From: Obrimoposthia wandeli | Taxonomy: Eukaryota | Direction of reading: 5' to 3' | Assembly (NCBI GenBank): GCA_977020255.1 | Contig: CDROCS010001231.1 | Coordinates: 124,001-176,096, forward strand | Length of the DNA: 52,096 nucleotides | In this document: positions 1-52,096 of the stretch, one piece after another | Position numbering within the stretch: the stretch's first letter is position 1 | How the letters are laid out: every line of letters starts with the position of its first letter | Position numbers and translations under genes: made by a program | The notes under the pieces: model-generated | What the model was told of the DNA's origin: nothing | The model's database searches: none | The model's input: only the letters and a program-made list of their open reading frames with translations

Positions 1-84
1 AATGCTGAGTAGTTGCTCAGATGTGTCTGTCATAAAACAAATGTCCTGGGATTTAAAGCTTGATTCTCGGTATGATCACTGTAG

Positions 85-3000
85 TTGTCCGAGGAGCCAG
101 AGTCGGCGGTATCTCGAGCAATGTTCCCGAGCTTCTACCGTCTTGATTCGGGTTTCACGGCGTTCGTTCACGTGGATGCGGACTTGTGGCCACCTTGTCT
201 CCCGGGTGGCAACAGCAAGGACGACAGCAACCTCACTCCCTGGTCTCGTCGACTGGGCCAGCTCGTAAAGGCCCACTTTATACTTCACATCGTCATCGTC
301 ACCCGTATGCGCATACCGCGCTACTGCTTCGACTTCTTCGGTGAGAAACTGCACTTTATTCATGCTGACATTCGAATATACTTGCCTGGGTCCGGGAACA
401 AGAAATGAATTTATGCGAAGGAAGTAGTATACCTATTAAAACCTGGGACTAGAATACATTTCTCTTCATTTGAAACATTATCATTCAACCAACAGCTGTT
501 CGCATTTACGTGTCACATTTCAAAATACAGTTTTTCTTAAACAAAATGCGGCTTCATTCGACAGTAATCCCTGGTATCTTACCATTCGCAAACATTTAGT
601 AGAACAAGTATTGAAATGCAAAATCCAACTGTCGTGTGGAATGAAGAAGGTTGAAGGATTCCACGTATTTATGAAGGTGCGAACATGTGCATGTCAAGGC
701 GTGGTTCCCAATGCCGAGAACTCCATTCCCGAAGAACAGGTAAGGCCATAAATGAAACAAAGTACATTCGAATTTGAAGCGCGATTCTGAGATTGACCTG
801 ATACAGTTCATCAAAGAGAACCATCCTGTGCATGAGACTGTTCTAGAATTGAAGAAACGGTCGGCGTTTGTACTGTAAGACTACGATGTGGAACATCTTT
901 CGGACGAAGATGAAGATAACATCATGACCATTGAAGATAAATTAAAAATGAAGATACATTAAATAGTACCCAGGGAATTCTATTGGAGCAAAACTGTAGT
1001 ATCTTGATTCTTCTAATTATTCAGAAAATCGTAGTTATATAAGAAATCAATTTATTAGAAATATCTATTAATATAGCAGAAAATTCAAATTACATGGCCC
1101 TGGCAATAGAAAACTCAACACAATTTGAAAAAATAAAAGCTTCAACTACAAAAAAAGAACAAAACATGCTTGAAGTTTACAGTGCAAAGTTATAAAAAGG
1201 TGCAAGAATATAATTTTTGTTTAAATAATGCTGAAGATATTAATTTTAATATTTAAGAAGCATTGTCTTATCTTATCAAGTTCCAGTCTCGGAGATCTTG
1301 TTGATTAGTTATCGGTGTATCTTTGAAAAATGATTGATCATTAGATTCCAGTGCTATATAAATGTGTTATCTTTAACCATTAATTTACAAATAACTGTAC
1401 ATAAATTTCAATAAAATTATTACAAGTTATACAAGTTATAGAACGTAATTAACTGTTCGAATAAAATTTTTTTTTTTACTTCAATAGCTCATCACATCAA
1501 CAAAATTATCCACACAAAATATTTTATGCAACGAATTTTATTGATGAAATAGTGATTATACGAAATTTTAAGGTTTGTCTATATATTTTTGTATATATTA
1601 ATATAAATTGGCTATTTTTTATTTTATAGTTGATATTTTTGTATTTTTTATACAGAAAATTTAGTCACCTACTACCTACCTACATTTGTAAGTACACGGC
1701 TACTTACTAAATTTATCGTTACGTTCACAGGGGAGCTACGACAGTATCGAGTGACCGTGTTGCATTTATCGGAGAAAGAGTGGCGACAGCCAGTGCGGTA
1801 TTTTCTGCCGACACATGTGGTCAGTGATGCGGTATTGGTTATGCACTGGTACTCCAACGCTAGACTCTACACTCATTCCGAAATCGACAACGCCTTCAAG
1901 GTTAGTGAGACAATTCTCATGTTTATCGGTACTGCAACAGAATATTATTAGCTGGGAATCAATTAAACACTAGTGCTAATATATGTTTGCCTCGGAGAAA
2001 ATTAACTCACGCATCATGTCTTGTTGAATGTCGTGTCTGATCAAAATGTGTTTTATTACAATATAACATAATCGATAAAAATTTGGAGCTAAGCGGTTAA
2101 GCTAGATTTCGACATTTATGTTGATTTTTTTTCGTAAACAATATAAATTTAAATATCCCTTTCCGTTAGAAATGGTCTGCGGATACGTCTTCAGTCGTGG
2201 CCTTGAACTACAAAGAGTGCTCTTCAACGACAGGCTCCAACCTACAAAGGGTTCCTGTTGACGCTGTATTCGCCAACAAGGTAGGTATAATCGTTTATCA
2301 TTTGGTAGTAGATGACACGCAGGTAAATCTGCATAATTAATCAAACGAAACAATTTGCTATTTGATTGTTAAGTGATAGATTTTTGTGTAGTGAATTCGA
2401 TATATAAACTCACATTGTGCAGTACATATGATCTCAAGGACATGAACGAAAATGAGATTTCATGTGTATGATTTGACCATCGCGTTGCATATCCAGGGGC
2501 ATTTATGATTATCAGTCGAACTCCAGTCGTGGGAACAACGAATCAGTGTTTGCATTTCATACCATTTCCCCTGTTTGGCATTCTGTAACCAAACTTAAGT
2601 TGCTTTCTATGTGAAATTCCCTAGTCTTACAAACATGCACATGCGGGTAAGGTTGTATCATTTTCTAAAAAATATTGGTATACTTTGTATTTGCTGTTTA
2701 TGAACAAACAAGGTAGTTTTGCCGAGGCTGGTTTGCGGGGTTGAGAGAGTACAACGAACTGATTCAACTTTGACCTTTGAAAAACAGAAAACTATGATTA
2801 CAGATTTCGCATAATCGATGAACATTTGTCATTGCATATTTCATGACATGTTTCGATCCTGTTAACCTCATTAAAGACTCCTACTAGGGGACATGTGCTC
2901 ACTGTCGTCATCGTACCAATTGTTTAACCTCGACTTGACATTTTAGAGGTACAACAGTAGTATGAAAACTAAGAAAACTTAACATCACCCTGAAAATTGT

Positions 3001-3487
3001 CGCAAACCGAAAAATAATTGTTATTAACAAACTTTAAAGCACATGTATTTTTCTCCAAAAGTCATTTGTTTTATTAATATAGAGGCCAAAAATCAATTTC
3101 ACTTAATTATGTGATTTTCCCATTCACGTGCAGACGGTGATGGGCTCTCTGATGGCCCAATGGTCAGGGGCCTTTAACGGCTCGATAAGCATGAGCCTTT
3201 ACAATCAAGACATGCTGCTCACGAGTCAATTTGCGCCCATCCACTACCAGACAGAAGTTACCGGCTCTAAGATCTACAAGTGCGACTCCTAGTCTCAAAC
3301 TAACATCTTTCAATCAGTATCTCATTATCAATTGAATTCACAGCAATCACCTTTTTTATTATAATAATATTTAACTATTGTGACTCCTTGATATCGAACA
3401 AAGAACGGAAGTTCCACATACCGGAATCTGCTGAAGCCTCTAGCCATACCACCGACCAGGTATCCAACACTGGATCCACGTAATATA
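85..3487 (+). CDS. 3' part of an unidentified multi-exon host gene
   Basis: GC-richer open segments bounded by AG/GT, e.g. exon ending CAG|GTAAGG at 739, 40-nt intron 740-779, exons 1731-1900 (ELRQYRVTVLHLSEKEWRQPVRY...NAFK|GT) and 2170-2280 (KWSADTSSVV...FANK|GT, phase-compatible), further exon from about 3137. Not all phases reconcile and I do not recognise the product; both boundaries are approximate. Confidence 0.4.
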
Positions 3488-6400
3488 TTCTGATCAAAAG
3501 TTACATTTCTAAACGGTTTAAAATTTATTCTTTAATCAACATTTATCACGGTTCTAATCCGAACTTAGACAAAGTTTCATTTGTTATATTAATATTAAAG
3601 AAAAATAATTCATTTCAAATCTACATAGTTTAACTTGACAAATAAATTCAAGTCGTCGTTTTTAAGTTTGTCTTTGTCTGCGATTAATGTAGGGCTATTT
3701 CGTGCCACGTGTGCACTGAGTCGTTTCTTCAGGAGTTTTAGACATGTGTCACCTTTTTTCACAGGTCTACATCGGTTTCTGTTTTTAGACTTTTGCATGA
3801 TTTCAAAACTTTTTGTAATTAAAGTTCTGTGTTGAATTTAAATTAAAAAATCCAACATTTCATTAAAACAAATTTCTTTTAATGAAGTGAAATAATTCAA
3901 TTTAACCTTAAACTTTACGCGGATTTCAAGTCTAGAATCCAATATTTCACTTCATTAAAAACAATTTAATTAAAATTCATCGTAACCTAAAATTTTATAT
4001 TGATTTCAAATAAATTAATAAAATTCGATTTGGTTCATTAAAAATTTAATGATTTCAATTCATTAATACAATTAATGCAAATTAATTTCAATTCAAATTT
4101 ACTACAAATCATTTATTTAAACAAACATAATTAATTAATCTAATTTGCACATGCTTCTGTTAACCGAAATTTTGTTTATACGATATATTCGATTTTTATT
4201 GATTTTAATTGATTCAACTTATTATAGAACGTGTTCCTATATATAAAACTAAATATATTTTAGTATTGATTTTGTTTATAACATGTGTGTTTATGGAAAA
4301 AAAAATTTAAATGTTTTATCTACTTATATTTTCAAATTTTGTAAATATTTCTCGCATCAAATTCACAATTTTTAAATAATTTATCTATTTATGTCTTATT
4401 TAAGTCTCAGGATATTTGTTTACACAGATAAGTCATCCTGCATTGCTGGGTCACCAGGTTTAACAAGATAATGAAACATCAATATTCCTTTGATAATTTT
4501 CCATATTGGTTTCAAGCTTCCATTATGTTTTGTCTTGTATCCTTGAAAACTTCATAATAATTCCGCTAAAATACTTTCGTAAACTCGAATGATTATTGAA
4601 TTATTAGGAATATCATATCTAAATTAGGAAATATACCATTCAGTTGTTTAAAATCTTCATGGATATCCTTGATATGTTCAAACTTCATTTTGTTCAATTT
4701 TGCCTAATTAGTGAAAAGATAAGTTACTCGATTCTTCAGTAAATACAATTCCCATCCACAGTAATGGTCAGGAGTTTGAAATTGAAGCTTCTTTATTTTT
4801 ATGGCTTCCTTGCCATTTTTAATTATATCGGTTATATCTTCAAATAAATATCTTGCTTTTTTCTTCATTGAAATAGCGTTGAAAATTTATTTGATTTTCT
4901 TTTACTCATGTGTGTTCTTGGGATTACTCTTTTCGATTTTGATATTCGCAAACCTTGTAATCATAAATTATGACTTAAATGAATAGTTAGTTGTTTATAA
5001 CCATCCTAATATCACCTGATAGGTCAATGATTTTGATTGGTTGTTTTTGTGCATATGTTGAGAATAAGTTAAGATAATATAATATTTAGAAAAATGTTAA
5101 TTACTTTTCCTTAATTAAAAATAATCCTAATTTAAAGTTAAATGGAAAATGCATTTTGGCATTCTCTTTTAATTTTGTTATAGTCCCCGATATGTTATCA
5201 CAGATATGTCTCTTACATTCTCGAGTCACTATCTCGATCTTGGTTTTCACATTGATTTTGTCTATAGACATTATAAAAAGAACTCAAACTCTAAAACGTA
5301 TTATATTGTAAAATAGATTCATGTTTTTATAATGAAAGTTTAATTTAGATTAAAAAAATACATTTATTATATTCAAATAGGTTTAAAAATGTTTATAAAT
5401 AATTCTGTTCGAAATTCGAAATTTTTAATTTTTATATATCCAATTTCAATGCATATAGCGGTATTTTGAAAATAATGTTTTAAATCATATTGGTTATTAA
5501 TAACTCTTAAATTTACACATGAATTAATTGTTTTATTTGTGTAATATATTTGCAGATCAAAACTTTATACTATTATAGCATTGATATTATAGAAATATTC
5601 CCTTACAAGTACGACTATTCTCTCTTTTAAAAAAAGCAATTGAAATTTGAGTGTAAATTCCTACTAAAATATATTGTTTAAAGCAATTTATTGCAGTATA
5701 TACACCTATTTACTAAATACTTGCCAATATACATTGTTTAAATACATTTATAAAATACGACTATTTTCCTTGTAAACATAATTTATTATAAATTTGAATG
5801 TATATTGATTAAATGTTTTAATTTCAGTATTTATAATTACATTTTTTGTAAATACAAACTAATTTGATATATGGTCATAACTTCAATTATATATATTAAG
5901 TAGTTGAAATTTGAATGTTGCAATACATTATTATTATTTGATTAAAATATTTTATTTTAGTATTATTTTAATAAATGCATCCATTTTCTTGTTACCATTC
6001 TAATACATATTGTTTAAAGGAATTTAGTAGTATTTCTTTAGTAAATAAGTGTAAATCTATCAATAAAATAGTTTATATACTATAATTTACACCAATTATT
6101 CCCTTTAAACAATATATATTAGTATGATTACCGAGAAAATGGACATAAAATATTGCAATAAAATCTTTTTGTTTTCAAATATTAATGGATTGCTACATCC
6201 AACTACTCAATGCATATAAAACTCAAATTTTAAATATATCTATAACCATATAGCAAATGGATTGTATTGATTCAAAAAGAGGTTCAAATATTATAATAAA
6301 ATTATTTGAACAATACATCTTATCAGGTATTTACTTTCAAATTTCAAAGATATATACGTTGTTAGTTAAAAAAATATTACCACATAGTAAATAGTTGTAT

Positions 6401-7074
6401 TTATTTGTTAAATACGTTATCAATATATATTTACATTCACATTTGTATAAATTTTATTGTTTACAAGAAAATAGTTATATTTATTTGATAAATACTTCAA
6501 TAAATTCCTCTAAACAATAATTATGTACATTCAAATTTCAAACACTTCTAAGTTTAACAAGAAAATTGTTGTATTTATTTGATGTTTTTATAAAAAATTA
6601 TAAATGAAATATTCAGAGATGATATTTTTTTGTTGTGTAACGTGTGGAAAGTCTTCACTTAATAATACTGTTTTAGGTGAAAATATATACAATTTATATC
6701 CATTTGGTTTCCCATTCCCAGGATTTCGAAAATATATCACCAATGCCATTTCCGAACAGAATATTATTATCTGTTCTGTTGTGTAAATGATCTTTCCAAA
6801 GAATCTGGAAGGAAATTTATCTGGATTTTAAAATCCTAAATACTCATATGTCACCTAATTTGACAATTTTTGAAAATAAATCATAAAAGCTTTTGTAGAT
6901 GTGTTGGGAAAATATATTAACTATTTGTTTAAAAAAGAAAAATAAAAATATAAAATTTTTAAAGAAATAAAAGAAAAAAGGGAATTAATTAATTGAAAAT
7001 TAATTGGGAACTTTCCTTAATTAGGGAAAAGTTCCGATTTTTAAAATTGTGCACTTTGGCATTTTGTATATTCA

Positions 7075-7126
7075 ATCTCCGACGGGAAAAAAGCCCGTTT
7101 CGCCCTGCCGGGCTCATCAGGGAGAT
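7075..7126 (-). ncRNA. Type I hammerhead ribozyme (antisense, U3 of 5' LTR)
   Basis: Minus strand reads AUCUCC-CUGAUGA-GCCC-GGCA-GGGC-GAAA-CGGG-CUUUUUU-CCCG-UC/GGAGAU: intact core, perfect stems I (6 bp), II (4 bp), III (4 bp plus A-U), GUC triplet. Predicted cut between 7081 and 7080. Confidence 0.95.
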
Positions 7127-7129
7127 GGC

Positions 7130-7177
7130 TTGTTATCTCTAACTTCGCGGTGGATTCCGCGAAGCCAGAGATAACAA
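7130..7177 (-). other. 21-bp RNA hairpin abutting the hammerhead (also in the 3' LTR, 20031-20078)
   Basis: Minus strand UUGUUAUCUCU-GG-CUUCGCGG-AAUCCA-CCGCGAAG-UU-AGAGAUAACAA; two A/C mismatches on + become G-U pairs on -. Confidence 0.75.
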
Positions 7178-7695
7178 TAATAAAGCCAGGGAAAAGAGGG
7201 AAAGATTCCCCTTTCATGTGCCGACGAATATCGTCGACATGTGGTGTTAGTGTGCGCAAGTGCACCATTCACACACACACACACTCACTCAACATTAACA
7301 CATCACTCAACTCACTCATTCACTCTCACTACTCACTCAATCGCTCACACAATCCCTTGTTCACTCACTCTCCCTACTCACCTATTCTTTGTGCATATGT
7401 GTGTGTTTAATTTGGCATTTTACACCTGCCCAGAATTTTGAATGACGGTGAAATTTCCCGGCTGCACATGTGTGTGTGTGTGCAGAGCCGGGAAATGCCA
7501 GTTTCCTCTGCCCAAATCTCTTCTCCACACCATGTCTGGTAGTGATTCGGGCAGGCAGCGAGGATTGTTAATGGGGACTACACACTGCCGGTTTCCCACC
7601 TGCCCATCTGCTTACAGATTTATAGACACGCAAGAAGGAAATTGCTTCATAAATTTTTCACAATTTATAAAGACAAAATTATTAAATACAAAAAG

Positions 7696-7997
7696 CGAAT
7701 TATTGAAACTATTTTGAATTATATATCGAATTTATGCAATCGAATTATTGAAACTATTTTGAATTATATATCGAATTTATGCAATCGAATTATTGAAACA
7801 ATTTTGAATTATATATCGAATCTAGGCAATCGAATTATTGAAACAATTTTGAATTATATATCGAATTTATGCAATCGAATTATTGAAACTATTTTGAATT
7901 ATATATCGAAATTATGCAATCGAATTATTGAAACAATTTTGAATTATATATCGAATCTAGACAATCGAATTATTGAAACTATTTTGAATTATATATT
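7696..7997 (+). repeat. 45-bp tandem array (~6.7 copies) inside 5' LTR
   Basis: Unit CGAATTATTGAAAC(T/A)ATTTTGAATTATATATCGAATTTATGCAAT; units 3 and 6 share a CTAG variant. Confidence 0.95.
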
Positions 7998-8082
7998 ACA
8001 ATTTTGAAATACAACTACAATTTTTAGGATCATGATTTTGATTAAATAAATGTTGTTTGCAAGTTTTTGGACTTTTAACAAT

Positions 8083-8096
8083 TGGTGAGCCCGAAG
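8083..8096 (+). promoter_or_regulatory. Primer-binding site (tRNA identity uncertain, Trp- or Ile-like)
   Basis: TGGTGAGCCCGAAG 2 nt after the 5' LTR; TGG complements the tRNA CCA end. Confidence 0.8.
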
Positions 8097-9118
8097 AGCG
8101 GACACACAAAGGTAATTTTGTTGCGTTTTGTTTTTGTTCTTATTGTTGTTATAAGTATATTTACTTTTAAAAAAAAATTTAAAATAGAATTTATTTTCAA
8201 AAACTGTAGTGTAGTATTTTTAATACATTTGTTGATAAATACTATATTTTGAATAAGGTCCCTAAAGGTTTGTAATATTAAATACGTTGTAATTCATTTT
8301 TAATAAGATTATACTGTATTTTTGGAAAAAAAATTATACTGTATATATATATATAAAAATTTTATTTATTTTTTTTAATAATTTCTTGATTATAATAATT
8401 AAAGTAAAGTAAAAATACTTTGTGGTACATACCACCAAATATTTATCGGGGTTTTATTGTTATTTTTGAGGACAAGTACATTGTCTTTAACTATTAAAGT
8501 ATAAATTTAGGACAAATAAGAACACATTTATAAAATAAATTTTTGCAAACGTGTTATTGAGTAAAATAATATCGATTTAGAATTTTCACAAAATTTATTT
8601 TAATATTTTTACTGATTCAGGTTGGAAATAAAATACACTAGGGTTAGCAAATTAACAAATTTTCATAGTTTTTGAAACAGTAGTTTTTGATTCAAAATTA
8701 TCCTGTGGTTGATTGAAAATATATTAATAGTTTATCTTGACATAATTTAAAATTAACAAATTTTCAATATCGGTTTTTAAAATAAAAATAGTGATAACAG
8801 ATTTTACTTAAAAATATATTAATAAGTTAGAAATTTTTCTATTACTTTGGTTGAAAGTGCAGCTCAAATCACGGTAATCGATTATCATAAGGCCGAGCTG
8901 TATTTTAATCACATAGCAGAAATAATTCCTGACTGTTTTTAAAAATTCATTTATTTAAAATATAAAATTATTTAATCGTTTTCAACAAAACTAGACAACA
9001 ATATATAAACACATAAATTAATTTTCGACCCAGTACGCAGGATAATAGTGAACAATACACAAAGATTTCAAAATCTAAACGTAGTGCTAATCTTCACTGG
9101 AGACGCATTCAGACTAGA

Positions 9119-12100
9119 TTGGTAAGAACTAACACAAGTGAAACACTACCACAGAGACCTAAATCCCAGATAAATTTTAGAACAAATAACGAATTTTTCC
9201 CTGAAACTCCGTTAGTTCACCAACACACGGATCGCTTAATTTCAACCGACTCTGAAAACCAAAACCTAACATCAAATTCAGATACAGAAAGTTTATCCTT
9301 ACCACAAACATCTGACTCAGACAACTCGTCAGAAACATCAGAAACAGTGGCAGAACCAGTACCACCTAACATAGAAATAAATAACGAACAAATAAACGAA
9401 GTACCTCAAATGGCAAATCATAGATTAAACATACCACTAGACGCATTTAATGGTGATAAATCATCTTTACCAGAATTCTTGAATAGATATGATTCTTTTG
9501 CTCAAGCATTCGAATGGACAGACCAAGAAAAACTTAGAGTTTTTCCAGCATACCTAAAAGGCACTGCCCTAACCATTTATAGAGGACTAACAAATCTACA
9601 AAAAGACACATGGGAACACTTAGTCCAGCATTTCCAAAATATGGTTTTAGGAGCACAGTCCGACCAGAACTACATAAATCAATTTAGACAACGAGAGCAA
9701 CATGTAGGAGAACCCACAAATATATTCGCAGTCGAATTACGACGACTTGCATTAAAATCTTTTCCCGAAATAGAAGAAGCACAAAGAGAACGATTACTTT
9801 TACATCAATTTTTACATGGATTAAATAACAAAATTCGAGATCACCCTGCCTTACTAGAAGTAGAAAATTTTCAACAGGCTATAGGAAAAGCTCAACTAGT
9901 AGAAGCAAGACTGAATATGATACAGCAAACCGAAGTTTCAGCATTATCTTTTGAAAAAATAGAACGACCACAAACGCCACCAAACTACAACCAATCTAGG
10001 AATTTTAACCAAGATACTCAATATAATTTTCAAAATCCTCAACAATTTAGACCACCAATAAATAATTTTTATAGAAACCAGACAAACAGAAATTTTGCAA
10101 ACTCACAATTTACACAAAGATTTTTTCAAAAATGCACAAATTGTGGACTCCAAAACCATACAATAGAAAATTGTCGAAAATTAAGTAACATAAAATTTTG
10201 CAGATTTTGCAAAAAAGACAATCACACAATTGAAACTTGTAGAAAATTAATAAATAGACAGAGTAATAATACACTACCAAGGAATAATAACTTCAATAAA
10301 CCAAATAATTATGACAATAATCAAAATAGATATTTTAATAATGATACAAAATTTTGTAAGATTTGTAATATGAAAAATCACAACACCAATGACTGTGGAA
10401 AATTAAACACAATGATGAATCAATTTGGAAACACAACAATAAAACAACAACCACAAGTTCAAAAAACAGTACAATTCAGTACTCAAGATCAACAATATAC
10501 CCCAAGAAACCCTATTCACACTATAGAAAATACAGAAACAACTCCAAACACAGACGAATTAGCATTGTTAAAATTACGACTTAAAGAAATACACCAACAA
10601 TGCCATAACAATGAACCACAAACAGATAGAACAAACTTACAATCCGAATTTGGAGACATGTTTAGAGATAGTTGTTTGACATTACAAAAAAATAAATATA
10701 CAATCACAAAAACAAACCAAACTACTCAAACACAAGAAAAGAAAGTAAAACACAAGAAAAATCATAAAACAATAAAAAATCAAAAAACTAAAATTTTTAA
10801 GAATACAAATAATCTTAATAAAATGATGAAAAAATTATGGAAAATTATTCAGATAATATTAATAATATGTCTAATTATGAACATGATAAAACCAATTAAT
10901 GCTTTAGAAGCATATGATTGTTCAAAATATAAAATTCAAAATAAATATTCTTTAATGGATTTACAGCAATGTGCAGACGCTGACCCAAATGAGGTAAAAA
11001 TCCAAAATACTAAGTTGTATCAAGTATATCAGGAAACAGATTTCATATATGCAGAAGTTTTCGAATGTAGAGTACATGTAGAGACATTTATAACATATTG
11101 TGGACAACATAGTCACAATTCAATAGTAAAACCAGCATTAGGAAAAACACCAATAATAGTTGACGCTTTAAATTGTAAAGATGCTTTCGCAACAGGAGAA
11201 TTGAGAATAGATAGAGAAATTAAAGTCCGAGCGGCGAAAAATAAAATAATTCAACAAATGATATCCGTTGTAGGTACGATTAAATCTGATGGAGAATGTA
11301 CAACAGGAACTTATGTAGTAATGGGAGTTAAGCAAAGTGGTTTAGTAGTTATTAAAAATTTTGAAGTCGAACTAAGAACTTTCAAAGCAACATTCGACCC
11401 TTCTACAAACACAATGGTAACAATGCCATTTTGTGAAGCAAACATAGGTCACTGTAACACGGGTTCTTCAATACTTTACTACAAAGTAAAAATCGATCAA
11501 TGTAAATTAATACATTTAAAATCAGAAACTTTTCAAATAATTCAAGGAAAAAGATTTAGAGATGATCCGGAACTAGATCAACAAATTCCAAAGGACATAC
11601 ACAAAATATATAGAACTAGAAAAATACGTAAAACACCAACTCCAACTATATTAATGTCTATTGAACAAGGTTCAGGAATGCGATTTATTAAAAAGAAAGA
11701 GGAATCCCGATGTGGACACTCTGTTTATACAACTAATTATAAAGGAATATATTTAAGTAATGAAAAAATACATAATGCAAAAACGACACCAACTAAATTT
11801 GATATTAAAAATTATGATTATTTTAACAATAAATTAGATTATTTTTATCACAAAGGACTAATGACAATAGAAGCAATATATAGAGAAACCATAATGAATG
11901 ATTGTAAATTAAATCAGGAAATATTAAAAACGAAATTGGCAATTATTGCAACTAACCCAGAATTAATAACACCATTATTACCATTAGCTGACGGTACTTT
12001 TGGAAGAGTAATGGGAGAGGTGTTATACACTTATCAATGTAAAAAAGTAATAGTTAACATAAGAAATCATCAAAAATGTACAAAAGAATTACCAATTTCT

Positions 12101-13405
12101 TACAAAAATAATTCATTATTTGTAGAACCAATCACTAGAATCATACTTTTTAACACTTTTAGCATAAAAGAAATAAACTGCTCAAACATAATGGCACCTC
12201 ATTATCAAATTTCAAAATATATTTGGATTTCACTTCCAAGAAGAGATATTGTCGCAGAACCACAAAAATTACAATTAACCACTCTCAGCAACGACATCAA
12301 TATACAATCAGATAACGAATTAAACACAAAAGGAATTTATATACAGGAAGATATAGATAAGTTAAGAAAAGAAATTTTATTTCCACAAATAAGATCCAGA
12401 ATTTTAACACAAATCATAGAAAGATCAGTACCTGACGGAATTAGCCGTCCCGATTACGACTTATTACTTTCTCCAAATCATTTTATAAAAGCCACTAAAA
12501 ACACCATGTCAAAAATATGGGGTAAATTTTTAATTTTTGGACAAGCATTTTCTGGATTAGTTGGAATATATGCTCTATTAATTTGCTTTAAGATTCTTCT
12601 AAGTCAAATTTTATCAACATATTATATTTATAAAGTTGGAGGATTAACATGGAAATTAATCTTAGGATGTTTCCCATTTTTGGCAAAATTCCTTATTTTT
12701 AATCATCATCAAAACATAGTAAACACATTATCAAATGAAATGCGAGAAACAAATATACAAAAAATTACAAGTACCAAAGAAACAGAAAAAACGGAATCTT
12801 CACAATATCCTGATTTAGAAAAATATATAGATAAAACAACTATACAAAAATCAACTGCACCAACAATATATACAATAAATCAAAAAGATAACGATAAACG
12901 ACCATATGTAAAGGTAGAAATTAACGAATATAAACTTAAAGCTTTAATTGACACAGGATCAAGCGTAACAGTTTTAGACGAATCTTTCTTAAAAACACAA
13001 CAAAAATTACTTCTTCTTAAGGAAAATAGTCAAGTCACAGCAGCAAACGGTCAACCCGTAGATATAATAGGAAAATTAGACTGTCTTTTTAAAATAGGAA
13101 ATAAATTCATAAAAATACCTACAAGAATAATGAAAAATTGTCCTTGCCAAATGATCATAGGAATAGATACATTAAGAAGATTAGGAAATAATTTCCACTT
13201 TGATTTTGAAAAAAATCAAATAAAAGACATTTACAGACCTAACGCCAAAGATGAATACGAGTTAGAAATAAAAGGAGATATCATTCTCCAACCAAGAACA
13301 GAAACAATGTTACAACTAGAAACTAACATAATCACAGAAAAATATGTATTATTTGAACCTTATAAATATCAACAAGAAACCTTGAACTACTTTTGCCAAA
13401 TATAA
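9119..13405 (+). CDS. gag-env-pro: Gag-Env-protease polyprotein (1428 aa)
   Basis: Gag capsid-like region, three CX2CX4HX4C knuckles (10133, 10199, 10355); signal-peptide-like MMKKLWKIIQIILIICLIMNMIKPINA (from 10823); Cys-rich ectodomain starting LEAYDC (10904); hydrophobic segments ~12520-12700; aspartic protease LIDTGS (D at 12950). Frame opens on TTG; first ATG at 9410. Confidence 0.93.
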   Translation: MVRTNTSETLPQRPKSQINFRTNNEFFPETPLVHQHTDRLISTDSENQNLTSNSDTESLSLPQTSDSDNSSETSETVAEPVPPNIEINNEQINEVPQMANHRLNIPLDAFNGDKSSLPEFLNRYDSFAQAFEWTDQEKLRVFPAYLKGTALTIYRGLTNLQKDTWEHLVQHFQNMVLGAQSDQNYINQFRQREQHVGEPTNIFAVELRRLALKSFPEIEEAQRERLLLHQFLHGLNNKIRDHPALLEVENFQQAIGKAQLVEARLNMIQQTEVSALSFEKIERPQTPPNYNQSRNFNQDTQYNFQNPQQFRPPINNFYRNQTNRNFANSQFTQRFFQKCTNCGLQNHTIENCRKLSNIKFCRFCKKDNHTIETCRKLINRQSNNTLPRNNNFNKPNNYDNNQNRYFNNDTKFCKICNMKNHNTNDCGKLNTMMNQFGNTTIKQQPQVQKTVQFSTQDQQYTPRNPIHTIENTETTPNTDELALLKLRLKEIHQQCHNNEPQTDRTNLQSEFGDMFRDSCLTLQKNKYTITKTNQTTQTQEKKVKHKKNHKTIKNQKTKIFKNTNNLNKMMKKLWKIIQIILIICLIMNMIKPINALEAYDCSKYKIQNKYSLMDLQQCADADPNEVKIQNTKLYQVYQETDFIYAEVFECRVHVETFITYCGQHSHNSIVKPALGKTPIIVDALNCKDAFATGELRIDREIKVRAAKNKIIQQMISVVGTIKSDGECTTGTYVVMGVKQSGLVVIKNFEVELRTFKATFDPSTNTMVTMPFCEANIGHCNTGSSILYYKVKIDQCKLIHLKSETFQIIQGKRFRDDPELDQQIPKDIHKIYRTRKIRKTPTPTILMSIEQGSGMRFIKKKEESRCGHSVYTTNYKGIYLSNEKIHNAKTTPTKFDIKNYDYFNNKLDYFYHKGLMTIEAIYRETIMNDCKLNQEILKTKLAIIATNPELITPLLPLADGTFGRVMGEVLYTYQCKKVIVNIRNHQKCTKELPISYKNNSLFVEPITRIILFNTFSIKEINCSNIMAPHYQISKYIWISLPRRDIVAEPQKLQLTTLSNDINIQSDNELNTKGIYIQEDIDKLRKEILFPQIRSRILTQIIERSVPDGISRPDYDLLLSPNHFIKATKNTMSKIWGKFLIFGQAFSGLVGIYALLICFKILLSQILSTYYIYKVGGLTWKLILGCFPFLAKFLIFNHHQNIVNTLSNEMRETNIQKITSTKETEKTESSQYPDLEKYIDKTTIQKSTAPTIYTINQKDNDKRPYVKVEINEYKLKALIDTGSSVTVLDESFLKTQQKLLLLKENSQVTAANGQPVDIIGKLDCLFKIGNKFIKIPTRIMKNCPCQMIIGIDTLRRLGNNFHFDFEKNQIKDIYRPNAKDEYELEIKGDIILQPRTETMLQLETNIITEKYVLFEPYKYQQETLNYFCQI
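10904..12780 (+). other. env: Chuvirus/Tas-type (herpes gB-like, class III) glycoprotein domain within ORF1
   Basis: Motifs AYDC..YSL...C, ECRVHV...YCGQHSH, GEVLYTYQC...C..ELP....F..P.TRI, GIY..EDI..LR..I.FP match my recollection of the chuviral glycoprotein family found in Pao/Anakin and nematode elements; not confirmed by search. Confidence 0.8.
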
Positions 13406-15350
13406 TTTGTAAAATAAAAAACAACACAATACCAATCAGAATCCTAAATGCAGACATTAATGAAATTCATCTCAAGGAAGGAGTACGTCTTGGAAAAATA
13501 AGTGTTATTCAAAATATTGAATTAATAGATAATGATAAAATAGAAGATAAATCTACGATAAATTTTAACGATATCAAATTAAATGATTATGAAAAATCAA
13601 AACTTAAAACTTTAACAGAAAAATATGATGTAATATTTGCTAAAAATGAATACGATTTAGGTCGAACAAATTTGATAAAACATAATCTTCCGTTAACAAC
13701 AAACACAGCAATAAAACAACGACCCTACCGAATTCCATATGCCTACAGAGATGAGGCTCAAAGACAAATAAAATGAATGTTAGAAAATGAAATTGTTAGA
13801 AGACGTTTTTCTGCATGGACATCACCTGTTGTTTTAGTAAAAAAGAAAGATGGTTCTTTGAGATTTTGCGTAGACTACAGAAAACTAAACGAAGTCACTC
13901 ACAAAGATACTTATCCACTGCCAAGAATTGATGAAATATTAGACAAACTAAAAAATGCACAAGTATTTACAACTTTAGATTTACAGAGTGGATACTGGCA
14001 AATAGAAATTGAGGAGTCAGATAAATATAAAACAGCTTTCTCAACAGGAGAAGGATTGTATGAATTCAATGTCTTACCATTTGGATTAACCGGAGCTCCA
14101 GCAACATTTCAGAGATGTATGAGCCATATTTTAATGGATGCAGATCACGTAATGGTATATATCGATGACATTCTTATTTTTTCGAAAAATTTTGAAGAAC
14201 ATTTAAAATATTTAGAAAACGTATTCTTAAGATTACAGGTAGCAGGATTAAAACTAAAACCAAAGAAATGTGAATGGATAAAAGATAAAGTAAATTACTT
14301 AGGACATGCTGTATCAGCAAAAGGAATACAACCAGACGAGAGTAATGTAGAAAAGATTAAAAATTTTCCAATCCCAAAAACAGTAAAAAATATATAGGAA
14401 TTTTTAGGGCTTGCAGGATATTATCGAAGATTTATTAGAAATTTCGCACAAATAGCAATACCATTAAATAAACTTATTAAAAAAGATGAAAAATTTGAAT
14501 GGGAAAAAGAACAACAAGAATCTTATGAATATTTAAAACAAAAACTAATCGAAAAACCTATACTTAGATATCCTAATTTTAATAACTCATTTTTAGTTAT
14601 GACTGACGCCAGTGGTTATGCGTTAGGAGCAGTTTTAGGACAACAGGAAAATAACGAAAAAGATCATGTGATAGCATATGCGAGCAGAGGTCTTAAAAAA
14701 CATGAAAAGAATTACTCAACGATAGAAAGAGAATGCCTAGCTATTTGTTTCGCAATGGAACATTTTAAACATTACTTATTAGGTCGAAAGGTTTATGTTT
14801 ACACAGATCAAAGACCATTACAATGGCTTTTAAATCATAAGGATACAACATCTAGATTAATGAGATGGGCATTGATTTTACAAAAATATGATATTGAAAT
14901 AAAATATAGAAAAGGAAAATCTAACGCTAATGCAGATTGTCTATCACGAATAAGAGAAGAAATAAACGAAATAACTGCAAATGACATCGAATTAAATCTT
15001 TTTACAATAATTCAAGCTAAATATGATAAAAAAATAATTACTAAACTTCAAAGCAAAGATAATGAAATTCAGCAAATAACTAAATACATTAGCACAAACG
15101 AAGTACCAACAGATGAAAAATTAAGAAAACATTTAAAAATATACGAATCACGATACAAATATAGTAATGAAATATTATATTATTTAAATGACAAAAATCT
15201 ATATTCACTAGTTATTCCTAAAGAAATTCAGTGTCAATTACTTCTTCAATATCATAATGGAGCCCTAGGAGGACATTTATCATCAAAAAAGACACATTCA
15301 CGATTAAATTTAAAATACTATTGGATTGACATGAAAGAAGATGTAAAAAT
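13393..15350 (+). CDS. pol: Pol: reverse transcriptase, RNase H and integrase zinc-finger start (interrupted in this sequence)
   Basis: WTSPVVLVKKKDGSLRFCVDYRKLN, PFGLTGAPATFQR, YIDDILIFS, TDASGYALGAVL, ERECLAI, NANADCLSR. One frame throughout with in-frame TGA (13774) and TAG (14395); -1 shift needed near 13391 (from PR) and at the A5 run 15345-15349 (into WCKTCEIC). Confidence 0.93.
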
Positions 15351-17666
15351 TGGTGTAAAACATGTGAAATATGTCTTAAACGGAAAAATACTTTACGTAC
15401 CACAAAAATACCTTTAAAGCCAATACCTTATCCATCAGCCCCCATGGAAACTGTTGCCATGGATGTAATGGGACCATTACCTGAAACACCCCGAGGAAAT
15501 CGATATATAATAGTATTTTCTGATTATTTTACAAGATGGCCAGAGGCTTTTCCAACACATGATCATAAGGCTGAAACCATCGCGAAGGTTTTAGTCGAAA
15601 AAATTATTTTTACTTTCGGTGCACCCCGAAAATTATTAACCGACAAAGGTCCTGAATTTATAAATAATGTATTAGCGTCAATAGCTGAAATTTTTCACAT
15701 AAAGACGATCAATACAACACCATATCACCCTCAAACTGACGGGTTAGTAGAAAGATTTAATAGAACCCTCGAAGATATGATGGCATCATACACAAACAAC
15801 AATCAAACAGATTGGGATTTACACATACCTCCATGCCTTTTTGCATATAGAACATCAGTACATGCATCCACAGGAGAAACACCTTTTTATCTTATGTTCC
15901 TCAGAGATCCTCAAATGCCTATTGACCTAACATTACTACAACCTACTACACAATATTTAGAAATACCTGAATATAAAATAGAAATTAGAGAAAGAATAAA
16001 ACTAGCATTCGAAAAAGCTAAACTATTTGTAAAAAACATACAAGAAAATTACAAAGAATATTATGATAGAAGAACTAAGCCATCAAATATAAAAAGCGGA
16101 AGTAAAGTGATGATTCACAATCCACAAATCAATGTAGGATTGTCTCACAAATTATCAAAACCATACAAAGGACCATATACAGTCATTAGTACCAACGGAA
16201 CCAACATAACAGCTAAACTAGATAATGAACCAAAATCAAAAGAAATAAGAGCACATATAAACAGATGTCGAGAAATACCTGAGGAGAATACAAAAGTAAA
16301 AAGTCACAAATATAACTTAAGATCAACTAATGATAATACAGTTCTACAAATGTTGACAATAAAAAACTCACAAAAACAAAACAAAACTATTTTGAGTCAT
16401 CAAACCAGAAATACAATAAAAATATCAATAAAAGAAATTGGTAAAATAATGATGTTATTGATAATATATTTTATAATAAAATATAACCTACTGAAAGTAA
16501 ACGCAACAAACATAAATGACAATCAATCAATCATACAACAACAAACAAATAAATACGACTCAACAACTCATCTCATAAAAAATTTTGGATTAATAACAAT
16601 AATACCTAAAATCACATCAATAAAGTTAAAAATTTCTCTTTTTACAAACAAAACAGGAAATGTGCAAATCACACAAACAGATAGAAAACAAAATATAATT
16701 ATTTCAGGAATAAAATCACAAAAATATACAATACCATTTTTAAGAACAGAAACACAATATAAAATAAGAATTAAGTCGAAATTAAAAAATATAACACTCT
16801 ATGAAAGAATTATAGAAACTCACATATACCTAGCATCAATATTAAAAACAACAGCAAAATATATATCAAAACATAAAATAATGATAAAATGGGAATTTCA
16901 ACTAAAAATAGATGACTTAGATAAAGCCCTCATTAGAATTAGATATAGAGGACATAATGCTAATTTTTGGAAAGACTCAGAAAAACAATTAGAAAATACA
17001 CAAACTAAAACAAATTTAACCATAGAAAATATAAGATATCCAGAGAAAATAATAATAGACAATAGAGAATGCGTAATCACTAATAAACCAATAATGTACA
17101 GACAATGGAGTCAAAAGTTTGAAAGTTATAAAAATCTAACAAAATTAACAATTTTAGGAAATAAGATATCCAAACTATATCAACCTACAATTTTTTGTGG
17201 TCGTTGGTCAACAGTAAAAATTAAGAAATATGTTAAAGATATAACCACAAAACAATTGCTACATACCACAACATTTACATCAAAAATTTACAGAGTTACA
17301 AATCAAGTTGAAATTACGGAAAAAATAAGAATTAAATTAAAATTAAAAACAACAGAAATAATATCATATAAATCATTTAATGAAAGTTTAAAAATGCACT
17401 ATAGTAAACAAGAACATTCAAGGAATGAAAATAAAGAAGAACTTATAATAATAGTTATAGTAATCGAAATAATTACATTTATAAATCAAATATCATGGAA
17501 AATGTTAATTTTGAAACATACAAAAACGATAGAAACAAAACAACGAAAACACTTTTGTGGGCCCCCAGGCCCTTTTACTATTTATATTATCCCCAAGGAT
17601 GATAATTCTTCAGAATTATCCATAAATACTGTAATAGAAAATAGAAAAAGAAATATAACACAATAA
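15351..17666 (+). CDS. Integrase core and GPY/F domain fused in frame to a predicted secreted/membrane protein (signal-like segment, FN3-like repeats, TM)
   Basis: CEIC zinc ligands, AMDVMGP / LTDKGPEF / GLVERFNRTL (D,D35E), KPYKGPY. Then MMLLIIYFIIKYNLLKVNA (16449), YTIPFLRTETQYKIRIKSK, IKWEF...RIRYRG...W, hydrophobic LIIIVIVIEIITFI (~17442-17500). Integrase call is firm; FN3 call is inference. Confidence 0.85.
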   Translation, partial: WCKTCEICLKRKNTLRTTKIPLKPIPYPSAPMETVAMDVMGPLPETPRGNRYIIVFSDYFTRWPEAFPTHDHKAETIAKVLVEKIIFTFGAPRKLLTDKGPEFINNVLASIAEIFHIKTINTTPYHPQTDGLVERFNRTLEDMMASYTNNNQTDWDLHIPPCLFAYRTSVHASTGETPFYLMFLRDPQMPIDLTLLQPTTQYLEIPEYKIEIRERIKLAFEKAKLFVKNIQENYKEYYDRRTKPSNIKSGSKVMIHNPQINVGLSHKLSKPYKGPYTVISTNGTNITAKLDNEPKSKEIRAHINRCREIPEENTKVKSHKYNLRSTNDNTVLQMLTIKNSQKQNKTILSHQTRNTIKISIKEIGKIMMLLIIYFIIKYNLLKVNATNINDNQSIIQQQTNKYDSTTHLIKNFGLITIIPKITSIKLKISLFTNKTGNVQITQTDRKQNIIISGIKSQKYTIPFLRTETQYKIRIKSKLKNITLYERIIETHIYLASILKTTAKYISKHKIMIKWEFQLKIDDLDKALIRIRYRGHNANFWKDSEKQLENTQTKTNLTIENIRYPEKIIIDNRECVITNKPIMYRQWSQKFESYKNLTKLTILGNKISKLYQPTIFCGRWSTVKIKKYVKDITTKQLLHTTTFTSKIYRVTNQVEITEKIRIKLKLKTTEIISYKSFNESLKMHYSKQEHSRNENKEELIIIVIVIEIITFINQISWKMLILKHTKTIETKQRKHFCGPPGPFTIYIIPKDDNSSELSINTVIENRKRNITQ

Positions 17667-17855
17667 TCAAAATTTTTTAAAAACCGTTTAAGTAACAAAA
17701 AATGTTAGTACTATTATGTAAATCTAAATTAATTAGGAAATAGAATAAAAATTTGATATATATATTTTTAAAGACGATTTAATGAAATAATATTAAAATA
17801 AAATCACCAGGAAACGCATCCTGAAATTTAATAATGGTTATTTTTAGATATAAAA

Positions 17856-18251
17856 ATGAACAGATTGGCAAAAGTTTGTAAAAAATGCAAAAAATTAGAG
17901 AAAAAGATTCGAGATGTTTCCAGACAGCATGACGACTACTATATAAAGATCACAACTCAAAATGAATCACTGAAACAGTTAATAAAACAAAGTGTGGAAG
18001 AAAAATTGAATAATGATTTAACAATTGACGAACTAGAAGGGAGATTGACACATAGTTTTGGCAGAATAGACAATTTAATACCACAAACTTTAAGTCAACG
18101 ATCAACTATAGCCTCATTAAGAAGACAAATGATGACCTATAGCGACATGATAAACTTTTATTTGACCATTAATCCTACTATCCCAACTAATACAACACTT
18201 GATGATGGATATGACTCGGATATGAACATTGGTGAACAAAATTCTGGTTAA
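17856..18251 (+). CDS. Accessory ORF, 131 aa, predicted coiled coil
   Basis: ATG-initiated intact ORF inside the element; CKKC followed by heptad-like LEKKIRDV...LKQLIKQSVEEKL...LEGRL. Confidence 0.65.
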   Translation: MNRLAKVCKKCKKLEKKIRDVSRQHDDYYIKITTQNESLKQLIKQSVEEKLNNDLTIDELEGRLTHSFGRIDNLIPQTLSQRSTIASLRRQMMTYSDMINFYLTINPTIPTNTTLDDGYDSDMNIGEQNSG

Positions 18252-18419
18252 ATTATAATCATACATCCTTCTTTTGTACAAATTGTCTAATTTTTTTTTA
18301 ATAAGTTTATTTTCATGACAAATCCCACATACTGCATGGATAAGACTGATATTTTTATAACTTTAAGACTGTGAAATAATTGTATTATTTTATTCAACTA
18401 ACAAATCTATTAAAGCAGA

Positions 18420-19592
18420 ATGGATAACAATCACCTGGATACGACTCCAGACCAGCTCACTCGGTCAGATCAAACAAAAAGCACAGCAAAAATAGAAAGA
18501 GGAAAAACGGAAAATATGCCAGAAAGGTGGTTTTTAGCAAAATTCTTGTATCAAAAGATGCGTCAGTTTAGCATTGCATACTTTAGAAACAACGGAGGAA
18601 GAAAAATGTTTTCAAATCAAACATTTCTTCCTAATAATAAAATTACCAATAAAATTACCACAGAAGAAAGAACTAGCGCACTTATTTTTTCCAATGAAAA
18701 AAGACCAACCCATATGGCTCTCAGTGAAATATTCCCCAACATTAATTGTGAAAAAATATATATTCACGTGGCACTAGGAGTAGCCCATTTAAAAACCAAA
18801 TCAGATAAGACATTAAACTTTCTGATGATAGGAAATCACACCTACACCTTACAAGCAGCTCAATTAGAAAATCAATATAGCATAAAAATAGGAAGAGGAC
18901 CAAATCTATTATTTATAGAAAAAATAAGAAAAGCAGAAGAACCTCAACAAATAGCCCTTTTTGAATTAAAAAAGAAGCCAGCAATTTTATTCCTCGATTG
19001 CGAAATGGTGATATCAGTAGATAAACAGCCAGTGTTAGCAAGTGTTTCTATTATAAATTACATAGGTAACGTAATTATAGATACACTGTGCGTAACTAGA
19101 AACAGAGTAAGAAATTACGTTACTAGAATAACTGGACTGTCAGATAGAAAGTTACAAGGATGTAGAGATGCTGATGAAGTAATTGAGGAAGTAAAAAACA
19201 TTGTGTATGGTAACATCATCGTAGGTGTGGGATTAACAAACGATTTAAAAGCTTTACGCCTACAGAAATGGATGTTATTCAACATTGTTGATTTAGGAAT
19301 ATCCAAAAGCATAAAATCAGAACTAAATCACAATCACCCAAATATTGGACTCGCCAACATGGTGCGGAAATACTTAAATATAGAAACACAAAAAGGAGTT
19401 CACACTAGCATGGAAGATGCAAATCACACCCGAAAAATTTTCATAATGAAGGAGGAAATGTTGATTAGAGAGTTTGATTTGACCGAGGTGATGAATCCAC
19501 CATCTAGCGAGAACAACCCCAGTTCATCGTTCTCGCATAAGACCGGAAACTCGGAGTCCGGTACACAAAACTCCCCGATTTTGTTGGATTAA
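18420..19592 (+). CDS. Accessory DEDDh 3'-5' exonuclease (REX4/ISG20-like) with ~190-aa unknown N-terminal domain
   Basis: ExoI LDCEMV (18996), YVTRITGL, ExoII GVGLTNDLKAL, ExoIII HTSMEDA (19401); all four acidic residues and the His are present. Confidence 0.9.
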   Translation: MDNNHLDTTPDQLTRSDQTKSTAKIERGKTENMPERWFLAKFLYQKMRQFSIAYFRNNGGRKMFSNQTFLPNNKITNKITTEERTSALIFSNEKRPTHMALSEIFPNINCEKIYIHVALGVAHLKTKSDKTLNFLMIGNHTYTLQAAQLENQYSIKIGRGPNLLFIEKIRKAEEPQQIALFELKKKPAILFLDCEMVISVDKQPVLASVSIINYIGNVIIDTLCVTRNRVRNYVTRITGLSDRKLQGCRDADEVIEEVKNIVYGNIIVGVGLTNDLKALRLQKWMLFNIVDLGISKSIKSELNHNHPNIGLANMVRKYLNIETQKGVHTSMEDANHTRKIFIMKEEMLIREFDLTEVMNPPSSENNPSSSFSHKTGNSESGTQNSPILLD

Positions 19593-19782
19593 GGTAGTAT
19601 TGTTATTATTTTATTTCTGTTTTCATTCTTGTCTAAATTTTTAACGATATTTAACCAGACATGATTGTGATTAATAAAACATTGATCAGTTGTAACATAC
19701 AAACAACACTAGGTAACAATAGAAACAAGACAAAATAGTTTAACTAATAATTAAGATAAAAATTATGATTCTGAGGACAGAG

Positions 19783-19802
19783 ACTTTTATGACCCGGAGG
19801 AT
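19783..19802 (+). promoter_or_regulatory. Polypurine-tract-like plus-strand primer region
   Basis: Purine-rich ...GACCCGGAGGAT immediately before the 3' LTR TG; short and imperfect. Confidence 0.5.
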
Positions 19803-19975
19803 TGTTGGGAAAATATATTAACTATTTGTTTAAAAAAGAAAAATAAAAATATAAAATTTTTAAAGAAATAAAAGAAAAAAGGGAATTAATTAATTGAAAA
19901 TTAATTGGGAACTTTCCTTAATTAGGGAAAAGTTCCGATTTTTAAAATTGTGCACTTTGGCATTTTGTATATTCA

Positions 19976-20027
19976 ATCTCCGACGGGAAAAAAGCCCGTT
20001 TCGCCCTGCCGGGCTCATCAGGGAGAT
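19976..20027 (-). ncRNA. Type I hammerhead ribozyme (antisense, U3 of 3' LTR)
   Basis: Identical to 7075-7126; predicted cut between 19982 and 19981, 12,901 nt from the other site. Confidence 0.95.
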
Positions 20028-20598
20028 GGCTTGTTATCTCTAACTTCGCGGTGGATTCCGCGAAGCCAGAGATAACAATAATAAAGCCAGGGAAAAGAGG
20101 GAAAGATTCCCCTTTCATGTGCCGACGAATATCGTCGACATGTGGTGTTAGTGTGCGCAAGTGCACCATTCACACACACACACACTCACTCAACATTAAC
20201 ACATCACTCAACTCACTCATTCACTCTCACTACTCACTCAATCGCTCACACAATCCCTTGTTCACTCACTCTCCCTACTCACCTATTCTTTGTGCATATG
20301 TGTGTGTTTAATTTGGCATTTTACACCTGCCCAGAATTTTGAATGACGGTGAAATTTCCCGGCTGCACATGTGTGTGTGTGTGTGCAGAGCCGGGAAATG
20401 CCAGTTTCCTCTGCCCAAATCTCTTCTCCACACCATGTCTGGTAGTGATTCGGGCAGGCAGCGAGGATTGTTAATGGGGACTACACATTGCCGGTTTCCC
20501 ACCTGCCCATCTGCTTACAGATTTATAGACACGCAAGAAGGAAATTGCTTCATAAATTTTTCACAATTTATAAAGACAAAATTATTAAATACAAAAAG

Positions 20599-20900
20599 CG
20601 AATTATTGAAACTATTTTGAATTATATATCGAATTTATGCAATCGAATTATTGAAACTATTTTGAATTATATATCGAATTTATGCAATCGAATTATTGAA
20701 ACAATTTTGAATTATATATCGAATCTAGGCAATCGAATTATTGAAACAATTTTGAATTATATATCGAATTTATGCAATCGAATTATTGAAACTATTTTGA
20801 ATTATATATCGAAATTATGCAATCGAATTATTGAAACAATTTTGAATTATATATCGAATCTAGACAATCGAATTATTGAAACTATTTTGAATTATATATT
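20599..20900 (+). repeat. 45-bp tandem array inside 3' LTR
   Basis: Same unit order and variants as in the 5' LTR. Confidence 0.95.
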
Positions 20901-23281
20901 ACAATTTTGAAATACAACTACAATTTTTAGGATCATGATTTTGATTAAATAAATGTTGTTTGCAAGTTTTTGGACTTTTAACAGATGTGTTGGGTTGGGG
21001 TAGTGTCGGATTAAGACATGCGCTTTGGAGGCAGCAGCCCACGACCCTCCAGATATTATATGGCAGTTTTTTTCCCTAAAGCAATATATTGCTTTTAAAA
21101 CATTACTTTACTGTCAGTTCACGTCAACTATCAAGTGTTTTAAGAAAATGAAAGTTCTACAAAGTTGCTCACTTTATTTATTTTGTTTTATCGGCAGATT
21201 ATTTCGTTTTTAATTGACAAGCGGATAGTATATGCAGGTACGTTTGGGTAATAGTAGTTATCTATTATTATTTGATAGCATAAAATTGCGTAAAGCAAAT
21301 ATGTGAATTATACTTTTCTTACCAATTTATAAGTTTTTATTATTTTGTATTACACTGTCAAACTAGTATAATATGTCTGGTAAAATATTGAATTATTTGA
21401 TTATTGTTACGAGTTGATTGAATTTACCGTTGTCGTAAACAGAAGAAAACACCTTATATAATTCGACATATTATACAAAATAAGTAGCTGTATTGTAACA
21501 GCTTACAAAAACATTTTCTCAAAATATCAATTTAGTAATATTGTTATCATAATATCATATTCTTGCTTACCAAAATATTAAAAGAGGTATTTCTAACATT
21601 AACTTTTAGTAATCGGACGTTCAGATAGGATGTCTGCAGAAACTATAGCCCATGGACCTACAATATAATAATCCAGCCCTGTGTTCGGGACAAAAGCTAG
21701 CTACCGAAACCAGAAAATAAATCTGGGGTCTCTCTATTTGCAGGTCACGCATTCTATCCCAGAACTACCGTACATTGTAATTTCACCCGAATTTCTAAAT
21801 GGGGATTATGGACCTAAAATTATCAGTAACATATTTTATCAAATATAAATCTTTTAAATTGTAAAAATTAACAAAGCAAAAGGCGATACATATAAACTGT
21901 GGGGAGAAACTATGTCTCATTATTTTTTAAAATAATTTAATCTATAATTTTTTGAGTATTTAAAAATTATTCGAACTGCCTGGACTATATTATTCAGTAA
22001 TTTATTCCAATGCTATTGCAGATTTTCATGGTAAATGTAACAGTCAATTTCATTTATAAAAGTTTATTGTCCAAAACTGATTATACAAATCAAATGTCGG
22101 TTATTTGTAATACATATATTTCATGGGAGAGGCACAAAAGTATGTCTTTCTTCTGAGACGATTTTTTACACGATAGAAGATAATCAGAACACGAGCTAAT
22201 TGTGAAATAGGATACTATCCTCCTGATTGAATGTTATTTTATATTTATTAAGAGGAAATAATAATTACCCAAAAATTAACTATGGCCTATTGCAAAGTGA
22301 TATGTAGCTTTTGAATTTGTTATTGATTTTTATTTTAAGTCAATAGGTTATATTTATAATTACATAATAGCTCAAAGTGGAAGAGATCTAAATCAAATGG
22401 TGACAGGAAAGAACAAAATTCTTTCAACAATGAAGCTTTCGTTAAAAATGTCTCTCCGGTATTTTGATCACTTTATGAACTATCTTACTTTATGGTCATG
22501 TAATAATCTCAAAATATCAATTGCATGCTAGAAATGAAATTAACTTTCAAAATGATTTAATAAGTTGATTAAATGCCATATTGGCCTCACGTTCCAAAAT
22601 AACCATTCACCTTTACCATCTAAGAAATTAATTATTTTTTGGATGAACCCGTTTACTGTCACACTTCAAAATGCAGCTCATGTGGTTTAAATTTATAGAA
22701 GACTTTGAAGTATAGAAATCACGCAAATCCCTAGACTTTTAATCCTGTAAATAATACTCAAATCCATGCAGTTCCCTCTGCACCGAATGAGTCAACCAAG
22801 ATTTACATGAGGACGCTTTTAAAATATAAATAAAATACCTGATTTTAAAATTTTGTCATTGCCTACATTAACATGAGATTTTATTAATTTGGGAATAAAT
22901 TATTCATTATTCTAGCTTCCAAAGTAAATTTTTTAAACTGCCAGAACTAAGGTAACCTAGAATTGATCTTCAACTTGACTGTTATTTTGATTTTATAACA
23001 CCCCATGAAATTCAATAATAAAACTATTCGACGTTTTGTAGTAATATAGTAATGTAATCTAGAGAATAACAAATAAACAACATGTGCATGTGTAAACAAA
23101 TTTCAGGTAGAAAAGATTACATCATAGCTTGAGGGAGACAGAAATAAGTGTATAGAAACTAGGCATAAATAATCACTGACACACACAAATACAGCCAGTG
23201 ACCAGATTTAATACAAGTGCATCTGGTATTGCACTTGAATGTTTGGTGCACACATAATAAGCTCAGCACATACAAACATTG

Positions 23282-25797
23282 TCAATCCTTTTTATCAGCC
23301 TCATCATCTTCATCTAAAATAATTGTAAAGTCACCTGCAGCGTCTTCTTCGTCATCCTTCTCCTCTTCTCCATCATCCTTCTTTTCCTCTTCTCCATCAT
23401 CCTTCTTCTCCTCTTCTTCATCATCCAGCTCCAGAGTGAATGAACCCTCTGCAACATTATCCTCATCTTTCTCTACGCCTTCTTCTTTTTTATCAGTTTC
23501 TTTCTCTTTATTTTCTTTCTTTGTCTCATCTTCCTTTTTATCAGTTTCTTTATTTTTGTCATCTTCCTTTTCTTCAGCATCAGTTTCTTTCTCCTTATTT
23601 TTTTTCTTTGATTCATTTTCCATTTCTTCAGTTTCTTTTTCTGTCTTCTTATTTTCTATCTTTTCATCCTCTTTGTCATCACCTTCAGACTCTTTCTTCT
23701 TATCAGAACTCGTTTCTTTATCATCGGCATCATCGTCTGTTTTCTTTTCTGTTTCTTCTTCATCATCAAGTTCCAGAGTAAAAGAATCTTCAACATCGTT
23801 CTCTTCATCTTTTTTAGTTTCTTTTTTCTCATCTTCTGACTTTTCTGTCTCCCCTTCCTTATTTTCAGACTTATCACTTTTAGTCTTTTTGTCCTTTTTC
23901 TTCTTTTCCTTGGGTTTTTTAGTTTCTTCTTTTTTACCTTTATCTTCCTTTTCTTCATCTTTAGTTTCTTTTTTCTCCTCTTCTTCCTCCTCTTCATCTT
24001 CCTCTTCTTCGCTATCATCATCCTCGTCTTCTTCAGAATCTCCTTTTTCTTTCTTATCATCATCTTCGATATTTTCTTTGTTTTCTTCCGATTCTTCGGA
24101 TTTTTGACTCTAAAAATAAAGATGTGATTATTGGCTTTCATAGAAAACATTAGAAATAAGTACGTACGGGTGCAGGAACAGGTCAAGCAATTGCATTCGC
24201 ATAATTACAATCTAAATAATTGAAACATGCAAATTCGAGTTCAACACGAAATGACATAAACTTTTTCCTGTAGATTACCTTCTTTTCTTTCGCGTTCTTT
24301 TTCTGAATGGAAATTAGTTTTGACAGTTAAACATAAAAATTGTAAATTAATACATCACATTACAAAAGGAACAAGTGAAATAAATATAAAATCAATTTCG
24401 CGCACTCCGATGCGATTTATGGGGTCCTTCAAAAAGTAAAAGTTATTTTTTAATAAATTATATAATGAACTGTAAAAGTTTTAATAAAAATTGTAATTTG
24501 TGTAATTTATTAAAAATATTTTTTTCAACGATTATGCTCAAAATAAAATTAATTTTTATAATCAAAACCTATTTCAAAACGGGAAAAATTTTACAAGTGT
24601 TATCATTTGATTCTGGTGCGGGAAAATAAAATGGGTCATTGGTAAGAGATATTTATGGTTTTTATTTAGCTGAGGAAACATGTAGTTTTTCTCCTGCTCT
24701 AGAGAAATGTGTAAATTATCTTTCGGAAATATTTATTGAATTAGAAAAACCGACCCCGACCTTAACGGCTCGACAAGAATTATCCCGGGTGTGTATCGAA
24801 TTGGAAGAGTTTTCAAAATCCCAGAATCAGAAATCAGAAACGTCTTATAAAATGCAATAATATGTTAGTTGAGACCTTAACATCTGCACTACGACGTTTG
24901 CTTCATCTCCAAAATTGGGTGCAAAGTTTCTAAAAATAGATTTTTCGCGAATAGAAGTGTGAAATGACGACTAAATAATATTTTCTGGAATTTCCCTTAT
25001 AGATTCTTAATTTATGAACTGTTAGCTTCTATTTGAGCTATAACGGACCTCAAGACGGAAATCGGTTCTTTATGAAAATGAGAACGAAAGAAGGAAAGAT
25101 CAATAATATTTCGGTTTTATTACATTACACAGATATTTGTGGGGTTTTAGAGTGTCTAACTGAATGTTGGGGAACTATTTTAACTATACAGTCCCATATA
25201 CTAATTCAGTCAACATCAAATCAAAAATACTCCGAGATTTTGGGTTTCGATCTCCTCGAGTTCCCTTTTTGAGGCACATGAGGATAATTGGTCCTCAGCT
25301 AATCTGAGTACTAATATATAGATTAAATACGAATGAAAATAACAGTTCACAACTATTAGTATTGGCGCAAAATATTTCCAGGGAGAATATGAAGGATTTC
25401 TATTGCGTACCTCTTCCGCTCCGGGGATCTTGAGAAGCACCTCCACATCTTCAGATTCATTGGCCACTGACATGTCTTCGAAGTCCTGACAAAAGAAATT
25501 CATTCAATTCACTGCAAATCCAGTAAAGTACCCCAATATATTCGTCGTCGAGAAAAACATAAGGCGGCAGAGCTTTTGGATTTACACTGCGGATTTTCTT
25601 TAGCACAGTGTCCTTTGTTTCCTGATTGTTTACAAAGCAAATATCAATTTCTGTAAATTCGATTTTACGACCACAAAAAATCATCCTCAACAAGTCTTGT
25701 TTCTTCTTTATCTAAAAGAAAAATAAATATGGAAAAGAATTGGGATACAAACCATTTGATTGCCCGATGTACTTGATACATACACTTTGATACTCAT
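23282..25797 (-). CDS. SH3BGR: SH3BGR-family (glutaredoxin-fold) protein with long Glu/Lys/Asp-rich C-terminal tail
   Basis: Exons 25797-25753 (MSIKVYVSSTSGNQM), 25711-25532 (IKKKQD...EIDI...LPPYVFLDDEYIG), 25485-25411 (DFEDM...), probable 24302-24279 and 24109-23282 (275 aa acidic, stop TGA). All phase 0 with GT-AG. N-terminal domain is firm; joining of the tail exons is inferred. Confidence 0.8.
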
Positions 25798-28700
25798 GTT
25801 TGGTGTTAGAATAGTTGATTTTATTTTAAACGGGAAATTTCTAATTATAATTTTTTTTAATTATAATGAAAAATATGATAATATCTAAATAGACACTGCA
25901 CATGAGTATTAAAATATGTTTACAAAAGAATTTAAACAATCAAGCAGTCGGTATTTTTTATAATTTTCATTTTGAATTCATATTTTCAGGTTAGTTAGAT
26001 TTATAATAAAACATATCCATTTCCTAAAATTTAAGGTGGTCAATTTAAATTTTAAAATTATAGTAAATATTAGGAAACTTCTTTTTAACTGCCGAGGGAA
26101 AATCTAATAATTTTTGTCAATTGACTTTTATAAATATTAAAATTTGAGTTGAGAACATTTTCTAAACAAACTAAATATTGTATTTTCTTGATAAACTTTA
26201 AACGAAACATTTACAAATTATCAAACCCAAATGACATCTTTTAATTATAGAAAATTTAATATTACAGTAGAGTAAAAATATAAAGTACATTATTTTAAAT
26301 CGGTATAAATTTTTCCTAATAATATGAAATTTTTTAGATTAAAATAAATATATTTGATAAAAATCTAAATGTAAATTTTTCAACAAAAAAATTTTAAAAC
26401 TTACATTTAAAGTTATAAGTACTTTTTAAATAAAGTATGTATAATAATTTTAAATAAAAATTAAACAATGATTTTTTTCAATGCCTATATTATTTTGAAC
26501 TATTTTGACAATTAAGTTAAAAGTAATCTAAACTTTAATATAAATATTTCAAACATTTTGACTAAACTGTTCCCTAAATTAGTCAATTGTTATAATTCAT
26601 ATATCAAATAGAAATTTTTAAAGTCTACTTTTCGTCCCATTGGCAGTGTATTTAAAAGAGTATAATGAAGTGGTTTATATTCTATTTAAAATGTGACATA
26701 GAAGTTATAGGAATATTTTATTATTAATTTGCAAAAACATACATAAATTTTAAAGTTTTCTTAAAAAAATCTTAATTTTAATAAAATTTTACTAACCTTA
26801 AAAAAAGTATTTTAAAAAAATCATTTTTATGCAAGCAATTCAAATGAGATAAAATTATTTACGTCAATTTTAATTATATTCCATGTTCGTATGCTATCCA
26901 GACATATAGAAATAAAAAAAATTGAAATTAGTTAACCTTGATAAGTATATTTTAATAAATACAATTATATTTAAATTGTTGTTATTTATATATTGAAAAT
27001 ATTATATTATTGATGTTATTAAACAAAGGATAACACGTTTTTTCTAAATTATTCCGTTAGATTTATTTTATTTTGAAAATTAATTCACTTTAATCAAAAA
27101 TTAAATAAAAATAATTGTATTTGCTTTAGATGAAACTTTAAATTTTTCTTTTTTTACAATTATTTACTATAAATATTACAGAAAAATTGGTTTAGAATAA
27201 TTACTTGAAAACGGTTGTTTGAGATTGTTTTAAAAATATATTGCGGTTTTTTAATTTGTCATTCTGACGCAATCTTTAAAAAATGGTGTCATCAGGAAAT
27301 TGGGTAAAATATCTTTAAGATTAGTGGCTAATGCCAGATCGCTTTCGGCTACCTATCTTATTATCCAGATTTGTTCATGTGAATTAATGATATAACAGAT
27401 TCTTTATTCTTGAACTTCATTTTTTAATTGATTTCTTTTCTTCTGTACCAATCGGACAAATCCAATCCTTCAAGTTCAATTTAATTTCCATCGAAACCCG
27501 TAGGATCACCCGTCATTAATGGTTAGAGTTTGATGGGATTTATCTTCATCGTCAGAATTTTCATATGTTTCAAGTTAAACTTAGAAACACATCAATTGAT
27601 CAAATTTTGATGAAATGTACTTTGGAGTACATTTCATAATGTGATTCAGCAACATCACGTGCCATTTAAATTAGCCAATTTGCCGAAGGGCTTATGAGTG
27701 TGTTTTTGCAAATGACTGGCTATATAATAGCCAGATAACAGTCGATTAAATCAAAGTTGTAAATGGATTTGTATCTTAGTTTATGAAAATAAAAAATAAT
27801 TGATGGAGTTTGGTAAATTTGCAAAGCATTTCGATGGTGAAATCCTTCCTGATATTACTGAAGCAAAAAAAGCAATGATTCAAATGAATTTAAATAGCAT
27901 CGATAATTGTAGTATCTATGTCAAGTTAAAATCATTTCTCTTCATCATTTATTATATCAAAAATATATCTATTATTATAAGACAAAATAACTTAACTCAT
28001 ATTTTCTGATTTTATTATTATACGAAAGATAATATGTTGGGCAATATCAACAATTGTAATTTTTACTTGAAATTATTCGATAAATAAAATTAGTGACCAG
28101 CGTTGTTTAAACGCCACACATTTTAATGTGTCATTATGAACATATAACTGCATATTTTTCCCAGTGAATTACTAAGAACATGTCAGCAAATAATTATATT
28201 TCCATCCAATATAATAATGATATCTAACAGATAGTACATGTTACACACTTTGTGGTATCAGAATTTCAGTAGGGTAGGTTGAAGTAAAAACGAAACCAGA
28301 ATTAAACAACTCTAAACTATCTAAATAAATATAATATTTTTAGTAAATATTTCAAATATTTGTGTTAAATAAATACTGAATATTTATTGGGTTTAAATTA
28401 AAATTGATTTGCCAACTGTTGCGTATAAGTAATACTAGGCGCTAATTGGTCCATAAAGGTTTTCTTACAATTAAATGGTTTTCTTAAATGTTCTCCTTTT
28501 ATAGTTTTGTTTACTAAGAATTTTTTTAAAAACTTTAATTATAATGCAAAAAGCAATTTCGGCCTTTTGCAAATACAAAATGTTTACCTATTAATGTGAA
28601 AGAAATAGTTAACGCTGTGCTTTTTCGTGTTTATCAAGTGTTAGCTCAAAACAGTCATTTATTTATCTTGAAGTTTGTTCTTTTATAATTAGTAAATTTT

Positions 28701-29974
28701 GAAATATTTCAGTGTTTAAGCTTAGTTGGTTATCACTTTGTTAAACACATGCATTGATGCATACAATACAAAATCATAACTTTGAGTCTAATCAGTCGTT
28801 TTTAAGTGATCACTGATCAGCCAGTTCCCAGCCATCTCGAAATTGTACGTTTAACACCACAATGGAGTTTTAAAGGTGCCTTTAATTGTCGTTCAAAAGT
28901 TGAAATGTATTCCAATCCTTCAACATTTGTATAAAATAATATGACAGCTCTAAATAGAATTTATACGATTGAATCATGAAAATTAAATTCAAGCTATACC
29001 GTAAAAAAATGTAACGAATAATCAGCGTTCCATACATATATGTATTGCCGATTTTAAAATATCAGTGTTACATAACATGTTTTCTTCATTTAATATAATC
29101 ACAGGCATGATAACCAAATCGGTGTTACGGTAAATACATAACTACTGCAGTAAGAGTAAGTTACGCTATTTTTATAAAACTTTTATAAATTAAACTATTT
29201 TTGTCTCATTTTATGGAACATCGCACGTAGTTGTTTTAATAACTGAAGTCAATTTAAATATTTATCAAACTGGTTGTGCCTTAGGGTTTGTTTTATCAGT
29301 ATTTTTGTTTTCAGTTACTTTTTAATTCTATATTGCATTTATTCGTTATTTGATGACAAGGAATTTGTTGAGTTAATTTTGATTTATAAATAATTAAATC
29401 CGATAAAACGCATCAATTATAAATTGAAGAAAAAAACTTAAAGTACTATTGTAATATGTGACGAAATTCTTTTTCTAGTCAAGTTACAGAATTTCAAAGT
29501 TTTAGGTGACTAATGACCATCAAAGGGTTAACGAGACATTATTTCAACAAAATTTATAAATAAATTCATGTTCAAAGTGTTAACATTTCTGTAATGACAG
29601 ATAATCTTGTCAAGTGTTGAGGAACTTGGTAACAGTAACCCTTCTCTAAGTGATCCTGTAAACGTCAAATGTTTTTACAAATATTATTTTATCATCAAAT
29701 TATATTCTAAAACTAAATCATTTAAAAAATCCCATTCATTGGATTGAATGATTATTTAATTCTAAAAAATTGAGAATGAAAATGAATCTGCTAATATCAG
29801 TAGATAAAAGTCAACATAAACGGACATATATTTTAGAATCAGCATAAGTCTAGCCCTCTCTCAGTACGAAGGAAAATGTCGTCAGTGGAAAAGAGTCATT
29901 GTGAGTGTATAATGATAGTCCAGCAGTGTCTGAGCAGCATGTATAGGATATGCTGTTTTAACTGTTAGAGCCGT

Positions 29975-32900
29975 CTAGCGGGGATAATATGGGTTGTAGC
30001 CAGGGTAGTATGGCTGTTGCTGCTGCTGCTGAGGGGGCTGTTGCTGCCCGTATGGAGGTTGCTGTTGGTAGGGCGGCTGGCTGGGTGGATATCCCATCAT
30101 ACCTCCAGGAGGCATGTAACCCCCCATTGGCGGCGGCATATACATCTGGGGTACTCCCGGCATGTACGGCTGCGGCATTTCTATAAGACACACCGATTAA
30201 TAGATACATACACACTCACAGTATAGGATATTGTATCGGTATGATAATTTACAGAGTACCATGAAAATAAATTTTTTAAGGGATAGTCATGCACACTGAT
30301 AACCACAAAAATAATTTTAATGCCAAATTAAGTCCTAAAAATTGTAAATTATGATTTTCTTTAAAAAGCCATTGATAATACTTTTATTCTTATTTTATTA
30401 AATTATCACTATATTGTAAAATCTCTAAATTTCCTATTACGGGCACTTGAAGTTCTTCTTAAAAAAATAATGCATATTATAATTATCTGTGTATAGTAAA
30501 AAACTTAGATAATTAAAAAAATCCTCAAAAGATAAGGTAACATATATTTATTTAAAGCAGGAATATAATGATGAAGAATTATTTTTCAAATACGAATCCA
30601 CAACATTGTTTTACAAAATCCTGAGATTTTAATTTGATTGTAAAGAATTTTTGTAGCCTGGGTTACAAAAATGCTTCAAAATATATCCTAAATAAGAAAG
30701 TATTCAACATTATTTCAAAATTAAATTCTTAAAATGTCTCATACAAAAATACGACTTGTTATATAATTTGCATTGTAAGCTTCACATATTCCGTCTTCTA
30801 GTTTTTGGAAAAGCTTTCCCTGATGGAAGTTTTCATTTATCATGGTCATATAATTGGATCTTTCCATCAAATGATTTCGTATCTTTCCTGAATGATTAGA
30901 ATCTAAATTAAATATATTATAAAGCCATTTATAGAGTGGATAACACGCAGTTATGAGAACAAAGAGATTAAGATTGCAAAGATAAAAAACATTGATGCAA
31001 AAACGGATACTTACGATATGGATTCGGAGCATACGGCATGTTGGGAGATGGTCCCTGTTGCTGGTGTGGATTCATTTGTGGAGCATTGGAAGCTGAACAG
31101 AAAATAAGTGGATAGTATATAAATTCATATTATAACAATAAAAACATTTGATAGATCCCTACTCACGCCAGCATTTATTTGGTTTTTAATCCCCACAAAA
31201 ATACAAATTACAGTCACAGTAAAAAGTAAATATTCAAACTTGAATACTTTGGCTTAGATGAAAATTAGTGAGAAACTTTAATGAAAAATAGTTAAGCTTA
31301 TGAGGGCAAGTGAAAAAATTGAAAAATTCGTTACATTTTAAGTTAATCTCTTAGTTCCCTATTAGACACCATAACTCGAACATCATAAACTATTAAACAC
31401 ACTGTTCCGAATATTTCAAATATTGTTGTCCAGAGTTCAATTCAATACTAGTTTCCAGTTTTTATGGAGTCAGAAATGGGGCACTAAAATGCATTCAGAA
31501 ATTTATCTTCTTACACTTCAACTATCGTCGATACATTGCAAAATCGGCATGGGAGATTTTAAAGAGATTTATCAATGTCAGATATTCCAGTTTAGCTTGC
31601 AGAGATTTTCGTCTTGATAATTTTTATGCGGCATGGGAAGTTTGCTGTATAGTTTACCGAGTCTACAAAAATAAAAAACGGCATTTCGGAACTGAATTTG
31701 TCTATAAACATTTTATAATTTGATGCACCACTTTCATCAAAATTAATATTTAAATATATAGTTCTATGAAGAACAAATTAACTTGACCTTGAAAGAGCAT
31801 ATGGAACAGTAAATGATCAAAAAAGAATTGTAAGAAATTTCAGAGAATCTTCAACAAAATTGACGGTTTTAATTATTATTTTTGAATAAGTAACACCGGT
31901 ATTACTTGCTGATATAAGTATCAAAACTCTGGTTTAAAAATCTTATTAGTACTGGAAGCTAGTCATAATTTGTTATATTTGAATTCATATTAAATACACT
32001 ATTTCAATAAAATATACATTGACTCTCAAGTAAACTGAATTGAGAAGAAATTTTGACGTGACATTTGTCGAATGGAAAGGCAAGATTTATGTAAAAGATT
32101 ATGATGATAGAGTTTTAAAGAAAAATCACCGAGCATCCGAAAAGGGTACCACTATTGTAATTTTTTGACATAAGCTGGAATTCCCGAGGCACGGAAAAGC
32201 CTTAAGGAAATAATTTGGCAAAATGTTTTCATAAATTTTACCAATCTTCAATGAAATCAAAGCGTTTGAGTTTGAATATTTACCGTTTTAACACTTCACG
32301 ATTTAGTGCATATTTAGTGGTAAAACAGGAATGATTCGTCAACCCAGGAACATTGACGAGTAAAACATTCTACATATTGACTTCAGTACATTTAAGCAAA
32401 AAGAGAAGATGTGTATCCTGTGAATACGAAAATTGTGGGTACAATACATACTATAATCATACAAAACCAAACTAGAGTACATGAATAGCAAGGTTCAATG
32501 CCCAAACTTGATCTGAGTTTCTATTAGGTTTAAAAATCAAACCCGCGACAGACCTTGAGTTTGAATTCCAGGTGGTTGATAGGTTGGTGCAGGTCTCTGT
32601 GGAGGTTGATCTGAAATATATAGAGGTTACTTTACAAAAGAAGATATATATAAAAAAACTATTTCAATATTTAATTGCGTGTTTATTTATTTAAGTTAAG
32701 AACTGCAACGAATGCAACCCAATTTTAAGCTTAATAATTATAAAAGTATTTTTTAACAAATATATTATTCTCAATAAATTTTGTGAGCTATACTTAACTT
32801 CAAAAAAAACAATATTTATATTACTGTTTCAGATCAATATGTTAACATTTTCCTTGACAATTGTTAAAGTATTTTTTAATTATGAAGAGTTGTGATTCCA

Positions 32901-35900
32901 ACTGTGATAATCTATCTTTTTCATTGTTTCTAATTCTATAATACGGACAGTGTACAAATAAAAGGATTTTTCCTTCAAATTGTTTTTGATTTTTATTGCA
33001 AGGGTTTTCTAAAAGCACAATCTTTGATCCAAATAAATAGCATTTATTCAGTTAAACTTATTTTATTCGATTAACTAATTTTATGATTTCTGCAAAATAT
33101 TGAAACATTAAATATAGATTATACATAAATTTATTACTTATAAATAAATGTAGTATATTATGCATCAATAATATGTTTTAAATATACTGGCCAACTTTGA
33201 TTATTTCAAATCATTTCTTGAGACATTAAAATTTTGCCGATTACGTATTGCTACATATACAGAGACACAAAAATTGTATCAAAATAAATCTGATTATGAA
33301 ATTCTATATTTAGATAATTAAACTTGAAAAATACTTTTAAAGAAATTTTTACAAATAGGATTTTATAGCTTTCAATTGTCGTTAAATTTTTATATAATAT
33401 TTCATTTTGGGATCAAGTTAAATTAAATAATACAAACCCTTTAGATTCTGTGACAGCTGCTAACCTTACTAAAGTACATCGTCGCCATTCGTTGATTGAC
33501 GAACTTGATTAGGTATGCAAGGGATACAAGTATCAGTATGAAACAGTTACTAAAGGTTTCTCCCATAAAGAGGACCTTAGAAGTAAAAGTAAAGTTTTCA
33601 AGGTTTGAGCAAACTTGTATATTTCATGAAATTATAAATTTCAAGAGTTACCAAAGTGAGCGATGGAGGCGCTACCGCGTGGGAGTGGCTAAGAGACACT
33701 GTCTAAACGTAACTTTGTTTTCAATGCCTTCATTTGATTTCATTTAAACTTTATTAGATTTCTAAATTTAGGATAAAGAGCATTTTTCTGAGTTTGCTCT
33801 AACTCTGCTGTTATTAATTATGACATTTCTCGTATTGGATTGAAAGGGGTTTAAGCGTCGTGGCCAAGGTTGGGAGATGTAATAACTGACTTGTCTATAA
33901 CTGACAGACATTCGTGACGCCCTTCCATTTTATTGACCTTTCATGTGGTAAAGTACCGGCAAGCTGGTTTGTGTGCAATACGTTGAATTAATACTATTCA
34001 TGTCAGAGTTTTTATGGTGTAGATAAGATTTTGCAAAAACATCGCTCCTCAAAATTTATTTGTTAAGGGAGAGTTAGGGAACCACTGGTACATCCTTTCT
34101 GCTGACTTATTACTTAATTGACGAAATACTCATGATTCTGTAGATAATGGTGGTTCTTTCACAATATATTTGGTTTATTTTTTATATATTGTTTGAAGGA
34201 AATCATAAAACTTTAAAAAAGCATCGAATTTCGATTGGTGAATACAAAATCTTTATATTGAATGCATAAGGGAATATGGGACATTTTTAACTAAAGTAAA
34301 CATAATCAAACCCTTCACACGATTGGTAAAAACAACTCTACTGGGATGATAACTCGTGTAAAAAATTAACAAACAAAACAGAAACACTATAATAGTAAGC
34401 TAACTCAGCAAACCCAGTCCTTGATAAATCGGTTTTTGGTCTGAAATCAGATTTGTTTGCTCTTTATTGAAAGGCTTCTTTATAGAAAACAAACCGGGGG
34501 AAATTGGAGATTTTTGATCAAGCCAAAATAAATATAAAACTATAATGCATCACTGTTTAGAGACTGAATTCAACAACAAATTTCATCAATATTTGCTGGC
34601 ATTGGAGTTTGGAAATAACATCAGGTATTACTGGGAACCCGGGTTCAATTCTATCAAATATAAAATTATAAATCTTTATCACTATTGTAGGCTTACGAAA
34701 AATACAATTACAGAAACATGAAATACACTGTTACTGATATAGTTACCCAAGACATAAACATAAGATCACCTTCATCGGGGGAACGGTCTTTACTAGGCAT
34801 ATGGTTATTAATACAGCAACACGATATGTGGAATTACTTTTACGCAAGACTCACGCAGGGAATTAAATACATAGTAAAAAGTTGATATACGTTTATCGAT
34901 TGGTAGTGTAGTTTTATTACTTCAGGTAAGATGTAAAAGATGCTCTAGTATGTTTTAAATTTTAATAAATTAAATCAATGTTTTTGTGACTAAAAACCCG
35001 TCGCACAGTATCAATTATTCGCGACAAAGAACTGCTAAATAAGACACAACATTAGGTTAGCCTTGACAAACTTAAACCCGAGTTAGCAACTGACTTGGGC
35101 CACTTTGTTCAGTCCCCGTAGATGTCGCCTGATAGGTCGAGGCAGCATTCGCTGTGGCCGTGGGGGCTGCAGAGGGTTGCTGTCGGTGCTCGGTACGTTC
35201 CTTCGTCATCGAGCTCTGCAGATCCTTCATCAGCTCCTCCTTCTCCGTTTTACGTGCAAAGCAGAAGTCCTTCACCTGTTCACACAGCGATTTATACTCA
35301 GATATGACCATCAAAGCCGACAAACCTTATTCTGGAACTTGATGAATATCTCAGTAAGGTCTCCATAGAACTTTTGGCTCTCTTCAGGTTGGCTGTGAGC
35401 TCAACGAACTTGTCTGCGGCTAGCATCAAGCCAGAGACGATATTGGCTCGACTGGACATTTGTCCAGACCCACTGCCACCCGCAAAACGTGTGGCCTTTT
35501 CTTGGATTCGGACAACAAAGAGTCCTGTTCCTGTAGGGACTCTCGTACACGTTCACGCAGTGGCTGCAACAGCTCAGTCAAGCGGGAGTTAACAAATTCC
35601 TCCTGACTTAATTCGGAGTTTTCGCTCATCGCCTTGGTGAATGCAGCGTCTGAAAAGCGAGGATAGATAATGAAACAATAAAATGAACATATCTAAGAAT
35701 TATCATATTTACACAAAAATTGAATTATAAACATCGATGATAATTACAATGACATATTGCATAATATTGGCCACCTACTGATGTCTTTTTCATTAGCACA
35801 TCACTCACTGAGGCTGCTGGGGTCCATGGCCTGCACCTCGGCCACGAAATCAGTACGAGCTGCCTTCACCGAATCCACCTCGCGACATAGTACCCGCAGC

Positions 35901-38900
35901 TCAGACTTGAGAGACTCTGATCCCTCGGTATCGGTGTCAGCGGAGCCGCCCGTTGTACGTGGGAGGCTCTGCTTGAGTTCAGCTTCAGGCTTACTGACAA
36001 CTCGCCAGTTTGCTGCATGCTGTTGGTAAGTGCTCCGGATTGTCTCGTCCGCAACGCGTGCCTGCAACAAGATGGCATCAGCTAAATATTTGTCAAACTA
36101 TGACTACATACCGTTTAAAATGTAATTCAACTTTATTCTCCGTGGTATTTTATTATCCAAAGTGAAACTGAGTAGAATAAAGTAACCAGGGCAATAATCA
36201 AAGATGATTTTCGGCAATATGTAGTTTATTTATCATTTTTCGTTGATTAAATTTAATTGAGTAAATATTATAGTTGAAACAGTTCAATAAAAAACATAAA
36301 ATATCACTTGTAGAGAAAAATAATTGCACAACTTTTAAAAGAAAACAATTTGATAAAAAAAGAAGAACATGGCAAGACTGCTTTCAGAATCTGCTGAATG
36401 ATTCCCCAATAACAAATCACACGAATGATGTTAAAGCAATAAAGGCCTTTCTAAATGGTGTAGGAAATCTAATACGTACGATAAAAAATTATGAACACGG
36501 TTGAATGTCATTTTTGAAGCATAAAATGCGTTCCACAAAAACCTCCAAAAACCTCCAAAATTCCCAAAATATAAAAAATCACATTCTTCAAAAAAGAATA
36601 TTTTGCGTTCCTCAAATAATGAACTGTCAACAAGCTTCACAAACCAAAAATTGTACGTTCAAAAAAAGAGTTTTATTAAAATAAAAACAAACAAAAAGTT
36701 CTGACCGTATGGTAAAAATGGTGTAATGTATAGATTTCTAGTCAAAGCTGCATCTAAATTGATATCTGGACGACCAACTTTAGACATAATCCCGTGACGT
36801 TATCATCTCTACTTCCGTTCAGATATTTAATCGAATTTGATCCCGTGACAATTCAAATCATAAAATGTCAAGGTCATAAAATACCACATTATCGTCCAAC
36901 TGTATTTAGCTATCAATGACCCTTCAATACAAGTAATTAGGGTTTACCAGAAGCAGTTCAATGTTTGTTGTGCATCGTATGATAAAGTAAAGGTTTGCAG
37001 GACAACTAAGAAGTGGAATGAAGGTTTGGTGAAGGTTGAAAGCAGAGACGGTAGTGGAAAACGAGAAATATTTGATGACAATGGTCACTTAATGGAAATA
37101 AATTCAAAATGTTTAATTTCTGTTGAAAATTGCAAGTGATGCTCAATGTTTAAAATGAACAGTACATCGAATATTTCATCAAATGAACTTCAGGCTATAC
37201 AAGCCTAGAAAGGTACAATTTCTGACATAAGTTTATGAAGCACGAGTAGCATTCACTGAGTGGATCTCAGCTTAACAGGTGACATTCAGTTGCTGTGAGG
37301 AAGTGTTTGGTTCGATACCACTTTATTGCCCTAAGAGTTTGGGTTAGTGTGGTGTTGCTGAAGGAGTTTTACAAAATTCCGTCTTCTTTGAAGGAACTTT
37401 AAACGACCAACGCTAACTTGAGATGCTAATAGATCATGTGGATTCCTCTATTAGAAGGAAGATATACATGTCAAGAATGATATATCAGTAAGATGGAGCT
37501 CAACCACACAAAAAATATTTTTAAGAAACAATTTCATTATGATGTATATGCTTTGTTGAAAATAATGTTCAAGATGGAAGCATTTCCCATAAAATAATAC
37601 AGAGAACTGCTTGTGCAAACTACTTGAAACACTATATAACAATATTTATTGAGATAACATATTTTTCAGATTGATATTATATCTTAATTTCTTTCCATCT
37701 AATTTAGGCTGCATGTGCACATACAAATATTTCTGAAAACTTGTATAAAATTGAAACAAGGTTAGGTTAAAGTCTAGCATTGAGTTATAAGATCTCACCT
37801 GTTCTAACAGCGTTTTGAACTTCTTGGACTCGTTGCGCCACACCTCAGTCAGCTTGCCAGAAGGTGTGCGATTCCAACGATCCTTGAACTGGTCCTTCAA
37901 CTTACTGTCAGAGGTTTCTTCCTCATCTAACATATTGATGGCCTGTAAGTATAGAAAAATACATGTGATGATAGAATCCGTAAACCATGTACCAGTCCAT
38001 TCAATCAGATGTACACTTTTTTCAAACAGCTGTTTTATGATAAACAAGTTAATTGCGGATTTCAGAGTAATTTAAAAGAGCATTTTGAAAGAATTCTAAT
38101 GACTGATTTTAAACAAAAAGTTATTTAAATCAATTAAAAGACAAAATCCCAATTCGAAGATGACTGACCTCATTTAGGATCTCAGTGTTGCGCTGAAGCA
38201 GATCCGGAAGAACATTGATCAAGTTGTCTATCTTGTCTATGCCACCTGCGCTGCGGACCGCGGCAGACTTGACGAGGAGCACCTCCGGTAACTGGTCCCC
38301 GCGACTCTCCTCTACAGCACCGGGAAGACTCAGTGACGTCATTACTCCGTTCAGGACCTCGGTAGCTTCCTGAAATTGACATAGATTAGAGCCTAACTGA
38401 TATCAGATTGGGCAATTAAACCCATAAATTAATAGATTGTGAATATTAAACTAGACGTTAGTTGAGTAGCTTTTACTGCAGTTATTTTTTGGTAATTATC
38501 AGGAAGATCGTATGTTGAATAAACGGGTACACACCTTGAGTCGATAAATTTCGGCTCCGATGAGCTCTCGGCGCTTATTCTCCAGAAACAAGATAGCGGA
38601 GTGCATCGCTAGAGGAACAATTTTGCCAAATAGATCGTGGAAGTTATTGTTGATGGGATTCTCGAGTGGTAACTCTTTGGCAATAACAGCCTTGGCAATG
38701 AGGGACAGAGATGCTGATTCATGGATGGTCTCATGATAGATGAGATTGTTCTCCTTCTCTACCGTCTCCAGATCACGCCGGATCCGGTCTTGCTCAGTAC
38801 GGAACATGAACTTCTGACCTGCACGACTGCTTGACGTTTTCAGGAGCTCTGTCGCTTTCTGCAAAGGGAGAGACAAATCTGGCTTCAATATACGCAGCGG

Positions 38901-41900
38901 AAAGTGACTATAAACCTTATCTCTTTCACATATCGATGCACCAATGAAAGACGGAATGTAGAGTAAACATGCAGACATGGGTGCTCTCAGAAATAGAGCT
39001 TACATTTATTTCTTTAGATATACTGCTTATTTTTATAATTAAGTTTCAATCATGAATTTGATAAATGTTCGATAAAGCTGTTCATTTCTCGAGCATACAT
39101 TTGGGTAATCTTAGTCCAATTCAAGAAAGTAAATGTAGCTCATTTCGAAAGATCTCGATTGCTACTCACTCTCAGTCTGCCAATCATCTCTCCAAAAGCC
39201 TGGTTGGAACCGCACGCCTTGCCCTGATAGTACTCGGCCAGACCATGGTATCCTGCCTGTTTGCCAGCAACTAACGGGATCCAATCCTGAAAGAAAGCAG
39301 GTTTAAATCGACTGTGGCAGCTTTGTCTATGTTGTTGTTAATTATTATCATTAATCATGTTTCGTACTTACCTTAGGCCAAACGGACTTAACAGAATTGA
39401 GCTGCATAAGTTTCAGAGCGTCAGCGTACAGATCTACGACTTGTTGAGTGATTTTGGCCACCATGACATCCTTCATTTAATCTACGTATAACGATCAGAA
39501 GAATGTCAGCAACTGAGGAGGAAACCGAAAAAATTAACACATATGAGTTAGAGGAGATTAAATAACAAACCTCGGACAGCTTTCATGTGAATGAGCTCCT
39601 GGGCCTGAGCCAGCATAAGCGCACCGAGAGTATTGAGTGTATCTGAGTTAAGGTCGACTGTGGGGTCACGCTGAATGATACCGGGTACAGCCACCTTTAG
39701 GTAGGCATAGATGCCAGCCGCTTGCTGCACGAGATAGAATAAGAGGCCAGGTTACAAGATTATCATAACTTGACCTAAGCTGCCTGACCATATTTGACAC
39801 ACCAAATCGCGACACTGCATAATTTACACTTCAAGTCACTGATTTAAACAGCAAATTCATCCAATATTACACATTCATTGATTTTTTTTCTACATTGAGG
39901 AATTTGTAGCTTTTATCTTATTGTGTATAAGTTTTGCTTTTCTTCATAAAAATTATCTTGTCTCATTTTGCAAATGTTTAAAAAGTTTTTAGAATTTTGC
40001 TTATAAAATTAAAAATAAACTAAACATGAATTTGGATTATTTATGGCGTATTTGCGTTCGACAACTTTTTCAAAATAATAGAACGGACGTTCTACAGCAA
40101 TGGACAAGGAAATGACCAGTTAAAAATTATAATAATGTATACAGTAATACCCGAAACAGTGCGGTTCCAAACAATGCGGTTTCACTATAGTGCGAATTTC
40201 GTAAAATATTAGTAAATAAATAAAATATAGAATAAAACTATATTTAATTCTTCAAAAATATCAATATTGATTTACAGATTTATATATTATATTCTTAAAA
40301 CTCACATTTTAGAAATTATTCTTTCATCTGATATTTTCCGAGTCAATATTGCAGAATACCATTATTAAAACAGATTGTATTGAAATGTTACGTCAAACAA
40401 AAGAAAGCACAATGTTGGTCCAAACTAACGACAGTGGCTAACATTAGAAAATAAATTAGATGTTATATATATGAAGATGGTGTATCATTGGCTAAAATTG
40501 CACGCGTTTATAAAATAAATGAGTCATCTGTGCGTGTTATTGTAAAGAAGAAACAACAATATAAAGATCATGGAATTGCTACTGCATCGTACATGAAAAA
40601 AGAATTGCAATAAATAGAGACAAAAACATGCTGAATATGGAACTTTTATTAATTGTAATGAAAAAAAGAATTCAACTCAGTCAACTTAGTATCCAAGAAA
40701 ATGCACGAAATCTGTTTAGCGCAGTTACCACTCAAATGAAAATGAAGGGATACCTCTACGACTACAAATGAAGAAAAATCTTTTAATACAAGCCACAGTT
40801 GGTTCAATCGCTTTAAAGAACGTATAAAATTCATAATGTTAGAATTGTCGGTTAAAGTGCTAGTGCTGATGTAGAAGCAGCCGCAAAAAAATATCCTGAT
40901 GAATTAAAAAAAATATTGAAGATGGTAATACAGTGATCATCAAATATTTAATGTGGATGAAACAGGATTGTTTTGGAAGAAAATGCCTACTCGAACATAT
41001 GTAGCTGAAAAAGAAAAAGCACAGCCGATATATTAACCTCTGAACACAACTTCGTTATTACAGCCGATGGACCAAGGAGTGATCGCAACATTCAAGGCTT
41101 ATTATAGGAGACAAGCTTTTTCTCAATTAATTAAAGTTACGACAGGAGAAAATGCCTTTTCATTAACTGATTTTTTTAAAAGAATTATAATATCAGATTT
41201 GCAATTGAAAATATTGATTCAGCATCGCGTTAAGTTACTTGTTAGCAACATGAGAGGTGTATGATGAAGCTTTAAAAATTATTATGAATGGAGACCCAAA
41301 TGTCGAACACAGCATCCAAGTGCGAAACACTGTTGAAAATAGGATTTGATGCTACAGAGAACTTTATGCCACAAAAACGAAGAAGAAATCAGTACAAACT
41401 TCTTTGTTTAATTATTTTTCTAAACAATAAAAACCTTTCAGTATTCTTTTTGTTTCAATTAATATTTAATTATAATCTTGTTTCATTATCTCTGTTAATG
41501 CTCGTTTTTAATGCATTTAATAACTTTTCATTATTTTATCGATATTTATTCAGTCCGGAACGAATTACTATTAAACTCATTATATAATGCATCAAACAGT
41601 GCGGTTCCGAACAGTGCAGAACAATTCTGGCACGAATTACCCGGGGTATTACTGTATAGTGATATGACTAACCATAATTTATTTATTTTAATGTGTTTTT
41701 TATTATTAATGTTAACAATTTCTTTTAAGATGTCAGATTATTTAGTTAAATGGGCCTTTCAAATTGGGCAAGTTAAGATTCTCAAGGATTTACAATGAAT
41801 CAAAATTGTTATGCGTGTCATTTTTGATTAGATAAAAAGATAGAATACGGTAGATCTAGACAAACTACAGAACGATGCGATAGGACAATTATAAGAACAA

Positions 41901-44228
41901 TTAAAATACATCCTTTGATAGTTTCTCAAGATCTTAATAATCAATTAAATTTAAATATATATACAGAAACTATAAAACGACATTTGCATGAAGTTAAACA
42001 TTACAACACAAAACGTAAACAGAGTTTATCTTAATGAAAACAAAGGAAAACATAGTTCAACGAAACGTTGTATATCACCTGACATTAATTCCAAAGAGAA
42101 TATTTGGTCGATATTCAAACTACGTGTTAGAAGACAAAAACATTCAACGATAATTTATCTAGTTTATCCGACAAATTAATCATAGCATGAACCGATATCA
42201 ATCAAGGAACAATTAAAAGTCTCCATGACAAAAAGACTTTCAAAATTACTTTAAGGAAAAAAATAAAATTATGATTTTTGTATAATTATTATAATTTTAG
42301 CTGCTTTATTATATGAAAATGTATAATTCATCGAAGATTTTTCATAAATTGTGATCCAATAAACTTATGACCACACACGCACACACTAAACAACCGGTGA
42401 AAAAAATGTTCCCATTGCAAACCAGTGAAACAATGATGAAAAACTCAAATACGAACCAAGCGATTACTCCTTGTAGTGTATTCTTTCCAAGCATGAGAAT
42501 AACCAAATTTACATTACTTATAAAAAGGATTGATCTAATTTATTTACATGATCTTCGTTTCTGACAGGAAATGATAATTAACTATGTCTTCCTCAGTACT
42601 TACCTAATCGTTATTCAGTAAATCTTACAAATTATAAAGCCTGTACAATTTTTATATAAACGAATTCCTTTTGTTTCAAATTCTTTTTTTATATTCGCTG
42701 ATTTGAATTTTCTTAGACAAATTTTTGCTTAAAACTAAATATAATCAATAAAATATACAGTTAACACAAAAATATACATATATGACATTGTCACTTTTAG
42801 GCTCGACTTCCATTATTCATTATTTTACAACCCTTCACTATTACAAAGAAGTGAGTAATATTTGCAAATTATCTTTAAAATAAATATGCTGTTGAATAAT
42901 ACATTGAATGAGATTGGTCGATAAATTATCAAATAGAGGATAAAATAAATTTATTGTTTCAAAAATGCTCAGTTTTAAAGTTACATCCTTATTCGTATAA
43001 ACGTCTAAAAATCGAAATTTCATGTTCAATAAATTTGAGAAAGCAACTATAATAGTAGACTGTAAATTCAAATATCTAAATCGAAGAAAGACCGCATTTT
43101 ACTGAGATTAGCCTTAGTTTTTCTTTGGCATATTAAGGAATTCAGAGGAGAGATGAAGACATTCCTAAAGTTGCCGATTTATAAAGTGTATTTGAAAAAT
43201 ATTTTTCATAATTACTAAAGTGGCTCATAATTTAACTTAATTTAGGTTACGTACCATATTTGAACTCCATAATATTTCAGAAGTAGACGTTGATTTCCTG
43301 GTCTGTTAAAATTGCCCTGACAATAAAGATCCATTCGAGCACTAAGTGACCCCAAATTGTCATTGTGTATATCAAATATTTATTTATCAATTAAAATGAT
43401 GTAATAGTTATTCAAATTAGATCAATTTTGCGATAAAATACATAAATTTCGTTATATTTACAGTTACCCATCAATAGTTGCAAAATTGAAGAAAATCTAT
43501 GTATGTTAAGGTAGTAATCATGAGCACACAAATAATGCAAAAACAAACTTCTGGACAGTTAAAGGATTTAAAGATGAAATGTTAGAAATTAATTGATATT
43601 AGTTAGAAATCCTGCGTATGCTTAAATTTAACAATTTATTTATCACATCAAAGTATTGTGCAATAAATATCCAATAAAATCGTTTTATCACAAATATTTT
43701 AAATAAAGAATTAAAAATGAATTAATTATCTAACCTGATAATATTTGGCAGCAGTCTTAAGACCAGATTCATCATTTAAATTCTGACTGTCGGCAACTTG
43801 TGAATAGAGAGAGGCAATATTGAACAAAACGCAAATTCTTTCATATGCACCCGATGCAATCTTTAAAGTTGTCTTTTTACCAAAAAGACTTTCCTTGCTG
43901 AAAGCATCTTCCCACTTAAAATCTATTCTTACATTATTTTCCTCCATCGGTATTTTTGTTTCCAAAGCTACAAACTGATCATGATACCTAAATATTTATA
44001 ACAAAAAATCTGAGAAACTATTTACTTAGTTAAAACAGATAATGCTGACTCATGTTTATCAAATAATTTACTGAGCATTCTATTACGCATATTATTAAAC
44101 TCTGTAAAAGCTGCTGTGTGATTTGTACACTGTTCGTCGCCATATGTATCTTTTACATATGAAGACAATATGGCTGCCATATTTATTTCAAACCCTTTTT
44201 TGCAGGGTACACTTAAAAATTGCGTCAT
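29975..44228 (-). CDS. PDCD6IP: ALIX / programmed cell death 6-interacting protein (Bro1, V domain, proline-rich tail), 14 exons
   Basis: Exons 44228-44026, 43987-43735, 39724-39571, 39481-39372, 39286-39170, 38858-38535, 38369-38169, 37942-37799, 36061-35809, 35649-35326, 35275-35095, 32610-32554, 31092-31015, 30180-29975; all GT-AG and phase-consistent. Motifs FKWEDAF, YERICVLFNIA, KENNLIYHE, LDEEE..D..LK.QF.DRW.RTPS, FARKTE, C-terminal YYPR. Lesions in this sequence: TAA at 39479-39477 and 1-nt losses near 35507 and 35384. Confidence 0.93.
37250..37520 (+). mobile_element. Degenerate Tc1/mariner transposase fragment in an ALIX intron
   Basis: Broken frames giving PLYCPK...CG......VFFEGTLN...LEML and YQ*DGAQPH (QQDGAPPH-like); boundaries approximate. 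Confidence 0.45.
40142..41654 (+). mobile_element. Internally deleted, degenerate Tigger/pogo DNA transposon in ALIX intron 2
   Basis: 11-bp TIR CAGTAATACCC/GGGTATTACTG flanked by TA; broken CENP-B-like HTH (LTLENKLDVI...IARVYKINESSVR), SWFNRFKER, FNVDETGLFWK, LQPMDQGVIATFKAYYRR. Confidence 0.88.
41880..42200 (+). mobile_element. Degenerate Tc1-like transposase fragment
   Basis: ETIKRHLHE and SPDINSKENIWSIFKLRV (SPDLNPIENLW-like); boundaries approximate. Confidence 0.55.
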
Positions 44229-44707
44229 TTATTCAGGGAAAAAATTAGGTAAAAAATTAGAAATGCTAAAACCAAAATAAAAAAGTAAAAAATAGAAAAC
44301 CTTGAATTAATGATATTATGAATTTTACTATTTAACAAACAGTCAATATTTAGATATTATACTACTTTCAAGGATAGATAATACATTTCAAATATATTAT
44401 AAATGCGAAATATGTTTTTTTATAATTAGTCAATAGTTATGGAAAATAGTTTATGAACTTTTAATGCCATTTTAGTTTAACTAATTTTAATTGTAAAATA
44501 TCGTAAAACGTTTACAAAAATAACGTAATTTTTATAAAAATTAGAAATCAAAATCATTCAACTAAGTGAGTGCTATGAACAAATCATATGAAACAATATT
44601 ATTATATAAATGTATAAATTAAATAGAAATCTGATAATAGTGAAAAGAAAAATATGGTTAAATTATGTTGCAAATAAAGTGAAAAATCAATAAATAGTGA
44701 CTATATA

Positions 44708-45439
44708 TGTTAGGATTACAATTTTAAAAAATAAAAATACAATTTAAAAATTTTAATAATTTCTTAATTAGGAAATAACGAGAGAAATTTCCTTAATTAA
44801 GAAAATATTTTAGGGTATGAAATGCACTTTGGCATTTAATAATCAGTTTATTTAGTTCAGTCCCCGACCGGCTTAACCAGTTTCGCCCTACCGGGCTCGT
44901 CAGAGGACGGCAGATTTATCTCTGGCTTCGGTGGGCAAAATTCCCGCGAAGTCAGAGATAAAAATAAAAAATAAAGGTCCACTTACCTGCACACAGTCGC
45001 CCAGGTTGTGCAGAGCTCACCAATTTTCCACATTCTCCTTCCCGGACTACCTTCCCCGGATCCTGACTGCCAAGATACAATATCTTTGTCTCAGACAGTT
45101 TTCCTGTCTGGAGGGAGAGGAAAAATGCAGTTTTCCTCGATCAACAGCAGACCAAACTTCTATCAGCTGCATCTGCCAACGGTCAATGTCAATTTCCCTG
45201 CTGTTATCGAGGTCGCTGCCTGTCCCCTCTCTCTCTCCCATTTGTCTGTTTCTCTTGCCATTAACTAGCGCTGATTTCGGAAGCTGCTGCCAGGATCACG
45301 CTATATGGGAGATATCACCGTGCATTTGTCGCACACTGACTCCTGGATCGATCCTTGGTGGAATTTATATAAAACAATACAACAAATGTGATTGAGTAAT
45401 AGAATTTGAACAAGTGATTTTGATTATTTATTTTCAACA
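44708..45439 (+). mobile_element. Solo LTR (732 bp) of a related family
   Basis: TGTT...AACA termini with TATA duplication (44704-44707 and 45440-45443); shares TGCACTTTGGCATTT, hammerhead, TTATCTCT...AGAGATAA hairpin, TATAAA (45368) and TGATTTTGATTA with the full-length LTR. Confidence 0.85.
44860..44908 (-). ncRNA. Type I hammerhead ribozyme (antisense in solo LTR)
   Basis: Minus strand GUCCU-CUGACGA-GCCC-GGUA-GGGC-GAAA-CUGG-UUAAG-CCGG-UC/GGGGAC; core intact, stem I needs a 1-nt bulge. Confidence 0.88.
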
Positions 45440-48400
45440 TATATACTTTAGAATTTAACATTGTAAAATATTACGCTGGATAACAAACGTCTACAACAAA
45501 TTCATTTTCCCTTACTTTACCCTGTGTTACAAAATAAATAAACTAAATGTTTCACAGTAATATTAAAAAACAATTATCAATTATTTTAAGTTCGTTTACA
45601 TTTAGCAACATTTCAATAGTTGTGTAATAAATAAAATGAAACGATGTTTTACTATTTTAGTCATAAAGAATGATATTGACAATATATTGGAGTCAGGATT
45701 TATTCATTCTGTTCCCCAGCGGCAGATAATCAAAATAAAGGTATTTATGAAGAAAATAATACACTTTGAAAGATCAGATATAGCTAAAAAACTTTTGCAA
45801 CAAATAACTTTAAGCCATTGGATACAACATATATACACAAAGTAAAAATCGAAATCAGCTTTTAAATTAAATTTAAATTTAAAAAACATGTAGAATAAGA
45901 TAAAAAATACATTTTTAAAGAAAGATTTCTTAAATCAAGCAGACGTATTATAATGTGTGTTTATTTGATTGTTTAGTTACTTTTCACTATTTTGCAAGAC
46001 AAAAATAACACTCGCCGGCTGTATTTTGAAAAAACATCGAAAAATTCTGTTGCATAGTTATGTAAGAACTTGGTCAACAAAGTGTGCTAGTTTAAAGGTT
46101 TAAAAATTTTTCGTATCACTGCTCCAGAACCCTTTATGTTTAAAAAATCATGATTGTTAAACCAAAAATTAAATACAAAATCAAAAAGTTTAAAAAAACC
46201 AAAAAGGTCAATTACTGGGCTTCATTCCTCTAATAAGTTTAAGATACTGTGCAAAATATAGATAAAAGACAAATAACATTTATAAAATTTTAAAAAAAGT
46301 AAAATAATTTTTAAATGAAAACTTTTATTTTTGTAAATAGTTCTGATAAAGAAATATTGTTCAATGTTCGTGGACAGTTATTTAAATTTGAGAATCTCGC
46401 ATTTTCAGAATATACAATAATTATTTCTTTTTTAAATGACTTATAACACTTATGTAAATTAGTTAAAATTGCAATTATTTTTAATGTTTTTTTTATTTTT
46501 TATAAATATTTTTTTTAATACATTTAAATTTTATTTAAAAATGATACGATAAAAATTTGAAAAAGTGTTATTATATTCTTTGAGATTTGTTGTAATAGTA
46601 AGTTAATTTTGGTTTTGATAAAAAATACACTAAGGAAGTTCGTATTAAATTTAAATTATATTAATTTTTCACAATCAACATTGATGTATTTTAACAAAAT
46701 AATATTTTAGTCAATACATATCAAATTATAAAAATAATAGATTTTTTTAATTTATTTTTAAAAATAAATAATGACAAAATTTATTTAAATTAAAATATTT
46801 GAATTTAAGACTTTGTTTAGTTATAAATTTCAAATTGTTTCAAATACAAAAATAAGAGACATAAAATTGTTGTAATTAAGATTTACTAAATTTTGGTTTC
46901 AAATTAAAGATTTAGAACGAATAAGATTTGAAATGAAAATAAGAAAATGTTTATAAAAGTATTTAAAAAAATAATTTATTCAATAACATGCTTTCATTTC
47001 AGAACTATGTACAATTATTGAGTTTTTAAATATAAAGAAATATAGAAATAAACATATTTTATGGTACATAGTCATCATGTTATAATTTATTAAACCAATA
47101 TGTATTTATTAATTTTTAGTAAATTTTCTACATTAACATTTATCATTCTAAAAATTAAAATAAAAATATATCATTAAATCAAAGAAATAATGCCTAAAAG
47201 TGATCTCAACCAGGATTTTGTTGATTCAGAATATATACTACAGCAAATATTCAGATAGTATATTAGTTATTTCATAATTGACATTTCATTTTTATAAATT
47301 TTAATATTTTATATAAACCTTACATATAATTATTTAAATTTTTATATAAATGTGTACAAGTTTAAATTCACTAAAGTAGCATTTTAACTTATAGCTCCTA
47401 TTTAAAGACACTATAAGCATTTCTGAGCACAATTTAGAACCAAATTTTATAATATTGCATTATGCGTTGGTTACACAAATATGTATATTGCAGAAATAGA
47501 AGAATCTCTAGGACGTTTCGGACTTTCAAGAATTTTTCTTTTTTATAAATTTAAGATTTTAAGATATTTTGTGTCAATTTAGTTTAATTGAAGATGGTGT
47601 TCGTTATTTTGGGTATTTTTATGAAAAATTCGATATGAGACAATTTTTAGTTTTTTTTAATCAATATTTTAATCAATATTGAAAAAATTCAGAAAATTTA
47701 AAAGAAACTAGTTTTTTTAAAGTTGAGTCAATTTAAAAAAAAATAAAGATTTTAATAAAAATTATAAGAAAAAAAAAGATTTAAATAATTTCAGAGTTAA
47801 AAATATGATATGAAAATATCAAAACAACTATAAAAACTGCTTCCTCTAATACACTAATCATGATTTCGTATGTGATCTGAGTTTGGCACTGGAGCAAAGC
47901 ATATACATGAGAAAAACACCATTACAATTTCCTTGAATAAAACATAGCTAATGGAAGAGTTGAGGTGAACCGCAAAAATACCGTCCATGCACCAAGTGTC
48001 ACAAGAGTCAAGACATTGTAAGTGGGAGCTCGGTTGGGAATTTGACGTGAAGTTCCTCAGTACTTAGGCCATTATCATACGTGAAATTGCACTTAAAATA
48101 ATTTATAGGCAGTTTTCATGAATCATGCTAAATGCATCTAATTGCATAATTCCCTTTAATATTACCACAACCATACATTAAAGTGACTAAATAACAAAAG
48201 TTTTTTAAAACAAGATAATGAATAAAGACATAATTTAACTAATACATTCATATTTATGAAATGAGTATGATAGGCTTCACTGTAGTTCGGTAAAAAACAG
48301 GCCACATGGTATCGTGTATGAATTGCAATTAAAATCATTAACTAAAAGTTTCAACAGATGATAAAAGGATGAATCATAATTATTCTCGTAATTTACTCAA

Positions 48401-48899
48401 ATTATGTAACTATTATATTGATAATAATTGTGTATCCCATTTTGATGAAGAAGTTGTATATCTTGAATATCAAAGATGAAATGTAGATTCAAATCTAAAT
48501 TTGTCATAAACATTTCAAAAATAACCTAATAGAACGAACATGACCTTTAACTAAACTAAATTATTTGAAAACTAACTATTTTATAAATTGAAGTCCTAAA
48601 AAAGCATAAATCTTAAATGTTGTTTGAAGTCTTGTTTAAATATTATATAATCCGTGAAACGACAGAATTTAAATATATTTTGCTCCAAGCCATATTCTTG
48701 GATTTGTGATTGGACTACAAGCTATTTCGGCTATGAAGGAATTGAGAGCATCAGTATTTTCGATGGGACTTCAAATGTGGAGGTGGATTAGTGAGATCAA
48801 AATGAAGGCCGATCTGCTGGATTTGGAGAAAAATTAAGTTCAATTATTCGCTGAGATTGAAACCTAAATGATGGTTATGAATTTGTAAAGCCGAAAAGA

Positions 48900-49620
48900 A
48901 TGACGCAGAATCAATTATGAAGCGATTATGAGATACATGTGTGATGTGGTCAGTTTCGAGGTGTATAAGTGATTCAGCCAGAAGAAGCGGCAACTCAGAG
49001 AATCAGTCGATCGGTTCGCGTCGAATTTAAAAGTCTGACATCAAAGATCGGTATGGCAGATAATATTGTTGAATTGGCGCTAGTCGCTGGCCAGCCTTCA
49101 GACGCTTCAGAAGCTCTGAAAATTTCGATGAAGTGTGGAAACTCTTCCTTAGAGCAAGTTATAGCTGAAGCCCGAACTAGATGACATAAAAAAATTGGAA
49201 TCTGAAGGTATCTTCCAAGTTGGAGCCTGTCGCAGCTCTTCATTATAGAAAAAGGATAATTAGTTCAGGAATCAAACGCTTCCGATGAGATGAATGCCAT
49301 ATTTCTAGAACTGCTATGGAAGAAAAACACAGATGCTAACATCTAGAATATAGTTGGTCACTTGGCCCGCATGTCCCAAAACGAGAATCAAAAACTATTA
49401 AGGAGTCCGTAGTGCGCCAGCGCATTCTTGATGATACGGCGTATATTCCAACAGTTATCATCCATGTTGGAACTAAAACTTTAAGAGCAATGGTTGATGG
49501 GATGTTCGAGACTATTCTTTTGATGTTGACAGTTAAAGAATCAATCATAAATTTTGATCATAACATAACATTAATGAACGGAGAAAGAATACCCGAGGAA
49601 GTGTATGGAATGTGAAGTTA
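48900..49620 (+). mobile_element. Degenerate gag/protease remnant of another LTR element
   Basis: Broken frames with VGHLARM (knuckle remnant) and VIIHVGTKTLRAMVDG (protease-like, DTG degraded); boundaries approximate. Confidence 0.4.
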
Positions 49621-49795
49621 ATGTCACGGACGCAAATTGGCTAAATTGCATCATTTCTCGTATAGCACTCATGATACGTTATTGAATGGATGTTGTCAAT
49701 ATACTGTGGAATTTGGATAAGTGGTGATGGAAGGAATAAGAGTTTGACCAATTCAATGATGTTTGTGCAGTATCAGATTCATCGAATCCGGTTGG

Positions 49796-49819
49796 ATATA
49801 TATATATATATATATATAT
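49796..49819. repeat. (TA)n microsatellite
   Basis: Uninterrupted TA run of about 12 units. Confidence 0.9.
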
Positions 49820-49828
49820 GACTTCAAT

Positions 49829-50210
49829 CATACCTTCAAACGTTCAAGTTATAACTGAGTCCGACCCTTTCATATATATTAACGACCACAACCTTTTAGA
49901 TGTATTGATTAAGCATACGGTCACAACCATACCTTTCGTCTTCAAGTCAAAACTGAGTCCGACCTTTTTCATATAGGATTGACTACAACCTTGGGTGTGT
50001 TGGCCAACCATGATGGTCATGACCATACCTTCAAATCCTTCAAATCAAACTGAGTCCGGACCCTTTCATCTATGGACGACCACAACTTTAGATGTTGATT
50101 AAGTATAGATATTATGACCATACCTTCAAACTTTCAAGTCAAAACCGAGTCCGACCCTTTCATCTATGGACGACCACAACCCTTAGGTGTAAGTTGGCCA
50201 ACAATAGATT
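49829..50210 (+). repeat. Diverged ~96-bp tandem repeat, 4 copies in ABAB order
   Basis: CATACCTT at 49829, 49928, 50024, 50119; shared AACTGAGTCCGACCCTTTCAT...GACCACAAC; alternating tails (TTAGATGT..GATTAAG versus GGTGT..TTGGCCAAC). Confidence 0.85.
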
Positions 50211-50394
50211 GTTACAGCCACTAAATCTTCAAACCTTTCTGAGCCTGATCCTTATGAAAAGGGCAAGACACCCATATGGGGAGTCAACATATACCCTTGT
50301 TGGAAATTAATTAAATAAATAAATAATTTTAAGTCAATTTTAATTGATATTTAATACTTATCAAAAATGCCAACAATTTGGAGGTTTTCGTTCA

Positions 50395-50445
50395 GCCTCC
50401 GACGGGTGGTCCTGTTTCGCCCTTACCGTGGACTCGTCAGAAGGC
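50395..50445 (-). ncRNA. Type I hammerhead ribozyme (antisense in third LTR)
   Basis: Minus strand GCCUU-CUGACGA-GUCC-ACGGUAA-GGGC-GAAA-CAGG-ACCA-CCCG-UC/GGAGGC; core intact, one A-C mismatch in stem III, 1-nt bulge in stem I. Confidence 0.82.
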
Positions 50446-50965
50446 GGCGAGATAGGGTGGTTAGCGGAATGGATTTATCTCGAGTAAATCTGACATTTCT
50501 CCCATACTTTATGACTGAGATTGCCGCCCAGATGTTGCCATTTTTCTCTCTCTCGGGCAGCTTCTAAATCTCTCTGCCAACTGCACTGTCGGCGGTTCCT
50601 CCTCTGATCCTCAATCGGTTCCAATGTGTACAATCAATCAGCAACAAGATATACCAGCAGATCTAACTGACGTTGCCACAACAAATCCGAATAGCAACAT
50701 CTGCCTCTCCTGACAACAGATACCAATTTTCCCCTACCGGCTGATGTCTGCCAATCTCTAATCACAGACGAGTCGACAACATAGCAGCGGTATGCTTATC
50801 TCACCGGACTATCCCGACTATGTCAGTATGTGTGTGACACGTCACCATTTCAAACTTCTCTGTCCCTCGCATACTTTGTCGTTATATAAAACTGCATGAT
50901 TTCTGTCAGGCTGACACAACAAAAAGCAACACAGAAATTTCTGGAAAATATATATTTTAAGAATT

Positions 50966-51297
50966 TTATCCACTTTCAATTTATTTGAAATTAGTTATCC
51001 ACTTCTCAATTTGTTTGAAACCAGTTATCCACTTCACCTATTTGAAATCAGTTATCCACTTCTCAATTTGTTTGAAACCAGTTATCCACTTTCGTTCTAT
51101 TTGAAATCAGTTATCCATCACTTCAATTTGTTTGAAACCAGTTATCCACTTCTCAATTTGTTTGAAACCAGTTATCCACTTCTCAATTTATTTGAAACCA
51201 GTTAACCACTTCTAACGGTTTTTGAAACTAGTTATTCACTTCTCAATTTATTTGAACCAGTTATCCAATTTTCAATTTGTTTGAAACCATTTACCCA
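50966..51297 (+). repeat. 30-bp tandem array (~11 copies) inside third LTR
   Basis: Unit TTATCCACTTCTCAATTTGTTTGAAACCAG with scattered variants. Confidence 0.92.
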
Positions 51298-52096
51298 ATT
51301 ATGAAAGTTTGTCGAGTTACAATTGTTGACTTCGTCCCACAAATTTAACTTATTAACAATTGTGAGAGCTCGACTAAGAATAGAACAAGGATTGAGCGTA
51401 GGTCATTTATTTGTTTTTATGTTGATAATATTTAGTTTATTGTAATAGTTTATTTTAAAAGAAAATTGAATTGATTTTGCTTTACATTTTAGTTTTATTG
51501 TCACATTTGACATTAAAATTTTAATTATATTCATTGTAAATTTATTTAAATTTTGATAGTGATTCATTTTATTTTTTCAATATTTAGTTGTAATTTATTT
51601 TTTGGATTTTATGTTAATTTGTTTACTTTTTGTAATTATTTAATTTAATTTGATTGTTAGACATTCATTTCCGATTATTATTTTTTTGTATATATACATT
51701 CTAATTTGCTTTAGTCTATATTTTATTACATATATATAATTAATAATCTGAACATACAGATCTACAACATTTTCTTGGTTATTTGAACTCATTTGAAAAT
51801 TATCTTAGTTTTACAACCTTAAAAAGAGCTTACAATTTCAAAAAAACTTATAACATTTTATATTTTAAAATTTGTGATTCGTATAAGTATCCGAACTTTT
51901 ATATTACCTGATTTGATATATTAGATATAAAATACTAAACATTGAGTGTTTGAGGTGTCATAGCTTATAATAAGCCTCGTAGGTCAAAAATACATTTTCT
52001 ACTACATAGAAGTAAGAGGTGTTTAAAGCTTGCGCACAAGCCTCGTCGGTCCAAAAATACATTTTCATAATTTTCATATAGTTTGATAGGGCTAGG

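What the first reader, a model, noticed from the sequence alone, without database searches (positions are those of the whole stretch)
6902..20983. Candidate new system: enveloped gypsy element with antisense LTR ribozymes, two surface proteins and an exonuclease
Seen: one young element combines gag-env-pro, pol-IN fused to a second membrane protein, a coiled-coil ORF, a DEDDh exonuclease and antisense hammerheads in both LTRs. Known: hammerheads occur in non-autonomous plant retrozyme LTRs, metazoan tandem retrozymes and Penelope pLTRs; chuvirus/gB-like env occurs in Pao/Tas-type elements; DEDDy exonuclease ORFs occur in bdelloid LTR elements. I am not aware of this combination in an autonomous Ty3/gypsy element. 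Inference: an infectious retrovirus-like lineage with an RNA-level counter-silencing module in which the ribozyme cuts antisense RNA and the exonuclease removes RNA or small-RNA intermediates.
Basis: partly seen in the sequence, partly recalled or inferred. Interest (0 to 1): 0.95.

Follow-up and report, generated by a model that had tools for sequence, protein, structure and literature searches.

The report
Enveloped gypsy retroelement with LTR hammerhead
This is a recently inserted, partly broken copy of an already described kind of virus-like Ty3/gypsy retroelement whose envelope gene sits between gag and protease. Its relatives all carry an extra RNA exonuclease gene and a second membrane-protein tail, while the self-cleaving hammerhead in its repeats was found only in this family.

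Summary
The element spans 6902-20983, with 1179/1181-nt LTRs that are 99.75% identical, TG..CA ends and a GATG target-site duplication. One intact ORF encodes gag (three CCHC knuckles), an internal signal peptide, a Monjiviricetes/gB-type fusion glycoprotein (Pfam E 7e-90) and an aspartyl protease. Pol is Ty3-like and is broken by 2 in-frame stops and 1 frame change. A membrane-protein-like extension follows integrase. A separate ORF encodes an ISG20/REXO4-like exonuclease with all five DEDDh residues. Both LTRs carry a complete type I hammerhead on the minus strand.

The interpretation as a new system is only partly supported. The gag-env-pol order with a gB-type env in Ty3/gypsy elements is published for nematodes, bryozoans and flatworms. 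Eight related elements from other samples share the gag-env-pro order wherever that region is present. All share the exonuclease ORF, and the seven that include that region share the post-integrase extension bounded by hydrophobic segments. Those two genes are therefore lineage features. None of the relatives has a hammerhead in the flanks available.

The hammerhead lies in a ~250-nt hairpin-plus-ribozyme segment that also occurs at 44717-44971, near the 5' end of a host ALIX-like gene. Ribozyme and exonuclease therefore do not travel together. A joint counter-silencing role remains conjecture.

The parts
6898..6901 (.). Target-site duplication, left copy (GATG)
   Evidence: It is identical to 20984-20987.
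6902..8080 (+). 5' LTR (1179 nt, TG..CA)
   Evidence: It is 99.75% identical to the 3' LTR. It contains a 45-bp tandem array at 7696-7996.
7075..7126 (-). Type I hammerhead ribozyme motif in the 5' LTR, antisense to the element
   Evidence: Rfam RF00163 scores 32.4 bits (gathering score 34), E 8.6e-5. The core CUGAUGA / GAAA / GUC is complete, and helices I/II/III have 6/4/5 bp as the minimum-energy fold.
7132..7175 (-). 19-bp hairpin 5 nt upstream of the hammerhead on the same RNA strand
   Evidence: The 106-nt fold has z-score -6.5, and no shuffle folds as well. The G-U pairs exist only on the minus-strand RNA. The hairpin is also present at the second locus.
8083..8100 (+). Putative primer-binding site (starts TGG, 2 nt after the LTR)
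   Evidence: This was read from the sequence. The matching tRNA was not identified, and there is no tRNA gene in the window.
9410..13405 (+). ORF1, intact: gag (CCHC knuckles 10133-10396), internal signal peptide from 10823, class III-type env ectodomain and TM anchor to about 12622, protease about 12893-13189
   Evidence: The same in-frame gag-env-protease order occurs in P0001, P0002, L106 and L109, and env-protease in the cut P0003.
13393..17666 (+). pol (RT, RNase H, integrase plus C-terminal extension), broken by 2 in-frame stops and 1 frame change. The frame change at the ORF1/pol junction is of unresolved nature.
   Evidence: Pfam finds RVT_1 (E 1.4e-40), RT_RNaseH, Integrase_H2C2 and rve. 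The best solved relative of the RT is Ty3 RT 4OL8, E 1.7e-61.
16422..17666 (+). Post-integrase extension: hydrophobic segment, about 320 aa rich in N-x-S/T sites, second hydrophobic segment, short tail
   Evidence: The same layout, without detectable sequence similarity, is found in L001, L002, L003, L004, L106 and L109, plus the C-terminal part of L105. No Pfam family matches it, and the structure model is unreliable.
17856..18251 (+).
   Evidence: Its only Pfam hit is a sub-threshold one to SlyX. It has no counterpart in relatives.
18420..19592 (+). Exonuclease ORF (390 aa). The DEDDh domain lies at about 18984-19460, behind a beta-rich N-terminal domain of unknown function.
   Evidence: Pfam RNase_T. 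D193, E195, D275, H328 and D333 are all present. It matches ISG20, ISG20L2 and SDN1 by sequence and by fold. The nearest named proteins are REXO4.
19803..20983 (+). 3' LTR (1181 nt)
   Evidence: Its tandem array lies at 20599-20899.
19976..20027 (-). Hammerhead motif in the 3' LTR, identical to the 5' copy
20984..20987. Target-site duplication, right copy (GATG)
44717..44971 (-). Second copy of the hairpin-plus-hammerhead segment, outside the element. The hammerhead-like part lies at 44860-44909.
   Evidence: It is 66-69% identical to LTR positions 42-283. The core nucleotides are kept, helix I has two both-sided changes plus a 1-nt loss, and helix III is re-paired. The Rfam match is weak (23.5 bits, E 0.074). 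It lies on the sense strand of an ALIX-like host gene.

Best explanation
The region is one recent insertion of an endogenous retrovirus-like Ty3/gypsy (Metaviridae) element. It belongs to the published gag-env-pol type, whose envelope protein is a class III (gB / chuvirus G-like) fusion glycoprotein.

Shown by the data:
- The element's boundaries are defined.
- Gag, signal peptide, env, membrane anchor and protease lie in one open frame.
- The RT is Ty3-like.
- Pol is broken three times, so this copy cannot make a full pol polyprotein.
- Every relative found carries a DEDDh exonuclease ORF after pol.
- Seven of the eight relatives, all that include the region, have a C-terminal extension of integrase bounded by two hydrophobic segments.

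Inferred: the in-frame arrangement is kept across relatives that are only 36-45% identical in env. The element is therefore probably translated as a membrane-spanning polyprotein. In that model gag stays in the cytosol, the internal signal peptide puts the env ectodomain into the ER lumen, and the anchor returns the chain to the cytosol for protease and pol. The post-integrase hydrophobic segment would repeat the trick for a second, fast-evolving surface domain.

Inferred: the exonuclease was captured from a cellular REXO4/ISG20-type gene and is kept active. I think its most likely role is to trim or destroy RNA 3' ends that would harm the element, such as small silencing RNAs or double-stranded RNA ends. 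I put that at about 35%, by analogy with SDN1, ERI-1-type enzymes and the arenavirus NP exonuclease.

The hammerhead is a real type I ribozyme motif. It is a family-specific passenger or acquisition, sitting in a ~250-nt hairpin-plus-ribozyme segment near the outer edge of U3 that also exists elsewhere in the genome. If active, it cuts only minus-strand transcripts that cross the LTR. Whether that benefits the element is open.
For: - Structure of the insertion.
- Domain content and order.
- Ty3 affinity of the RT: (4OL8 at E 1.7e-61, against 1e-34 or weaker for caulimovirus, foamy virus and HIV RTs). Pfam finds RT_RNaseH and Integrase_H2C2 and no Pao peptidase.
- Same architecture in relatives from six other samples. 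L106 and L109 have gag-env-pro-pol as a single ORF.
- Post-integrase layout in seven relatives.
- Exonuclease: catalytic residues are kept in the window and in 22-25 of the 25 aligned homologues, which include those encoded by the related elements. Matches to ISG20, ISG20L2 and SDN1. Nearest named cellular proteins are cestode REXO4, one of them a multi-exon host gene.
- Hammerhead statistics and fold.
- Second homologous copy with re-paired helices.
- No hammerhead in relatives.
- Published precedent for the gag-env-pol order: PMC13524379.
Against: - No relative was recovered with two complete LTRs, so absence of the hammerhead rests on partial flanks. L003 and L005 cover the equivalent 3' position. 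L001, L002 and L109 cover 5' or 3' flanks of unknown completeness.
- The second hammerhead copy is degenerate (1-nt loss in helix I, misfolded minimum-energy structure). The covariation evidence therefore comes from only two sequences.
- The polyprotein topology is inferred from hydrophobicity alone. A borderline second hydrophobic stretch after the env anchor would invert the topology if it spans the membrane.
- The exonuclease role is analogy only.
- The key nematode paper (Sacco et al. 2022) could not be read. I cannot say whether it already reports the exonuclease or the extension.
- The host species is unknown.
Confidence: 0.72

Rival explanations
1. One reading: the antisense hammerhead and the exonuclease form one RNA-level counter-silencing module. 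The ribozyme cuts antisense RNA and the exonuclease removes the products or small RNAs.
For: Both parts are real and look intact. The exonuclease's closest solved relatives include a small-RNA-degrading nuclease, SDN1. The hammerhead sits where it would sever minus-strand read-through just before it enters the coding region from the 3' LTR (coordinates).
Against: The two parts do not co-occur. The exonuclease is present in 8 of 8 related elements, and the hammerhead in none of their available flanks. The hammerhead segment also exists on its own at 44717-44971. No expression or small-RNA data are available.
Confidence: 0.1
2. The hammerhead segment is ancestral LTR sequence, and the second locus (44717-44971) is the remnant of a solo LTR of a sister family. 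On this view the ribozyme is a conserved U3 feature of a group of families.
For: At the second locus a TGTTG motif lies about where the LTR start would fall, and a possible ..ACA end with a matching ATTA 4-mer lies 0.9 kb downstream. A solo LTR antisense to a host gene is the usual orientation inside genes (host gene).
Against: Similarity stops after LTR position 283, and the remaining ~900 nt of the LTR has no match there. The end motifs are short and expected by chance in AT-rich DNA. There is no internal element sequence nearby.
Confidence: 0.3
3. The hammerhead is a chance match with no biological meaning.
For: The score is below Rfam's gathering threshold (32.4 against 34). Nothing is reported at the gathering threshold or in the whole-window search. 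Helix I is short and open, with no loop for tertiary contacts.
Against: E is 8.6e-5 across 4227 families in 15 kb, and the core pattern is expected 0.01 times in the window. All conserved core positions are present, and the canonical three-helix fold is the minimum-energy structure. A diverged homologous copy keeps the core and re-pairs helices I and III.
Confidence: 0.05
4. The env between gag and protease results from a nested insertion or a chimeric assembly, or the element is a BEL/Pao element with a chuvirus-like glycoprotein.
For: Chuvirus-like glycoproteins are best known from mosquito BEL/Pao elements (PMC7642597, listed).
Against: The same in-frame order is kept in relatives that are 36-45% identical in env and come from several samples. 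The matching LTRs and target-site duplication argue against misassembly. The RT is Ty3-like, and the Pfam signature is gypsy-type, not Pao-type.
Confidence: 0.02

Closest known systems
GAG-ENV-POL Ty3/gypsy 'errantiviruses' with HSV gB-type env (Chary & Hayashi, eLife 2026, PMC13524379), and the nematode endogenous retroviruses of Sacco et al. 2022 (J Gen Virol 103:001739)
   Same: The backbone is Ty3/gypsy, the env is a class III gB/chuvirus-like protein, and env lies between gag and pol. The published elements have multiple young copies in invertebrate genomes. From memory, not verified here, Sacco et al. describe a continuous gag-env-pro-pol ORF, as seen in L106 and L109.
   Different: PMC13524379 never uses the words exonuclease or hammerhead. 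I found no description there of a post-integrase membrane extension. I could not place this element in their trees because their sequences were not on hand.
Mosquito BEL/Pao elements with Chuviridae-like glycoprotein (Dezordi et al. 2020, PMC7642597)
   Same: A retroelement has captured a glycoprotein family from negative-strand RNA viruses.
   Different: The backbone differs (BEL/Pao there, Ty3-like RT here). The env position also differs.
Bdelloid rotifer Vesta/Juno LTR elements with an exonuclease ORF3 (Rodriguez et al. 2017, PMC5408684)
   Same: An LTR retroelement carries an extra 3'-5' exonuclease ORF downstream of pol. Membrane-type and coiled-coil-type extra ORFs also occur there.
   Different: The rotifer enzyme is DEDDy (RNase D/WRN-like). 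Here it is DEDDh of the ISG20/REXO4 group, so this is a separate capture.
Hammerhead-bearing retroelements: plant LTR retrozymes, animal non-LTR retrozymes, Penelope-like elements (review PMC7761336)
   Same: A hammerhead sits inside a terminal repeat. It is type I with a stable helix III, as in invertebrate retrozymes. The shared segment of ~250 nt falls in the 150-300 bp size range of animal retrozyme units.
   Different: Plant retrozymes are non-coding, and from memory their type III ribozymes are on the sense strand. Animal retrozymes lack LTRs and form tandem arrays. Penelope ribozymes are minimal, dimeric forms. Here a protein-coding, enveloped gypsy element carries a single antisense copy per LTR.
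ISG20 / ISG20L2 / REXO4 / SDN1 DEDDh RNA exonucleases
   Same: The fold and all five catalytic residues match.
   Different: The gene is carried by a retroelement, and its ~180-aa N-terminal domain is shared only with the closest element-borne relatives.

Membership tests
Ty3/gypsy (Metaviridae) LTR retroelement | Direct LTRs with TG..CA ends and a short target-site duplication | tested here: met
   The LTRs are 1179 and 1181 nt and 99.75% identical, with a GATG duplication.
Ty3/gypsy (Metaviridae) LTR retroelement | Domain order PR-RT-RH-IN, with the RT closest to Ty3-type RTs | tested here: met
   Pfam gives the domain order. The top solved match is Ty3 RT 4OL8 at E 1.7e-61. No formal phylogeny was made.
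Ty3/gypsy (Metaviridae) LTR retroelement | Gag with CCHC zinc knuckle(s) | tested here: met
   There are three C-x2-C-x4-H-x4-C motifs.
Published GAG-ENV-POL gB-type env lineage (nematode, bryozoan, flatworm elements) | Class III (gB / chuvirus G-like) envelope glycoprotein | tested here: met
   PF24664 matches at E 6.8e-90, and a signal peptide and TM anchor are present. No solved structure matches by sequence, and the fold itself was not modelled.
Published GAG-ENV-POL gB-type env lineage (nematode, bryozoan, flatworm elements) | env placed between gag and pol | tested here: met
   The order is the same in relatives.
Published GAG-ENV-POL gB-type env lineage (nematode, bryozoan, flatworm elements) | Phylogenetic grouping of POL/ENV with the published elements | not testable with these tools
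Hammerhead ribozyme, type I | Conserved core (CUGANGA, GAAA, cleavage triplet UH) joined by three helices, with helix I open | tested here: met
   
Hammerhead ribozyme, type I | Score at or above Rfam's curated threshold | tested here: not met
   The score is 32.4 bits against a threshold of 34, and there is no hit at the gathering threshold.
Hammerhead ribozyme, type I | Conservation of the pairing through compensatory change | tested here: inconclusive
   Only one diverged copy exists. It shows two both-sided changes in helix I and a re-paired helix III, but also a 1-nt loss in helix I.
Hammerhead ribozyme, type I | Self-cleavage | not testable with these tools
   No RNA data are available.
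Plant LTR retrozyme | Non-coding, non-autonomous element with sense-strand type III hammerheads in both LTRs | tested here: not met
   The element encodes gag, env, pro, pol and an exonuclease, and its ribozyme is type I and antisense. The family definition is from PMC7761336; the sense-strand orientation of the plant ribozymes is from memory.
Animal non-LTR retrozyme | Tandem repeats of 150-300 bp, each with a type I hammerhead | tested here: not met
   The segment size fits (~250 nt), but both occurrences are single copies, with no tandem array.
DEDDh exonuclease, ISG20/REXO4 group | The five catalytic residues D-E-D-D-h in three motifs | tested here: met
   D193, E195, D275, H328 and D333 are present.
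DEDDh exonuclease, ISG20/REXO4 group | Fold of the exonuclease domain | tested here: met
   The model has pLDDT above 90 over most of the domain. ISG20 1WLJ matches with TM-score 0.86 on the target and rmsd 2.1 A.
BEL/Pao element with chuvirus-like glycoprotein | Pao-type peptidase and BEL/Pao RT | tested here: not met
   The protease matches retropepsin and gag-asp_proteas families only, and the RT is Ty3-like.

The most novel reading that the evidence does not exclude
This lineage of enveloped gypsy elements would be translated as a flavivirus-like membrane-threaded polyprotein with two surface domains. It would carry a captured REXO4/ISG20-type exonuclease as a suppressor of host RNA silencing. 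In this family the antisense hairpin-plus-hammerhead in U3 would work as an insulator that severs minus-strand read-through, so that no double-stranded RNA forms over the coding region. Alternatively, with one ribozyme in each LTR, cleavage would release a full-length antisense RNA with ligatable ends, in the manner of a retrozyme.
Probability: 0.1. Interest if true: 0.85.

Novelty: new variant of a known kind. Interest (0 to 1): 0.5.

Why it matters
The gag-env-pol enveloped gypsy elements were described only recently, and published accounts concentrate on gag, pol and env. Two further features hold wherever the region was recovered: an ISG20/REXO4-like exonuclease in all eight relatives, and a second membrane-bounded domain fused to integrase in seven. 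If these are confirmed on the published elements, the standard gene map of this group needs two more entries. They would also raise two testable questions: how a retroelement uses an RNA exonuclease, and how a gag-env-pro polyprotein is threaded through a membrane. In the literature I could search, I found no earlier report of a complete type I hammerhead inside the LTR of a protein-coding LTR element. It links the retrozyme and hammerhead world to autonomous LTR elements in an animal. The evidence so far suggests it is a family-specific acquisition, not part of a system.

Tried and rejected
- **Rfam thresholds:** The gathering-threshold search and the whole-window E-value search returned nothing. 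The hammerhead appears only when a shorter stretch is searched, because of the threshold and the speed filters.
- **Exact look-up of the exonuclease ORF:** It is not on record.
- **Word-indexed protein searches:** Searches with the exonuclease ORF and with the post-integrase extension found nothing. The full HMMER search did find exonuclease relatives.
- **Pattern scans of public collections:** Scans of metagenome and viral contigs with the hammerhead core plus helix II returned 99 loci listed in the outputs. All match only over the 24-35-nt motif, none is AT-rich, and none encodes the element's proteins.
- **Structure of the extension:** A single-sequence prediction gave mean pLDDT 33. No fold search was run, so the FN3 idea stays untested.
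- **Env against solved structures:** There was no meaningful sequence match.
- **Sacco et al. 2022:** The paper is not held, and no paper mentions the sample accessions of the relatives.
- **Relaxed alignment of the LTR against the second locus:** This gave only AT-rich noise beyond the ~250-nt segment.
- **Host species:** It was not identified. The nearest named cellular exonucleases are from cestodes, which is weak evidence for a flatworm host.
- **Rejected explanations:** I rejected a BEL/Pao identity, a chimeric assembly, and the 131-aa ORF as a conserved gene.

Full report
**What is there.** Direct-repeat search and pairwise alignment define one LTR element at 6902-20983. The LTRs are 1179 and 1181 nt and differ by one mismatch and two gap columns (99.75% identity). 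They begin TG and end CA, and the insertion is flanked by GATG on both sides. Each LTR holds a 45-bp tandem array of 6.7 copies. The window has about 30% G+C and no assembly gaps.

**Coding content.**
- ORF1 is open from its first ATG at 9410 to 13405. It contains a gag region with three CCHC knuckles and a hydrophobic signal-like segment starting at a Met-Met at 10823. A Monjiviricetes_fusion glycoprotein domain follows (PF24664, E 6.8e-90), then a transmembrane anchor and a retropepsin with DTG.
- Pol follows with RVT_1, RT_RNaseH, Integrase_H2C2 and rve. The RT piece matches the solved Ty3 RT at E 1.7e-61, far better than caulimovirus, foamy virus or HIV RTs. No Pao-type peptidase is found. 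The backbone is therefore Ty3/gypsy.
- Measured against the uninterrupted pol of two relatives, pol in this copy has two in-frame stops and one frame change.
- The ORF1/pol junction also changes frame. Two relatives read straight through this region and two others also change frame, so I cannot say whether the junction here is programmed.
- As it stands, this copy is young but not fully coding.

**The extra genes.** The integrase ORF runs on for about 400 residues. These comprise a hydrophobic segment, about 320 residues rich in N-x-S/T sites, a second hydrophobic segment and a short tail. No Pfam family matches this stretch, and a single-sequence structure model was unusable (pLDDT 33).

The 131-aa ORF called coiled-coil has only a sub-threshold Pfam hit and no counterpart in relatives. 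I do not count it as a gene.

The last ORF (18420-19592) encodes a DEDDh exonuclease with all five catalytic residues present. ISG20, ISG20L2 and plant SDN1 are its best solved matches by sequence. ISG20 superposes on the modelled domain with a TM-score of 0.86 on the target. The nearest named proteins are REXO4 from cestodes, fungi and a crustacean. The Mesocestoides one is a multi-exon gene between ordinary host genes. This suggests capture from a cellular REXO4-type gene.

**Relatives.** A search with the env region of ORF1 returned three long proteins that combine the same glycoprotein family with a protease. P0002 also has a zinc-knuckle hit. Their contigs, and contigs found through the exonuclease, gave nine related loci from six other samples: L001-L005, L105, L106, L109 and L110. 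L109 and L110 carry the same exonuclease protein (P0011) and are one element seen in two samples, so there are eight related elements.
- The order gag-env-protease-RT-RH-IN is the same wherever the region is present. In L106 and L109 it forms one ORF of 4057 and 2871 residues.
- Every one has an exonuclease ORF after pol that matches the window's.
- Every one that includes the region has two hydrophobic segments, 95-380 residues apart, after integrase. No sequence similarity is detectable there, as expected for a fast-evolving surface domain.
- Some relatives have further cargo, namely extra protease-like repeats and ankyrin repeats.

The exonuclease and the membrane extension are therefore lineage features, not peculiarities of this copy.

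**The hammerhead.** Rfam finds Hammerhead_1 on the minus strand at 7075-7126 and 19976-20027. The score is 32.4 bits, 1.6 bits under the curated threshold, with E 8.6e-5 over all families. The core pattern is expected 0.01 times in the window. All core nucleotides are present, and helices I, II and III have 6, 4 and 5 pairs. The canonical three-way junction is the minimum-energy fold of the 52-nt RNA.

A perfect 19-bp hairpin lies 5 nt upstream on the same strand (z-score -6.5). Its two G-U pairs exist only in the minus-strand RNA. The stable helix III resembles invertebrate retrozyme ribozymes more than the minimal Penelope type (PMC7761336). The two LTR copies are identical and count once.

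**A second copy.** LTR positions 42-283 match window 44717-44971 at 66-69% identity, and nothing else in the LTR matches there. That copy keeps the hairpin and every core nucleotide. It changes both sides of two helix I pairs and re-pairs helix III with a different loop. It has also lost one nucleotide of helix I and no longer folds correctly. It lies on the sense strand of an ALIX-like host gene, upstream of that gene's first recognisable BRO1 exon and just after a GTAAGT motif.

The ribozyme is thus part of a ~250-nt repeat with its own history. I cannot tell whether the second locus is a remnant solo LTR of a sister family or an independent retrozyme-like insertion.

**Co-occurrence.** No hammerhead was found in any related locus, by Rfam, by pattern or by a structure-aware scan that recovers the window's own copies. 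L003 and L005 include the region equivalent to the 3' LTR position. The other loci include flanks of unknown completeness. The ribozyme and the exonuclease therefore do not behave as one inherited module.

**Comparison with the literature.** Chary and Hayashi (PMC13524379) report that Ty3/gypsy elements of Nematoda, Bryozoa and Platyhelminthes carry only gB-type env and are arranged GAG-ENV-POL. They cite Sacco et al. 2022 for the nematode elements. Their text mentions neither exonuclease nor hammerhead. I could not read Sacco et al., and my recollection that it describes a continuous gag-env-pro-pol ORF is from memory.

Exonuclease ORFs in LTR elements are known from bdelloid rotifers, but those are of the DEDDy type (PMC5408684). 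Searches for DEDDh exonucleases in LTR elements, and for hammerheads in autonomous LTR elements, found no precedent in the library.

**How it most likely works.** Shown: the gene order, the intact catalytic motifs, and the conservation of the layout. Inferred: the frame is kept open from gag through env to protease in relatives that share only 36-45% of env residues. Translation as one polyprotein is therefore the simplest reading. The internal signal peptide and the anchor would place env in the ER lumen and protease and pol in the cytosol, and a second signal-anchor after integrase would do the same for the extension. A borderline extra hydrophobic stretch after the env anchor leaves the topology uncertain.

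The role of the exonuclease is unknown. Removal of small RNAs or double-stranded RNA ends is my leading guess, at about one in three. If the hammerhead is active, it can only cut minus-strand RNA crossing the LTR. That could limit antisense read-through into the element, but it may equally be a neutral passenger.

**Verdict.** The element is a new variant of a known kind. The counter-silencing system is an untested idea that the distribution data do not favour.

Noticed in passing
window 44717-44971 (minus strand), with the hammerhead-like part at 44860-44909: A diverged copy of the LTR's hairpin-plus-hammerhead segment lies in the sense orientation of an ALIX-like host gene. It sits right after a GTAAGT motif and upstream of the BRO1 exon at 43729-43995. 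It may be an intronic hammerhead remnant.
   Followed up: partly
window 20984-20994: The 7 nt after the right target-site duplication (TGTTGGG) are identical to the first 7 nt of the LTR. This could reflect a target preference or insertion beside an older LTR end. No further similarity was found downstream.
   Followed up: partly
window 35804-43995 (minus strand): Exons of a host ALIX/PDCD6IP-like gene are present: BRO1 at 43729-43995 and 38502-38999, and the ALIX V-domain at 37649-38071 and 35804-36097. An SH3BGR-like exon lies at 25460-25711 (minus).
   Followed up: partly
window 41037-41261 (+): This is a fragment of a pogo/Tigger-type DDE_1 transposase (Pfam E 1.9e-9), lying between the BRO1 exons of the ALIX-like gene.
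   Followed up: no
window 49829-50190 and 50966-51297: There are two tandem arrays: a 95-nt unit in 3.8 copies and a 30-nt unit in 11.2 copies. No ribozyme match was found in them.
   Followed up: no
L001:9624-16784 and L002:1544-13811: These relatives carry several tandem protease-like domains, and L001 has ankyrin repeats after integrase. This lineage seems prone to accumulating cargo.
   Followed up: partly
L015, L023, L035, L058 (metagenome contigs): The hammerhead core motif recurs at regular spacings of about 550-925 nt on short contigs. That would fit tandem or circular ribozyme-bearing replicons. They are unrelated to the element.
   Followed up: no
window 23285-24109 (minus strand): This is a long, acidic, low-complexity ORF (275 aa, rich in Glu, Asp and Lys) with no Pfam family. 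Several short tandem repeats overlap it.
   Followed up: no

What the first reader, a model, noticed from the sequence alone, without database searches (positions are those of the whole stretch)
7075..7126. Perfect type I hammerhead ribozyme in U3, antisense to the retrotransposon
The minus strand gives the full CUGAUGA...GAAA...GUC core with three closed stems. It lies ~540 bp upstream of the TATA box, so the sense genomic RNA carries only the inactive complement. Only antisense transcripts, from an LTR antisense promoter or host read-through, would self-cleave. Retrozyme and Penelope hammerheads, as I recall them, act on the transposing strand.
Basis: partly seen in the sequence, partly recalled or inferred. 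Interest (0 to 1): 0.95.

Follow-up and report, generated by a model that had tools for sequence, protein, structure and literature searches.

The report
Antisense hammerhead ribozyme in retrovirus-like LTR
A complete self-cutting "hammerhead" RNA motif lies on the non-coding strand of the long terminal repeats of a retrovirus-like element, and a diverged copy in a related solo repeat nearby keeps every essential base, so it is probably a maintained device that would cut only antisense transcripts.

Summary
Window 7075-7126 (minus strand) is a complete type I hammerhead. All core bases are present, helices I, II and III have 6, 4 and 5 bp, and cleavage is predicted between 7081 and 7080. Rfam Hammerhead_1 scores it 32.4 bits, just under the gathering score of 34 (E 3.4e-6). 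No comparable motif appeared in 400 shuffled windows. It lies about 175-225 nt inside the 1179-bp LTR of a 14.1-kb plus-strand GAG-ENV-POL Ty3/gypsy-like element, and the 3' LTR holds an identical copy.

The new evidence is a probable solo LTR of a related family at 44708-45439. Its first ~270 nt are homologous at about 70% identity and carry a diverged hammerhead on the same strand. Seventeen of 52 columns differ, none at the 14 essential positions (P about 0.001). All helices stay paired through three double changes and two G-U changes.

So the motif is real, belongs to this LTR lineage and looks constrained. Antisense transcription, cleavage and biological purpose are untested. The solo-LTR copy is predicted to misfold. 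Seven distant relatives from public contigs show no hammerhead, and no closer relatives were found. This is a new variant of a known kind, of moderate to high interest.

The parts
7075..7126 (-). Type I hammerhead motif (HHR1) in the 5' LTR. C17 is 7081 and the predicted cut is 7081/7080.
19976..20027 (-). Identical hammerhead copy in the 3' LTR. C17 is 19982.
44860..44908 (-). Diverged hammerhead (HHR2) in a related solo LTR. The core is intact apart from the free position N7 (U to C), all three helices are kept, and C17 is 44866.
   Evidence: Rfam gives only 23.5 bits, to Hammerhead_3. The active fold is predicted to be disfavoured.
6902..8080 (+). 5' LTR (1179 bp, TGTTGGG...TTAACA), with the 4-bp target-site duplication GATG at 6898-6901.
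19803..20983 (+). 3' LTR, 99.66% identical to the 5' LTR, with the target-site duplication GATG at 20984-20987.
44708..45439 (+). Probable solo LTR of a related family (TGTTAGG...TCAACA), flanked by TATA on both sides. No PBS or coding remnants follow it.
   Evidence: The boundaries are inferred.
6902..7184 (.). The U3 5' module conserved between the two LTR families (about 70% identity). It holds an AT-rich end, a TTAATTAAGGAAA hairpin, the block AAATGCCAAAGTGC, the hammerhead and the large hairpin.
7132..7175 (.). A 19-bp hairpin 5 nt upstream (on the minus strand) of hammerhead helix I. It is conserved in the solo LTR at about 44916-44961.
7127..7129 (-). GCC directly 5' of helix I, a candidate 3-4 bp pseudoknot partner of loop II (GGCA in HHR1, GGUA in HHR2). 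This is a hypothesis only.
   Evidence: Precedent for such pseudoknots: PMC3088659.
8083..8101 (+). Putative primer-binding site beginning TGG, 2 nt after the 5' LTR.
   Evidence: read directly. No matching tRNA was identified.
9119..13405 (+). ORF1, a single uninterrupted frame holding gag (three CCHC knuckles), a Monjiviricetes-type fusion glycoprotein and an aspartyl protease.
13393..17666 (+). pol (RT, RNase H, integrase), interrupted by in-frame stops at 13774-13776, 14395-14397 and 15415-15417 and by a frame change near 15381-15443.
18420..19592 (+). 3' ORF with a DEDD-type 3'-5' exonuclease domain (RNase_T).
   Evidence: Relatives L003 and L019 have the same ORF.

Best explanation
This is a genuine type I hammerhead ribozyme motif that belongs to the 5' part of U3 in a lineage of GAG-ENV-POL Ty3/gypsy-like retroelements, encoded on the strand opposite the element's genes.

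Shown: the motif, its orientation, its place in both LTRs, and its retention in a diverged related LTR with an intact core and compensated helices.

Inferred: any RNA polymerase II transcript crossing an LTR in the antisense direction folds the motif and cuts itself after C17 (7081/7080 and 19982/19981). Such transcripts could come from an LTR antisense promoter, host read-through or a silencing-RNA precursor locus. The cut would leave a 2',3'-cyclic phosphate upstream and a 5'-OH downstream.

A transcript entering from the 3' side would lose its capped 5' part before it reached the antisense copy of the coding region. A full antisense read-through would be cut at both LTRs, releasing a fragment of about 12.9 kb with no cap and no tail.

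The most likely benefit to the element is disabling or re-routing antisense RNA that would otherwise pair with genomic RNA or feed small-RNA silencing. That last step is speculation.
For: - Motif: full core, three helices, Rfam E 3.4e-6, and the active fold is the minimum-free-energy fold. There were 0 hits in 400 shuffles.
- Part of the LTR: it is identical in both LTRs of an element with TG..CA ends, a 4-bp target-site duplication and a PBS.
- Conservation: a related solo LTR shares the first ~270 nt at about 70% identity and carries the motif on the same strand.
- Core constraint: 17 of 52 columns differ and none falls at the 14 essential positions. P is 0.0013 by random placement, or 0.007 at 70% background identity. 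The only core change is at the free position N7.
- Helix constraint: 29 of 29 pair cells stay paired, with three double changes (A-U to G-C, U-A to C-G, G-C to U-G) and two C-G to U-G changes. Slid controls pair in only 34-52% of cells.
- Strand: the three U-G pairs are A-C mismatches on the plus strand, so pairing is kept specifically on the minus-strand RNA.
- Possible tertiary contact: loop II can pair with the conserved GCC 5' of helix I in both copies. Hammerheads commonly use such pseudoknots (PMC3088659).
Against: - There are no expression or cleavage data.
- The Rfam score is below the gathering score.
- Helix I is only 6 bp and has no internal loop for the canonical loop-loop contact. 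The proposed pseudoknot would use 3-4 nt of a 4-nt loop, which may be sterically strained.
- In the solo LTR the active fold (-13.9 kcal/mol) loses to a competing fold (-20.7 kcal/mol).
- The hammerhead segment as a whole is no more conserved than its flanks (72% against 70%).
- The wider region folds equally well on both strands.
- There are only two independent sequences, both from one genome.
- Seven distant relatives (34-46% protein identity) show no hammerhead.
Confidence: 0.5

Rival explanations
1. Inherited relic. A hammerhead-bearing sequence (a retrozyme, Penelope-type or SINE-like repeat, or a chance-assembled motif) entered an ancestral LTR in reverse orientation. It persists by descent in U3, which tolerates insertions, and does not act in cells.
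For: - HHR2 is predicted to misfold.
- No canonical tertiary contact is visible.
- The segment is no more conserved than its flanks.
- The motif is absent from the distant relatives examined.
- Hammerheads are common in animal repeats (PMC3088659, PMC7229834).
Against: - None of the 14 essential positions changed against a background of about 30% divergence.
- The helix changes are compensatory or wobble-compatible, and only on the minus strand.
- The module runs to the very LTR terminus in both families and has no insertion signatures of its own.
Confidence: 0.3
2. 3'-end maker for an LTR-borne antisense non-coding RNA. An antisense promoter inside the LTR makes a short structured RNA, including the conserved 19-bp hairpin just upstream. 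The hammerhead defines its 3' end.
For: - The conserved hairpin lies 5 nt upstream of helix I in both LTRs.
- The region 6990-7260 is very structured, with z = -8.
Against: - No antisense promoter was identified.
- The hairpins are DNA palindromes that fold equally on both strands.
- Conserved blocks also lie downstream of the cut site.
- The U6 run in loop III argues against RNA polymerase III in LTR1.
Confidence: 0.1
3. DNA-level regulatory module. The 5' part of U3 is a cluster of palindromic protein-binding sites, and its resemblance to a hammerhead is incidental.
For: - There are several palindromes and perfectly conserved blocks outside the hammerhead: AAATGCCAAAGTGC and TAATTAAGGAAA.
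- Folding shows no strand bias.
Against: - The conserved CUGANGA and GAAA segments are not palindromic, yet they are exactly the hammerhead core.
- The G-U substitutions break the DNA palindrome but keep the RNA pairing on one strand.
- The Rfam E-value and the shuffle control argue against coincidence.
Confidence: 0.07
4. Chance match in an AT-rich genome.
For: The score is below Rfam's gathering score.
Against: - E is 3.4e-6 for the region. Scaling that E-value linearly with sequence searched, my own calculation for Hammerhead_1 alone gives about 1e-3 for a 1-Gb genome.
- There were 0 hits in 400 shuffles.
- An independent diverged copy keeps the motif.
Confidence: 0.02

Closest known systems
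Type I hammerhead ribozymes (Rfam RF00163), including bacterial and phage examples
   Same: It has the same catalytic core, an open helix I and capped helices II and III. Helix II with its loop (GCCC-GGCA/GGUA-GGGC) is identical to that of hammerheads found in GC-rich prokaryotic and phage contigs (L011-L018). Near variants occur in L006-L010.
   Different: It scores 1.6 bits below the gathering score. Loop III is long and U-rich. Helix I has no internal loop. The genomic context is unrelated to the prokaryotic examples.
Plant LTR retrozymes (PMC4918200)
   Same: In both, a hammerhead sits inside each LTR of an element with a PBS, a PPT and a 4-bp target-site duplication, so a read-through RNA is cut at both LTRs.
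   Different: Retrozymes are non-autonomous. They carry type III hammerheads on the transcribed (sense) strand and release circular RNAs of 600-1000 nt. Here the element encodes gag, env and pol, the hammerhead is type I, and it lies on the antisense strand.
Metazoan non-LTR retrozymes and Penelope-like element hammerheads (PMC7229834, PMC4209133)
   Same: Both are type I hammerheads tied to animal retroelements.
   Different: Those lie in short tandem repeats or in pseudo-LTRs, in sense orientation, and often have a 1-2 bp helix III that needs dimerisation. This one is a single motif per LTR with a 5-bp helix III, in antisense orientation, in a Ty3/gypsy-type element.
GAG-ENV-POL errantivirus-like Ty3/gypsy elements of Nematoda, Bryozoa and Platyhelminthes (PMC13524379)
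   Same: The carrier element has the same gene order, with a chuvirus/gB-type glycoprotein between gag and pol, plus LTRs and a short target-site duplication.
   Different: That paper's main text contains no mention of 'hammerhead' or 'exonuclease'. The DEDD exonuclease ORF recalls bdelloid rotifer elements instead (PMC5408684).
HDV-like ribozymes of R2, RTE and L1Tc non-LTR retrotransposons (PMC3383444; R2 as cited in PMC3088659)
   Same: Both are self-cleaving ribozymes built into a retroelement.
   Different: Those belong to a different ribozyme class and process the 5' end of the element's own sense transcript.

Membership tests
Hammerhead ribozyme, type I (RF00163) | Conserved catalytic core: C3 U4 G5 A6 N7 G8 A9, G12 A13 A14, the A15.1-U16.1 pair, and a non-G base at position 17 | tested here: met
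   All are present in HHR1 and in HHR2. Only N7 differs.
Hammerhead ribozyme, type I (RF00163) | Three helices around the core, with helix I open and helices II and III closed by loops | tested here: met
   The helices are 6, 4 and 5 bp, and this is the minimum-free-energy fold. HHR2 has helices of 4-5, 4 and 6 bp.
Hammerhead ribozyme, type I (RF00163) | Covariance-model match at Rfam's curated gathering score (an operational criterion) | tested here: inconclusive
   The score is 32.4 bits against a gathering score of 34, full length, E 3.4e-6. Nothing was reported at the gathering threshold. HHR2 scores only 23.5 bits, to Hammerhead_3.
Hammerhead ribozyme, type I (RF00163) | A tertiary contact between helix I and loop II (loop-loop or pseudoknot), needed for fast cleavage at cellular Mg2+ | tested here: inconclusive
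   Helix I has no internal loop. A 3-4 bp pairing between loop II and the GCC 5' of helix I is possible in both copies, but it is short and unproven.
Hammerhead ribozyme, type I (RF00163) | Helices maintained by compensatory change in homologues | tested here: met
   All 29 pair cells are paired and three pairs changed on both sides. Slid controls pair in 34-52% of cells. Only two sequences were available, so power is low (48 of 500 shuffles reach the observed value).
Hammerhead ribozyme, type I (RF00163) | Site-specific self-cleavage giving 2',3'-cyclic phosphate and 5'-OH ends | not testable with these tools
   This needs in vitro transcription or end-specific sequencing.
Plant LTR retrozymes | Non-autonomous element with no coding capacity | tested here: not met
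   The element encodes gag, a glycoprotein, PR, RT, RNase H, IN and an exonuclease.
Plant LTR retrozymes | Hammerhead on the element's transcribed strand, type III | tested here: not met
   The motif is on the minus strand of a plus-strand element and is type I.
Metazoan non-LTR retrozymes | Tandem repeats of 170-400 bp, each with a type I hammerhead, and no LTR, PBS or PPT | tested here: not met
   There is one motif per LTR and no tandem array of the module.
Penelope-like element hammerheads | Minimal hammerhead with a very short helix III in pseudo-LTRs of an element with a Penelope-type RT and GIY-YIG nuclease | tested here: not met
   Helix III has 5 bp. pol has the RVT_1, RT_RNaseH, Integrase_H2C2 and rve domains of the Ty3/gypsy type.
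GAG-ENV-POL errantivirus-like Ty3/gypsy elements (the carrier) | Gene order gag, env, pol, with a class III (gB/chuvirus-type) fusion glycoprotein | tested here: met
   PF24664 matches at E 6.8e-90 between the CCHC gag and the protease, in one ORF. Relatives share this layout. The fold class itself was not tested.
GAG-ENV-POL errantivirus-like Ty3/gypsy elements (the carrier) | LTRs with TG..CA ends, a short target-site duplication and a PBS next to the 5' LTR | tested here: met

The most novel reading that the evidence does not exclude
An envelope-bearing endogenous retrovirus lineage maintains a ribozyme on its antisense strand as a counter-defence. It would cut antisense transcripts at each LTR, whether they are piRNA or siRNA precursors, host read-through, or products of its own antisense promoter. 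It would thereby blunt RNA-based silencing of the element. This would be the first ribozyme known to serve a mobile element by acting on the strand that is not transposed.
Probability: 0.15. Interest if true: 0.88.

Novelty: new variant of a known kind. Interest (0 to 1): 0.62.

Why it matters
Every retroelement-borne self-cleaving ribozyme I could find in the literature processes the element's own sense RNA. That covers the hammerheads of retrozymes and Penelope-like elements and the HDV-like ribozymes of R2, RTE and L1Tc.

A conserved hammerhead on the opposite strand of an autonomous, envelope-carrying LTR element would mean selection acts on what happens to antisense transcripts of a transposon. 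Antisense RNA is the raw material of small-RNA silencing. That makes a ribozyme-based anti-silencing or antisense-insulation function directly testable with a 52-nt motif and simple point-mutant controls.

If the motif proves inert, it is still a clear example of hammerhead capture by an LTR.

Tried and rejected
- **Close relatives of the element, to test conservation.**
  - An exact look-up and a homology search with the exonuclease ORF found nothing.
  - An exhaustive HMMER search with gag-env-PR gave no hit above 48% identity.
  - A second search found nothing closer than 46%.
  - A viral-contig protein scan found nothing.
- **Hammerheads in seven distant relatives' contigs** (L001-L005, L019, L020). 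There was no Rfam hit at E of 1 or less, no descriptor hit, and no homology to the U3 module. LTR coverage of those contigs is partial, so this is weak negative evidence.
- **Pattern scans of the metagenome, prokaryotic-genome and viral collections.** These returned only GC-rich prokaryotic or phage hammerheads with the same helix II, in unrelated contexts.
- **Strand bias of RNA folding in U3.** There is none; the plus strand is slightly more stable over 6990-7260. I therefore dropped folding energy as an argument for the minus strand.
- **The idea that the ~280-nt module is an independent mobile insert.** I rejected it, because homology runs to the LTR terminus and both LTRs have their own target-site duplications.
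- **RNA polymerase III A-box and B-box on the minus strand.** There is only a partial A-box-like match downstream of the cut, it is not conserved as a pair, and loop III holds a U6 run. I rejected it by inspection.
- **Host organism.** It could not be determined with these tools.
- **Literature.** Four searches found no report of a hammerhead antisense in an autonomous LTR element.

Full report
**1. The observation**

Read on the minus strand, 7126 to 7075 gives these parts in order:
- helix I 5' arm AUCUCC
- core CUGAUGA
- helix II GCCC/GGGC, capped by GGCA
- core GAA
- helix III ACGGG/CCCGU, capped by CUUUUUU
- C17
- helix I 3' arm GGAGAU

Every base required for hammerhead catalysis is present, including the G10.1-C11.1 and A15.1-U16.1 pairs. 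C17 is base 7081, so the predicted scissile bond is 7081/7080.

A whole-window Rfam search at gathering thresholds returned nothing. A permissive search of 6800-7400 aligned Hammerhead_1 (RF00163) end to end at 32.4 bits with E 3.4e-6, against a gathering score of 34. The deficit is largely the 11-nt insertion in loop III. That E-value counts 4227 families and 1.2 kb of sequence. Scaling it linearly with the amount of sequence searched (my own calculation), Hammerhead_1 alone gives about 1e-3 for a 1-Gb genome, so chance is unlikely.

The hammerhead fold is the minimum-free-energy fold, at -19.3 kcal/mol. A descriptor scan found only this motif and its twin in the window, and none in 400 dinucleotide shuffles.

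**2. Context**

The motif occurs twice, identically, at 7075-7126 and 19976-20027. These positions lie inside two direct repeats, 6902-8080 and 19803-20983, which are 99.66% identical. The repeats begin TGTTGGG and end TTAACA. They are flanked by the 4-bp duplication GATG, and a TGG-initiated primer-binding site follows the first.

All retroelement ORFs lie on the plus strand:
- a 1428-aa ORF with three CCHC knuckles, a Monjiviricetes-type fusion glycoprotein (PF24664, E 6.8e-90) and an aspartyl protease
- then RT, RNase H and integrase
- then an ORF with a DEDD 3'-5' exonuclease domain

pol carries three in-frame stops and one frame change, so this copy is not intact despite its near-identical LTRs.

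The hammerhead is therefore antisense, about 175-225 nt from the 5' edge of a 1179-bp LTR. Candidate TATA boxes lie at 7666 and 7990 and a poly(A) signal lies at 8046. The motif is in U3 under either assignment, although the start site is not mapped.

GAG-ENV-POL gypsy-like elements with gB/chuvirus-type envelopes are described in nematodes, bryozoans and flatworms (PMC13524379). DEDD exonuclease ORFs are described in bdelloid rotifer LTR elements (PMC5408684). The carrier is a member of a known kind.

**3. A second, diverged copy**

A loose descriptor scan picked up a hammerhead-like motif at 44860-44908, also on the minus strand. Reading the region and aligning it shows homology to the first ~270-280 nt of the LTR at about 70% identity. 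The homology runs right up to a TGTTAGG terminus at 44708.

The shared features, in the same order, are:
- the AT-rich end
- a TTAATTAAGGAAA hairpin
- an invariant AAATGCCAAAGTGC block
- the hammerhead
- the large hairpin

Beyond that the sequences are unalignable until a short shared block near a TCAACA end at 45439. TATA flanks both sides. No PBS and no coding remnants follow. I read this as a solo LTR of a related family; its boundaries are inferred.

**4. What the comparison shows**

In the 52-column hammerhead alignment, 17 columns differ:
- Eleven of the differences lie in helix I, loop II and the free position N7.
- Six of the differences lie in loop III.
- None lies at the 14 essential positions.

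P for that last result is 0.0013 if the variable columns were placed at random, or 0.007 at the 70% background identity.

All 29 scorable pair cells remain standard pairs. Three pairs changed on both sides: A-U to G-C and U-A to C-G in helix I, and G-C to U-G in helix III. Two more changed C-G to U-G. Sliding the 3' partners by 1-3 columns leaves only 34-52% of cells paired and at most one double change.

The three U-G pairs would be A-C mismatches in plus-strand RNA. The changes therefore preserve structure specifically on the hammerhead strand.

With two sequences the shuffle control is weak (48 of 500 shuffles reach the observed value). This is suggestive evidence, not proof.

**5. Reasons for caution**

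- The hammerhead segment overall is no better conserved than its neighbours, 72% against 70%.
- The surrounding U3 is a string of DNA palindromes that fold as well, or slightly better, on the plus strand.
- In the solo LTR, the N7 U-to-C change and a one-base deletion in helix I favour a competing fold (-20.7 kcal/mol) over the active one (-13.9 kcal/mol). That copy may be decaying.
- Helix I is 6 bp and has no internal loop, so the canonical loop 1-loop 2 contact is not evident.
- One candidate substitute is a 3-4 bp pairing of loop II (GGCA or GGUA) with the conserved GCC just 5' of helix I. It is compatible in both copies. Pseudoknots of this general kind stabilise about 40% of hammerheads (PMC3088659). 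Using nearly all of a tetraloop is questionable, however.
- Loop III of HHR1 holds a U6 run, which argues against RNA polymerase III as the source of the substrate RNA.

**6. Relatives elsewhere**

No close relative of the element exists in the protein collections. The best hits are 34-48% identical.

Seven contigs carrying distant relatives were examined. They share the glycoprotein-PR-RT-RNase H-IN layout, and L003 and L019 also carry the RNase_T ORF. They have no hammerhead on either strand and no homology to the U3 module. Their LTRs are only partly covered.

DNA pattern scans of the metagenome, prokaryotic-genome and viral collections returned only GC-rich prokaryotic or phage hammerheads that share the same helix II. 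So far the motif is specific to the two LTR families in this window.

**7. Mechanism**

*Shown:* a complete hammerhead motif, antisense, in U3 of both LTRs and of a related solo LTR, with a pattern of change that follows the hammerhead's constraints.

*Inferred:* antisense RNA polymerase II transcripts crossing an LTR would self-cleave after C17.
- Antisense RNA entering through the 3' LTR would lose its capped leader about 180 nt before the internal region.
- A full antisense read-through would be cut at both LTRs, releasing an uncapped, tail-less fragment of about 12.9 kb.

*Speculative:* this benefits the element by disabling antisense RNA that could form double-stranded RNA or feed piRNA or siRNA production, or by insulating flanking DNA from LTR antisense output.

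From memory, and not checked here: 5'-OH ends are poor substrates for the Xrn2 torpedo exonuclease. A simple terminator role is therefore less likely.

*Rivals, in order:*
1. An inherited but inert relic.
2. A 3'-end maker for a small antisense RNA that includes the adjacent hairpin.
3. A DNA-level palindromic regulatory cluster.
4. Chance.

**8. Comparison and novelty**

As a catalytic motif this is an ordinary type I hammerhead. Its context differs from each known hammerhead-bearing element:
- Plant retrozymes are non-autonomous and carry sense-strand type III motifs (PMC4918200).
- Animal retrozymes are tandem repeats without LTRs (PMC7229834).
- Penelope-like elements carry sense-strand minimal motifs (PMC4209133).

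Four literature searches found no report of a hammerhead on the antisense strand of an autonomous LTR element. I rate it a new variant of a known kind.

The window contains no N runs and no toxin gene came into question. No step had to be referred.

Noticed in passing
window 9119-13405: gag (three CCHC knuckles), a chuvirus/Monjiviricetes-type fusion glycoprotein with its own signal-like and transmembrane segments, and the aspartyl protease all lie in one uninterrupted 1428-aa frame. The envelope-like protein would be made as part of the Gag-Pro polyprotein. Distant relatives (L001, L003) even fuse it with the whole of pol.
   Followed up: partly
window 18420-19592; L003 9547-11622; L019 7920-9260: A DEDD-type 3'-5' exonuclease ORF (RNase_T) follows pol in this element and in two distant relatives. 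It looks like a stable accessory gene of the lineage. Similar ORFs are reported for bdelloid rotifer LTR elements (PMC5408684).
   Followed up: partly
window 13774-13776, 14395-14397, 15415-15417, and about 15381-15443: pol has three in-frame stop codons and one frame change, although the LTRs are 99.66% identical. Either an already defective copy was mobilised in trans, or it decayed quickly.
   Followed up: no
window 15444-17666: The integrase ORF continues for about 600 residues beyond the core domain with no Pfam match. The tail includes hydrophobic, transmembrane-like stretches.
   Followed up: no
window about 7693-7996 and 20596-20899: About seven tandem 45-nt repeats lie inside each LTR, each carrying a TATATAT box. 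The last one aligns with the only TATA-like box of the related solo LTR (45366). The real promoter may therefore be at about 7990 rather than 7666.
   Followed up: partly
window 7260-7400: A CA/CACTCA-rich low-complexity tract lies inside U3. It is absent from the solo LTR.
   Followed up: no
L019 10040-10400: The closest database relative (46% identity in glycoprotein-PR) has a GC-rich, palindrome-laden island of about 370 nt starting about 25 nt inside its putative 3' LTR. The position is analogous to the hammerhead module, but no known ribozyme matches it.
   Followed up: partly
L006-L018: Thirteen GC-rich prokaryotic or phage contigs carry hammerheads, of types I and III, whose helix II and loop are identical or nearly identical to the LTR motif (GCCC-GGCA-GGGC). 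This is probably convergence on a favoured helix II.
   Followed up: partly
window 37646-38978 (minus strand): Two ORF-sized exons resemble a BRO1/ALIX-type (PDCD6IP-like) protein by eye, which suggests a metazoan host gene with introns. This was not tested with any tool.
   Followed up: no
window 23217-24186: A low-complexity tract on the minus strand encodes an acidic, lysine-rich repeat (E/K/D-rich). It may be a host exon.
   Followed up: no

Follow-up and report, generated by a model that had tools for sequence, protein, structure and literature searches.

How a frame with env placed ahead of pol is expressed and threaded through the membrane is the question raised by this locus. In the window (the whole stretch of 52,096 nt that was analysed), a single stop-free frame of the + strand runs from 9017 to 13405 (1462 codons, stop to stop) and holds, in this order, Gag, a signal-like segment, a Monjiviricetes/gB-type fusion protein, a membrane anchor and a protease; its first ATG is at 9410, position 9119 being TTG. 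Matches to Retrotrans_gag, PF24664 and protease within this frame confirmed the original prediction that env sits between gag and protease in one reading frame. The preferred reading, with a probability of roughly 0.7, is that of a recently spread Ty3/gypsy GAG-ENV-POL family, the single frame of which encodes Gag, signal 1, gB-type Env, anchor, protease (PR), RT, RNase H, integrase (IN), signal 2, ectodomain 2 and anchor 2, and is likely translated into one polyprotein crossing the ER twice. A flatworm is the likely source of the family.

Structure of the element

The element (14.1 kb) is flanked by a 4-nt target-site duplication (6898-6901 and 20984-20987); together with paired TG...CA LTRs, a primer-binding-site-like stretch and the pol order PR-RT-RNase H-IN, this makes up the Ty3/gypsy traits present. 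RT pairwise identity to four relatives is 67-74%. The parts outside the membrane regions are as follows:

6902..8080, + strand: 5' LTR (TG...CA) with a 45-nt tandem array; 1 mismatch to the 3' LTR in 1185 aligned columns (99.66%)
8083..8098, + strand: primer-binding-site-like stretch (pattern search)
8400..9409, + strand: AUG-free leader; 0 ATG, where 1000 shuffles average 10.9 and never have fewer than 2
9410..10396, + strand: Gag, capsid region and three CCHC zinc knuckles; Retrotrans_gag, E 2.2e-5
12893..13189, + strand: aspartyl protease; E 1.5e-8
13366..15417, + strand: RT (13837-14310), RNase H (14575-14889) and integrase zinc domain; profile matches, broken in this copy
15435..16330, + strand: integrase core and C-terminal part; rve, E 2.4e-12
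17835..18251, + strand: small accessory ORF; no family above cut-off, stop kept in 34/34 copies
18420..19592, + strand: accessory ORF with a DEDD-type 3'-5' exonuclease domain; RNase_T, E 5.4e-7
19803..20983, + strand: 3' LTR, paired with the 5' LTR

One pattern match of the primer-binding-site-like stretch is tRNA-Arg(TCT), from a host or bacterial contig. The last 131 codons of the leader (9017-9409) are in frame with gag, 9050-9409 being open in 30/37 copies, and are possibly a non-AUG N-terminal extension of Gag. The CCHC knuckles lie at 10133, 10199 and 10355; the codon of the catalytic Asp of the protease, at 12950, is kept in 40/40 copies, and the whole 391-codon exonuclease frame is intact in 4/9 other copies.

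Copies and relatives

The family numbers at least 81 copies; 40 others, ranks 2-41 by env score among the 81 listed, were compared with the present one. Of these, 30/39 are open across the 300-nt gag-signal-env junction and 29/40 across the anchor-protease junction; seven interior 300-nt stretches, taken as control, are open in 23/39 to 34/40. The gag-env and env-protease junctions are open as often as the interior of the frame, and neither carries a common stop or frameshift. The frame is open from Met 9410 through the protease in 10/39 copies, and one copy is fully open among the 32 covering all 13 segments. An assembly chimera or a chance frame was ruled out by the comparison with the 40 other copies. 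The polyprotein reading holds; stops setting env apart from gag or protease in other copies, which would speak against it, did not appear.

The frameshifts near 13390 and 15340 of the present copy are unlike 39/40 and 39/39 other copies, respectively, and 0/40 share its stops at 13774 and 14395. Since the break at 13405 is private to this copy, the frame end there is not a family feature, and both a true end of ORF1 and a programmed gag-pol frameshift at this point were ruled out. The family frame (ca. 2,760 residues) goes on to encode RT, RNase H and integrase and closes at 17664-17666 with a stop common to 35/35 copies. The uninterrupted 4.3-kb ORF of the original prediction therefore stands in its anatomy of Gag, signal, ectodomain, TM and protease and falls as a unit, the Gag-Env-PR stretch being the first half of the family frame. 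Variants shared among copies are under purifying selection (pN/pS: gag 0.14, env 0.06, PR 0.05, RT 0.00, IN 0.09).

Release of free Gag by a -1 frameshift was rejected: the linker heptamers at 10687 and 10774 have no downstream structure (z 0.4 and -0.5), and slippery heptamers number 5.0 per kb in the linker vs 10.8 in RT. A mechanism yielding excess Gag over Pol, needed if the two are made 1:1, was searched for and none was found, which counts against the one-polyprotein reading.

The same fusion recurs in relatives. At ca. 40% env identity, env is in frame with protease in 6/6 long database relatives, and three of the six also carry RT-RH-IN; in family B of this genome, gag, env and pol share one frame of 4645 codons. 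Ten long-frame env loci chosen as a sample of other families all belong to one family and were counted once.

Membrane segments and expression

The first membrane region comprises the following parts, the topology being predicted from a hydrophobicity scale:

10823..10903, + strand: internal signal segment 1 (hydrophobic stretch 10820-10912); cleavage after Ala predicted by eye
10904..12544, + strand: Env ectodomain, Monjiviricetes/gB-type (class III) fusion protein; Pfam PF24664, E 8e-90
12545..12601, + strand: H1, predicted Env membrane anchor; its insertion cost (0.3) is the lowest of the whole frame and its hydrophobic moment is low (0.18)
12644..12700, + strand: H2, predicted to lie as an amphipathic helix on the cytosolic membrane surface; cost 4.0, contains Lys and Pro

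The Met-Met of signal 1 lies at 10823/10826 (10826 kept in 40/40 copies), and the position matching the predicted cleavage is Ala or Thr in 7/7 database relatives covering it. Membrane segments may stand on both sides of gB-type ectodomains (PMC13524379, section 6), and signal 1 may therefore stay uncleaved. In the domain I-II stretch of Env, 8/8 Cys and the flanking motifs match the Smed_errantivirus_1 row by eye. A profile search for free-virus relatives of Env gave only four proteins, all already among the known relatives, and a PDB sequence search gave only proteases and one RT among the best 60 of 214 matches. AlphaFold, run without alignments, returned unusable models of both the Env ectodomain (pLDDT 33.1) and the second one (31.0).

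After H2 (the hydrophobic segments behind the ectodomain span 12524-12631 and 12641-12700), RT and RNase H are free of membrane segments (best costs 10.1 and 8.3), and the next hydrophobic segment opens a predicted second membrane module, in frame with integrase:

16437..16505, + strand: internal signal segment 2, Met-Met at 16449/16452
16506..17441, + strand: predicted ectodomain 2, FN3-like, with six N-glycosylation sequons; Atlas features match fn3 clusters at 0.93
17442..17666, + strand: predicted membrane anchor 2, followed by a basic tail and the stop that ends the family frame; open in 29/35 copies

Signal 2 is signal-like and ends in Val-Asn-Ala; Met 16452 is kept in 37/37 copies, and the integrase-signal 2 junction is open in 29/37. 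Atlas features hint at an FN3-like fold of the second ectodomain at a recognition of 1981, below 2300; Pfam, PDB, phmmer and AlphaFold gave no FN3 support, and a phmmer search of the post-integrase extension over 1.84 billion representatives gave 0 matches. No earlier report of a post-integrase signal-ectodomain-anchor module was found in literature searches.

It is quite possible, though not favoured, that this module is captured host cargo, displayed on the host cell surface or drifting and absent from the particle, the element being an ordinary flatworm GAG-ENV-POL element. The cargo is wholly different among the present family, the relatives P0004 and P0006 and family B, P0003 has no such module, and the pN/pS of the extension (0.39) indicates weaker constraint; Burro elements, moreover, collect host domains (PMC6431247, section 7). 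Against it, the position and the signal-to-anchor layout recur in these four lineages (P0004 and P0006 being two of the three pol-bearing database relatives), and at least 129 copies keep the module at 95-100% identity, its frame being open as often as pol. Captured cargo is a matter of function only, and double threading could hold with it as well.

Each signal has a Met-Met pair well conserved among copies, and the element also holds a donor-like site at 8112 and, 22 nt ahead of 10823, an acceptor-like T-run-AG; spliced messages may therefore exist. In Drosophila errantiviruses env is made from a spliced message, which was counted in the same direction. That Env (as Env-Pol) and the second membrane protein would come mainly from spliced or internally started messages at Met-Met 10823 and 16449, the full-length message giving mainly Gag from a continuous frame, is nevertheless unlikely: the genomic message would still yield the fusion because no stop separates the parts, and the acceptor-like site is of the weak AAG type, missed by stricter patterns. 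Moreover, 5/9 related sequences lack a Met in the 40 residues preceding signal 1 (nearest 44-148 residues away; 4/9 have one near), so that the subgenomic start at Met-Met 10823 suggested originally is possible for the present family and does not hold as a general rule.

It is highly improbable that H1 and H2 both span the membrane, with protease and Pol luminal in the full-length product and functional Pol supplied by a minority form skipping translocation: H2 has a Kyte-Doolittle value of 1.69 and a cost here (4.0) not far from those of signal 1 (3.3) and signal 2 (3.2), but it contains Lys and Pro and is amphipathic in 8/8 sequences having it (moment 0.65-0.92; cost 5.2-8.1 in the seven relatives), signal 2 would be inverted and the basic tail of anchor 2 luminal, and RT and integrase, both under purifying selection in frame, must reach cytosol and nucleus. 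The luminal protease considered in the original prediction is thus unlikely; because H2 looks amphipathic, the protease is likely cytosolic.

Under the preferred reading of one polyprotein crossing the ER twice, ribosomes would scan through the AUG-free leader and begin Gag in the cytosol; signal 1 would direct the Env ectodomain into the ER lumen, host signal peptidase cutting Env from Gag. H1 would halt transfer and H2 would rest on the cytosolic membrane surface. Signal 2 would then direct the FN3-like domain into the lumen, where anchor 2 would retain it, giving a second surface protein, possibly the fusogen's partner in attachment. All four products, Gag, Env, Pol and this protein, would arise in a 1:1 ratio at sites of membrane assembly.

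Comparison with known elements and meaning

The order env between gag and pol is in print for planarian Burro (PMC6431247) and for GAG-ENV-POL elements of flatworms, nematodes and bryozoans (PMC13524379, sections 5 and 14). Since it is already known, the gene order is not a discovery in itself, and the novelty may be restricted to the second membrane module.

Smed_errantivirus_1-6 (Platyhelminthes_C1a, HSV/gB-type ENV, PMC13524379) have the same gene order, and the Env of the present element matches this flatworm group by eye in its eight cysteines and motifs, the gB-type fold being a prediction. Copy number is high in both (up to 215 in the elements of PMC13524379, at least 81 here). The words 'polyprotein', 'fibronectin', 'accessory' and 'exonuclease' have 0 occurrences in the main text of that paper; its sections drawn on here treat no processing, topology or post-integrase part except chromodomains.

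Burro/GYPSM1, a giant gypsy-like element of planarians, shares env in frame between gag and protease, described in the Burro section of PMC6431247 as the first such case, as well as a mononegavirus-like fusion protein, three CCHC knuckles, one polyprotein and accessory ORFs. It is larger (over 30 kb and 4,873 residues vs 14.1 kb and ca. 2,760), and that section mentions no post-integrase membrane module such as the one predicted for the present element. Cargo of the Burro type (MATH, BCL2, BIR, ankyrin) gave no Pfam match here at E 0.05.

The NERV element, reportedly with a continuous gag-env-pro-pol frame, is hosted by a chromadorean nematode. Its env lies before pol (Sacco et al. 2022, PMID 35550022, as cited in PMC13524379). 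The host of the present element is likely not a nematode, mitochondrial table 9 fitting better than table 5: a COX1 copy scored 437.7 bits (table 9), 424 (table 5) and 421 (table 4), table 9 being shared with echinoderms, the copy lying in a 271-kb contig and the assembly being mixed. A search of this genome, run without positive control, gave no cuticle-collagen match.

Atlas virus (Belpaoviridae) is a precedent for an unbroken Gag-Pol-Env polyprotein and differs, as far as the cited part of PMC9094657 goes, in its Bel/Pao lineage, class II Gn/Gc and C-terminal env with nothing cytosolic after it. Bdelloid Vesta/Juno (PMC5408684) likewise carry an accessory DEDD exonuclease ORF 3' of pol; there the DEDDy ORF3 replaces env, whereas the present element has env too, and its motifs read as DEDDh by eye.

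Extended to flatworm GAG-ENV-POL elements at large, a speculative and rather doubtful proposal is that they would be two-glycoprotein retroelements made from one polyprotein, in which the gB-type fusogen ahead of Pol is conserved and the surface protein after integrase is captured and exchangeable (FN3-like here, other folds in relatives). The ER would be crossed twice, Pol forming a cytosolic loop between the anchors, and the second protein would be a receptor-binding partner, like gD or gH/gL for herpesvirus gB.

The element is a compact, high-copy example for studying the threading and processing of a single gag-env-pol frame, a matter unaddressed in the cited sections on such elements. A division of labour between fusogen and attachment protein is known from herpesviruses and paramyxoviruses, and none was found for retroelements in literature searches; should the post-integrase module belong to the particle, a fixed fusogen would here be paired with an exchangeable attachment protein.

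The element and its open frame

The env frame lies in a Ty3/gypsy LTR retrotransposon contained in the window; LTR identity was 99.66% over 1185 columns (one mismatch), the target-site duplication was of 4 nt, and a PBS-like site was located just after the 5' LTR. Domain searches and the frame scan agreed on Gag, internal signal, env, hydrophobic segments and protease in one frame, as the original prediction had it.

Features of the element (window positions, forward strand)
6902–20983: LTR element, 14.1 kb
9017–13405: stop-free frame, 1462 codons
First domain in this frame: Retrotrans_gag (E 2.2e-5)
Between Retrotrans_gag and signal 1: three CCHC knuckles
Met-Met at 10823: signal-like hydrophobic segment (signal 1), before env
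After signal 1: Monjiviricetes fusion glycoprotein (PF24664, E 8e-90)
12545–12601 and 12644–12700: two hydrophobic segments (H1, H2), then aspartyl protease (E 1.5e-8)
16437–16505: signal-like segment (signal 2), in the family frame after integrase
Between signal 2 and anchor 2: second ectodomain, about 310 residues, six glycosylation sequons
17442–17498: predicted anchor 2, then basic tail
17835–18251: small accessory ORF, no family match above cut-off
18420–19592: second accessory ORF, DEDD exonuclease domain (E 5.4e-7)

Both accessory ORFs, 3' of the family frame, were kept in other copies; a DEDD exonuclease is known as ORF3 (PMC5408684), here it is in the second accessory ORF. A 45-nt tandem array was noted within both LTRs (7558–8131 and 20461–21034). 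Elsewhere in the window: 23202–24204, low-complexity acidic and basic repeats with open frames on both strands (no Pfam match for the plus frame tested); 49829–50190 and 50945–51301, short tandem families with units of about 95 nt and 30 nt.

Copies and the family frame

The env part matched at least 81 places at 98–100% identity, from 22,892 candidates. Entries 2–41 of the env match list were compared; they were ordered by env score, so that ectodomain counts are biased and were not used. In 300-nt windows, the gag–signal–env junction was open in 30/39 copies and the anchor–protease junction in 29/40; seven interior windows, for comparison: 23/39 to 34/40. Met 9410 through protease was stop-free in 10/39. 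Stops parting env from gag or protease in other copies had been named in advance as evidence against the arrangement; among the 40 copies compared, none of the stops or frameshifts at the env junctions was shared. Breaks were scattered, 145 of 180 frame-changing sites being seen in a single copy, and 140 of 206 one-base events fell within homopolymer runs (16% of bases), a pattern compatible with long-read error as well as slippage. From variants present in three or more copies, pN/pS was 0.00–0.14 across gag, env, PR, RT, RH and IN, indicating purifying selection; the NC linker, with few sites, gave 0.54 and the C-terminal extension 0.39.

The predicted uninterrupted ORF is stop-free here, but its end at 13405 is private to the window's copy: the frameshifts it carries near 13390 and 15340 set it apart from 39/40 and 39/39 copies, stops at 13774 and 14395 were present in 0/40 others, and the stop at 17664 was common to 35/35. 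Counted from Met 9410, the family frame therefore spans about 2,760 residues, in the order Gag, signal 1, Env, anchor, PR, RT, RNase H, integrase, second membrane module; all 13 tested segments were open in one of the 32 copies covering them all.

Topology and expression

Insertion costs were estimated on a biological hydrophobicity scale: H1, cost 0.3, moment 0.18; H2, cost 4.0 here, close to signals 1 and 2 (3.3, 3.2), and 5.2–8.1 in 7 relatives, moments 0.65–0.92, with Lys and Pro inside. RT and RNase H gave no membrane segment on this scale. H2 is predicted from sequence to be a surface helix; Pol would then lie in the cytosol, and signal 2 and anchor 2 would have the usual type I orientation. 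A small residue occupied the predicted signal 1 cleavage position in the window and in 7/7 database relatives covering it; since gB-type ectodomains may be flanked by two membrane segments (PMC13524379), signal 1 may instead be an uncleaved anchor.

No ATG was found in 8400–9409 (shuffle mean 10.9, minimum 2 in 1000), consistent with scanning to the gag start. The last 131 codons of this leader, ahead of the first Met, are open and in frame with gag; a donor-like site was noted at 8112 and acceptor-like sites near 9030, and a non-AUG start or a spliced leader is possible. That a spliced or internally started subgenomic message, rather than the full-length polyprotein, supplies Env is unlikely: Met-Met is conserved in both signals and a weak acceptor-like site lies upstream of 10823, but only 4/9 sequences (window element included) had a Met in the 40 residues preceding signal 1, and 5/9 had none. 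A search for signals that would yield free Gag gave none.

Relatives, classification and the post-integrase module

The longer-protein search gave 6 relatives (env identity 39–43%), with env in frame with protease or its start in 6/6, and RT, RNase H and integrase also present in 3/6. Protein P0001 carried Bcl-2-like and ankyrin matches and no RT; the same cargo is found in Burro, the planarian giant elements. P0001, P0003, P0004 and P0006 also contained additional protease-like domains, two or three in each protein, and C2H2-like fingers.

Ten long-frame env loci from the same genome formed one second family, with gag, env and pol within frames as long as 4645 codons. Integrase is followed there by a dual-specificity phosphatase (E 7.4e-39), and this by a signal-like segment and several membrane segments. 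The family is a Burro-like giant, its phosphatase cargo being unnamed in the available part of the Burro account of PMC6431247. Across loci L064–L083 (e.g., L066:1494–6746, minus strand) these larger env-carrying elements had frames up to 5301 codons, a long gag–env linker, two protease-like domains and a second DSPc stretch.

The host is likely a rhabditophoran flatworm: a COX1 copy scored 437.7 bits with mitochondrial table 9 vs 424 and 421 with others, and nematode cuticle-collagen gave no match in the assembly (search without positive control). Bacterial-type COX1 genes were also numerous in the assembly. In addition, it contained at least eight near-equal COX1 copies with TGA codons; several of these lie in large contigs and are likely nuclear copies of mitochondrial DNA.

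GAG-ENV-POL elements with gB-type env occur in nematodes, bryozoans and flatworms (PMC13524379), and by eye the window env shares all eight domain I–II cysteines of that paper's Smed_errantivirus_1. Atlas virus is a precedent for the unbroken frame, but in Gag-Pol-Env order (PMC9094657). Env between gag and protease is real and already known; the element works like, and on tested features belongs with, flatworm GAG-ENV-POL errantiviruses, is not Burro proper and is likely not a NERV (nematode non-canonical ERV).

The integrase–signal 2 junction was open in 29/37 copies (300-nt window). At least 129 places matched the second ectodomain at 95–100% identity, while Pfam, PDB and phmmer searches with it gave no match. 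The whole extension (0.88–0.89; recognition 1975) and 16560–17150 (0.93; recognition 1981) were nearest to fn3 clusters in Atlas (feature clusters), a weak placement from one source, recognition being below the 2300 level; in P0004 the corresponding part had just one match, PF16656 (E 0.068, below its cut-off), and FN3 counts as no more than a lead. P0004 and P0006 had a signal-like segment and anchor after integrase, with unrelated ectodomains; P0003, which has integrase, had neither. No earlier description of the module was found in the literature searched, which included few subscription papers; the words 'fibronectin' and 'polyprotein' are absent from the main text of PMC13524379. The variant worth following is this predicted second membrane module, which shares the frame of gag, env and pol and recurs with changing cargo.

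What the first reader, a model, noticed from the sequence alone, without database searches (positions are those of the whole stretch)
10904..12780. Chuvirus/gB-like class III fusion glycoprotein in a Ty3/gypsy element
Cys spacing and motifs resemble the Jingchuvirales glycoprotein family, which I know mainly from Bel/Pao elements (Anakin, Tas), whereas insect errantiviruses use baculovirus F-like env. A gypsy RT with this env suggests an independent capture. A basic patch RTRKIRK (minimal R-X-X-R) could be a furin site.
Basis: partly seen in the sequence, partly recalled or inferred. Interest (0 to 1): 0.7.

Follow-up and report, generated by a model that had tools for sequence, protein, structure and literature searches.

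The report
Retrotransposon with chuvirus-like fusion protein
A recently inserted but partly broken jumping gene in an animal genome carries a virus-like membrane-fusion protein in the middle of its main protein, a known arrangement, plus a second surface protein and an RNA-trimming enzyme that were not found described for such elements.

Summary
10904-12780 encodes a class III, gB-fold fusion glycoprotein of the chuvirus-like family: Pfam PF24664 E 5e-87; AlphaFold pLDDT 91.6; top structural matches are herpes gB (PDB) and chuvirus G (BFVD). It lies in a full-length 14.1-kb Ty3/gypsy element (6902-20983; LTRs differ at one base and one indel; 4-bp TSD). After integrase comes a second signal-ectodomain-TM module (FN3-like, moderate evidence), then a coiled-coil ORF and an ISG20-like DEDDh exonuclease ORF. 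Relatives share this layout. Env and RT trees largely agree, so the env is old in this lineage, not a fresh capture. The furin site is not supported. gB-type env in gypsy elements and the GAG-ENV-POL order are published (PMC13524379); the FN3-like protein and exonuclease were not found in print. pol is broken at four places in this copy. Most likely working: one multi-pass polyprotein cut by signal peptidase into Gag, Env-Pol and a second surface protein, for enveloped cell-to-cell spread (inferred).

The parts
6902..8080 (+). 5' LTR (1179 nt, TG...CA), with an internal 45-nt tandem array; preceded by TSD GATG at 6898-6901
8083..8094 (+). Primer-binding-site-like TGG motif 2 nt after the LTR; tRNA not identified
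   Evidence: no tRNA gene in the window; no matching PBS in the paper's table
8112..8113 (+). Candidate splice donor (AAG|GTAATT) just after the PBS; inferred from sequence only
9410..10819 (+). Gag (first ATG 9410) with three CX2CX4HX4C knuckles at 10133-10396
   Evidence: similar to the gag regions of relatives (P0013 carries PF03732 below cut-off); no Pfam gag hit on its own
10820..10903 (+). Internal signal-peptide-like hydrophobic segment ending in INA, predicted cleavage before 10904
   Evidence: hydropathy; same kind of junction in 17 of 17 other env-bearing ORFs listed; no signal-peptide predictor was run
10904..12523 (+). Env ectodomain, class III gB-like fold, 14 Cys, long central helix (model residues 304-351)
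11612..11632 (+). Basic patch RTRKIRK in a variable low-confidence loop; not a conserved furin site
12524..12700 (+). Env membrane anchor (strong segment 12524-12631) and a weaker hydrophobic helix (12641-12700)
   Evidence: conserved in relatives
12893..13189 (+). Aspartic protease, in frame with Gag and Env
   Evidence: Pfam PF13975 E 1.5e-08, PF00077
13360..15387 (+). Broken stretch of pol: frame change near 13360-13387, in-frame stops at 13774-13776 and 14395-14397, frame change near 15345-15387
13837..14310 (+). Reverse transcriptase (YIDD), Ty3/gypsy type
   Evidence: PF00078 E 1.4e-40; Ty3 RT E 1.7e-61
14500..14889 (+). RNase H
   Evidence: PF17917 E 6.9e-40
15214..15731 (+). Integrase zinc finger and core
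   Evidence: PF17921, PF00665
16422..17666 (+). Second membrane module in frame after integrase: signal-like segment 16422-16502, ectodomain 16503-17426 (FN3-like lead), TM 17427-17513, short tail
17856..18251 (+). Small ORF (131 aa), coiled-coil-like by weak Pfam hits only; YAG 8 nt before its ATG
18420..19592 (+). ISG20/REX4-like DEDDh 3'-5' exonuclease ORF with its acidic and His motifs present; YAG 1 nt before its ATG
   Evidence: PF00929 E 5.4e-07; ISG20 E 2.8e-09
19803..20983 (+). 3' LTR (1181 nt), preceded by a short purine run; followed by TSD GATG at 20984-20987

Best explanation
This is the env of a GAG-ENV-POL Ty3/gypsy endogenous retrovirus-like element. Shown: element structure, domain order, fold, conservation of the layout in relatives. 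Inferred: the lineage makes one polyprotein that threads the ER membrane four times. Gag stays cytoplasmic; the internal signal before LEAYDC puts Env into the lumen; the Env TM returns the chain so that PR-RT-RH-IN are cytoplasmic; a second signal and TM display an FN3-like protein. Signal peptidase would release membrane-tethered Gag, an Env-Pol piece, and the second surface protein. Pol would then be packaged through the Env tail rather than as a Gag-Pol frameshift product, and be freed by the viral protease. Trimeric Env fuses the particle membrane with a target cell as gB or chuvirus G do, with no need for furin cleavage; the FN3-like protein most likely serves attachment. The two 3' ORFs are probably read from spliced RNAs, the exonuclease trimming RNA ends or degrading RNA that triggers host defence. 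This copy's pol is broken, so it moved with help from another copy, broke after insertion, or the breaks are assembly errors.
For: Fold: PF24664 E 5e-87; model pLDDT 91.6, pTM 0.74; herpes gB best in PDB, Foldseek E 5.6e-13, VIA Z 11.5, rmsd 7.3, 422 aligned; chuvirus G best in BFVD, E 1e-38. Layout: env and RT lie in one uninterrupted ORF in P0003, P0005, P0009, P0015, P0017, P0151 and in 3 of 3 fetched loci that span both (L001, L002, L004). Signal-like junction before Env in 17 of 17 other ORFs listed, many without a Met before the hydrophobic core. Hydrophobic-ectodomain-hydrophobic module after integrase in 7 of 7 relatives whose ORF runs well past integrase (L001, L002, L004, P0003, P0005, P0015, P0151). 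Exonuclease ORF in both loci with long downstream sequence (L001 35%, L002 29% identity). Env and RT trees share 6 of 7 splits (RT alone) or 5 of 7 (RT plus RNase H; the conflicts have support 31 and 55). Precedent for env inside one polyprotein: Atlas virus Gag-Pol-Env (PMC9094657, passages).
Against: No expression, protein or fusion data. Topology rests on Kyte-Doolittle hydropathy; the weaker second hydrophobic helix after the Env TM, if it crossed the membrane, would put the protease in the lumen. L003 has a stop at the gag/env junction (1 of 4 loci), and P0152 ends just after integrase. Protein hits holding both env and RT are uninterrupted by ascertainment. The FN3 call is moderate: Atlas scores 0.89 and 0.84 are leads only, Pfam gives no fn3 hit, the profile was built from units picked by an FN3-like motif, and the single-sequence model failed (pLDDT 31.5). 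This copy has an in-frame MM just before the Env signal, which would also suit a spliced env mRNA.
Confidence: 0.6

Rival explanations
1. Same parts, different expression: a spliced RNA (donor near 8112) skips gag and starts at the Met pair before the Env signal, so Env-Pol is made apart from Gag, and the open gag-env frame is incidental or minor.
For: Donor-like AAG|GTAATT after the PBS and a T-rich 0.9-kb leader; in-frame MM at 10823 with a TTTTTAAG upstream; a stop at the gag/env junction in L003; the 3' ORFs look spliced (YAG within 2 nt of the ATG in 5 of 6 against 74 of 858 background ATGs).
Against: No YAG within 30 nt before 10823; P0002, P0005, P0010 and L002 lack a Met before the hydrophobic core in the 32 residues shown; the junction is open in 3 of 4 loci.
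Confidence: 0.2
2. The env is a recently captured chuvirus gene fragment (an EVE) that rides in the element without a role in its spread.
For: Chuviral glycoprotein EVEs often lie beside gypsy fragments without clear capture (PMC10084718, passages); this copy's pol is broken.
Against: In-frame placement with signal and TM intact; 14 of 14 cysteines kept; same placement in relatives whose RT is only 48-72% identical, with matching trees; one env clade.
Confidence: 0.05
3. Env and the second membrane protein act without free particles: they fuse or bridge neighbouring cells (soma to germline), or this pol-defective, env-intact copy serves the host or helper elements, for instance by interference.
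For: All four breaks fall within 2.0 of 8.3 kb of coding sequence (chance about 0.05, post hoc), while gag-env-PR, the post-integrase module and the exonuclease stay open; LTRs are almost identical.
Against: Near-identical LTRs and a TSD mean recent insertion, not long domestication; p of 0.05 is weak; the breaks could be assembly errors; relatives keep the whole polyprotein.
Confidence: 0.15

Closest known systems
HSV/gB-type errantiviruses with GAG-ENV-POL order (Chary and Hayashi, eLife, PMC13524379; seen: abstract, sections 5 part 1, 6 part 2, 10, 14, 22, term searches, rows of supplementary file 1)
   Same: Ty3/gypsy pol, gB-type env related to chuvirus G, env between gag and pol, ectodomain between two hydrophobic segments, furin site not always conserved, env co-diverging with pol.
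   Different: The main text has 0 occurrences of 'fibronectin', 'exonuclease', 'polyprotein', 'signal peptidase', 'splic' or 'accessory'. This copy is not intact.
Nematode non-canonical ERVs (Sacco et al. 2022, J Gen Virol; not held; seen only as cited in PMC13524379)
   Same: Env-before-pol order in a metavirus, env attributed to RNA-virus capture (title as cited). A continuous gag-env-pro-pol ORF is my recollection of the abstract, not seen.
   Different: Host phylum here is not determined; whether that paper reports a post-integrase membrane module is unknown.
Chuviridae G and Anakin (mosquito BEL/Pao with chuvirus glycoprotein; PMC10084718 passages; PMC7642597 search listing only); Tas of Ascaris (passage in PMC9094657)
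   Same: Same glycoprotein family (PF24664); 28% identity to Tacheng tick virus 4 G (P0021).
   Different: Gypsy RT, env upstream of pol and fused in frame; the env clade is separate from the one DUF5641-linked row tested.
Herpesvirus glycoprotein B (class III fusogen)
   Same: Overall fold, Z 11.5 over 422 residues.
   Different: About 10% identity, rmsd 7.3; shorter; no conserved furin site.
Bdelloid rotifer LTR elements with DEDDy exonuclease ORF3 (PMC5408684, passages)
   Same: An exonuclease ORF between pol and the 3' LTR.
   Different: Here DEDDh, ISG20-like, and in addition to env rather than in place of it.

Membership tests
Ty3/gypsy (Metaviridae) LTR element | LTR pair with TG...CA ends, TSD and PBS | tested here: met
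Ty3/gypsy (Metaviridae) LTR element | PR-RT-RH-IN order and gypsy-type RT | tested here: met
   Pfam order; Ty3 RT E 1.7e-61, far above caulimovirus, foamy and HIV RT. No Bel/Pao RT was in that comparison; YIDD rather than the YVDN described for nematode belpaoviruses.
Ty3/gypsy (Metaviridae) LTR element | Placement in a named gypsy clade | not testable with these tools
   No GyDB or Repbase reference set was on hand.
Class III (gB-like) fusogen, chuvirus-like family | Family profile match above cut-off | tested here: met
   PF24664 292.8 bits against 27
Class III (gB-like) fusogen, chuvirus-like family | gB-like fold with long central helix | tested here: met
Class III (gB-like) fusogen, chuvirus-like family | Signal peptide, ectodomain, C-terminal TM anchor | tested here: met
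   hydropathy and conservation; prediction only
Class III (gB-like) fusogen, chuvirus-like family | Trimer formation and membrane fusion activity | not tested
   Only a monomer was modelled; activity needs the bench.
GAG-ENV-POL HSV/gB-type errantivirus (PMC13524379) | gag, gB-type env, pol in this order inside LTRs | tested here: met
GAG-ENV-POL HSV/gB-type errantivirus (PMC13524379) | Full-length RT and integrase in continuous ORFs (the paper's 'intact') | tested here: not met
   Four breaks in this copy; met by relatives L001, L002, L004
GAG-ENV-POL HSV/gB-type errantivirus (PMC13524379) | Host in Nematoda, Bryozoa or Platyhelminthes; cysteine-bridge type C1/C2/C3 | not testable with these tools
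   Host unnamed; figures not readable; model coordinates not available
Furin-cleaved envelope | Conserved R-X-K/R-R in the loop | tested here: not met
   0 of 21 rows; minimal RxxR 4 of 21
Fibronectin type III domain (post-integrase module) | Profile or fold match to FN3 | tested here: inconclusive
   Atlas top named hits fn3 at 0.89 and 0.84; profile A4 hit 41 PDB sequences at E up to 10, best 0.0016, all named proteins that I recall as FN3-containing, but units were motif-picked; no Pfam fn3 hit; model failed
DEDDh exonuclease (ISG20/REX4-like) | D-E, D, H-D motifs | tested here: met
   Alignment to ISG20; kept in L002, one D to E in L001

The most novel reading that the evidence does not exclude
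A distinct lineage of enveloped Ty3/gypsy viruses whose single polyprotein is cut by signal peptidase into Gag, Env-Pol and a second, FN3-like attachment protein, so that Pol is packaged by the Env tail, entry uses a two-protein machine (gB-like fusogen plus receptor binder, reminiscent of herpesviruses), and a spliced ISG20-like exonuclease counters host RNA defence. The env's nearest named relatives being chuvirus G proteins leaves open exchange in either direction between this lineage and Jingchuvirales.
Probability: 0.3. Interest if true: 0.75.

Novelty: new variant of a known kind. Interest (0 to 1): 0.47.

Why it matters
What would matter is the rest: a conserved second surface protein and a nuclease would make these elements complex viruses rather than retrotransposons with one added gene, and a Gag-Env-Pol polyprotein implies a way of packaging Pol that differs from the Gag-Pol fusion of retroviruses. 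The env clade beside chuvirus G also bears on where class III fusogens of negative-strand RNA viruses came from.

Tried and rejected
Sequence search of the env against PDB gave nothing useful (1 hit, E 0.26); only the fold search showed gB. Furin site rejected. Programmed frameshift at 13360-13387 rejected: 3 of 3 loci and six proteins are open there. No genome is held for the window. Five runs hold part of the element, four of them 86-88% of sampled words, all one sample that may be the window's source; no RNA holder listed; no read-level view of the breaks was obtained. Homologue searches for the post-integrase module found none or only P0154; PDB sequence search none; pairwise similarity between the modules is weak; the single-sequence model was not used for a fold search. 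The small 3' ORF has no significant match to those of L001 and L002. No Rfam match. The first big env tree dropped 31 of 150 rows including most polyproteins and was redone (22 of 150 short fragments dropped); support labels printed were shifted by re-rooting and are read. No complex prediction of Env with the second protein was obtained. Earlier findings of this scan: none. Literature searches for an FN3 domain in gypsy elements and for a DEDDh/ISG20 ORF found no paper on this by listing; subscription papers are mostly missing.
Full report
Observation. The interval 10904-12780 lies inside one open frame, 9017-13405. It matches Pfam PF24664, Monjiviricetes_fusion, at E 5e-87. Position 10904 is the Leu of LEAYDC, directly after a hydrophobic segment (10820-10912), and a second hydrophobic region at 12524-12631 closes the ectodomain. 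A profile-free search of 1.84 billion representatives found 1323 proteins at E up to 0.001. In an alignment of 118 of the homologues, all 14 ectodomain cysteines are at least 90% conserved. AlphaFold on that alignment gave pLDDT 91.6 and pTM 0.74 with a 48-residue central helix. All rows shown from the PDB fold search are herpesvirus gB, best E 5.6e-13; a second aligner gives Z 11.5, rmsd 7.3, 422 residues. In the viral library the best rows are chuvirus and chu-like glycoproteins, led by Tacheng tick virus 4 at E 1e-38. The class III, chuvirus-like identity is therefore established as far as computation allows.

The element. The env sits in a complete LTR element, 6902-20983. The LTRs are 1179 and 1181 nt, start TG, end CA, and differ by one substitution and one 2-nt indel in a microsatellite; GATG flanks both ends; a TGG primer-binding-site-like motif follows the 5' LTR. 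The insertion is thus very recent. The order is Gag (three CCHC knuckles), signal, Env, TM, protease, RT, RNase H, integrase. The RT's best solved relative is Ty3 RT, E 1.7e-61. Against the uninterrupted relative P0005, pol of this copy has two frame changes and two in-frame stops, all within 13360-15387. The flanks hold a multi-exon ALIX gene, an SH3BGR exon and Tc1/pogo remnants, which fits an animal genome; the phylum was not determined.

Env is fused in frame between Gag and protease. After integrase, still in frame, come a second signal-like segment, a 308-residue ectodomain and a TM. Two further ORFs precede the 3' LTR: a small one at 17856 and an exonuclease at 18420 that matches ISG20 at E 2.8e-09 with its motifs present. 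These are lineage features. The closest env hits are long polyproteins: env followed by protease in P0001, P0002, P0004, P0006, P0013 and by protease and RT in P0003, P0005, P0009, P0015, P0017. Of four metagenome loci, L001, L002 and L004 have env, protease, RT, RNase H, integrase and a terminal membrane module in one ORF of 2693-3703 codons; L003 is cut off inside env and has a stop at the gag/env junction. All 7 relatives whose ORF runs well past integrase carry the hydrophobic-ectodomain-hydrophobic module; P0152 ends just after integrase. L001 and L002, the two loci with long downstream sequence, both carry the exonuclease ORF at 35% and 29% identity; L004 has only about 500 nt past its ORF.

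The second membrane module. It is very divergent. Two independent Atlas queries, one from the window and one from L002, returned fn3 clusters as best named hits at 0.89 and 0.84, which the tool rates as leads. Nine units picked by an FN3-like motif were aligned; the motif was found in the window, L001, L002, P0003, P0005 and P0151, not in L004 or P0015. Their profile hit 41 PDB sequences at E up to 10, best 0.0016, named neogenin, fibronectin, Dscam, gp130, IGF1R and the like, which I recall as FN3-containing. This is partly circular, Pfam gives no fn3 hit, and the single-sequence model failed. FN3-like is likely, not proven.

Origin of the env. Among ten elements with both genes, RT identity to the window spans 48-72%, and the env tree shares 6 of 7 splits with the RT tree and 5 of 7 with RT plus RNase H, the conflicts having support 31 and 55. 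In trees of 132 rows (22 of the 150 hits dropped as fragments) and 46 rows, the 17 ORF-embedded envs plus two fragments form one clade with SH-aLRT 99.9 and 96/100; a 28-row group adds nine stand-alone glycoproteins, among them Tacheng tick virus 4 and Wufeng shrew chuvirus 2, with 99 and 99.9/100, and excludes the one DUF5641-linked row and a wasp EVE. So the env was acquired once, long ago, by this lineage, apart from the Bel/Pao-type row tested. The trees are unrooted and most rows are unnamed, so direction and donor are not shown.

Furin site. RTRKIRK lies in a variable, lower-confidence loop. A minimal RxxR occurs in that loop in 4 of 21 rows at different places, the full R-x-K/R-R in none, and about 0.9 RxxR are expected by chance in this protein. 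It is not supported.

Mechanism. A hydrophobic core, small residues and then xxA-Y/F-DC mark the Env start in 17 of 17 other ORFs listed, often with no Met upstream. This points to an internal signal cut by signal peptidase. With one TM after Env and a signal plus TM after integrase, the chain keeps Gag and Pol in the cytoplasm and both ectodomains in the lumen. Cleavage would give tethered Gag, Env-Pol and a second type I protein, so Pol would enter particles on the Env tail. Env would fuse membranes as other class III proteins do; attachment is the simplest role for the FN3-like protein. The 3' ORFs have a YAG within 2 nt of the ATG in 5 of 6 cases across the window, L001 and L002, against 74 of 858 background ATGs (post hoc, background not matched for composition, and in two cases the YAG is also the in-frame stop), and a donor-like site follows the PBS, so they are probably spliced. 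All of this paragraph is inference; no expression or activity was observed.

Comparison with the literature. Chary and Hayashi (PMC13524379; abstract, sections 5 part 1, 6 part 2, 10, 14, 22, term searches and rows of supplementary file 1 seen) report gB-type env as widespread in Ty3/gypsy elements, 114 gypsy elements found with mosquito BEL/Pao glycoprotein baits, GAG-ENV-POL order in Nematoda, Bryozoa and Platyhelminthes, an ectodomain flanked by two TM segments in some, and a furin site that is not always conserved. Sacco et al. 2022 described the flipped order in nematodes; the paper is not held, and a continuous ORF there is my recollection. So the headline is known. The eLife main text does not mention fibronectin, exonuclease, polyprotein, signal peptidase or splicing, and searches for FN3 or DEDDh/ISG20 in such elements found no paper on it by listing. 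Its figures, most supplements and the Sacco paper were not seen and may bear on this. Rotifer LTR elements with DEDDy exonuclease ORFs are a precedent (PMC5408684, passages).

Verdict. Real, correctly identified fold, known pairing. The added value is the conserved extended layout: single polyprotein, second surface protein, exonuclease. New variant of a known kind; interest 0.47.

Noticed in passing
P0015 residues about 105-300: A relative carries, upstream of env, a domain matching arenavirus nucleoprotein structures (best E 3e-4), in the region I recall as their exonuclease domain; so a different nuclease may have been taken up by the same lineage.
   Followed up: partly
L001:4745-5335; P0151 residues about 2088-2140: An extra signal-ectodomain-TM module (FN3-like in L001) sits between protease copies; P0151 has a further hydrophobic segment at a similar place.
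   Followed up: partly
P0002, P0003, P0006, P0013, P0151, L001, L002: Several relatives have two to six aspartic protease domains in the polyprotein, some after integrase.
   Followed up: no
L002:1501-3699; P0007 residues 9-70: Gag-to-env spacers of relatives hold extra domains: ubiquitin-like (E 6.6e-4) and a weak Bcl-2-like match (E 9.6e-4), both below Pfam cut-offs.
   Followed up: no
window 7693-7996 and 20596-20899: Each LTR holds a 45-nt tandem array of about seven units and a CA-rich tract.
   Followed up: no
window 20988-20994: The host sequence right after the 3' TSD repeats the LTR's first seven bases (TGTTGGG); chance or target preference.
   Followed up: no
window 35804-44228 (-): Multi-exon ALIX/PDCD6IP gene (BRO1 and V domains) with Tc1/pogo-type transposase remnants at 41037-42031 (+) inside it.
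   Followed up: no
window 23285-25711 (-): SH3BGR exon at 25460-25711 and a very acidic, lysine-rich ORF at 23285-24109 that may be its tail.
   Followed up: no
P0005 (HBK71150.1): A full Gag-Env-Pol-type polyprotein is filed under a Flavobacteriaceae MAG; most likely a eukaryotic contig binned in error.
   Followed up: no
window 49829-50209 and 50945-51301: Two degenerate tandem arrays with units of about 95-100 nt and 30 nt.
   Followed up: no

What the first reader, a model, noticed from the sequence alone, without database searches (positions are those of the whole stretch)
44860..44908. Hammerhead conserved in a diverged solo LTR, with covariation
Flanking LTR sequence is barely alignable, yet the core is intact, the only core change is at variable position 7 (U to C), stem II is retained, and stems I and III are rewritten while keeping pairing (distal stem I A-U to G-C and U-A to C-G). 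GCC and UGAA flanking stem I and the GGYA loop II are retained, as expected for loop-loop tertiary contacts. This points to purifying selection on ribozyme function rather than a one-off capture.
Basis: partly seen in the sequence, partly recalled or inferred. Interest (0 to 1): 0.88.

Follow-up and report, generated by a model that had tools for sequence, protein, structure and literature searches.

The report
Antisense hammerhead ribozyme in retroelement LTRs
A complete self-cleaving "hammerhead" RNA motif sits, on the strand opposite to the genes, in both long terminal repeats of a retrovirus-like element and in a diverged lone repeat; I found no published description of this placement, and its activity and purpose are untested.

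Summary
The motif is real and lies exactly at 44860-44908, but on the minus strand. It is a type I hammerhead with the full catalytic core, a GUC cleavage site and three helices. Two identical copies lie at 7075-7126 and 19976-20027, in the two near-identical LTRs of a 14.1-kb Ty3/Gypsy-like element (6902-20983) whose genes all read on the plus strand. All three hammerheads are therefore antisense to the element, about 180-230 nt from the 5' edge of the LTR.

The third copy sits in a true solo LTR (44708-45439, TG..CA ends, 4-bp duplication). Only its first ~300 nt align with the other LTR family.

Between the two families the core is unchanged except at position 7. All 15 helix pairs stay pairable: three changed on both sides, two became G-U, and one lost a base. 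Random substitution reproduces this with p of about 0.0002-0.0005.

Caveats:
- There are only two independent lineages.
- Neither copy reaches Rfam's threshold (32.4 against 34 bits for the LTR copy).
- The solo copy has a weak stem I and a competing fold.
- No relatives were found elsewhere.

Selection on a minus-strand ribozyme is the best reading. Its role is inferred only.

The parts
44860..44908 (-). Type I hammerhead motif, solo-LTR copy. Predicted cleavage lies after C17 at 44866 (between 44866 and 44865).
   Evidence: Sequence read; descriptor hit; segment table; pair counts.
44856..44911 (-). The same hammerhead with its conserved unpaired flanks GCC (5') and UGAA (3').
   Evidence: both flanks are identical in the two LTR families.
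44915..44962 (.). Conserved long hairpin next to the hammerhead (5' of it on the minus strand). Which strand it acts on is unresolved.
   Evidence: Folds; arms conserved.
44824..44837 (-). A 14-nt block identical in both LTR families, just 3' of the hammerhead on the minus strand.
44708..45439 (+). Solo LTR of a related but diverged family: 732 nt, TG..CA ends, TATA target duplication.
   Evidence: homology of its first ~300 nt to the 5' part of the other LTR.
7075..7126 (-). Type I hammerhead motif in the 5' LTR. Cleavage is predicted between 7081 and 7080. The canonical fold is the minimum-free-energy fold.
   Evidence: Rfam Hammerhead_1 scores 32.4 bits (gathering 34), full length; folds; descriptor.
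19976..20027 (-). Identical hammerhead motif in the 3' LTR. Cleavage is predicted between 19982 and 19981.
   Evidence: the repeat is 100% identical over this part.
7135..7172 (.). Conserved 16-bp hairpin next to the hammerhead in the 5' LTR. The same hairpin lies at 20036-20073 in the 3' LTR.
6902..8080 (+). 5' LTR (1179 nt, TG..CA ends), with a 45-nt x 6.7 tandem array at 7696-7996.
19803..20983 (+). 3' LTR (1181 nt). It differs from the 5' LTR by 1 mismatch and one 2-nt indel. The element is flanked by GATG on both sides.
9119..13405 (+). Long ORF holding a Monjiviricetes-type fusion glycoprotein domain followed by a retropepsin-like protease.
   Evidence: PF24664 at 302 bits; aspartic protease families; DDI1-like protease chains.
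13393..17666 (+). Reverse transcriptase, RNase H and integrase region. It is not one reading frame: 2 internal in-frame stops and 2 frame changes.
   Evidence: counts.
18420..19592 (+). Accessory ORF with an RNase T / DEDD-type 3'-5' exonuclease domain, just upstream of the 3' LTR.
   Evidence: closest relatives are only 31-36% identical.
44022..44228 (-). Neighbour, not part of the element: first BRO1-domain exon of an ALIX-like host gene. It lies ~480 nt downstream of the solo LTR on the minus strand and is co-oriented with the hammerhead.

Best explanation
This is a structurally complete type I hammerhead self-cleaving ribozyme. It is carried on the minus (antisense) strand of the 5' part of the LTR of a Ty3/Gypsy-like, glycoprotein-bearing LTR retroelement lineage.

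Shown:
- The full catalytic core, the GUC site and three helices are present in three copies representing two diverged LTR families.
- The orientation is opposite to all element genes.
- The position is fixed at about 180-230 nt from the LTR's 5' edge.
- The substitution pattern preserves the core and the pairing.

Inferred:
- The motif entered an ancestral LTR once. The likely donor is a type I hammerhead carrier such as a Penelope-like element or a non-LTR retrozyme.
- It has since been kept by selection on the RNA made from the minus strand.
- Any minus-strand transcript crossing an LTR would cut itself after C17 (7081, 19982, 44866). Such transcripts include read-in from flanking genes, antisense transcripts starting inside the LTR, and piRNA-cluster-type precursors. 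The 5' product would end in a 2',3'-cyclic phosphate and the downstream product would be uncapped with a 5'-OH.
- The most likely consequence is truncation and inactivation of antisense or outward-reading LTR transcripts. This would insulate flanking genes or limit full-length antisense RNA of the element. This last step is conjecture.
For: Motif and chance:
- Only 3 descriptor hits in the window, all at homologous LTR positions, against 0.023 expected.
- Rfam Hammerhead_1 aligns the LTR copy full length at 32.4 bits, E = 4e-7 in the slice.
- The canonical three-way junction is the minimum-free-energy fold of the LTR copy.

Context:
- The LTR pair has TG..CA ends and a 4-bp duplication. Protease, RT, RNase H and integrase all read on the plus strand.
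- The solo LTR has its own 4-bp duplication.

Selection signature:
- 15 of 15 pairs are kept, 3 of them changed on both sides. The core is identical except N7.
- Sliding the 3' partners drops pairing from 100% to at most 55%.
- The random-substitution test gives p of about 2-5e-4.
- The fold is minus-strand specific in the solo copy.

Age and constraint:
- The LTR pair differs at 1 base plus one indel, so the carrier element inserted recently.
- The alignable, island-rich part of the LTR is exactly the part around the ribozyme.
Against: - Only two independent lineages are available. The shuffle control is not significant at that depth.
- Neither copy reaches Rfam gathering scores.
- The solo copy has a weakened stem I and a more stable competing fold.
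- There is no expression or cleavage evidence.
- No relatives with the motif were recovered from any collection.
- The conserved neighbouring blocks and the hairpin show that the region is also constrained for other, possibly DNA-level, reasons.
- No published precedent for an antisense ribozyme in an LTR was found.
Confidence: 0.5

Rival explanations
1. Inherited passenger. A fragment of a hammerhead-bearing element (Penelope-like element or non-LTR retrozyme) was captured in reverse orientation by an ancestral LTR. In the LTR it has no ribozyme role. It looks intact because the region is constrained for other reasons, such as regulatory DNA blocks, integrase-proximal sequence, or structure of the sense RNA or of cDNA, and because only two lineages are seen.
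For: - Type I hammerheads of animals are known in PLEs and non-LTR retrozymes, not in LTR elements.
- The orientation is wrong for processing the element's own RNA.
- Neighbouring non-ribozyme blocks are conserved as well or better.
- The solo copy's hammerhead fold is not its minimum-free-energy fold.
Against: - Constraint on DNA or on the sense strand does not explain why the 11 unpaired core bases stay exactly hammerhead-like.
- It does not explain why changes in the helices are compensated, or why the solo copy uses G-U pairs that pair only on the minus strand.
Confidence: 0.3
2. Repeated acquisition or gene conversion. The two LTR families did not inherit the ribozyme from a common LTR ancestor. 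Each received, or was refreshed from, active retrozyme or PLE copies elsewhere in the genome. The compensatory changes would then have been selected in those donors, not in the LTRs.
For: Compensatory change needs selection somewhere, and known carriers of type I hammerheads are abundant in invertebrate genomes.
Against: - The position and orientation are the same in both families.
- Homology continues on both sides of the motif to the LTR edge and through the hairpin.
- No other hammerhead or donor-like copy exists in the 52-kb window.
Confidence: 0.12
3. The constraint is on the plus (sense) strand. The region is part of the element's terminal RNA, for example an R-like structured domain of three-way junction, hairpin and AAUAAA. 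Its likeness to a hammerhead on the other strand is incidental.
For: - In the LTR copy the plus strand folds into the mirror three-way junction plus hairpin (-43 kcal/mol, z = -3.75).
- An AATAAAG follows the hairpin on the plus strand in both families.
Against: - A mirror junction does not need a hammerhead core. Matching about 11 fixed bases by accident is of the order of 1 in 4^11 (my own arithmetic).
- In the solo copy the plus-strand junction is lost (-14.8 kcal/mol, z = +0.34) while the minus strand keeps it.
Confidence: 0.05
4. Chance resemblance in AT-rich repetitive DNA.
For: Rfam gathering thresholds are not reached.
Against: 0.023 hits are expected and 3 are found, all at homologous LTR positions. 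The Rfam type I alignment is full length at E = 4e-7 in the slice.
Confidence: 0.01

Closest known systems
Plant LTR retrozymes (non-autonomous LTR retrotransposons with hammerheads; PMC4918200, PMC7761336)
   Same: There is one hammerhead in each of two LTRs, 4-bp target duplications, and a link to the Ty3/Gypsy world.
   Different: - Retrozymes are small, non-coding and found in plants.
- They carry type III hammerheads in the sense orientation, so that the RNA between the two ribozymes is excised and circularised.
- Here the element is 14 kb and coding, the hammerhead is type I, and it lies on the antisense strand.
Metazoan non-LTR retrozymes (PMC7229834)
   Same: Both have a canonical type I hammerhead with a stable helix III and a short helix II, in AT-rich sequence, next to strongly self-paired RNA (the adjacent hairpin).
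   Different: - Those are 170-400-bp tandem repeats without LTR, PBS or PPT.
- Here there is a single copy per LTR of a classical LTR element, and no tandem monomers.
Hammerheads of Penelope-like elements and Terminons (PMC6431247; Cervera and De la Pena 2014 as cited there)
   Same: A hammerhead lies inside terminal repeats of a retroelement. Accessory DEDD-type exonuclease ORFs are also reported for Terminons and for some LTR elements (PMC6431247).
   Different: - PLE hammerheads are minimal variants, in the sense orientation, in pseudo-LTRs of elements with a different reverse transcriptase and no integrase.
- Here there are RVT_1, RNase H and rve integrase domains and true LTRs.
Intronic or untranslated-region hammerheads of amniotes and ribozymes at the 5' ends of non-LTR elements (HDV-like in R2-type elements). 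This comparison is from my own knowledge and PMC7229834 for the amniote case.
   Same: A genomic self-cleaving ribozyme placed where it would cut a polymerase II transcript. The solo-LTR copy is co-oriented with, and ~630 nt upstream of, the start codon of a host ALIX-like gene.
   Different: Those ribozymes act on the sense transcript of the gene or element that carries them. No evidence here shows that the host gene's transcript includes the solo LTR.

Membership tests
Hammerhead ribozyme (type I) | Conserved core: C3 U4 G5 A6 N7 G8 A9, G12 A13 A14, the A15.1-U16.1 pair, and H17 not G. | tested here: met
   All three copies meet it. N7 is U in the LTR copies and C in the solo copy. The cleavage triplet is GUC.
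Hammerhead ribozyme (type I) | Three helices around the core, with helix I open and helices II and III capped. | tested here: met
   LTR copy: 6, 4 and 5 bp, and this is the minimum-free-energy fold. Solo copy: 5 bp with one extra base, then 4 and 5-6 bp. All pairs are possible, but this is not the minimum-free-energy fold.
Hammerhead ribozyme (type I) | Score at or above the Rfam gathering threshold (RF00163, 34 bits). | tested here: not met
   The LTR copy scores 32.4 bits. For the solo copy the type I model scored below a truncated type III match of 24.2 bits. There were no gathering-level hits in the whole window.
Hammerhead ribozyme (type I) | Tertiary contact between helix I (loop 1 or bulge) and loop 2. 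| tested here: inconclusive
   GCC and UGAA flanks and the GGYA loop are conserved. No helix beyond the flanks is predicted, and no tool models tertiary contacts.
Hammerhead ribozyme (type I) | Self-cleavage. | not testable with these tools
   No transcript or end-mapping data are available.
LTR retrozyme (plant type) | Small non-coding element with type III hammerheads in the sense orientation relative to PBS and PPT. | tested here: not met
   The element is 14.1 kb with a protease, RT, RNase H, integrase, glycoprotein domain and exonuclease ORFs. The hammerhead is type I on the opposite strand.
Non-LTR retrozyme (metazoan type) | Type I hammerhead within 170-400-bp tandem repeats lacking LTRs. 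| tested here: not met
   There is one copy per LTR. No tandem monomers carry the motif.
Penelope-like element | PLE-type reverse transcriptase (with or without GIY-YIG) and pseudo-LTRs with minimal hammerheads. | tested here: not met
   The domains found are RVT_1, RT_RNaseH, Integrase_H2C2 and rve. Helix III is stable, not minimal.
Ty3/Gypsy-like LTR retroelement (carrier) | Direct LTRs with TG..CA ends, a short target duplication, and the order protease, RT, RNase H, integrase. | tested here: met
   PBS and PPT are only suggestive: TGG lies 2 nt after the 5' LTR and a short purine run lies before the 3' LTR.
Solo LTR | LTR homology, TG..CA ends, its own target duplication, and no adjoining internal region. 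| tested here: met
   44708-45439 with TATA/TATA. Homology to the LTR 5' part is shown. There are no element ORFs nearby. The duplication is AT-only in AT-rich DNA, so it is weak evidence on its own.

The most novel reading that the evidence does not exclude
The ribozyme is an adaptation of the retroelement aimed at its own antisense RNA. It would cut every minus-strand transcript at each LTR. It could destroy the long antisense RNAs that feed dsRNA, siRNA or piRNA silencing, or neutralise outward antisense transcription into neighbouring genes. Alternatively, it could release a unit-length antisense RNA (one LTR plus the internal region) with ligatable ends. Any of these would be a new use of a self-cleaving ribozyme by an LTR retroelement.
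Probability: 0.15. Interest if true: 0.85.

Novelty: new variant of a known kind. Interest (0 to 1): 0.6.

Why it matters
Genomic hammerheads of eukaryotes are so far tied to Penelope-like elements, retrozymes, satellite-like repeats and a few host introns. In all of these the ribozyme acts on the sense RNA of its carrier.

A hammerhead kept in the LTRs of a coding, recently inserted Gypsy-like element, on the antisense strand, would extend the list of carriers. It would also raise a testable question: do retroelements use ribozymes to manage antisense transcription?

There is a practical point too. The motif escapes Rfam's gathering thresholds, so such copies would be missed by standard annotation.

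Tried and rejected
- Rfam at gathering level gave no hit. At E-value level the whole-window scan reported only weak type III alignments that use the neighbouring hairpin as a false helix I. I rejected the type III reading: helix III would have 2 bp in the LTR copy, and the solo copy would have no U-H site (and my reading).
- Metagenome scan for the core plus stem II gave 120 or more loci. All were unrelated, mostly GC-rich prokaryotic or phage hammerheads, with no flank homology.
- Viral and prokaryote-genome scans with two patterns gave only unrelated hits.
- Relatives through proteins:
  - Integrase-ORF homologues are at most 56% identical. Their contigs L001, L122, L123 and L132 hold no hammerhead. 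One further look-up found nothing on record.
  - Exonuclease-ORF homologues are at most 36% identical. Contigs L130 and L131 hold no hammerhead.
  - The glycoprotein/protease ORF had no word-search homologues.
  - No relative was found in viral contigs.
- Host identification failed. Single exons of the ALIX-like gene are too short for the length-bounded protein search. There are no tRNA genes in the window. The host remains an unnamed AT-rich (about 30% GC) eukaryote.
- Polymerase III transcription of the motif was considered and rejected. Loop III of the LTR copy is a run of six U, which would act as a terminator (my reading).
- Alternative pairing between the hairpin arm and stem I exists in the LTR copy but is not conserved in the solo copy, so I dropped it.
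- A literature string search for the core sequences found no paper.

Full report
**What is at the coordinates.**
Read on the minus strand, 44908->44860 is a complete type I hammerhead. In order it has:
- a 5-nt 5' strand of helix I;
- CUGACGA;
- helix II, GCCC/GGGC, capped by GGUA;
- GAAA;
- helix III, the A15.1-U16.1 pair plus four pairs, capped by UUAAG;
- the C17 cleavage base at 44866;
- a 6-nt 3' strand of helix I.

GCC (44911-44909) and UGAA (44859-44856) flank it.

**More than chance.**
I wrote a descriptor for complete type I hammerheads: core, at least 3-4 bp in each helix, and a U-H site. It finds three hits in the window, all on the minus strand: 44860-44908, 7075-7126 and 19976-20027. 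It expects 0.023 hits per 52 kb of Markov-simulated sequence. The 24-nt core plus helix II string with up to three mismatches also occurs only at these three places.

Rfam gives no hit at gathering level. In the whole-window E-value scan it reports only weak type III alignments of about 24 bits, which borrow a neighbouring hairpin as helix I. On a 71-nt slice, the type I model RF00163 aligns the LTR copy full length at 32.4 bits against a gathering score of 34. The solo copy does not get a best-scoring type I alignment.

**Context.**
The two identical copies lie in a pair of direct repeats, 6902-8080 and 19803-20983. These differ by one mismatch and one 2-nt indel, start with TG, end with CA, and are flanked by GATG on both sides.

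All long ORFs between them read on the plus strand:
- one ORF with a Monjiviricetes-type fusion glycoprotein domain (302 bits) followed by a retropepsin-like protease;
- reverse transcriptase, RNase H and integrase;
- an accessory RNase T / DEDD-type exonuclease ORF.

The polymerase region is not one frame. It has two internal in-frame stops and two frame changes. This is a recently inserted Ty3/Gypsy-like, glycoprotein-bearing LTR retroelement on the plus strand. The hammerheads are antisense to it, 175-225 nt from the 5' edge of each LTR.

The third copy lies in a 732-nt stretch (44708-45439) that starts with TG, ends with CA and is flanked by TATA on both sides. Its first ~300 nt align with the 5' part of the other LTR in the same orientation. 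No element ORFs adjoin it.

**How diverged, and what is conserved.**
BLAST aligns 223 nt at 69% identity. In a MAFFT alignment the parts on either side of the hammerhead are 51-58% identical counting gaps. The remaining 430-860 nt of the two LTRs do not align.

The hammerhead is not the only conserved island. The longest identical runs are a 14-mer just 3' of the ribozyme, a 12-mer within a TAATTA-containing palindrome, the 10-mer spanning helix II and GAAA, and the arms of a long hairpin just 5' of the ribozyme.

**Substitution pattern in the ribozyme.**
In the structural alignment, scored by the count of structure pairs, all 29 scorable cells of the 15 pairs are standard pairs.
- Helix II never varies.
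- Helix I has two pairs changed on both sides, two pairs changed from C-G to U-G, and one position with a deleted base.
- Helix III has one pair changed on both sides (G-C to U-G).
- Sliding the 3' partners by 1-3 columns drops pairing to 35-55%.
- The column-shuffle control is weak (54 of 500) because there are only two distinct sequences.
- The core differs only at N7.

I simulated 9-10 random substitutions in the 45 scored positions of the LTR copy. The core stayed intact with at most one broken pair in 0.02-0.05% of trials. This test is post hoc, but the pattern is what selection on the fold predicts.

**Strand.**
In the LTR copy both strands fold well. In the solo copy the 56-nt segment folds to -21.8 kcal/mol on the minus strand and only -14.8 kcal/mol (z = +0.34) on the plus strand, where the junction is lost. 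The solo copy's G-U pairs exist only on the minus strand. The unpaired core is meaningful only on the minus strand.

The neighbouring hairpin gives contradictory strand signals. It has two G-U pairs on the minus strand in the LTR copy and one G-U pair on the plus strand in the solo copy.

**Weak points of the solo copy.**
Helix I has two G-U pairs and an extra base, either as a bulge or as an unpaired G next to the cleavage site. ViennaRNA prefers a fold pairing CUGAC of the core with GUCGG. That fold is -21.8 kcal/mol, against -18.9 for the best core-free, hammerhead-compatible fold and about -13.8 for the versions with an internal bulge. Nearest-neighbour energies ignore the tertiary stabilisation of the core. 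Even so, this copy may be a slower ribozyme or an inactive one.

**Relatives elsewhere.**
None could be found.
- The metagenome scan returned at least 120 unrelated hammerheads.
- Viral and prokaryotic genome scans returned unrelated hits.
- The closest integrase relatives are at most 56% identical, and their contigs carry no hammerhead.
- The closest relatives of the exonuclease ORF are at most 36% identical, likewise without one.
- The glycoprotein/protease ORF found nothing.

**Literature.**
The held papers describe three settings for eukaryotic hammerheads in mobile elements:
- type III hammerheads in sense orientation in the LTRs of small non-coding plant retrozymes;
- canonical type I hammerheads in tandem non-LTR retrozymes of animals;
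- minimal type I variants in Penelope-like elements and Terminons.

Searches for a hammerhead in an autonomous-type LTR element, or in opposite orientation, found nothing. Absence from this library is not proof of novelty.

**Mechanism.**
Shown: a complete hammerhead on the antisense strand, at a fixed place in the LTR, kept through the divergence of two LTR families.

Inferred: minus-strand transcripts crossing an LTR cut themselves after C17. This leaves the ribozyme and the hairpin on the 5' product and gives an uncapped 5'-OH downstream RNA. Between the two LTRs the products would add up to a unit-length antisense RNA.

I commit to truncation of antisense or outward-reading transcripts as the most likely role, at confidence about 0.5 for a selected minus-strand ribozyme. 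The biological pay-off is conjecture.

It may be relevant that the solo LTR lies ~480 nt upstream of the first BRO1 exon of a minus-strand ALIX-like gene, so its hammerhead is co-oriented with that gene.

**Rivals.**
- A functionless captured fragment sitting in a region constrained for other reasons (0.3).
- Refreshment from active donors elsewhere in the genome (0.12).
- Constraint on the sense strand (0.05).
- Chance (0.01).

I also worked out from the ORF table where pieces of the polymerase region abut.

Noticed in passing
window 9119-13405 (+): A Monjiviricetes-type (negative-strand RNA virus) fusion glycoprotein domain lies in the same ORF as the retropepsin-like protease and upstream of it. 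This is an unusual place for an envelope-like gene in an LTR element. The first ~800 residues have no family match and no word-search homologues.
   Followed up: partly
window 18420-19592 (+): An accessory RNase T / DEDD-type 3'-5' exonuclease ORF lies between the integrase and the 3' LTR. Its closest relatives among 1.8 billion representatives are only 31-36% identical. Similar accessory exonucleases are reported for rotifer Terminons and some LTR elements (PMC6431247).
   Followed up: partly
window 13393-17666 (+): The LTRs are nearly identical (1 mismatch plus one 2-nt indel), yet the RT, RNase H and integrase region is split by 2 in-frame stops and 2 frame changes. Either recoding is used or this young copy is defective.
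   Followed up: partly
window 7135-7172, 20036-20073, 44915-44962: A long hairpin (16 bp in the LTR copy) is conserved next to the hammerhead in both LTR families, with a rewritten apical part in the solo copy. G-U pairs point to the minus strand in one family and to the plus strand in the other.
   Followed up: partly
window 7166-7176 and 44963-44976 (+): On the plus strand an AATAAAG follows the hairpin in both LTR families. If this is the element's poly(A) signal, the mirror of the hammerhead and the hairpin would lie in an R-like region and U5 would be unusually long.
   Followed up: no
window 6990-7035 and 44755-44815: Palindromic blocks built around TAATTA (TTCC..TAATTA..GGAA) are conserved in both LTR families. 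They may be protein-binding sites.
   Followed up: no
window 35072-44228 (-): An ALIX-like host gene with BRO1 and ALIX V-domain exons and introns. Its first coding exon (44022-44228) lies ~480 nt from the solo LTR, and the hammerhead points towards it.
   Followed up: partly
window 7696-7996 and 20599-20899: A 45-nt tandem array (6.7 copies, 94% matches) lies in the 3' part of each LTR.
   Followed up: no
window 49829-50190 and 50966-51297: Two further tandem arrays (95-nt x 3.8 and 30-nt x 11.2) of unknown nature.
   Followed up: no
window 23217-24186: A repetitive, pyrimidine-rich stretch on the plus strand. It encodes an acidic low-complexity ORF on the minus strand, with no family match.
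   Followed up: no

What the first reader, a model, noticed from the sequence alone, without database searches (positions are those of the whole stretch)
50395..50445. Third LTR family with the same antisense hammerhead
Again about 100 bp from the LTR start, on the minus strand, with new stem sequences (stem II GUCC/GGGC with a G-U pair, larger loop ACGGUAA containing GGUA, stem I GCCU/AGGC). Three distinct families within 52 kb suggest the trait is ancestral and widespread in this genome.
Basis: partly seen in the sequence, partly recalled or inferred. Interest (0 to 1): 0.85.

Follow-up and report, generated by a model that had tools for sequence, protein, structure and literature searches.

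The report
Damaged backwards hammerhead in a retroelement LTR
The motif is a real copy of a self-cutting hammerhead RNA that thousands of virus-like jumping genes in this animal carry backwards in their end repeats, but this copy is damaged, or badly assembled, and probably cuts poorly.

Summary
Window 50392-50449 (minus strand) holds a complete type I hammerhead core (CUGACGA, GAAA, GUC site). It lies 95-152 nt inside a genuine LTR (50298-51358). That LTR recurs as same-strand pairs 12-13.5 kb apart and as solo LTRs with 4-bp target duplications. A full sister element on contig C4797 carries glycoprotein, PR-RT-RH-IN and exonuclease genes, all on the strand opposite the ribozyme. Next to retroelement genes the motif was on the opposite strand in 25 of 25 cases.

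The family's commonest form is a canonical type I hammerhead. Across families the helices covary (96.8% of cells paired, 7 of 15 pairs changed on both sides). About 3,900 exact motif matches occur genome-wide; reversed-pattern controls gave 0.

The "new" stem II and large loop are private to this copy. It lost one C before UGACGAG, gained 3 nt in loop II and has an A·C mismatch in helix III. Its ribozyme fold is 8.6 kcal/mol worse than its best fold. It sits in the error-rich last 2 kb of a contig that duplicates C4797.

No RNA data exist, so cleavage and function are inferred. The scan had already flagged this phenomenon in this genome and window. I found no description of it in the literature.

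The parts
50392..50449 (-). Type I hammerhead motif, this copy. It has a complete catalytic core, a 4-bp helix II with one G.U pair, a 7-nt loop II, and helix III with an A.C mismatch. Helix I pairs only when shifted by one position.
   Evidence: R1 covariance model gives 57.0 bits, against 85.6 for the commonest family form. The hammerhead-compatible fold is -10.0 kcal/mol against an MFE of -18.6.
50400..50401 (-). Predicted self-cleavage site: 3' of C17 (50401) and 5' of G1.1 (50400) on the minus-strand RNA.
   Evidence: Position of GUC|G. Inferred from the hammerhead numbering rule, not shown experimentally.
50448..50482 (-). Hairpin directly 5' of the ribozyme on the minus-strand RNA, with arms CGAGAUA / UAUCUCG. 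Families 1 and 2 have longer hairpins with GAGAUA/UAUCUC arms at the same place.
   Evidence: by eye. In most other family 3 copies the arms pair less well.
50298..51358 (+). 5' LTR of family 3, running from TGTTGG to TTATTAACA. The ribozyme lies in the presumed U3 region.
   Evidence: At least 45 genome matches, including same-strand pairs 12-13.5 kb apart. Boundaries were set by the LTR pair of the C4797 element, which has TSD CCCT. Solo LTRs carry 4-bp TSDs AATG, ATAT and CATA.
50883..50891 (+). TATA-like box (TATATAAAA), the likely sense promoter. It would place the ribozyme about 430-490 nt upstream, inside U3.
   Evidence: Sequence. A similar box lies in the family 2 LTR near 45365. Inferred only.
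50966..51297 (+). Array of roughly 30-bp tandem repeats in the 3' part of the LTR.
   Evidence: Self-BLAST; sequence.
51359..51374 (+). Primer-binding-site-like sequence just after the LTR. It is degraded here (ATTGTGAGAGCTCGAC). The sister copy has ATTGGTGAGCTCGAC and family 1 has ATTGGTGAGCCCGA.
51375..52096 (+). Start of the element's internal region, cut off by the end of contig C1231.
   Evidence: Aligns to the C4797 element up to 52083. Locus L001 stops at the contig end.
44857..44912 (-). Family 2 hammerhead. It sits in a solo LTR (44708-45439) flanked by TATA/TATA.
   Evidence: R1 score 72.1 bits.
7072..7129 (-). Family 1 hammerhead in the 5' LTR of a complete plus-strand element (6902-20983, TSD GATG). 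Its twin in the 3' LTR is at 19973-20030.
   Evidence: The minimum-free-energy fold is the canonical three-helix hammerhead.

Best explanation
**What it is.** Window 50392-50449 (minus strand) is one copy of a type I hammerhead ribozyme. A large clade of roughly 13-kb, glycoprotein-carrying Ty3/gypsy-like retroelements in this animal carries this ribozyme antisense in the U3 part of both LTRs. Here it lies in the 5' LTR of an element that the contig end cuts off.

**How it would work (inferred).** The ribozyme can form only in RNA copied from the strand opposite the element's genes. In such antisense transcripts it would fold co-transcriptionally and cut itself at GUC|G. The cut falls 100-230 nt from the LTR's outer (5') edge, and it happens once in each LTR.

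**Most likely consequence.** Antisense transcripts are severed just before they enter the element's body at the 3' LTR, which removes the cap. They are severed again just before they leave at the 5' LTR, which removes the tail. This would disable antisense RNA that could otherwise pair with the genomic RNA and trigger silencing.

**Shown and not shown.** The motif, its LTR context, its orientation, its abundance and its covariation are shown. Transcription, cleavage and the biological role are inferred.

**This copy.** It keeps the whole catalytic core. It has private changes: one C lost before UGACGAG, 3 nt added to loop II, an A.C mismatch in helix III and one nucleotide lost from loop III. 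As assembled it is probably a weak or dead ribozyme. These changes are either recent decay or, more likely, assembly noise at the contig end.
For: - **Core and position:**
- **The LTR is real:** same-strand pairs 12-13.5 kb apart; TSD CCCT and a PBS in the full C4797 element; solo LTRs with 4-bp TSDs.
- **Orientation:** the C4797 element has its glycoprotein, PR-RT-RH-IN and exonuclease genes all opposite the motif. The neighbouring retroelement gene was on the opposite strand in 25 of 25 cases across families 2 and 3. Family 1 shows the same in the window.
- **The family form is canonical:** its hammerhead fold is -22.8 kcal/mol against an MFE of -23.9. For family 1 the hammerhead fold is the MFE.
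- **Covariation:** 96.8% of cells paired, 7 of 15 pairs changed on both sides, covariation score reached in 0 of 500 shuffles, slid controls at most 56% paired.
- **Strand asymmetry:** 43 G.U cells against 7 A.C cells.
- **Conservation:** blastn finds no significant similarity between the family 3 LTR and the other two families; the covariance model still matches the 56-nt ribozyme in all three.
- **Abundance:** 2,105 plus 1,823 exact motif matches, reversed controls 0, with many same-strand pairs about 13 kb apart.
- **This copy is defective:** 57 bits, rank 46 of 49; ribozyme fold 8.6 kcal/mol above the MFE.
- **Contig-end noise:** the window and C4797 differ by 0.1-0.8% substitutions at 43212-47004, but by 2-8% substitutions and 3-8% indel events in the last 2 kb. 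The indels are mostly 1-3-nt deletions in the window. At 46990 all read contigs carry the C4797 letter.
Against: - No RNA evidence at all. No RNA run exists for this organism in the index, and the runs found are DNA contigs. Antisense transcription and cleavage are therefore unproven.
- Within family 3 the ribozyme is not more conserved than its flanks. Pairwise diversity is 0.056 against 0.024 for the rest of the LTR. Selection on inserted copies is therefore not visible; the motif is CpG-rich, which may explain the excess.
- Rfam's curated hammerhead models do not reach threshold on any of these motifs.
- In the C7 form the core can pair with the cleavage site (UGACG/CGUCG), an alternative fold slightly more stable than the ribozyme fold.
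- A single cut near the LTR edge leaves most antisense sequence intact, so the proposed benefit is only an argument.
- No relative with the motif was found outside this genome.
Confidence: 0.6

Rival explanations
1. Retrozyme-like excision. The two antisense ribozymes, one per LTR, cut a read-through antisense transcript into a unit-length RNA of one LTR plus the internal region, about 12-13 kb. [quoted passage not shown] A host RNA ligase would circularise it, as in plant LTR retrozymes but on the opposite strand.
For: Same-strand motif pairs 11-15 kb apart are very common. The geometry matches that of LTR retrozymes, where cuts in both LTRs delimit a unit RNA (PMC4918200 and PMC7761336). Helix III has 5 bp, which is compatible with cleavage as a monomer.
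Against: No RNA data. No genomic copies were seen that begin or end at the cleavage site. Known hammerhead circles are 0.17-1 kb. An antisense circle has no PBS in the right sense for reverse transcription.
Confidence: 0.15
2. Passenger relic. The ribozyme module was captured once, for instance from a Penelope-like element or a retrozyme. It may then have spread between LTR families by recombination. It persists only because the families are young and high-copy, with no function for the retroelement.
For: Within family 3 the motif evolves no more slowly than its flanks. Copies are very similar to each other (one search returned its 150-hit limit, nearly all at the same top score). Type I hammerheads are common in animal repeats (PMC3088659). 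A second hammerhead class exists in this genome.
Against: The family 3 LTR shows no blastn-detectable similarity to the other two families, yet its ribozyme core is intact. Stems I and III differ by compensating changes. Orientation (25 of 25) and position (95-228 nt from the LTR start) are fixed in all families. The G.U excess is strand-specific.
Confidence: 0.15
3. Sense-strand element. The conserved GC-rich block acts as DNA, for example as a U3 enhancer or binding site, or as a structure in the 3' part of the plus-strand genomic RNA. The hammerhead resemblance on the other strand would be incidental.
For: The block lies in U3 upstream of a TATA-like box. It is the GC-rich island of an AT-rich LTR (GC 0.6-0.73, against about 0.3 overall).
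Against: The unpaired, invariant positions spell the hammerhead core exactly. There are 43 G.U cells against 7 A.C cells, so the helices are better on the minus strand. The three helices covary in the hammerhead register only.
Confidence: 0.05

Closest known systems
Plant LTR retrozymes (Cervera, Urbina & de la Pena 2016, PMC4918200)
   Same: A hammerhead ribozyme is embedded in both LTRs of an element with 4-bp target site duplications, a PBS next to the LTR, and Ty3/gypsy-type termini. Two cuts would delimit a unit-length RNA.
   Different: Retrozymes carry type III hammerheads in the sense orientation. They are non-coding, non-autonomous elements whose self-cleaved circular RNAs are about 0.6-1 kb, and they occur in plants. 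Here the ribozyme is type I and antisense, in protein-coding elements of about 13 kb in an animal.
Metazoan non-LTR retrozymes (Cervera & de la Pena 2020, PMC7229834; Li et al. 2026 preprint, 10.64898/2026.07.22.740005)
   Same: A type I hammerhead with a stable helix III, as in invertebrate retrozymes. High copy number in an animal genome.
   Different: Those are 170-400-nt tandem repeats without LTR, PBS or PPT. The ribozyme is in the sense of the expressed circular RNA, and they are linked to Penelope-like elements. Here the motif is single-copy within each true LTR and antisense to the genes.
Penelope-like element and Terminon hammerheads (Cervera & de la Pena 2014, PMC4209133)
   Same: Type I hammerheads located in the terminal repeats of an autonomous animal retroelement.
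   Different: PLE ribozymes are minimal, lack helix III and are thought to act as dimers. They lie in pseudo-LTRs of elements with a PLE-type RT and GIY-YIG endonuclease. Here helix III has 5 bp and the element encodes PR, RVT_1, RNase H and rve integrase.
HDV-like ribozymes at the 5' end of non-LTR retrotransposons (R2, L1Tc; cited in PMC7761336 and PMC3383444)
   Same: A self-cleaving ribozyme built into a retrotransposon to process transcripts that run across the element's boundary.
   Different: A different ribozyme class, in the sense orientation. It trims the element's own RNA from upstream read-through. Here the ribozyme can act only on the opposite strand.

Membership tests
Hammerhead ribozyme | Invariant catalytic core: C3 U4 G5 A6 N7 G8 A9, G12 A13 A14, the A15.1-U16.1 pair, and H17 at the cleavage site. 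| tested here: met
   CUGACGA, GAAA, A...U and GUC are all present at 50392-50449 on the minus strand.
Hammerhead ribozyme | Three helices around the core with helix I open (type I), supported by covariation. | tested here: met
   Family level: 96.8% of cells paired, 7 of 15 pairs changed on both sides, covariation score reached in 0 of 500 shuffles, slid controls at most 56%. The family 1 MFE is the hammerhead fold. The Hammerhead_3 (type III) topology suggested by Rfam's weak hits is wrong.
Hammerhead ribozyme | [quoted passage not shown] This is the screening rule of Perreault et al. 2011 (PMC3088659). | tested here: not met
   This copy: helix I pairs only one position out of register, leaving G1.1 unpaired. 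In register it forms two G.U pairs followed by mismatches (+0.6 kcal/mol). Helix III has an A.C mismatch. The rule is met in the sister copy L002 and in the commonest form L004.
Hammerhead ribozyme | Score at or above the gathering threshold of a curated Rfam hammerhead model. | tested here: not met
   No hits at gathering threshold. No hit for this copy at E up to 10. No hit for the commonest form at E up to 1. Families 1 and 2 reach about 24 bits against a threshold of 48.5 on the type III model.
Hammerhead ribozyme | Site-specific self-cleavage that leaves 2',3'-cyclic phosphate and 5'-OH ends. | not testable with these tools
   No RNA runs are available. The runs that could be laid are DNA contigs.
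Plant-type LTR retrozyme | Hammerhead inside LTRs that are flanked by 4-bp TSDs, with a PBS next to the LTR. | tested here: met
Plant-type LTR retrozyme | Type III hammerhead in the sense of the element's transcript, in a small non-coding, non-autonomous element. | tested here: not met
   The motif is type I. It is antisense in 25 of 25 cases. The elements are about 13 kb and encode glycoprotein, PR-RT-RH-IN and an exonuclease.
Metazoan non-LTR retrozyme | Type I hammerhead repeated in short tandem units (170-400 nt), without LTR, PBS or PPT. | tested here: not met
   Type I is met, but there is one motif per LTR, spaced about 13 kb apart, with a PBS and TSDs present.
Penelope-like element | Minimal type I hammerhead lacking helix III, in pseudo-LTRs of an element with a PLE-type RT and GIY-YIG endonuclease. 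| tested here: not met
   Helix III has 5 bp in the family form. Pfam finds RVT_1, RT_RNaseH, rve and an aspartyl protease, and no GIY-YIG domain.
Ty3/gypsy-like LTR retrotransposon (the host element) | Paired LTRs running TG...CA, 4-bp TSD, a PBS after the 5' LTR, and domain order PR-RT-RNaseH-IN. | tested here: met
   Sister element C4797:247030-260348. Family 1 element 6902-20983 with TSD GATG. For the window's family 3 copy only the 5' LTR and about 740 nt of the interior exist before the contig ends.

The most novel reading that the evidence does not exclude
The paired antisense hammerheads excise and allow circularisation of a full unit-length (about 12-13 kb) antisense RNA of an autonomous, envelope-bearing retroelement. 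This would be a giant antisense counterpart of the retrozyme circle, acting as a stable regulatory or replicative RNA form of the element.
Probability: 0.1. Interest if true: 0.9.

Novelty: new variant of a known kind. Interest (0 to 1): 0.6.

Why it matters
Hammerhead ribozymes are known in plant LTR retrozymes (type III, sense), animal tandem retrozymes and Penelope-like elements (type I, sense). The papers I could search, up to 2026, describe no hammerhead in the true LTRs of autonomous animal LTR retrotransposons, and none with obligate antisense polarity.

If the family-level motif cleaves in vivo, a virus-like retroelement would be encoding a ribozyme aimed at RNA made from its own opposite strand. 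That points to a way for such an element to control antisense transcripts, double-stranded RNA and silencing. It is directly testable, because the predicted cut site is known to the nucleotide and thousands of copies exist.

For this particular locus the lesson is more sober. The copy adds a third LTR family to the case. Its distinctive stems, however, are defects, or sequencing noise at a contig end, and should not be counted as natural variation.

Tried and rejected
- **Rfam scans** at gathering and E-value thresholds: nothing usable. The weak Hammerhead_3 hits on families 1 and 2 have the wrong topology.
- **Expression and cleavage from public reads:** two run searches found only five runs, all from one sample. 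They behave as DNA, because unique intergenic bins are evenly covered. Laying them gave no RNA information and no begin or end pile-ups.
- **Extending the contig:** C1231 ends at the window's end. The sister contig C4797 was used instead.
- **Selection within the family:** pairwise diversity of the 56-nt motif is higher than that of the rest of the LTR (0.056 against 0.024). There is no sign of constraint on inserted copies.
- **The trait in other organisms:** the word-based search with the exonuclease ORF found nothing. The exhaustive search gave two relatives at 31-36% identity on short Logan contigs. One has IN and exonuclease adjacent, but neither has a hammerhead within the available 100-980 nt downstream.
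- **Metagenome and viral scans** with the 24-nt core plus stem II: 15 and 4 contigs respectively. All are 55-72% GC, lack retroelement genes, and carry unrelated prokaryote or phage type I hammerheads.
- **Organism identification** through a host exon in the ESM Atlas: uninformative.
- **Chance match:** rejected.
- **Type III topology:** rejected, because stem III would have only 2 bp.

Full report
**1. The observation**

On the minus strand, window 50392-50449 carries every invariant position of the hammerhead core:
- CUGACGA (C3 to A9, with the free position N7 = C);
- GAAA followed by C (G12 to A15.1, C15.2);
- a GUC cleavage triplet.

It also has a 4-bp helix II (GUCC/GGGC) closed by ACGGUAA, and a short hairpin helix III. 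The topology is type I. Helix III is closed by a loop and helix I is open-ended.

Rfam's weak type III alignments on the two sister motifs in the window (about 24 bits, E about 1) use the wrong topology, because they would leave helix III with only 2 bp. Rfam reports nothing for this copy at any threshold tried.

The match is not chance:
- A loose core pattern occurs 5 times in the window against 0.45 expected.
- A stricter pattern occurs 2,105 times with U at N7 and 1,823 times with C at N7 in the 1.35-Gb genome.
- The same patterns read backwards occur 0 times.

**2. The segment is an LTR, and the motif is antisense**

The first 663 nt of 50298-51358 have at least 45 matches in the genome. 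These include six same-strand pairs 12.3-13.5 kb apart.

One pair, C4797:247030-260348 on the minus strand, was read in full:
- The two repeats are 97.6% identical, run from TGTTGGG to TTATTAACA, and are flanked by CCCT on both sides.
- The 5' repeat is followed by a PBS-like ATTGGTGAGCTCGAC.
- Between the repeats lie a Monjiviricetes-type fusion glycoprotein, aspartyl protease, RT, RNase H, integrase and an RNase T-type exonuclease.
- All of these are on the strand opposite the hammerhead.

Three further copies are solo LTRs with 4-bp target duplications AATG, ATAT and CATA.

I also ran tblastn with the family 1 element's proteins against the 71 loci fetched around LTR and hammerhead hits. 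This gave 25 cases of a retroelement gene within 2.5 kb of a motif. In all 25 the gene is on the other strand, including loci of family 2.

In the window the motif lies 95-152 nt from the LTR start. The corresponding distances are 150-205 nt in family 2 and 171-228 nt in family 1. The contig ends at the window's end, so this element's own interior and 3' LTR do not exist in the assembly.

**3. Three families, one module**

| Family | LTR in the window | Status |
|---|---|---|
| 1 | 6902-8080 and 19803-20983 | Complete element, TSD GATG |
| 2 | 44708-45439 | Solo LTR, flanked by TATA |
| 3 | 50298-51358 | 5' LTR, cut off by the contig end |

All three LTRs start TGTT(G/A)GG and end ACA. Families 1 and 3 share the PBS.

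Families 1 and 2 align at 67% identity over about 266 nt around the module. Family 3 shows no blastn-detectable similarity to either. The 56-nt ribozyme is nevertheless found in all of them by a covariance model built here.

Across 36 distinct sequences:
- 96.8% of pair cells are standard pairs.
- 7 of 15 pairs show changes on both sides. An example is stem I AUCUCC/GGAGAU against GCCUUC/GGAGGC, and there are further examples in stems II and III.
- No shuffle out of 500 reaches the covariation score.
- Sliding the partner by 1-3 columns drops pairing to 32-56% (seed alignment).

This alignment was fitted to the model, which favours the structure somewhat.

G.U cells outnumber A.C cells 43 to 7, so the helices belong to the minus-strand RNA. 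The genome listings show at least seven helix III variants on the same core.

**4. This particular copy is defective or mis-assembled**

The commonest family 3 form (for example L004:2029-2084) has an in-register 6-bp stem I, stem II GCCC/GGGC with loop GGCA, and a 5-bp helix III.

The window copy differs in five ways:
- one C of the CC before UGACGAG is missing;
- C10.2 has become U;
- loop II has 3 extra nucleotides;
- G15.3 has become A;
- loop III has lost one nucleotide.

The consequences are measurable:

| Measure | Window copy | Comparison |
|---|---|---|
| R1 score | 57.0 bits (rank 46 of 49) | 85.6 bits for the commonest form |
| Best hammerhead-compatible fold | -10.0 kcal/mol | -22.8 for L004 |
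| Minimum free energy | -18.6 kcal/mol | -23.9 for L004 |

For family 1 the hammerhead fold is the minimum-free-energy fold. Under the screening rule of Perreault et al. 2011 (mispairs next to the core disqualify a candidate), this copy would be rejected as a cryptic mutant.

The copy is also not an independent insertion. Window 43212-52083 is collinear with C4797, including the family 2 solo LTR 5.6 kb upstream and the same satellite flank and insertion point.

- Over 43212-47004 the two contigs differ by only 0.1-0.8% substitutions.
- In the last 2 kb of the contig they differ by 2-8% substitutions and 3-8% indel events per 250 nt. These are mostly 1-3-nt deletions in the window.
- At 46990 all read contigs carry the C4797 letter rather than the window's.
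- The C4797 sister copy (L002) shares only the C10.2-to-U change and is otherwise canonical, at 83.6 bits.

The "new stem II and larger loop" are therefore private to an error-rich contig end. I cannot tell decay from assembly error without better reads.

**5. Mechanism**

Shown: a conserved, covarying, strand-specific hammerhead sits at a fixed place and polarity in both LTRs of thousands of element copies.

Inferred: only antisense transcripts can contain it, and they would cut themselves at GUC|G.
- In the 3' LTR the site lies after U5, R and most of U3 in the antisense direction. Any transcript that starts in or beyond that LTR would lose its capped 5' part just before it enters the element's body.
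- In the 5' LTR the cut comes just before the transcript leaves the element.

I therefore favour a device that disables antisense RNA. That includes read-through transcripts and LTR antisense-promoter transcripts, which could otherwise form double-stranded RNA with the genomic RNA.

Rivals:
- a retrozyme-like unit-length antisense RNA that is circularised;
- a functionless passenger module;
- a sense-strand DNA or RNA element.

Against a strong selection claim, within family 3 the motif is more variable than the rest of the LTR (0.056 against 0.024). This probably reflects its CpG richness and the neutral evolution of inserted copies. No RNA data could be found.

**6. What is known**

| Known system | Hammerhead type and polarity | Context |
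|---|---|---|
| Plant LTR retrozymes (PMC4918200) | Type III, sense | LTRs of small non-coding elements |
| Animal retrozymes (PMC7229834; 2026 preprint) | Type I, sense | Tandem repeats without LTRs, linked to Penelope-like elements |
| Penelope-like elements and Terminons (PMC7761336) | Minimal type I, sense | Pseudo-LTRs |

Four full-text searches found no report of a hammerhead in true LTRs of autonomous animal LTR retrotransposons, nor of one with fixed antisense polarity. I therefore class it as a new variant of a known kind, namely ribozyme-bearing retroelements.

The scan had already noted this phenomenon in this genome, including in this same window. This report adds:
- the LTR proof for family 3;
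- the 25-of-25 orientation test;
- the genome counts with controls;
- the demonstration that the local copy's peculiar stems are private defects.

I built no family consensus of the LTR or provirus. All comparisons are pairwise or to named natural copies.

Noticed in passing
window 43212-52083 and G000:C4797:~258500-267666 (minus strand; loci L064, L032, L031): The end of contig C1231 is collinear with part of contig C4797, so it is either an allelic haplotig or a redundant assembly. Agreement is at least 99% in substitutions up to about 47000. It then falls to about 90% in the last 2 kb, mainly through small indels. At 46990 the read contigs agree with C4797 and not with the window.
   Followed up: partly
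window 44708-45439 (solo LTR) and 38499-38978 (minus-strand exon): The family 2 solo LTR has its hammerhead on the minus strand, the same strand as a BRO1-domain host exon about 6 kb away. If the LTR lies in that gene's intron or 5' region, the ribozyme would be in the sense of the host pre-mRNA.
   Followed up: no
window 49829-50297: A tandem repeat of about 98 bp lies directly upstream of the family 3 LTR. It is extremely abundant in the DNA runs: summed word depth is about 1.7e5 in bin 50100-50299, against about 6 for unique DNA in the same run. The element is inserted in a major satellite, at the same point as the C4797 copy.
   Followed up: partly
window 9119-13405, 15444-17666 and 18420-19592 (family 1 element 6902-20983): The retroelement carries a Monjiviricetes-type fusion glycoprotein (PF24664, E 7e-90) in one reading frame between the gag-like part and the protease. 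It also has a separate RNase T/DEDDh exonuclease ORF just before the 3' LTR. The C4797 family 3 element has the same layout.
   Followed up: partly
L075 (Logan SRR10294826) and L076 (Logan SRR22824324): The closest relatives of the exonuclease ORF outside this genome (31-36% identity) lie on short AT-rich contigs from other sequencing runs. L075 has an integrase fragment directly upstream of the exonuclease, as here. No hammerhead was found in the little flanking DNA available.
   Followed up: partly
L077-L095 (metagenome and IMG/VR contigs): The exact 24-nt string of core plus stem II and loop II (CUGAYGAG CCC GGCA GGG CGAAAC) also occurs in type I hammerheads on high-GC (55-72%) prokaryote or phage contigs that carry no retroelement genes. 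This could be convergence or an old shared ribozyme lineage.
   Followed up: partly
genome listings (for example G000:C18:215866-215907, C36:86500-86541): A second hammerhead class is present, with stem II UCC-GUAA-GGA and a loop containing AAAGUGC. It does not fit the LTR-type helix III. It may belong to tandem retrozymes or Penelope-like elements of this genome.
   Followed up: no
genome listing, G000:C46:6215-37064: Same-strand LTR-type hammerheads are spaced only 6.7 kb apart, twice. This suggests shorter, possibly non-autonomous, derivatives of the 13-kb elements.
   Followed up: no
L004:2070-2100 (equivalent to window 50375-50400, minus strand): In family 3 the 3' strand of stem I (GGAGG) can instead pair with a CCUCC 13 nt downstream. 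The 3' cleavage product could thus fold its 5' end into a hairpin, which would hinder re-ligation. Alternatively this pairing competes with ribozyme folding. It is not seen in family 1.
   Followed up: no
window 7558-8131 and 20461-21034; 50966-51297: The LTRs carry internal tandem arrays downstream of the TATA-like box: 45-bp units in family 1 and roughly 30-bp units in family 3. Copy number varies between copies.
   Followed up: no
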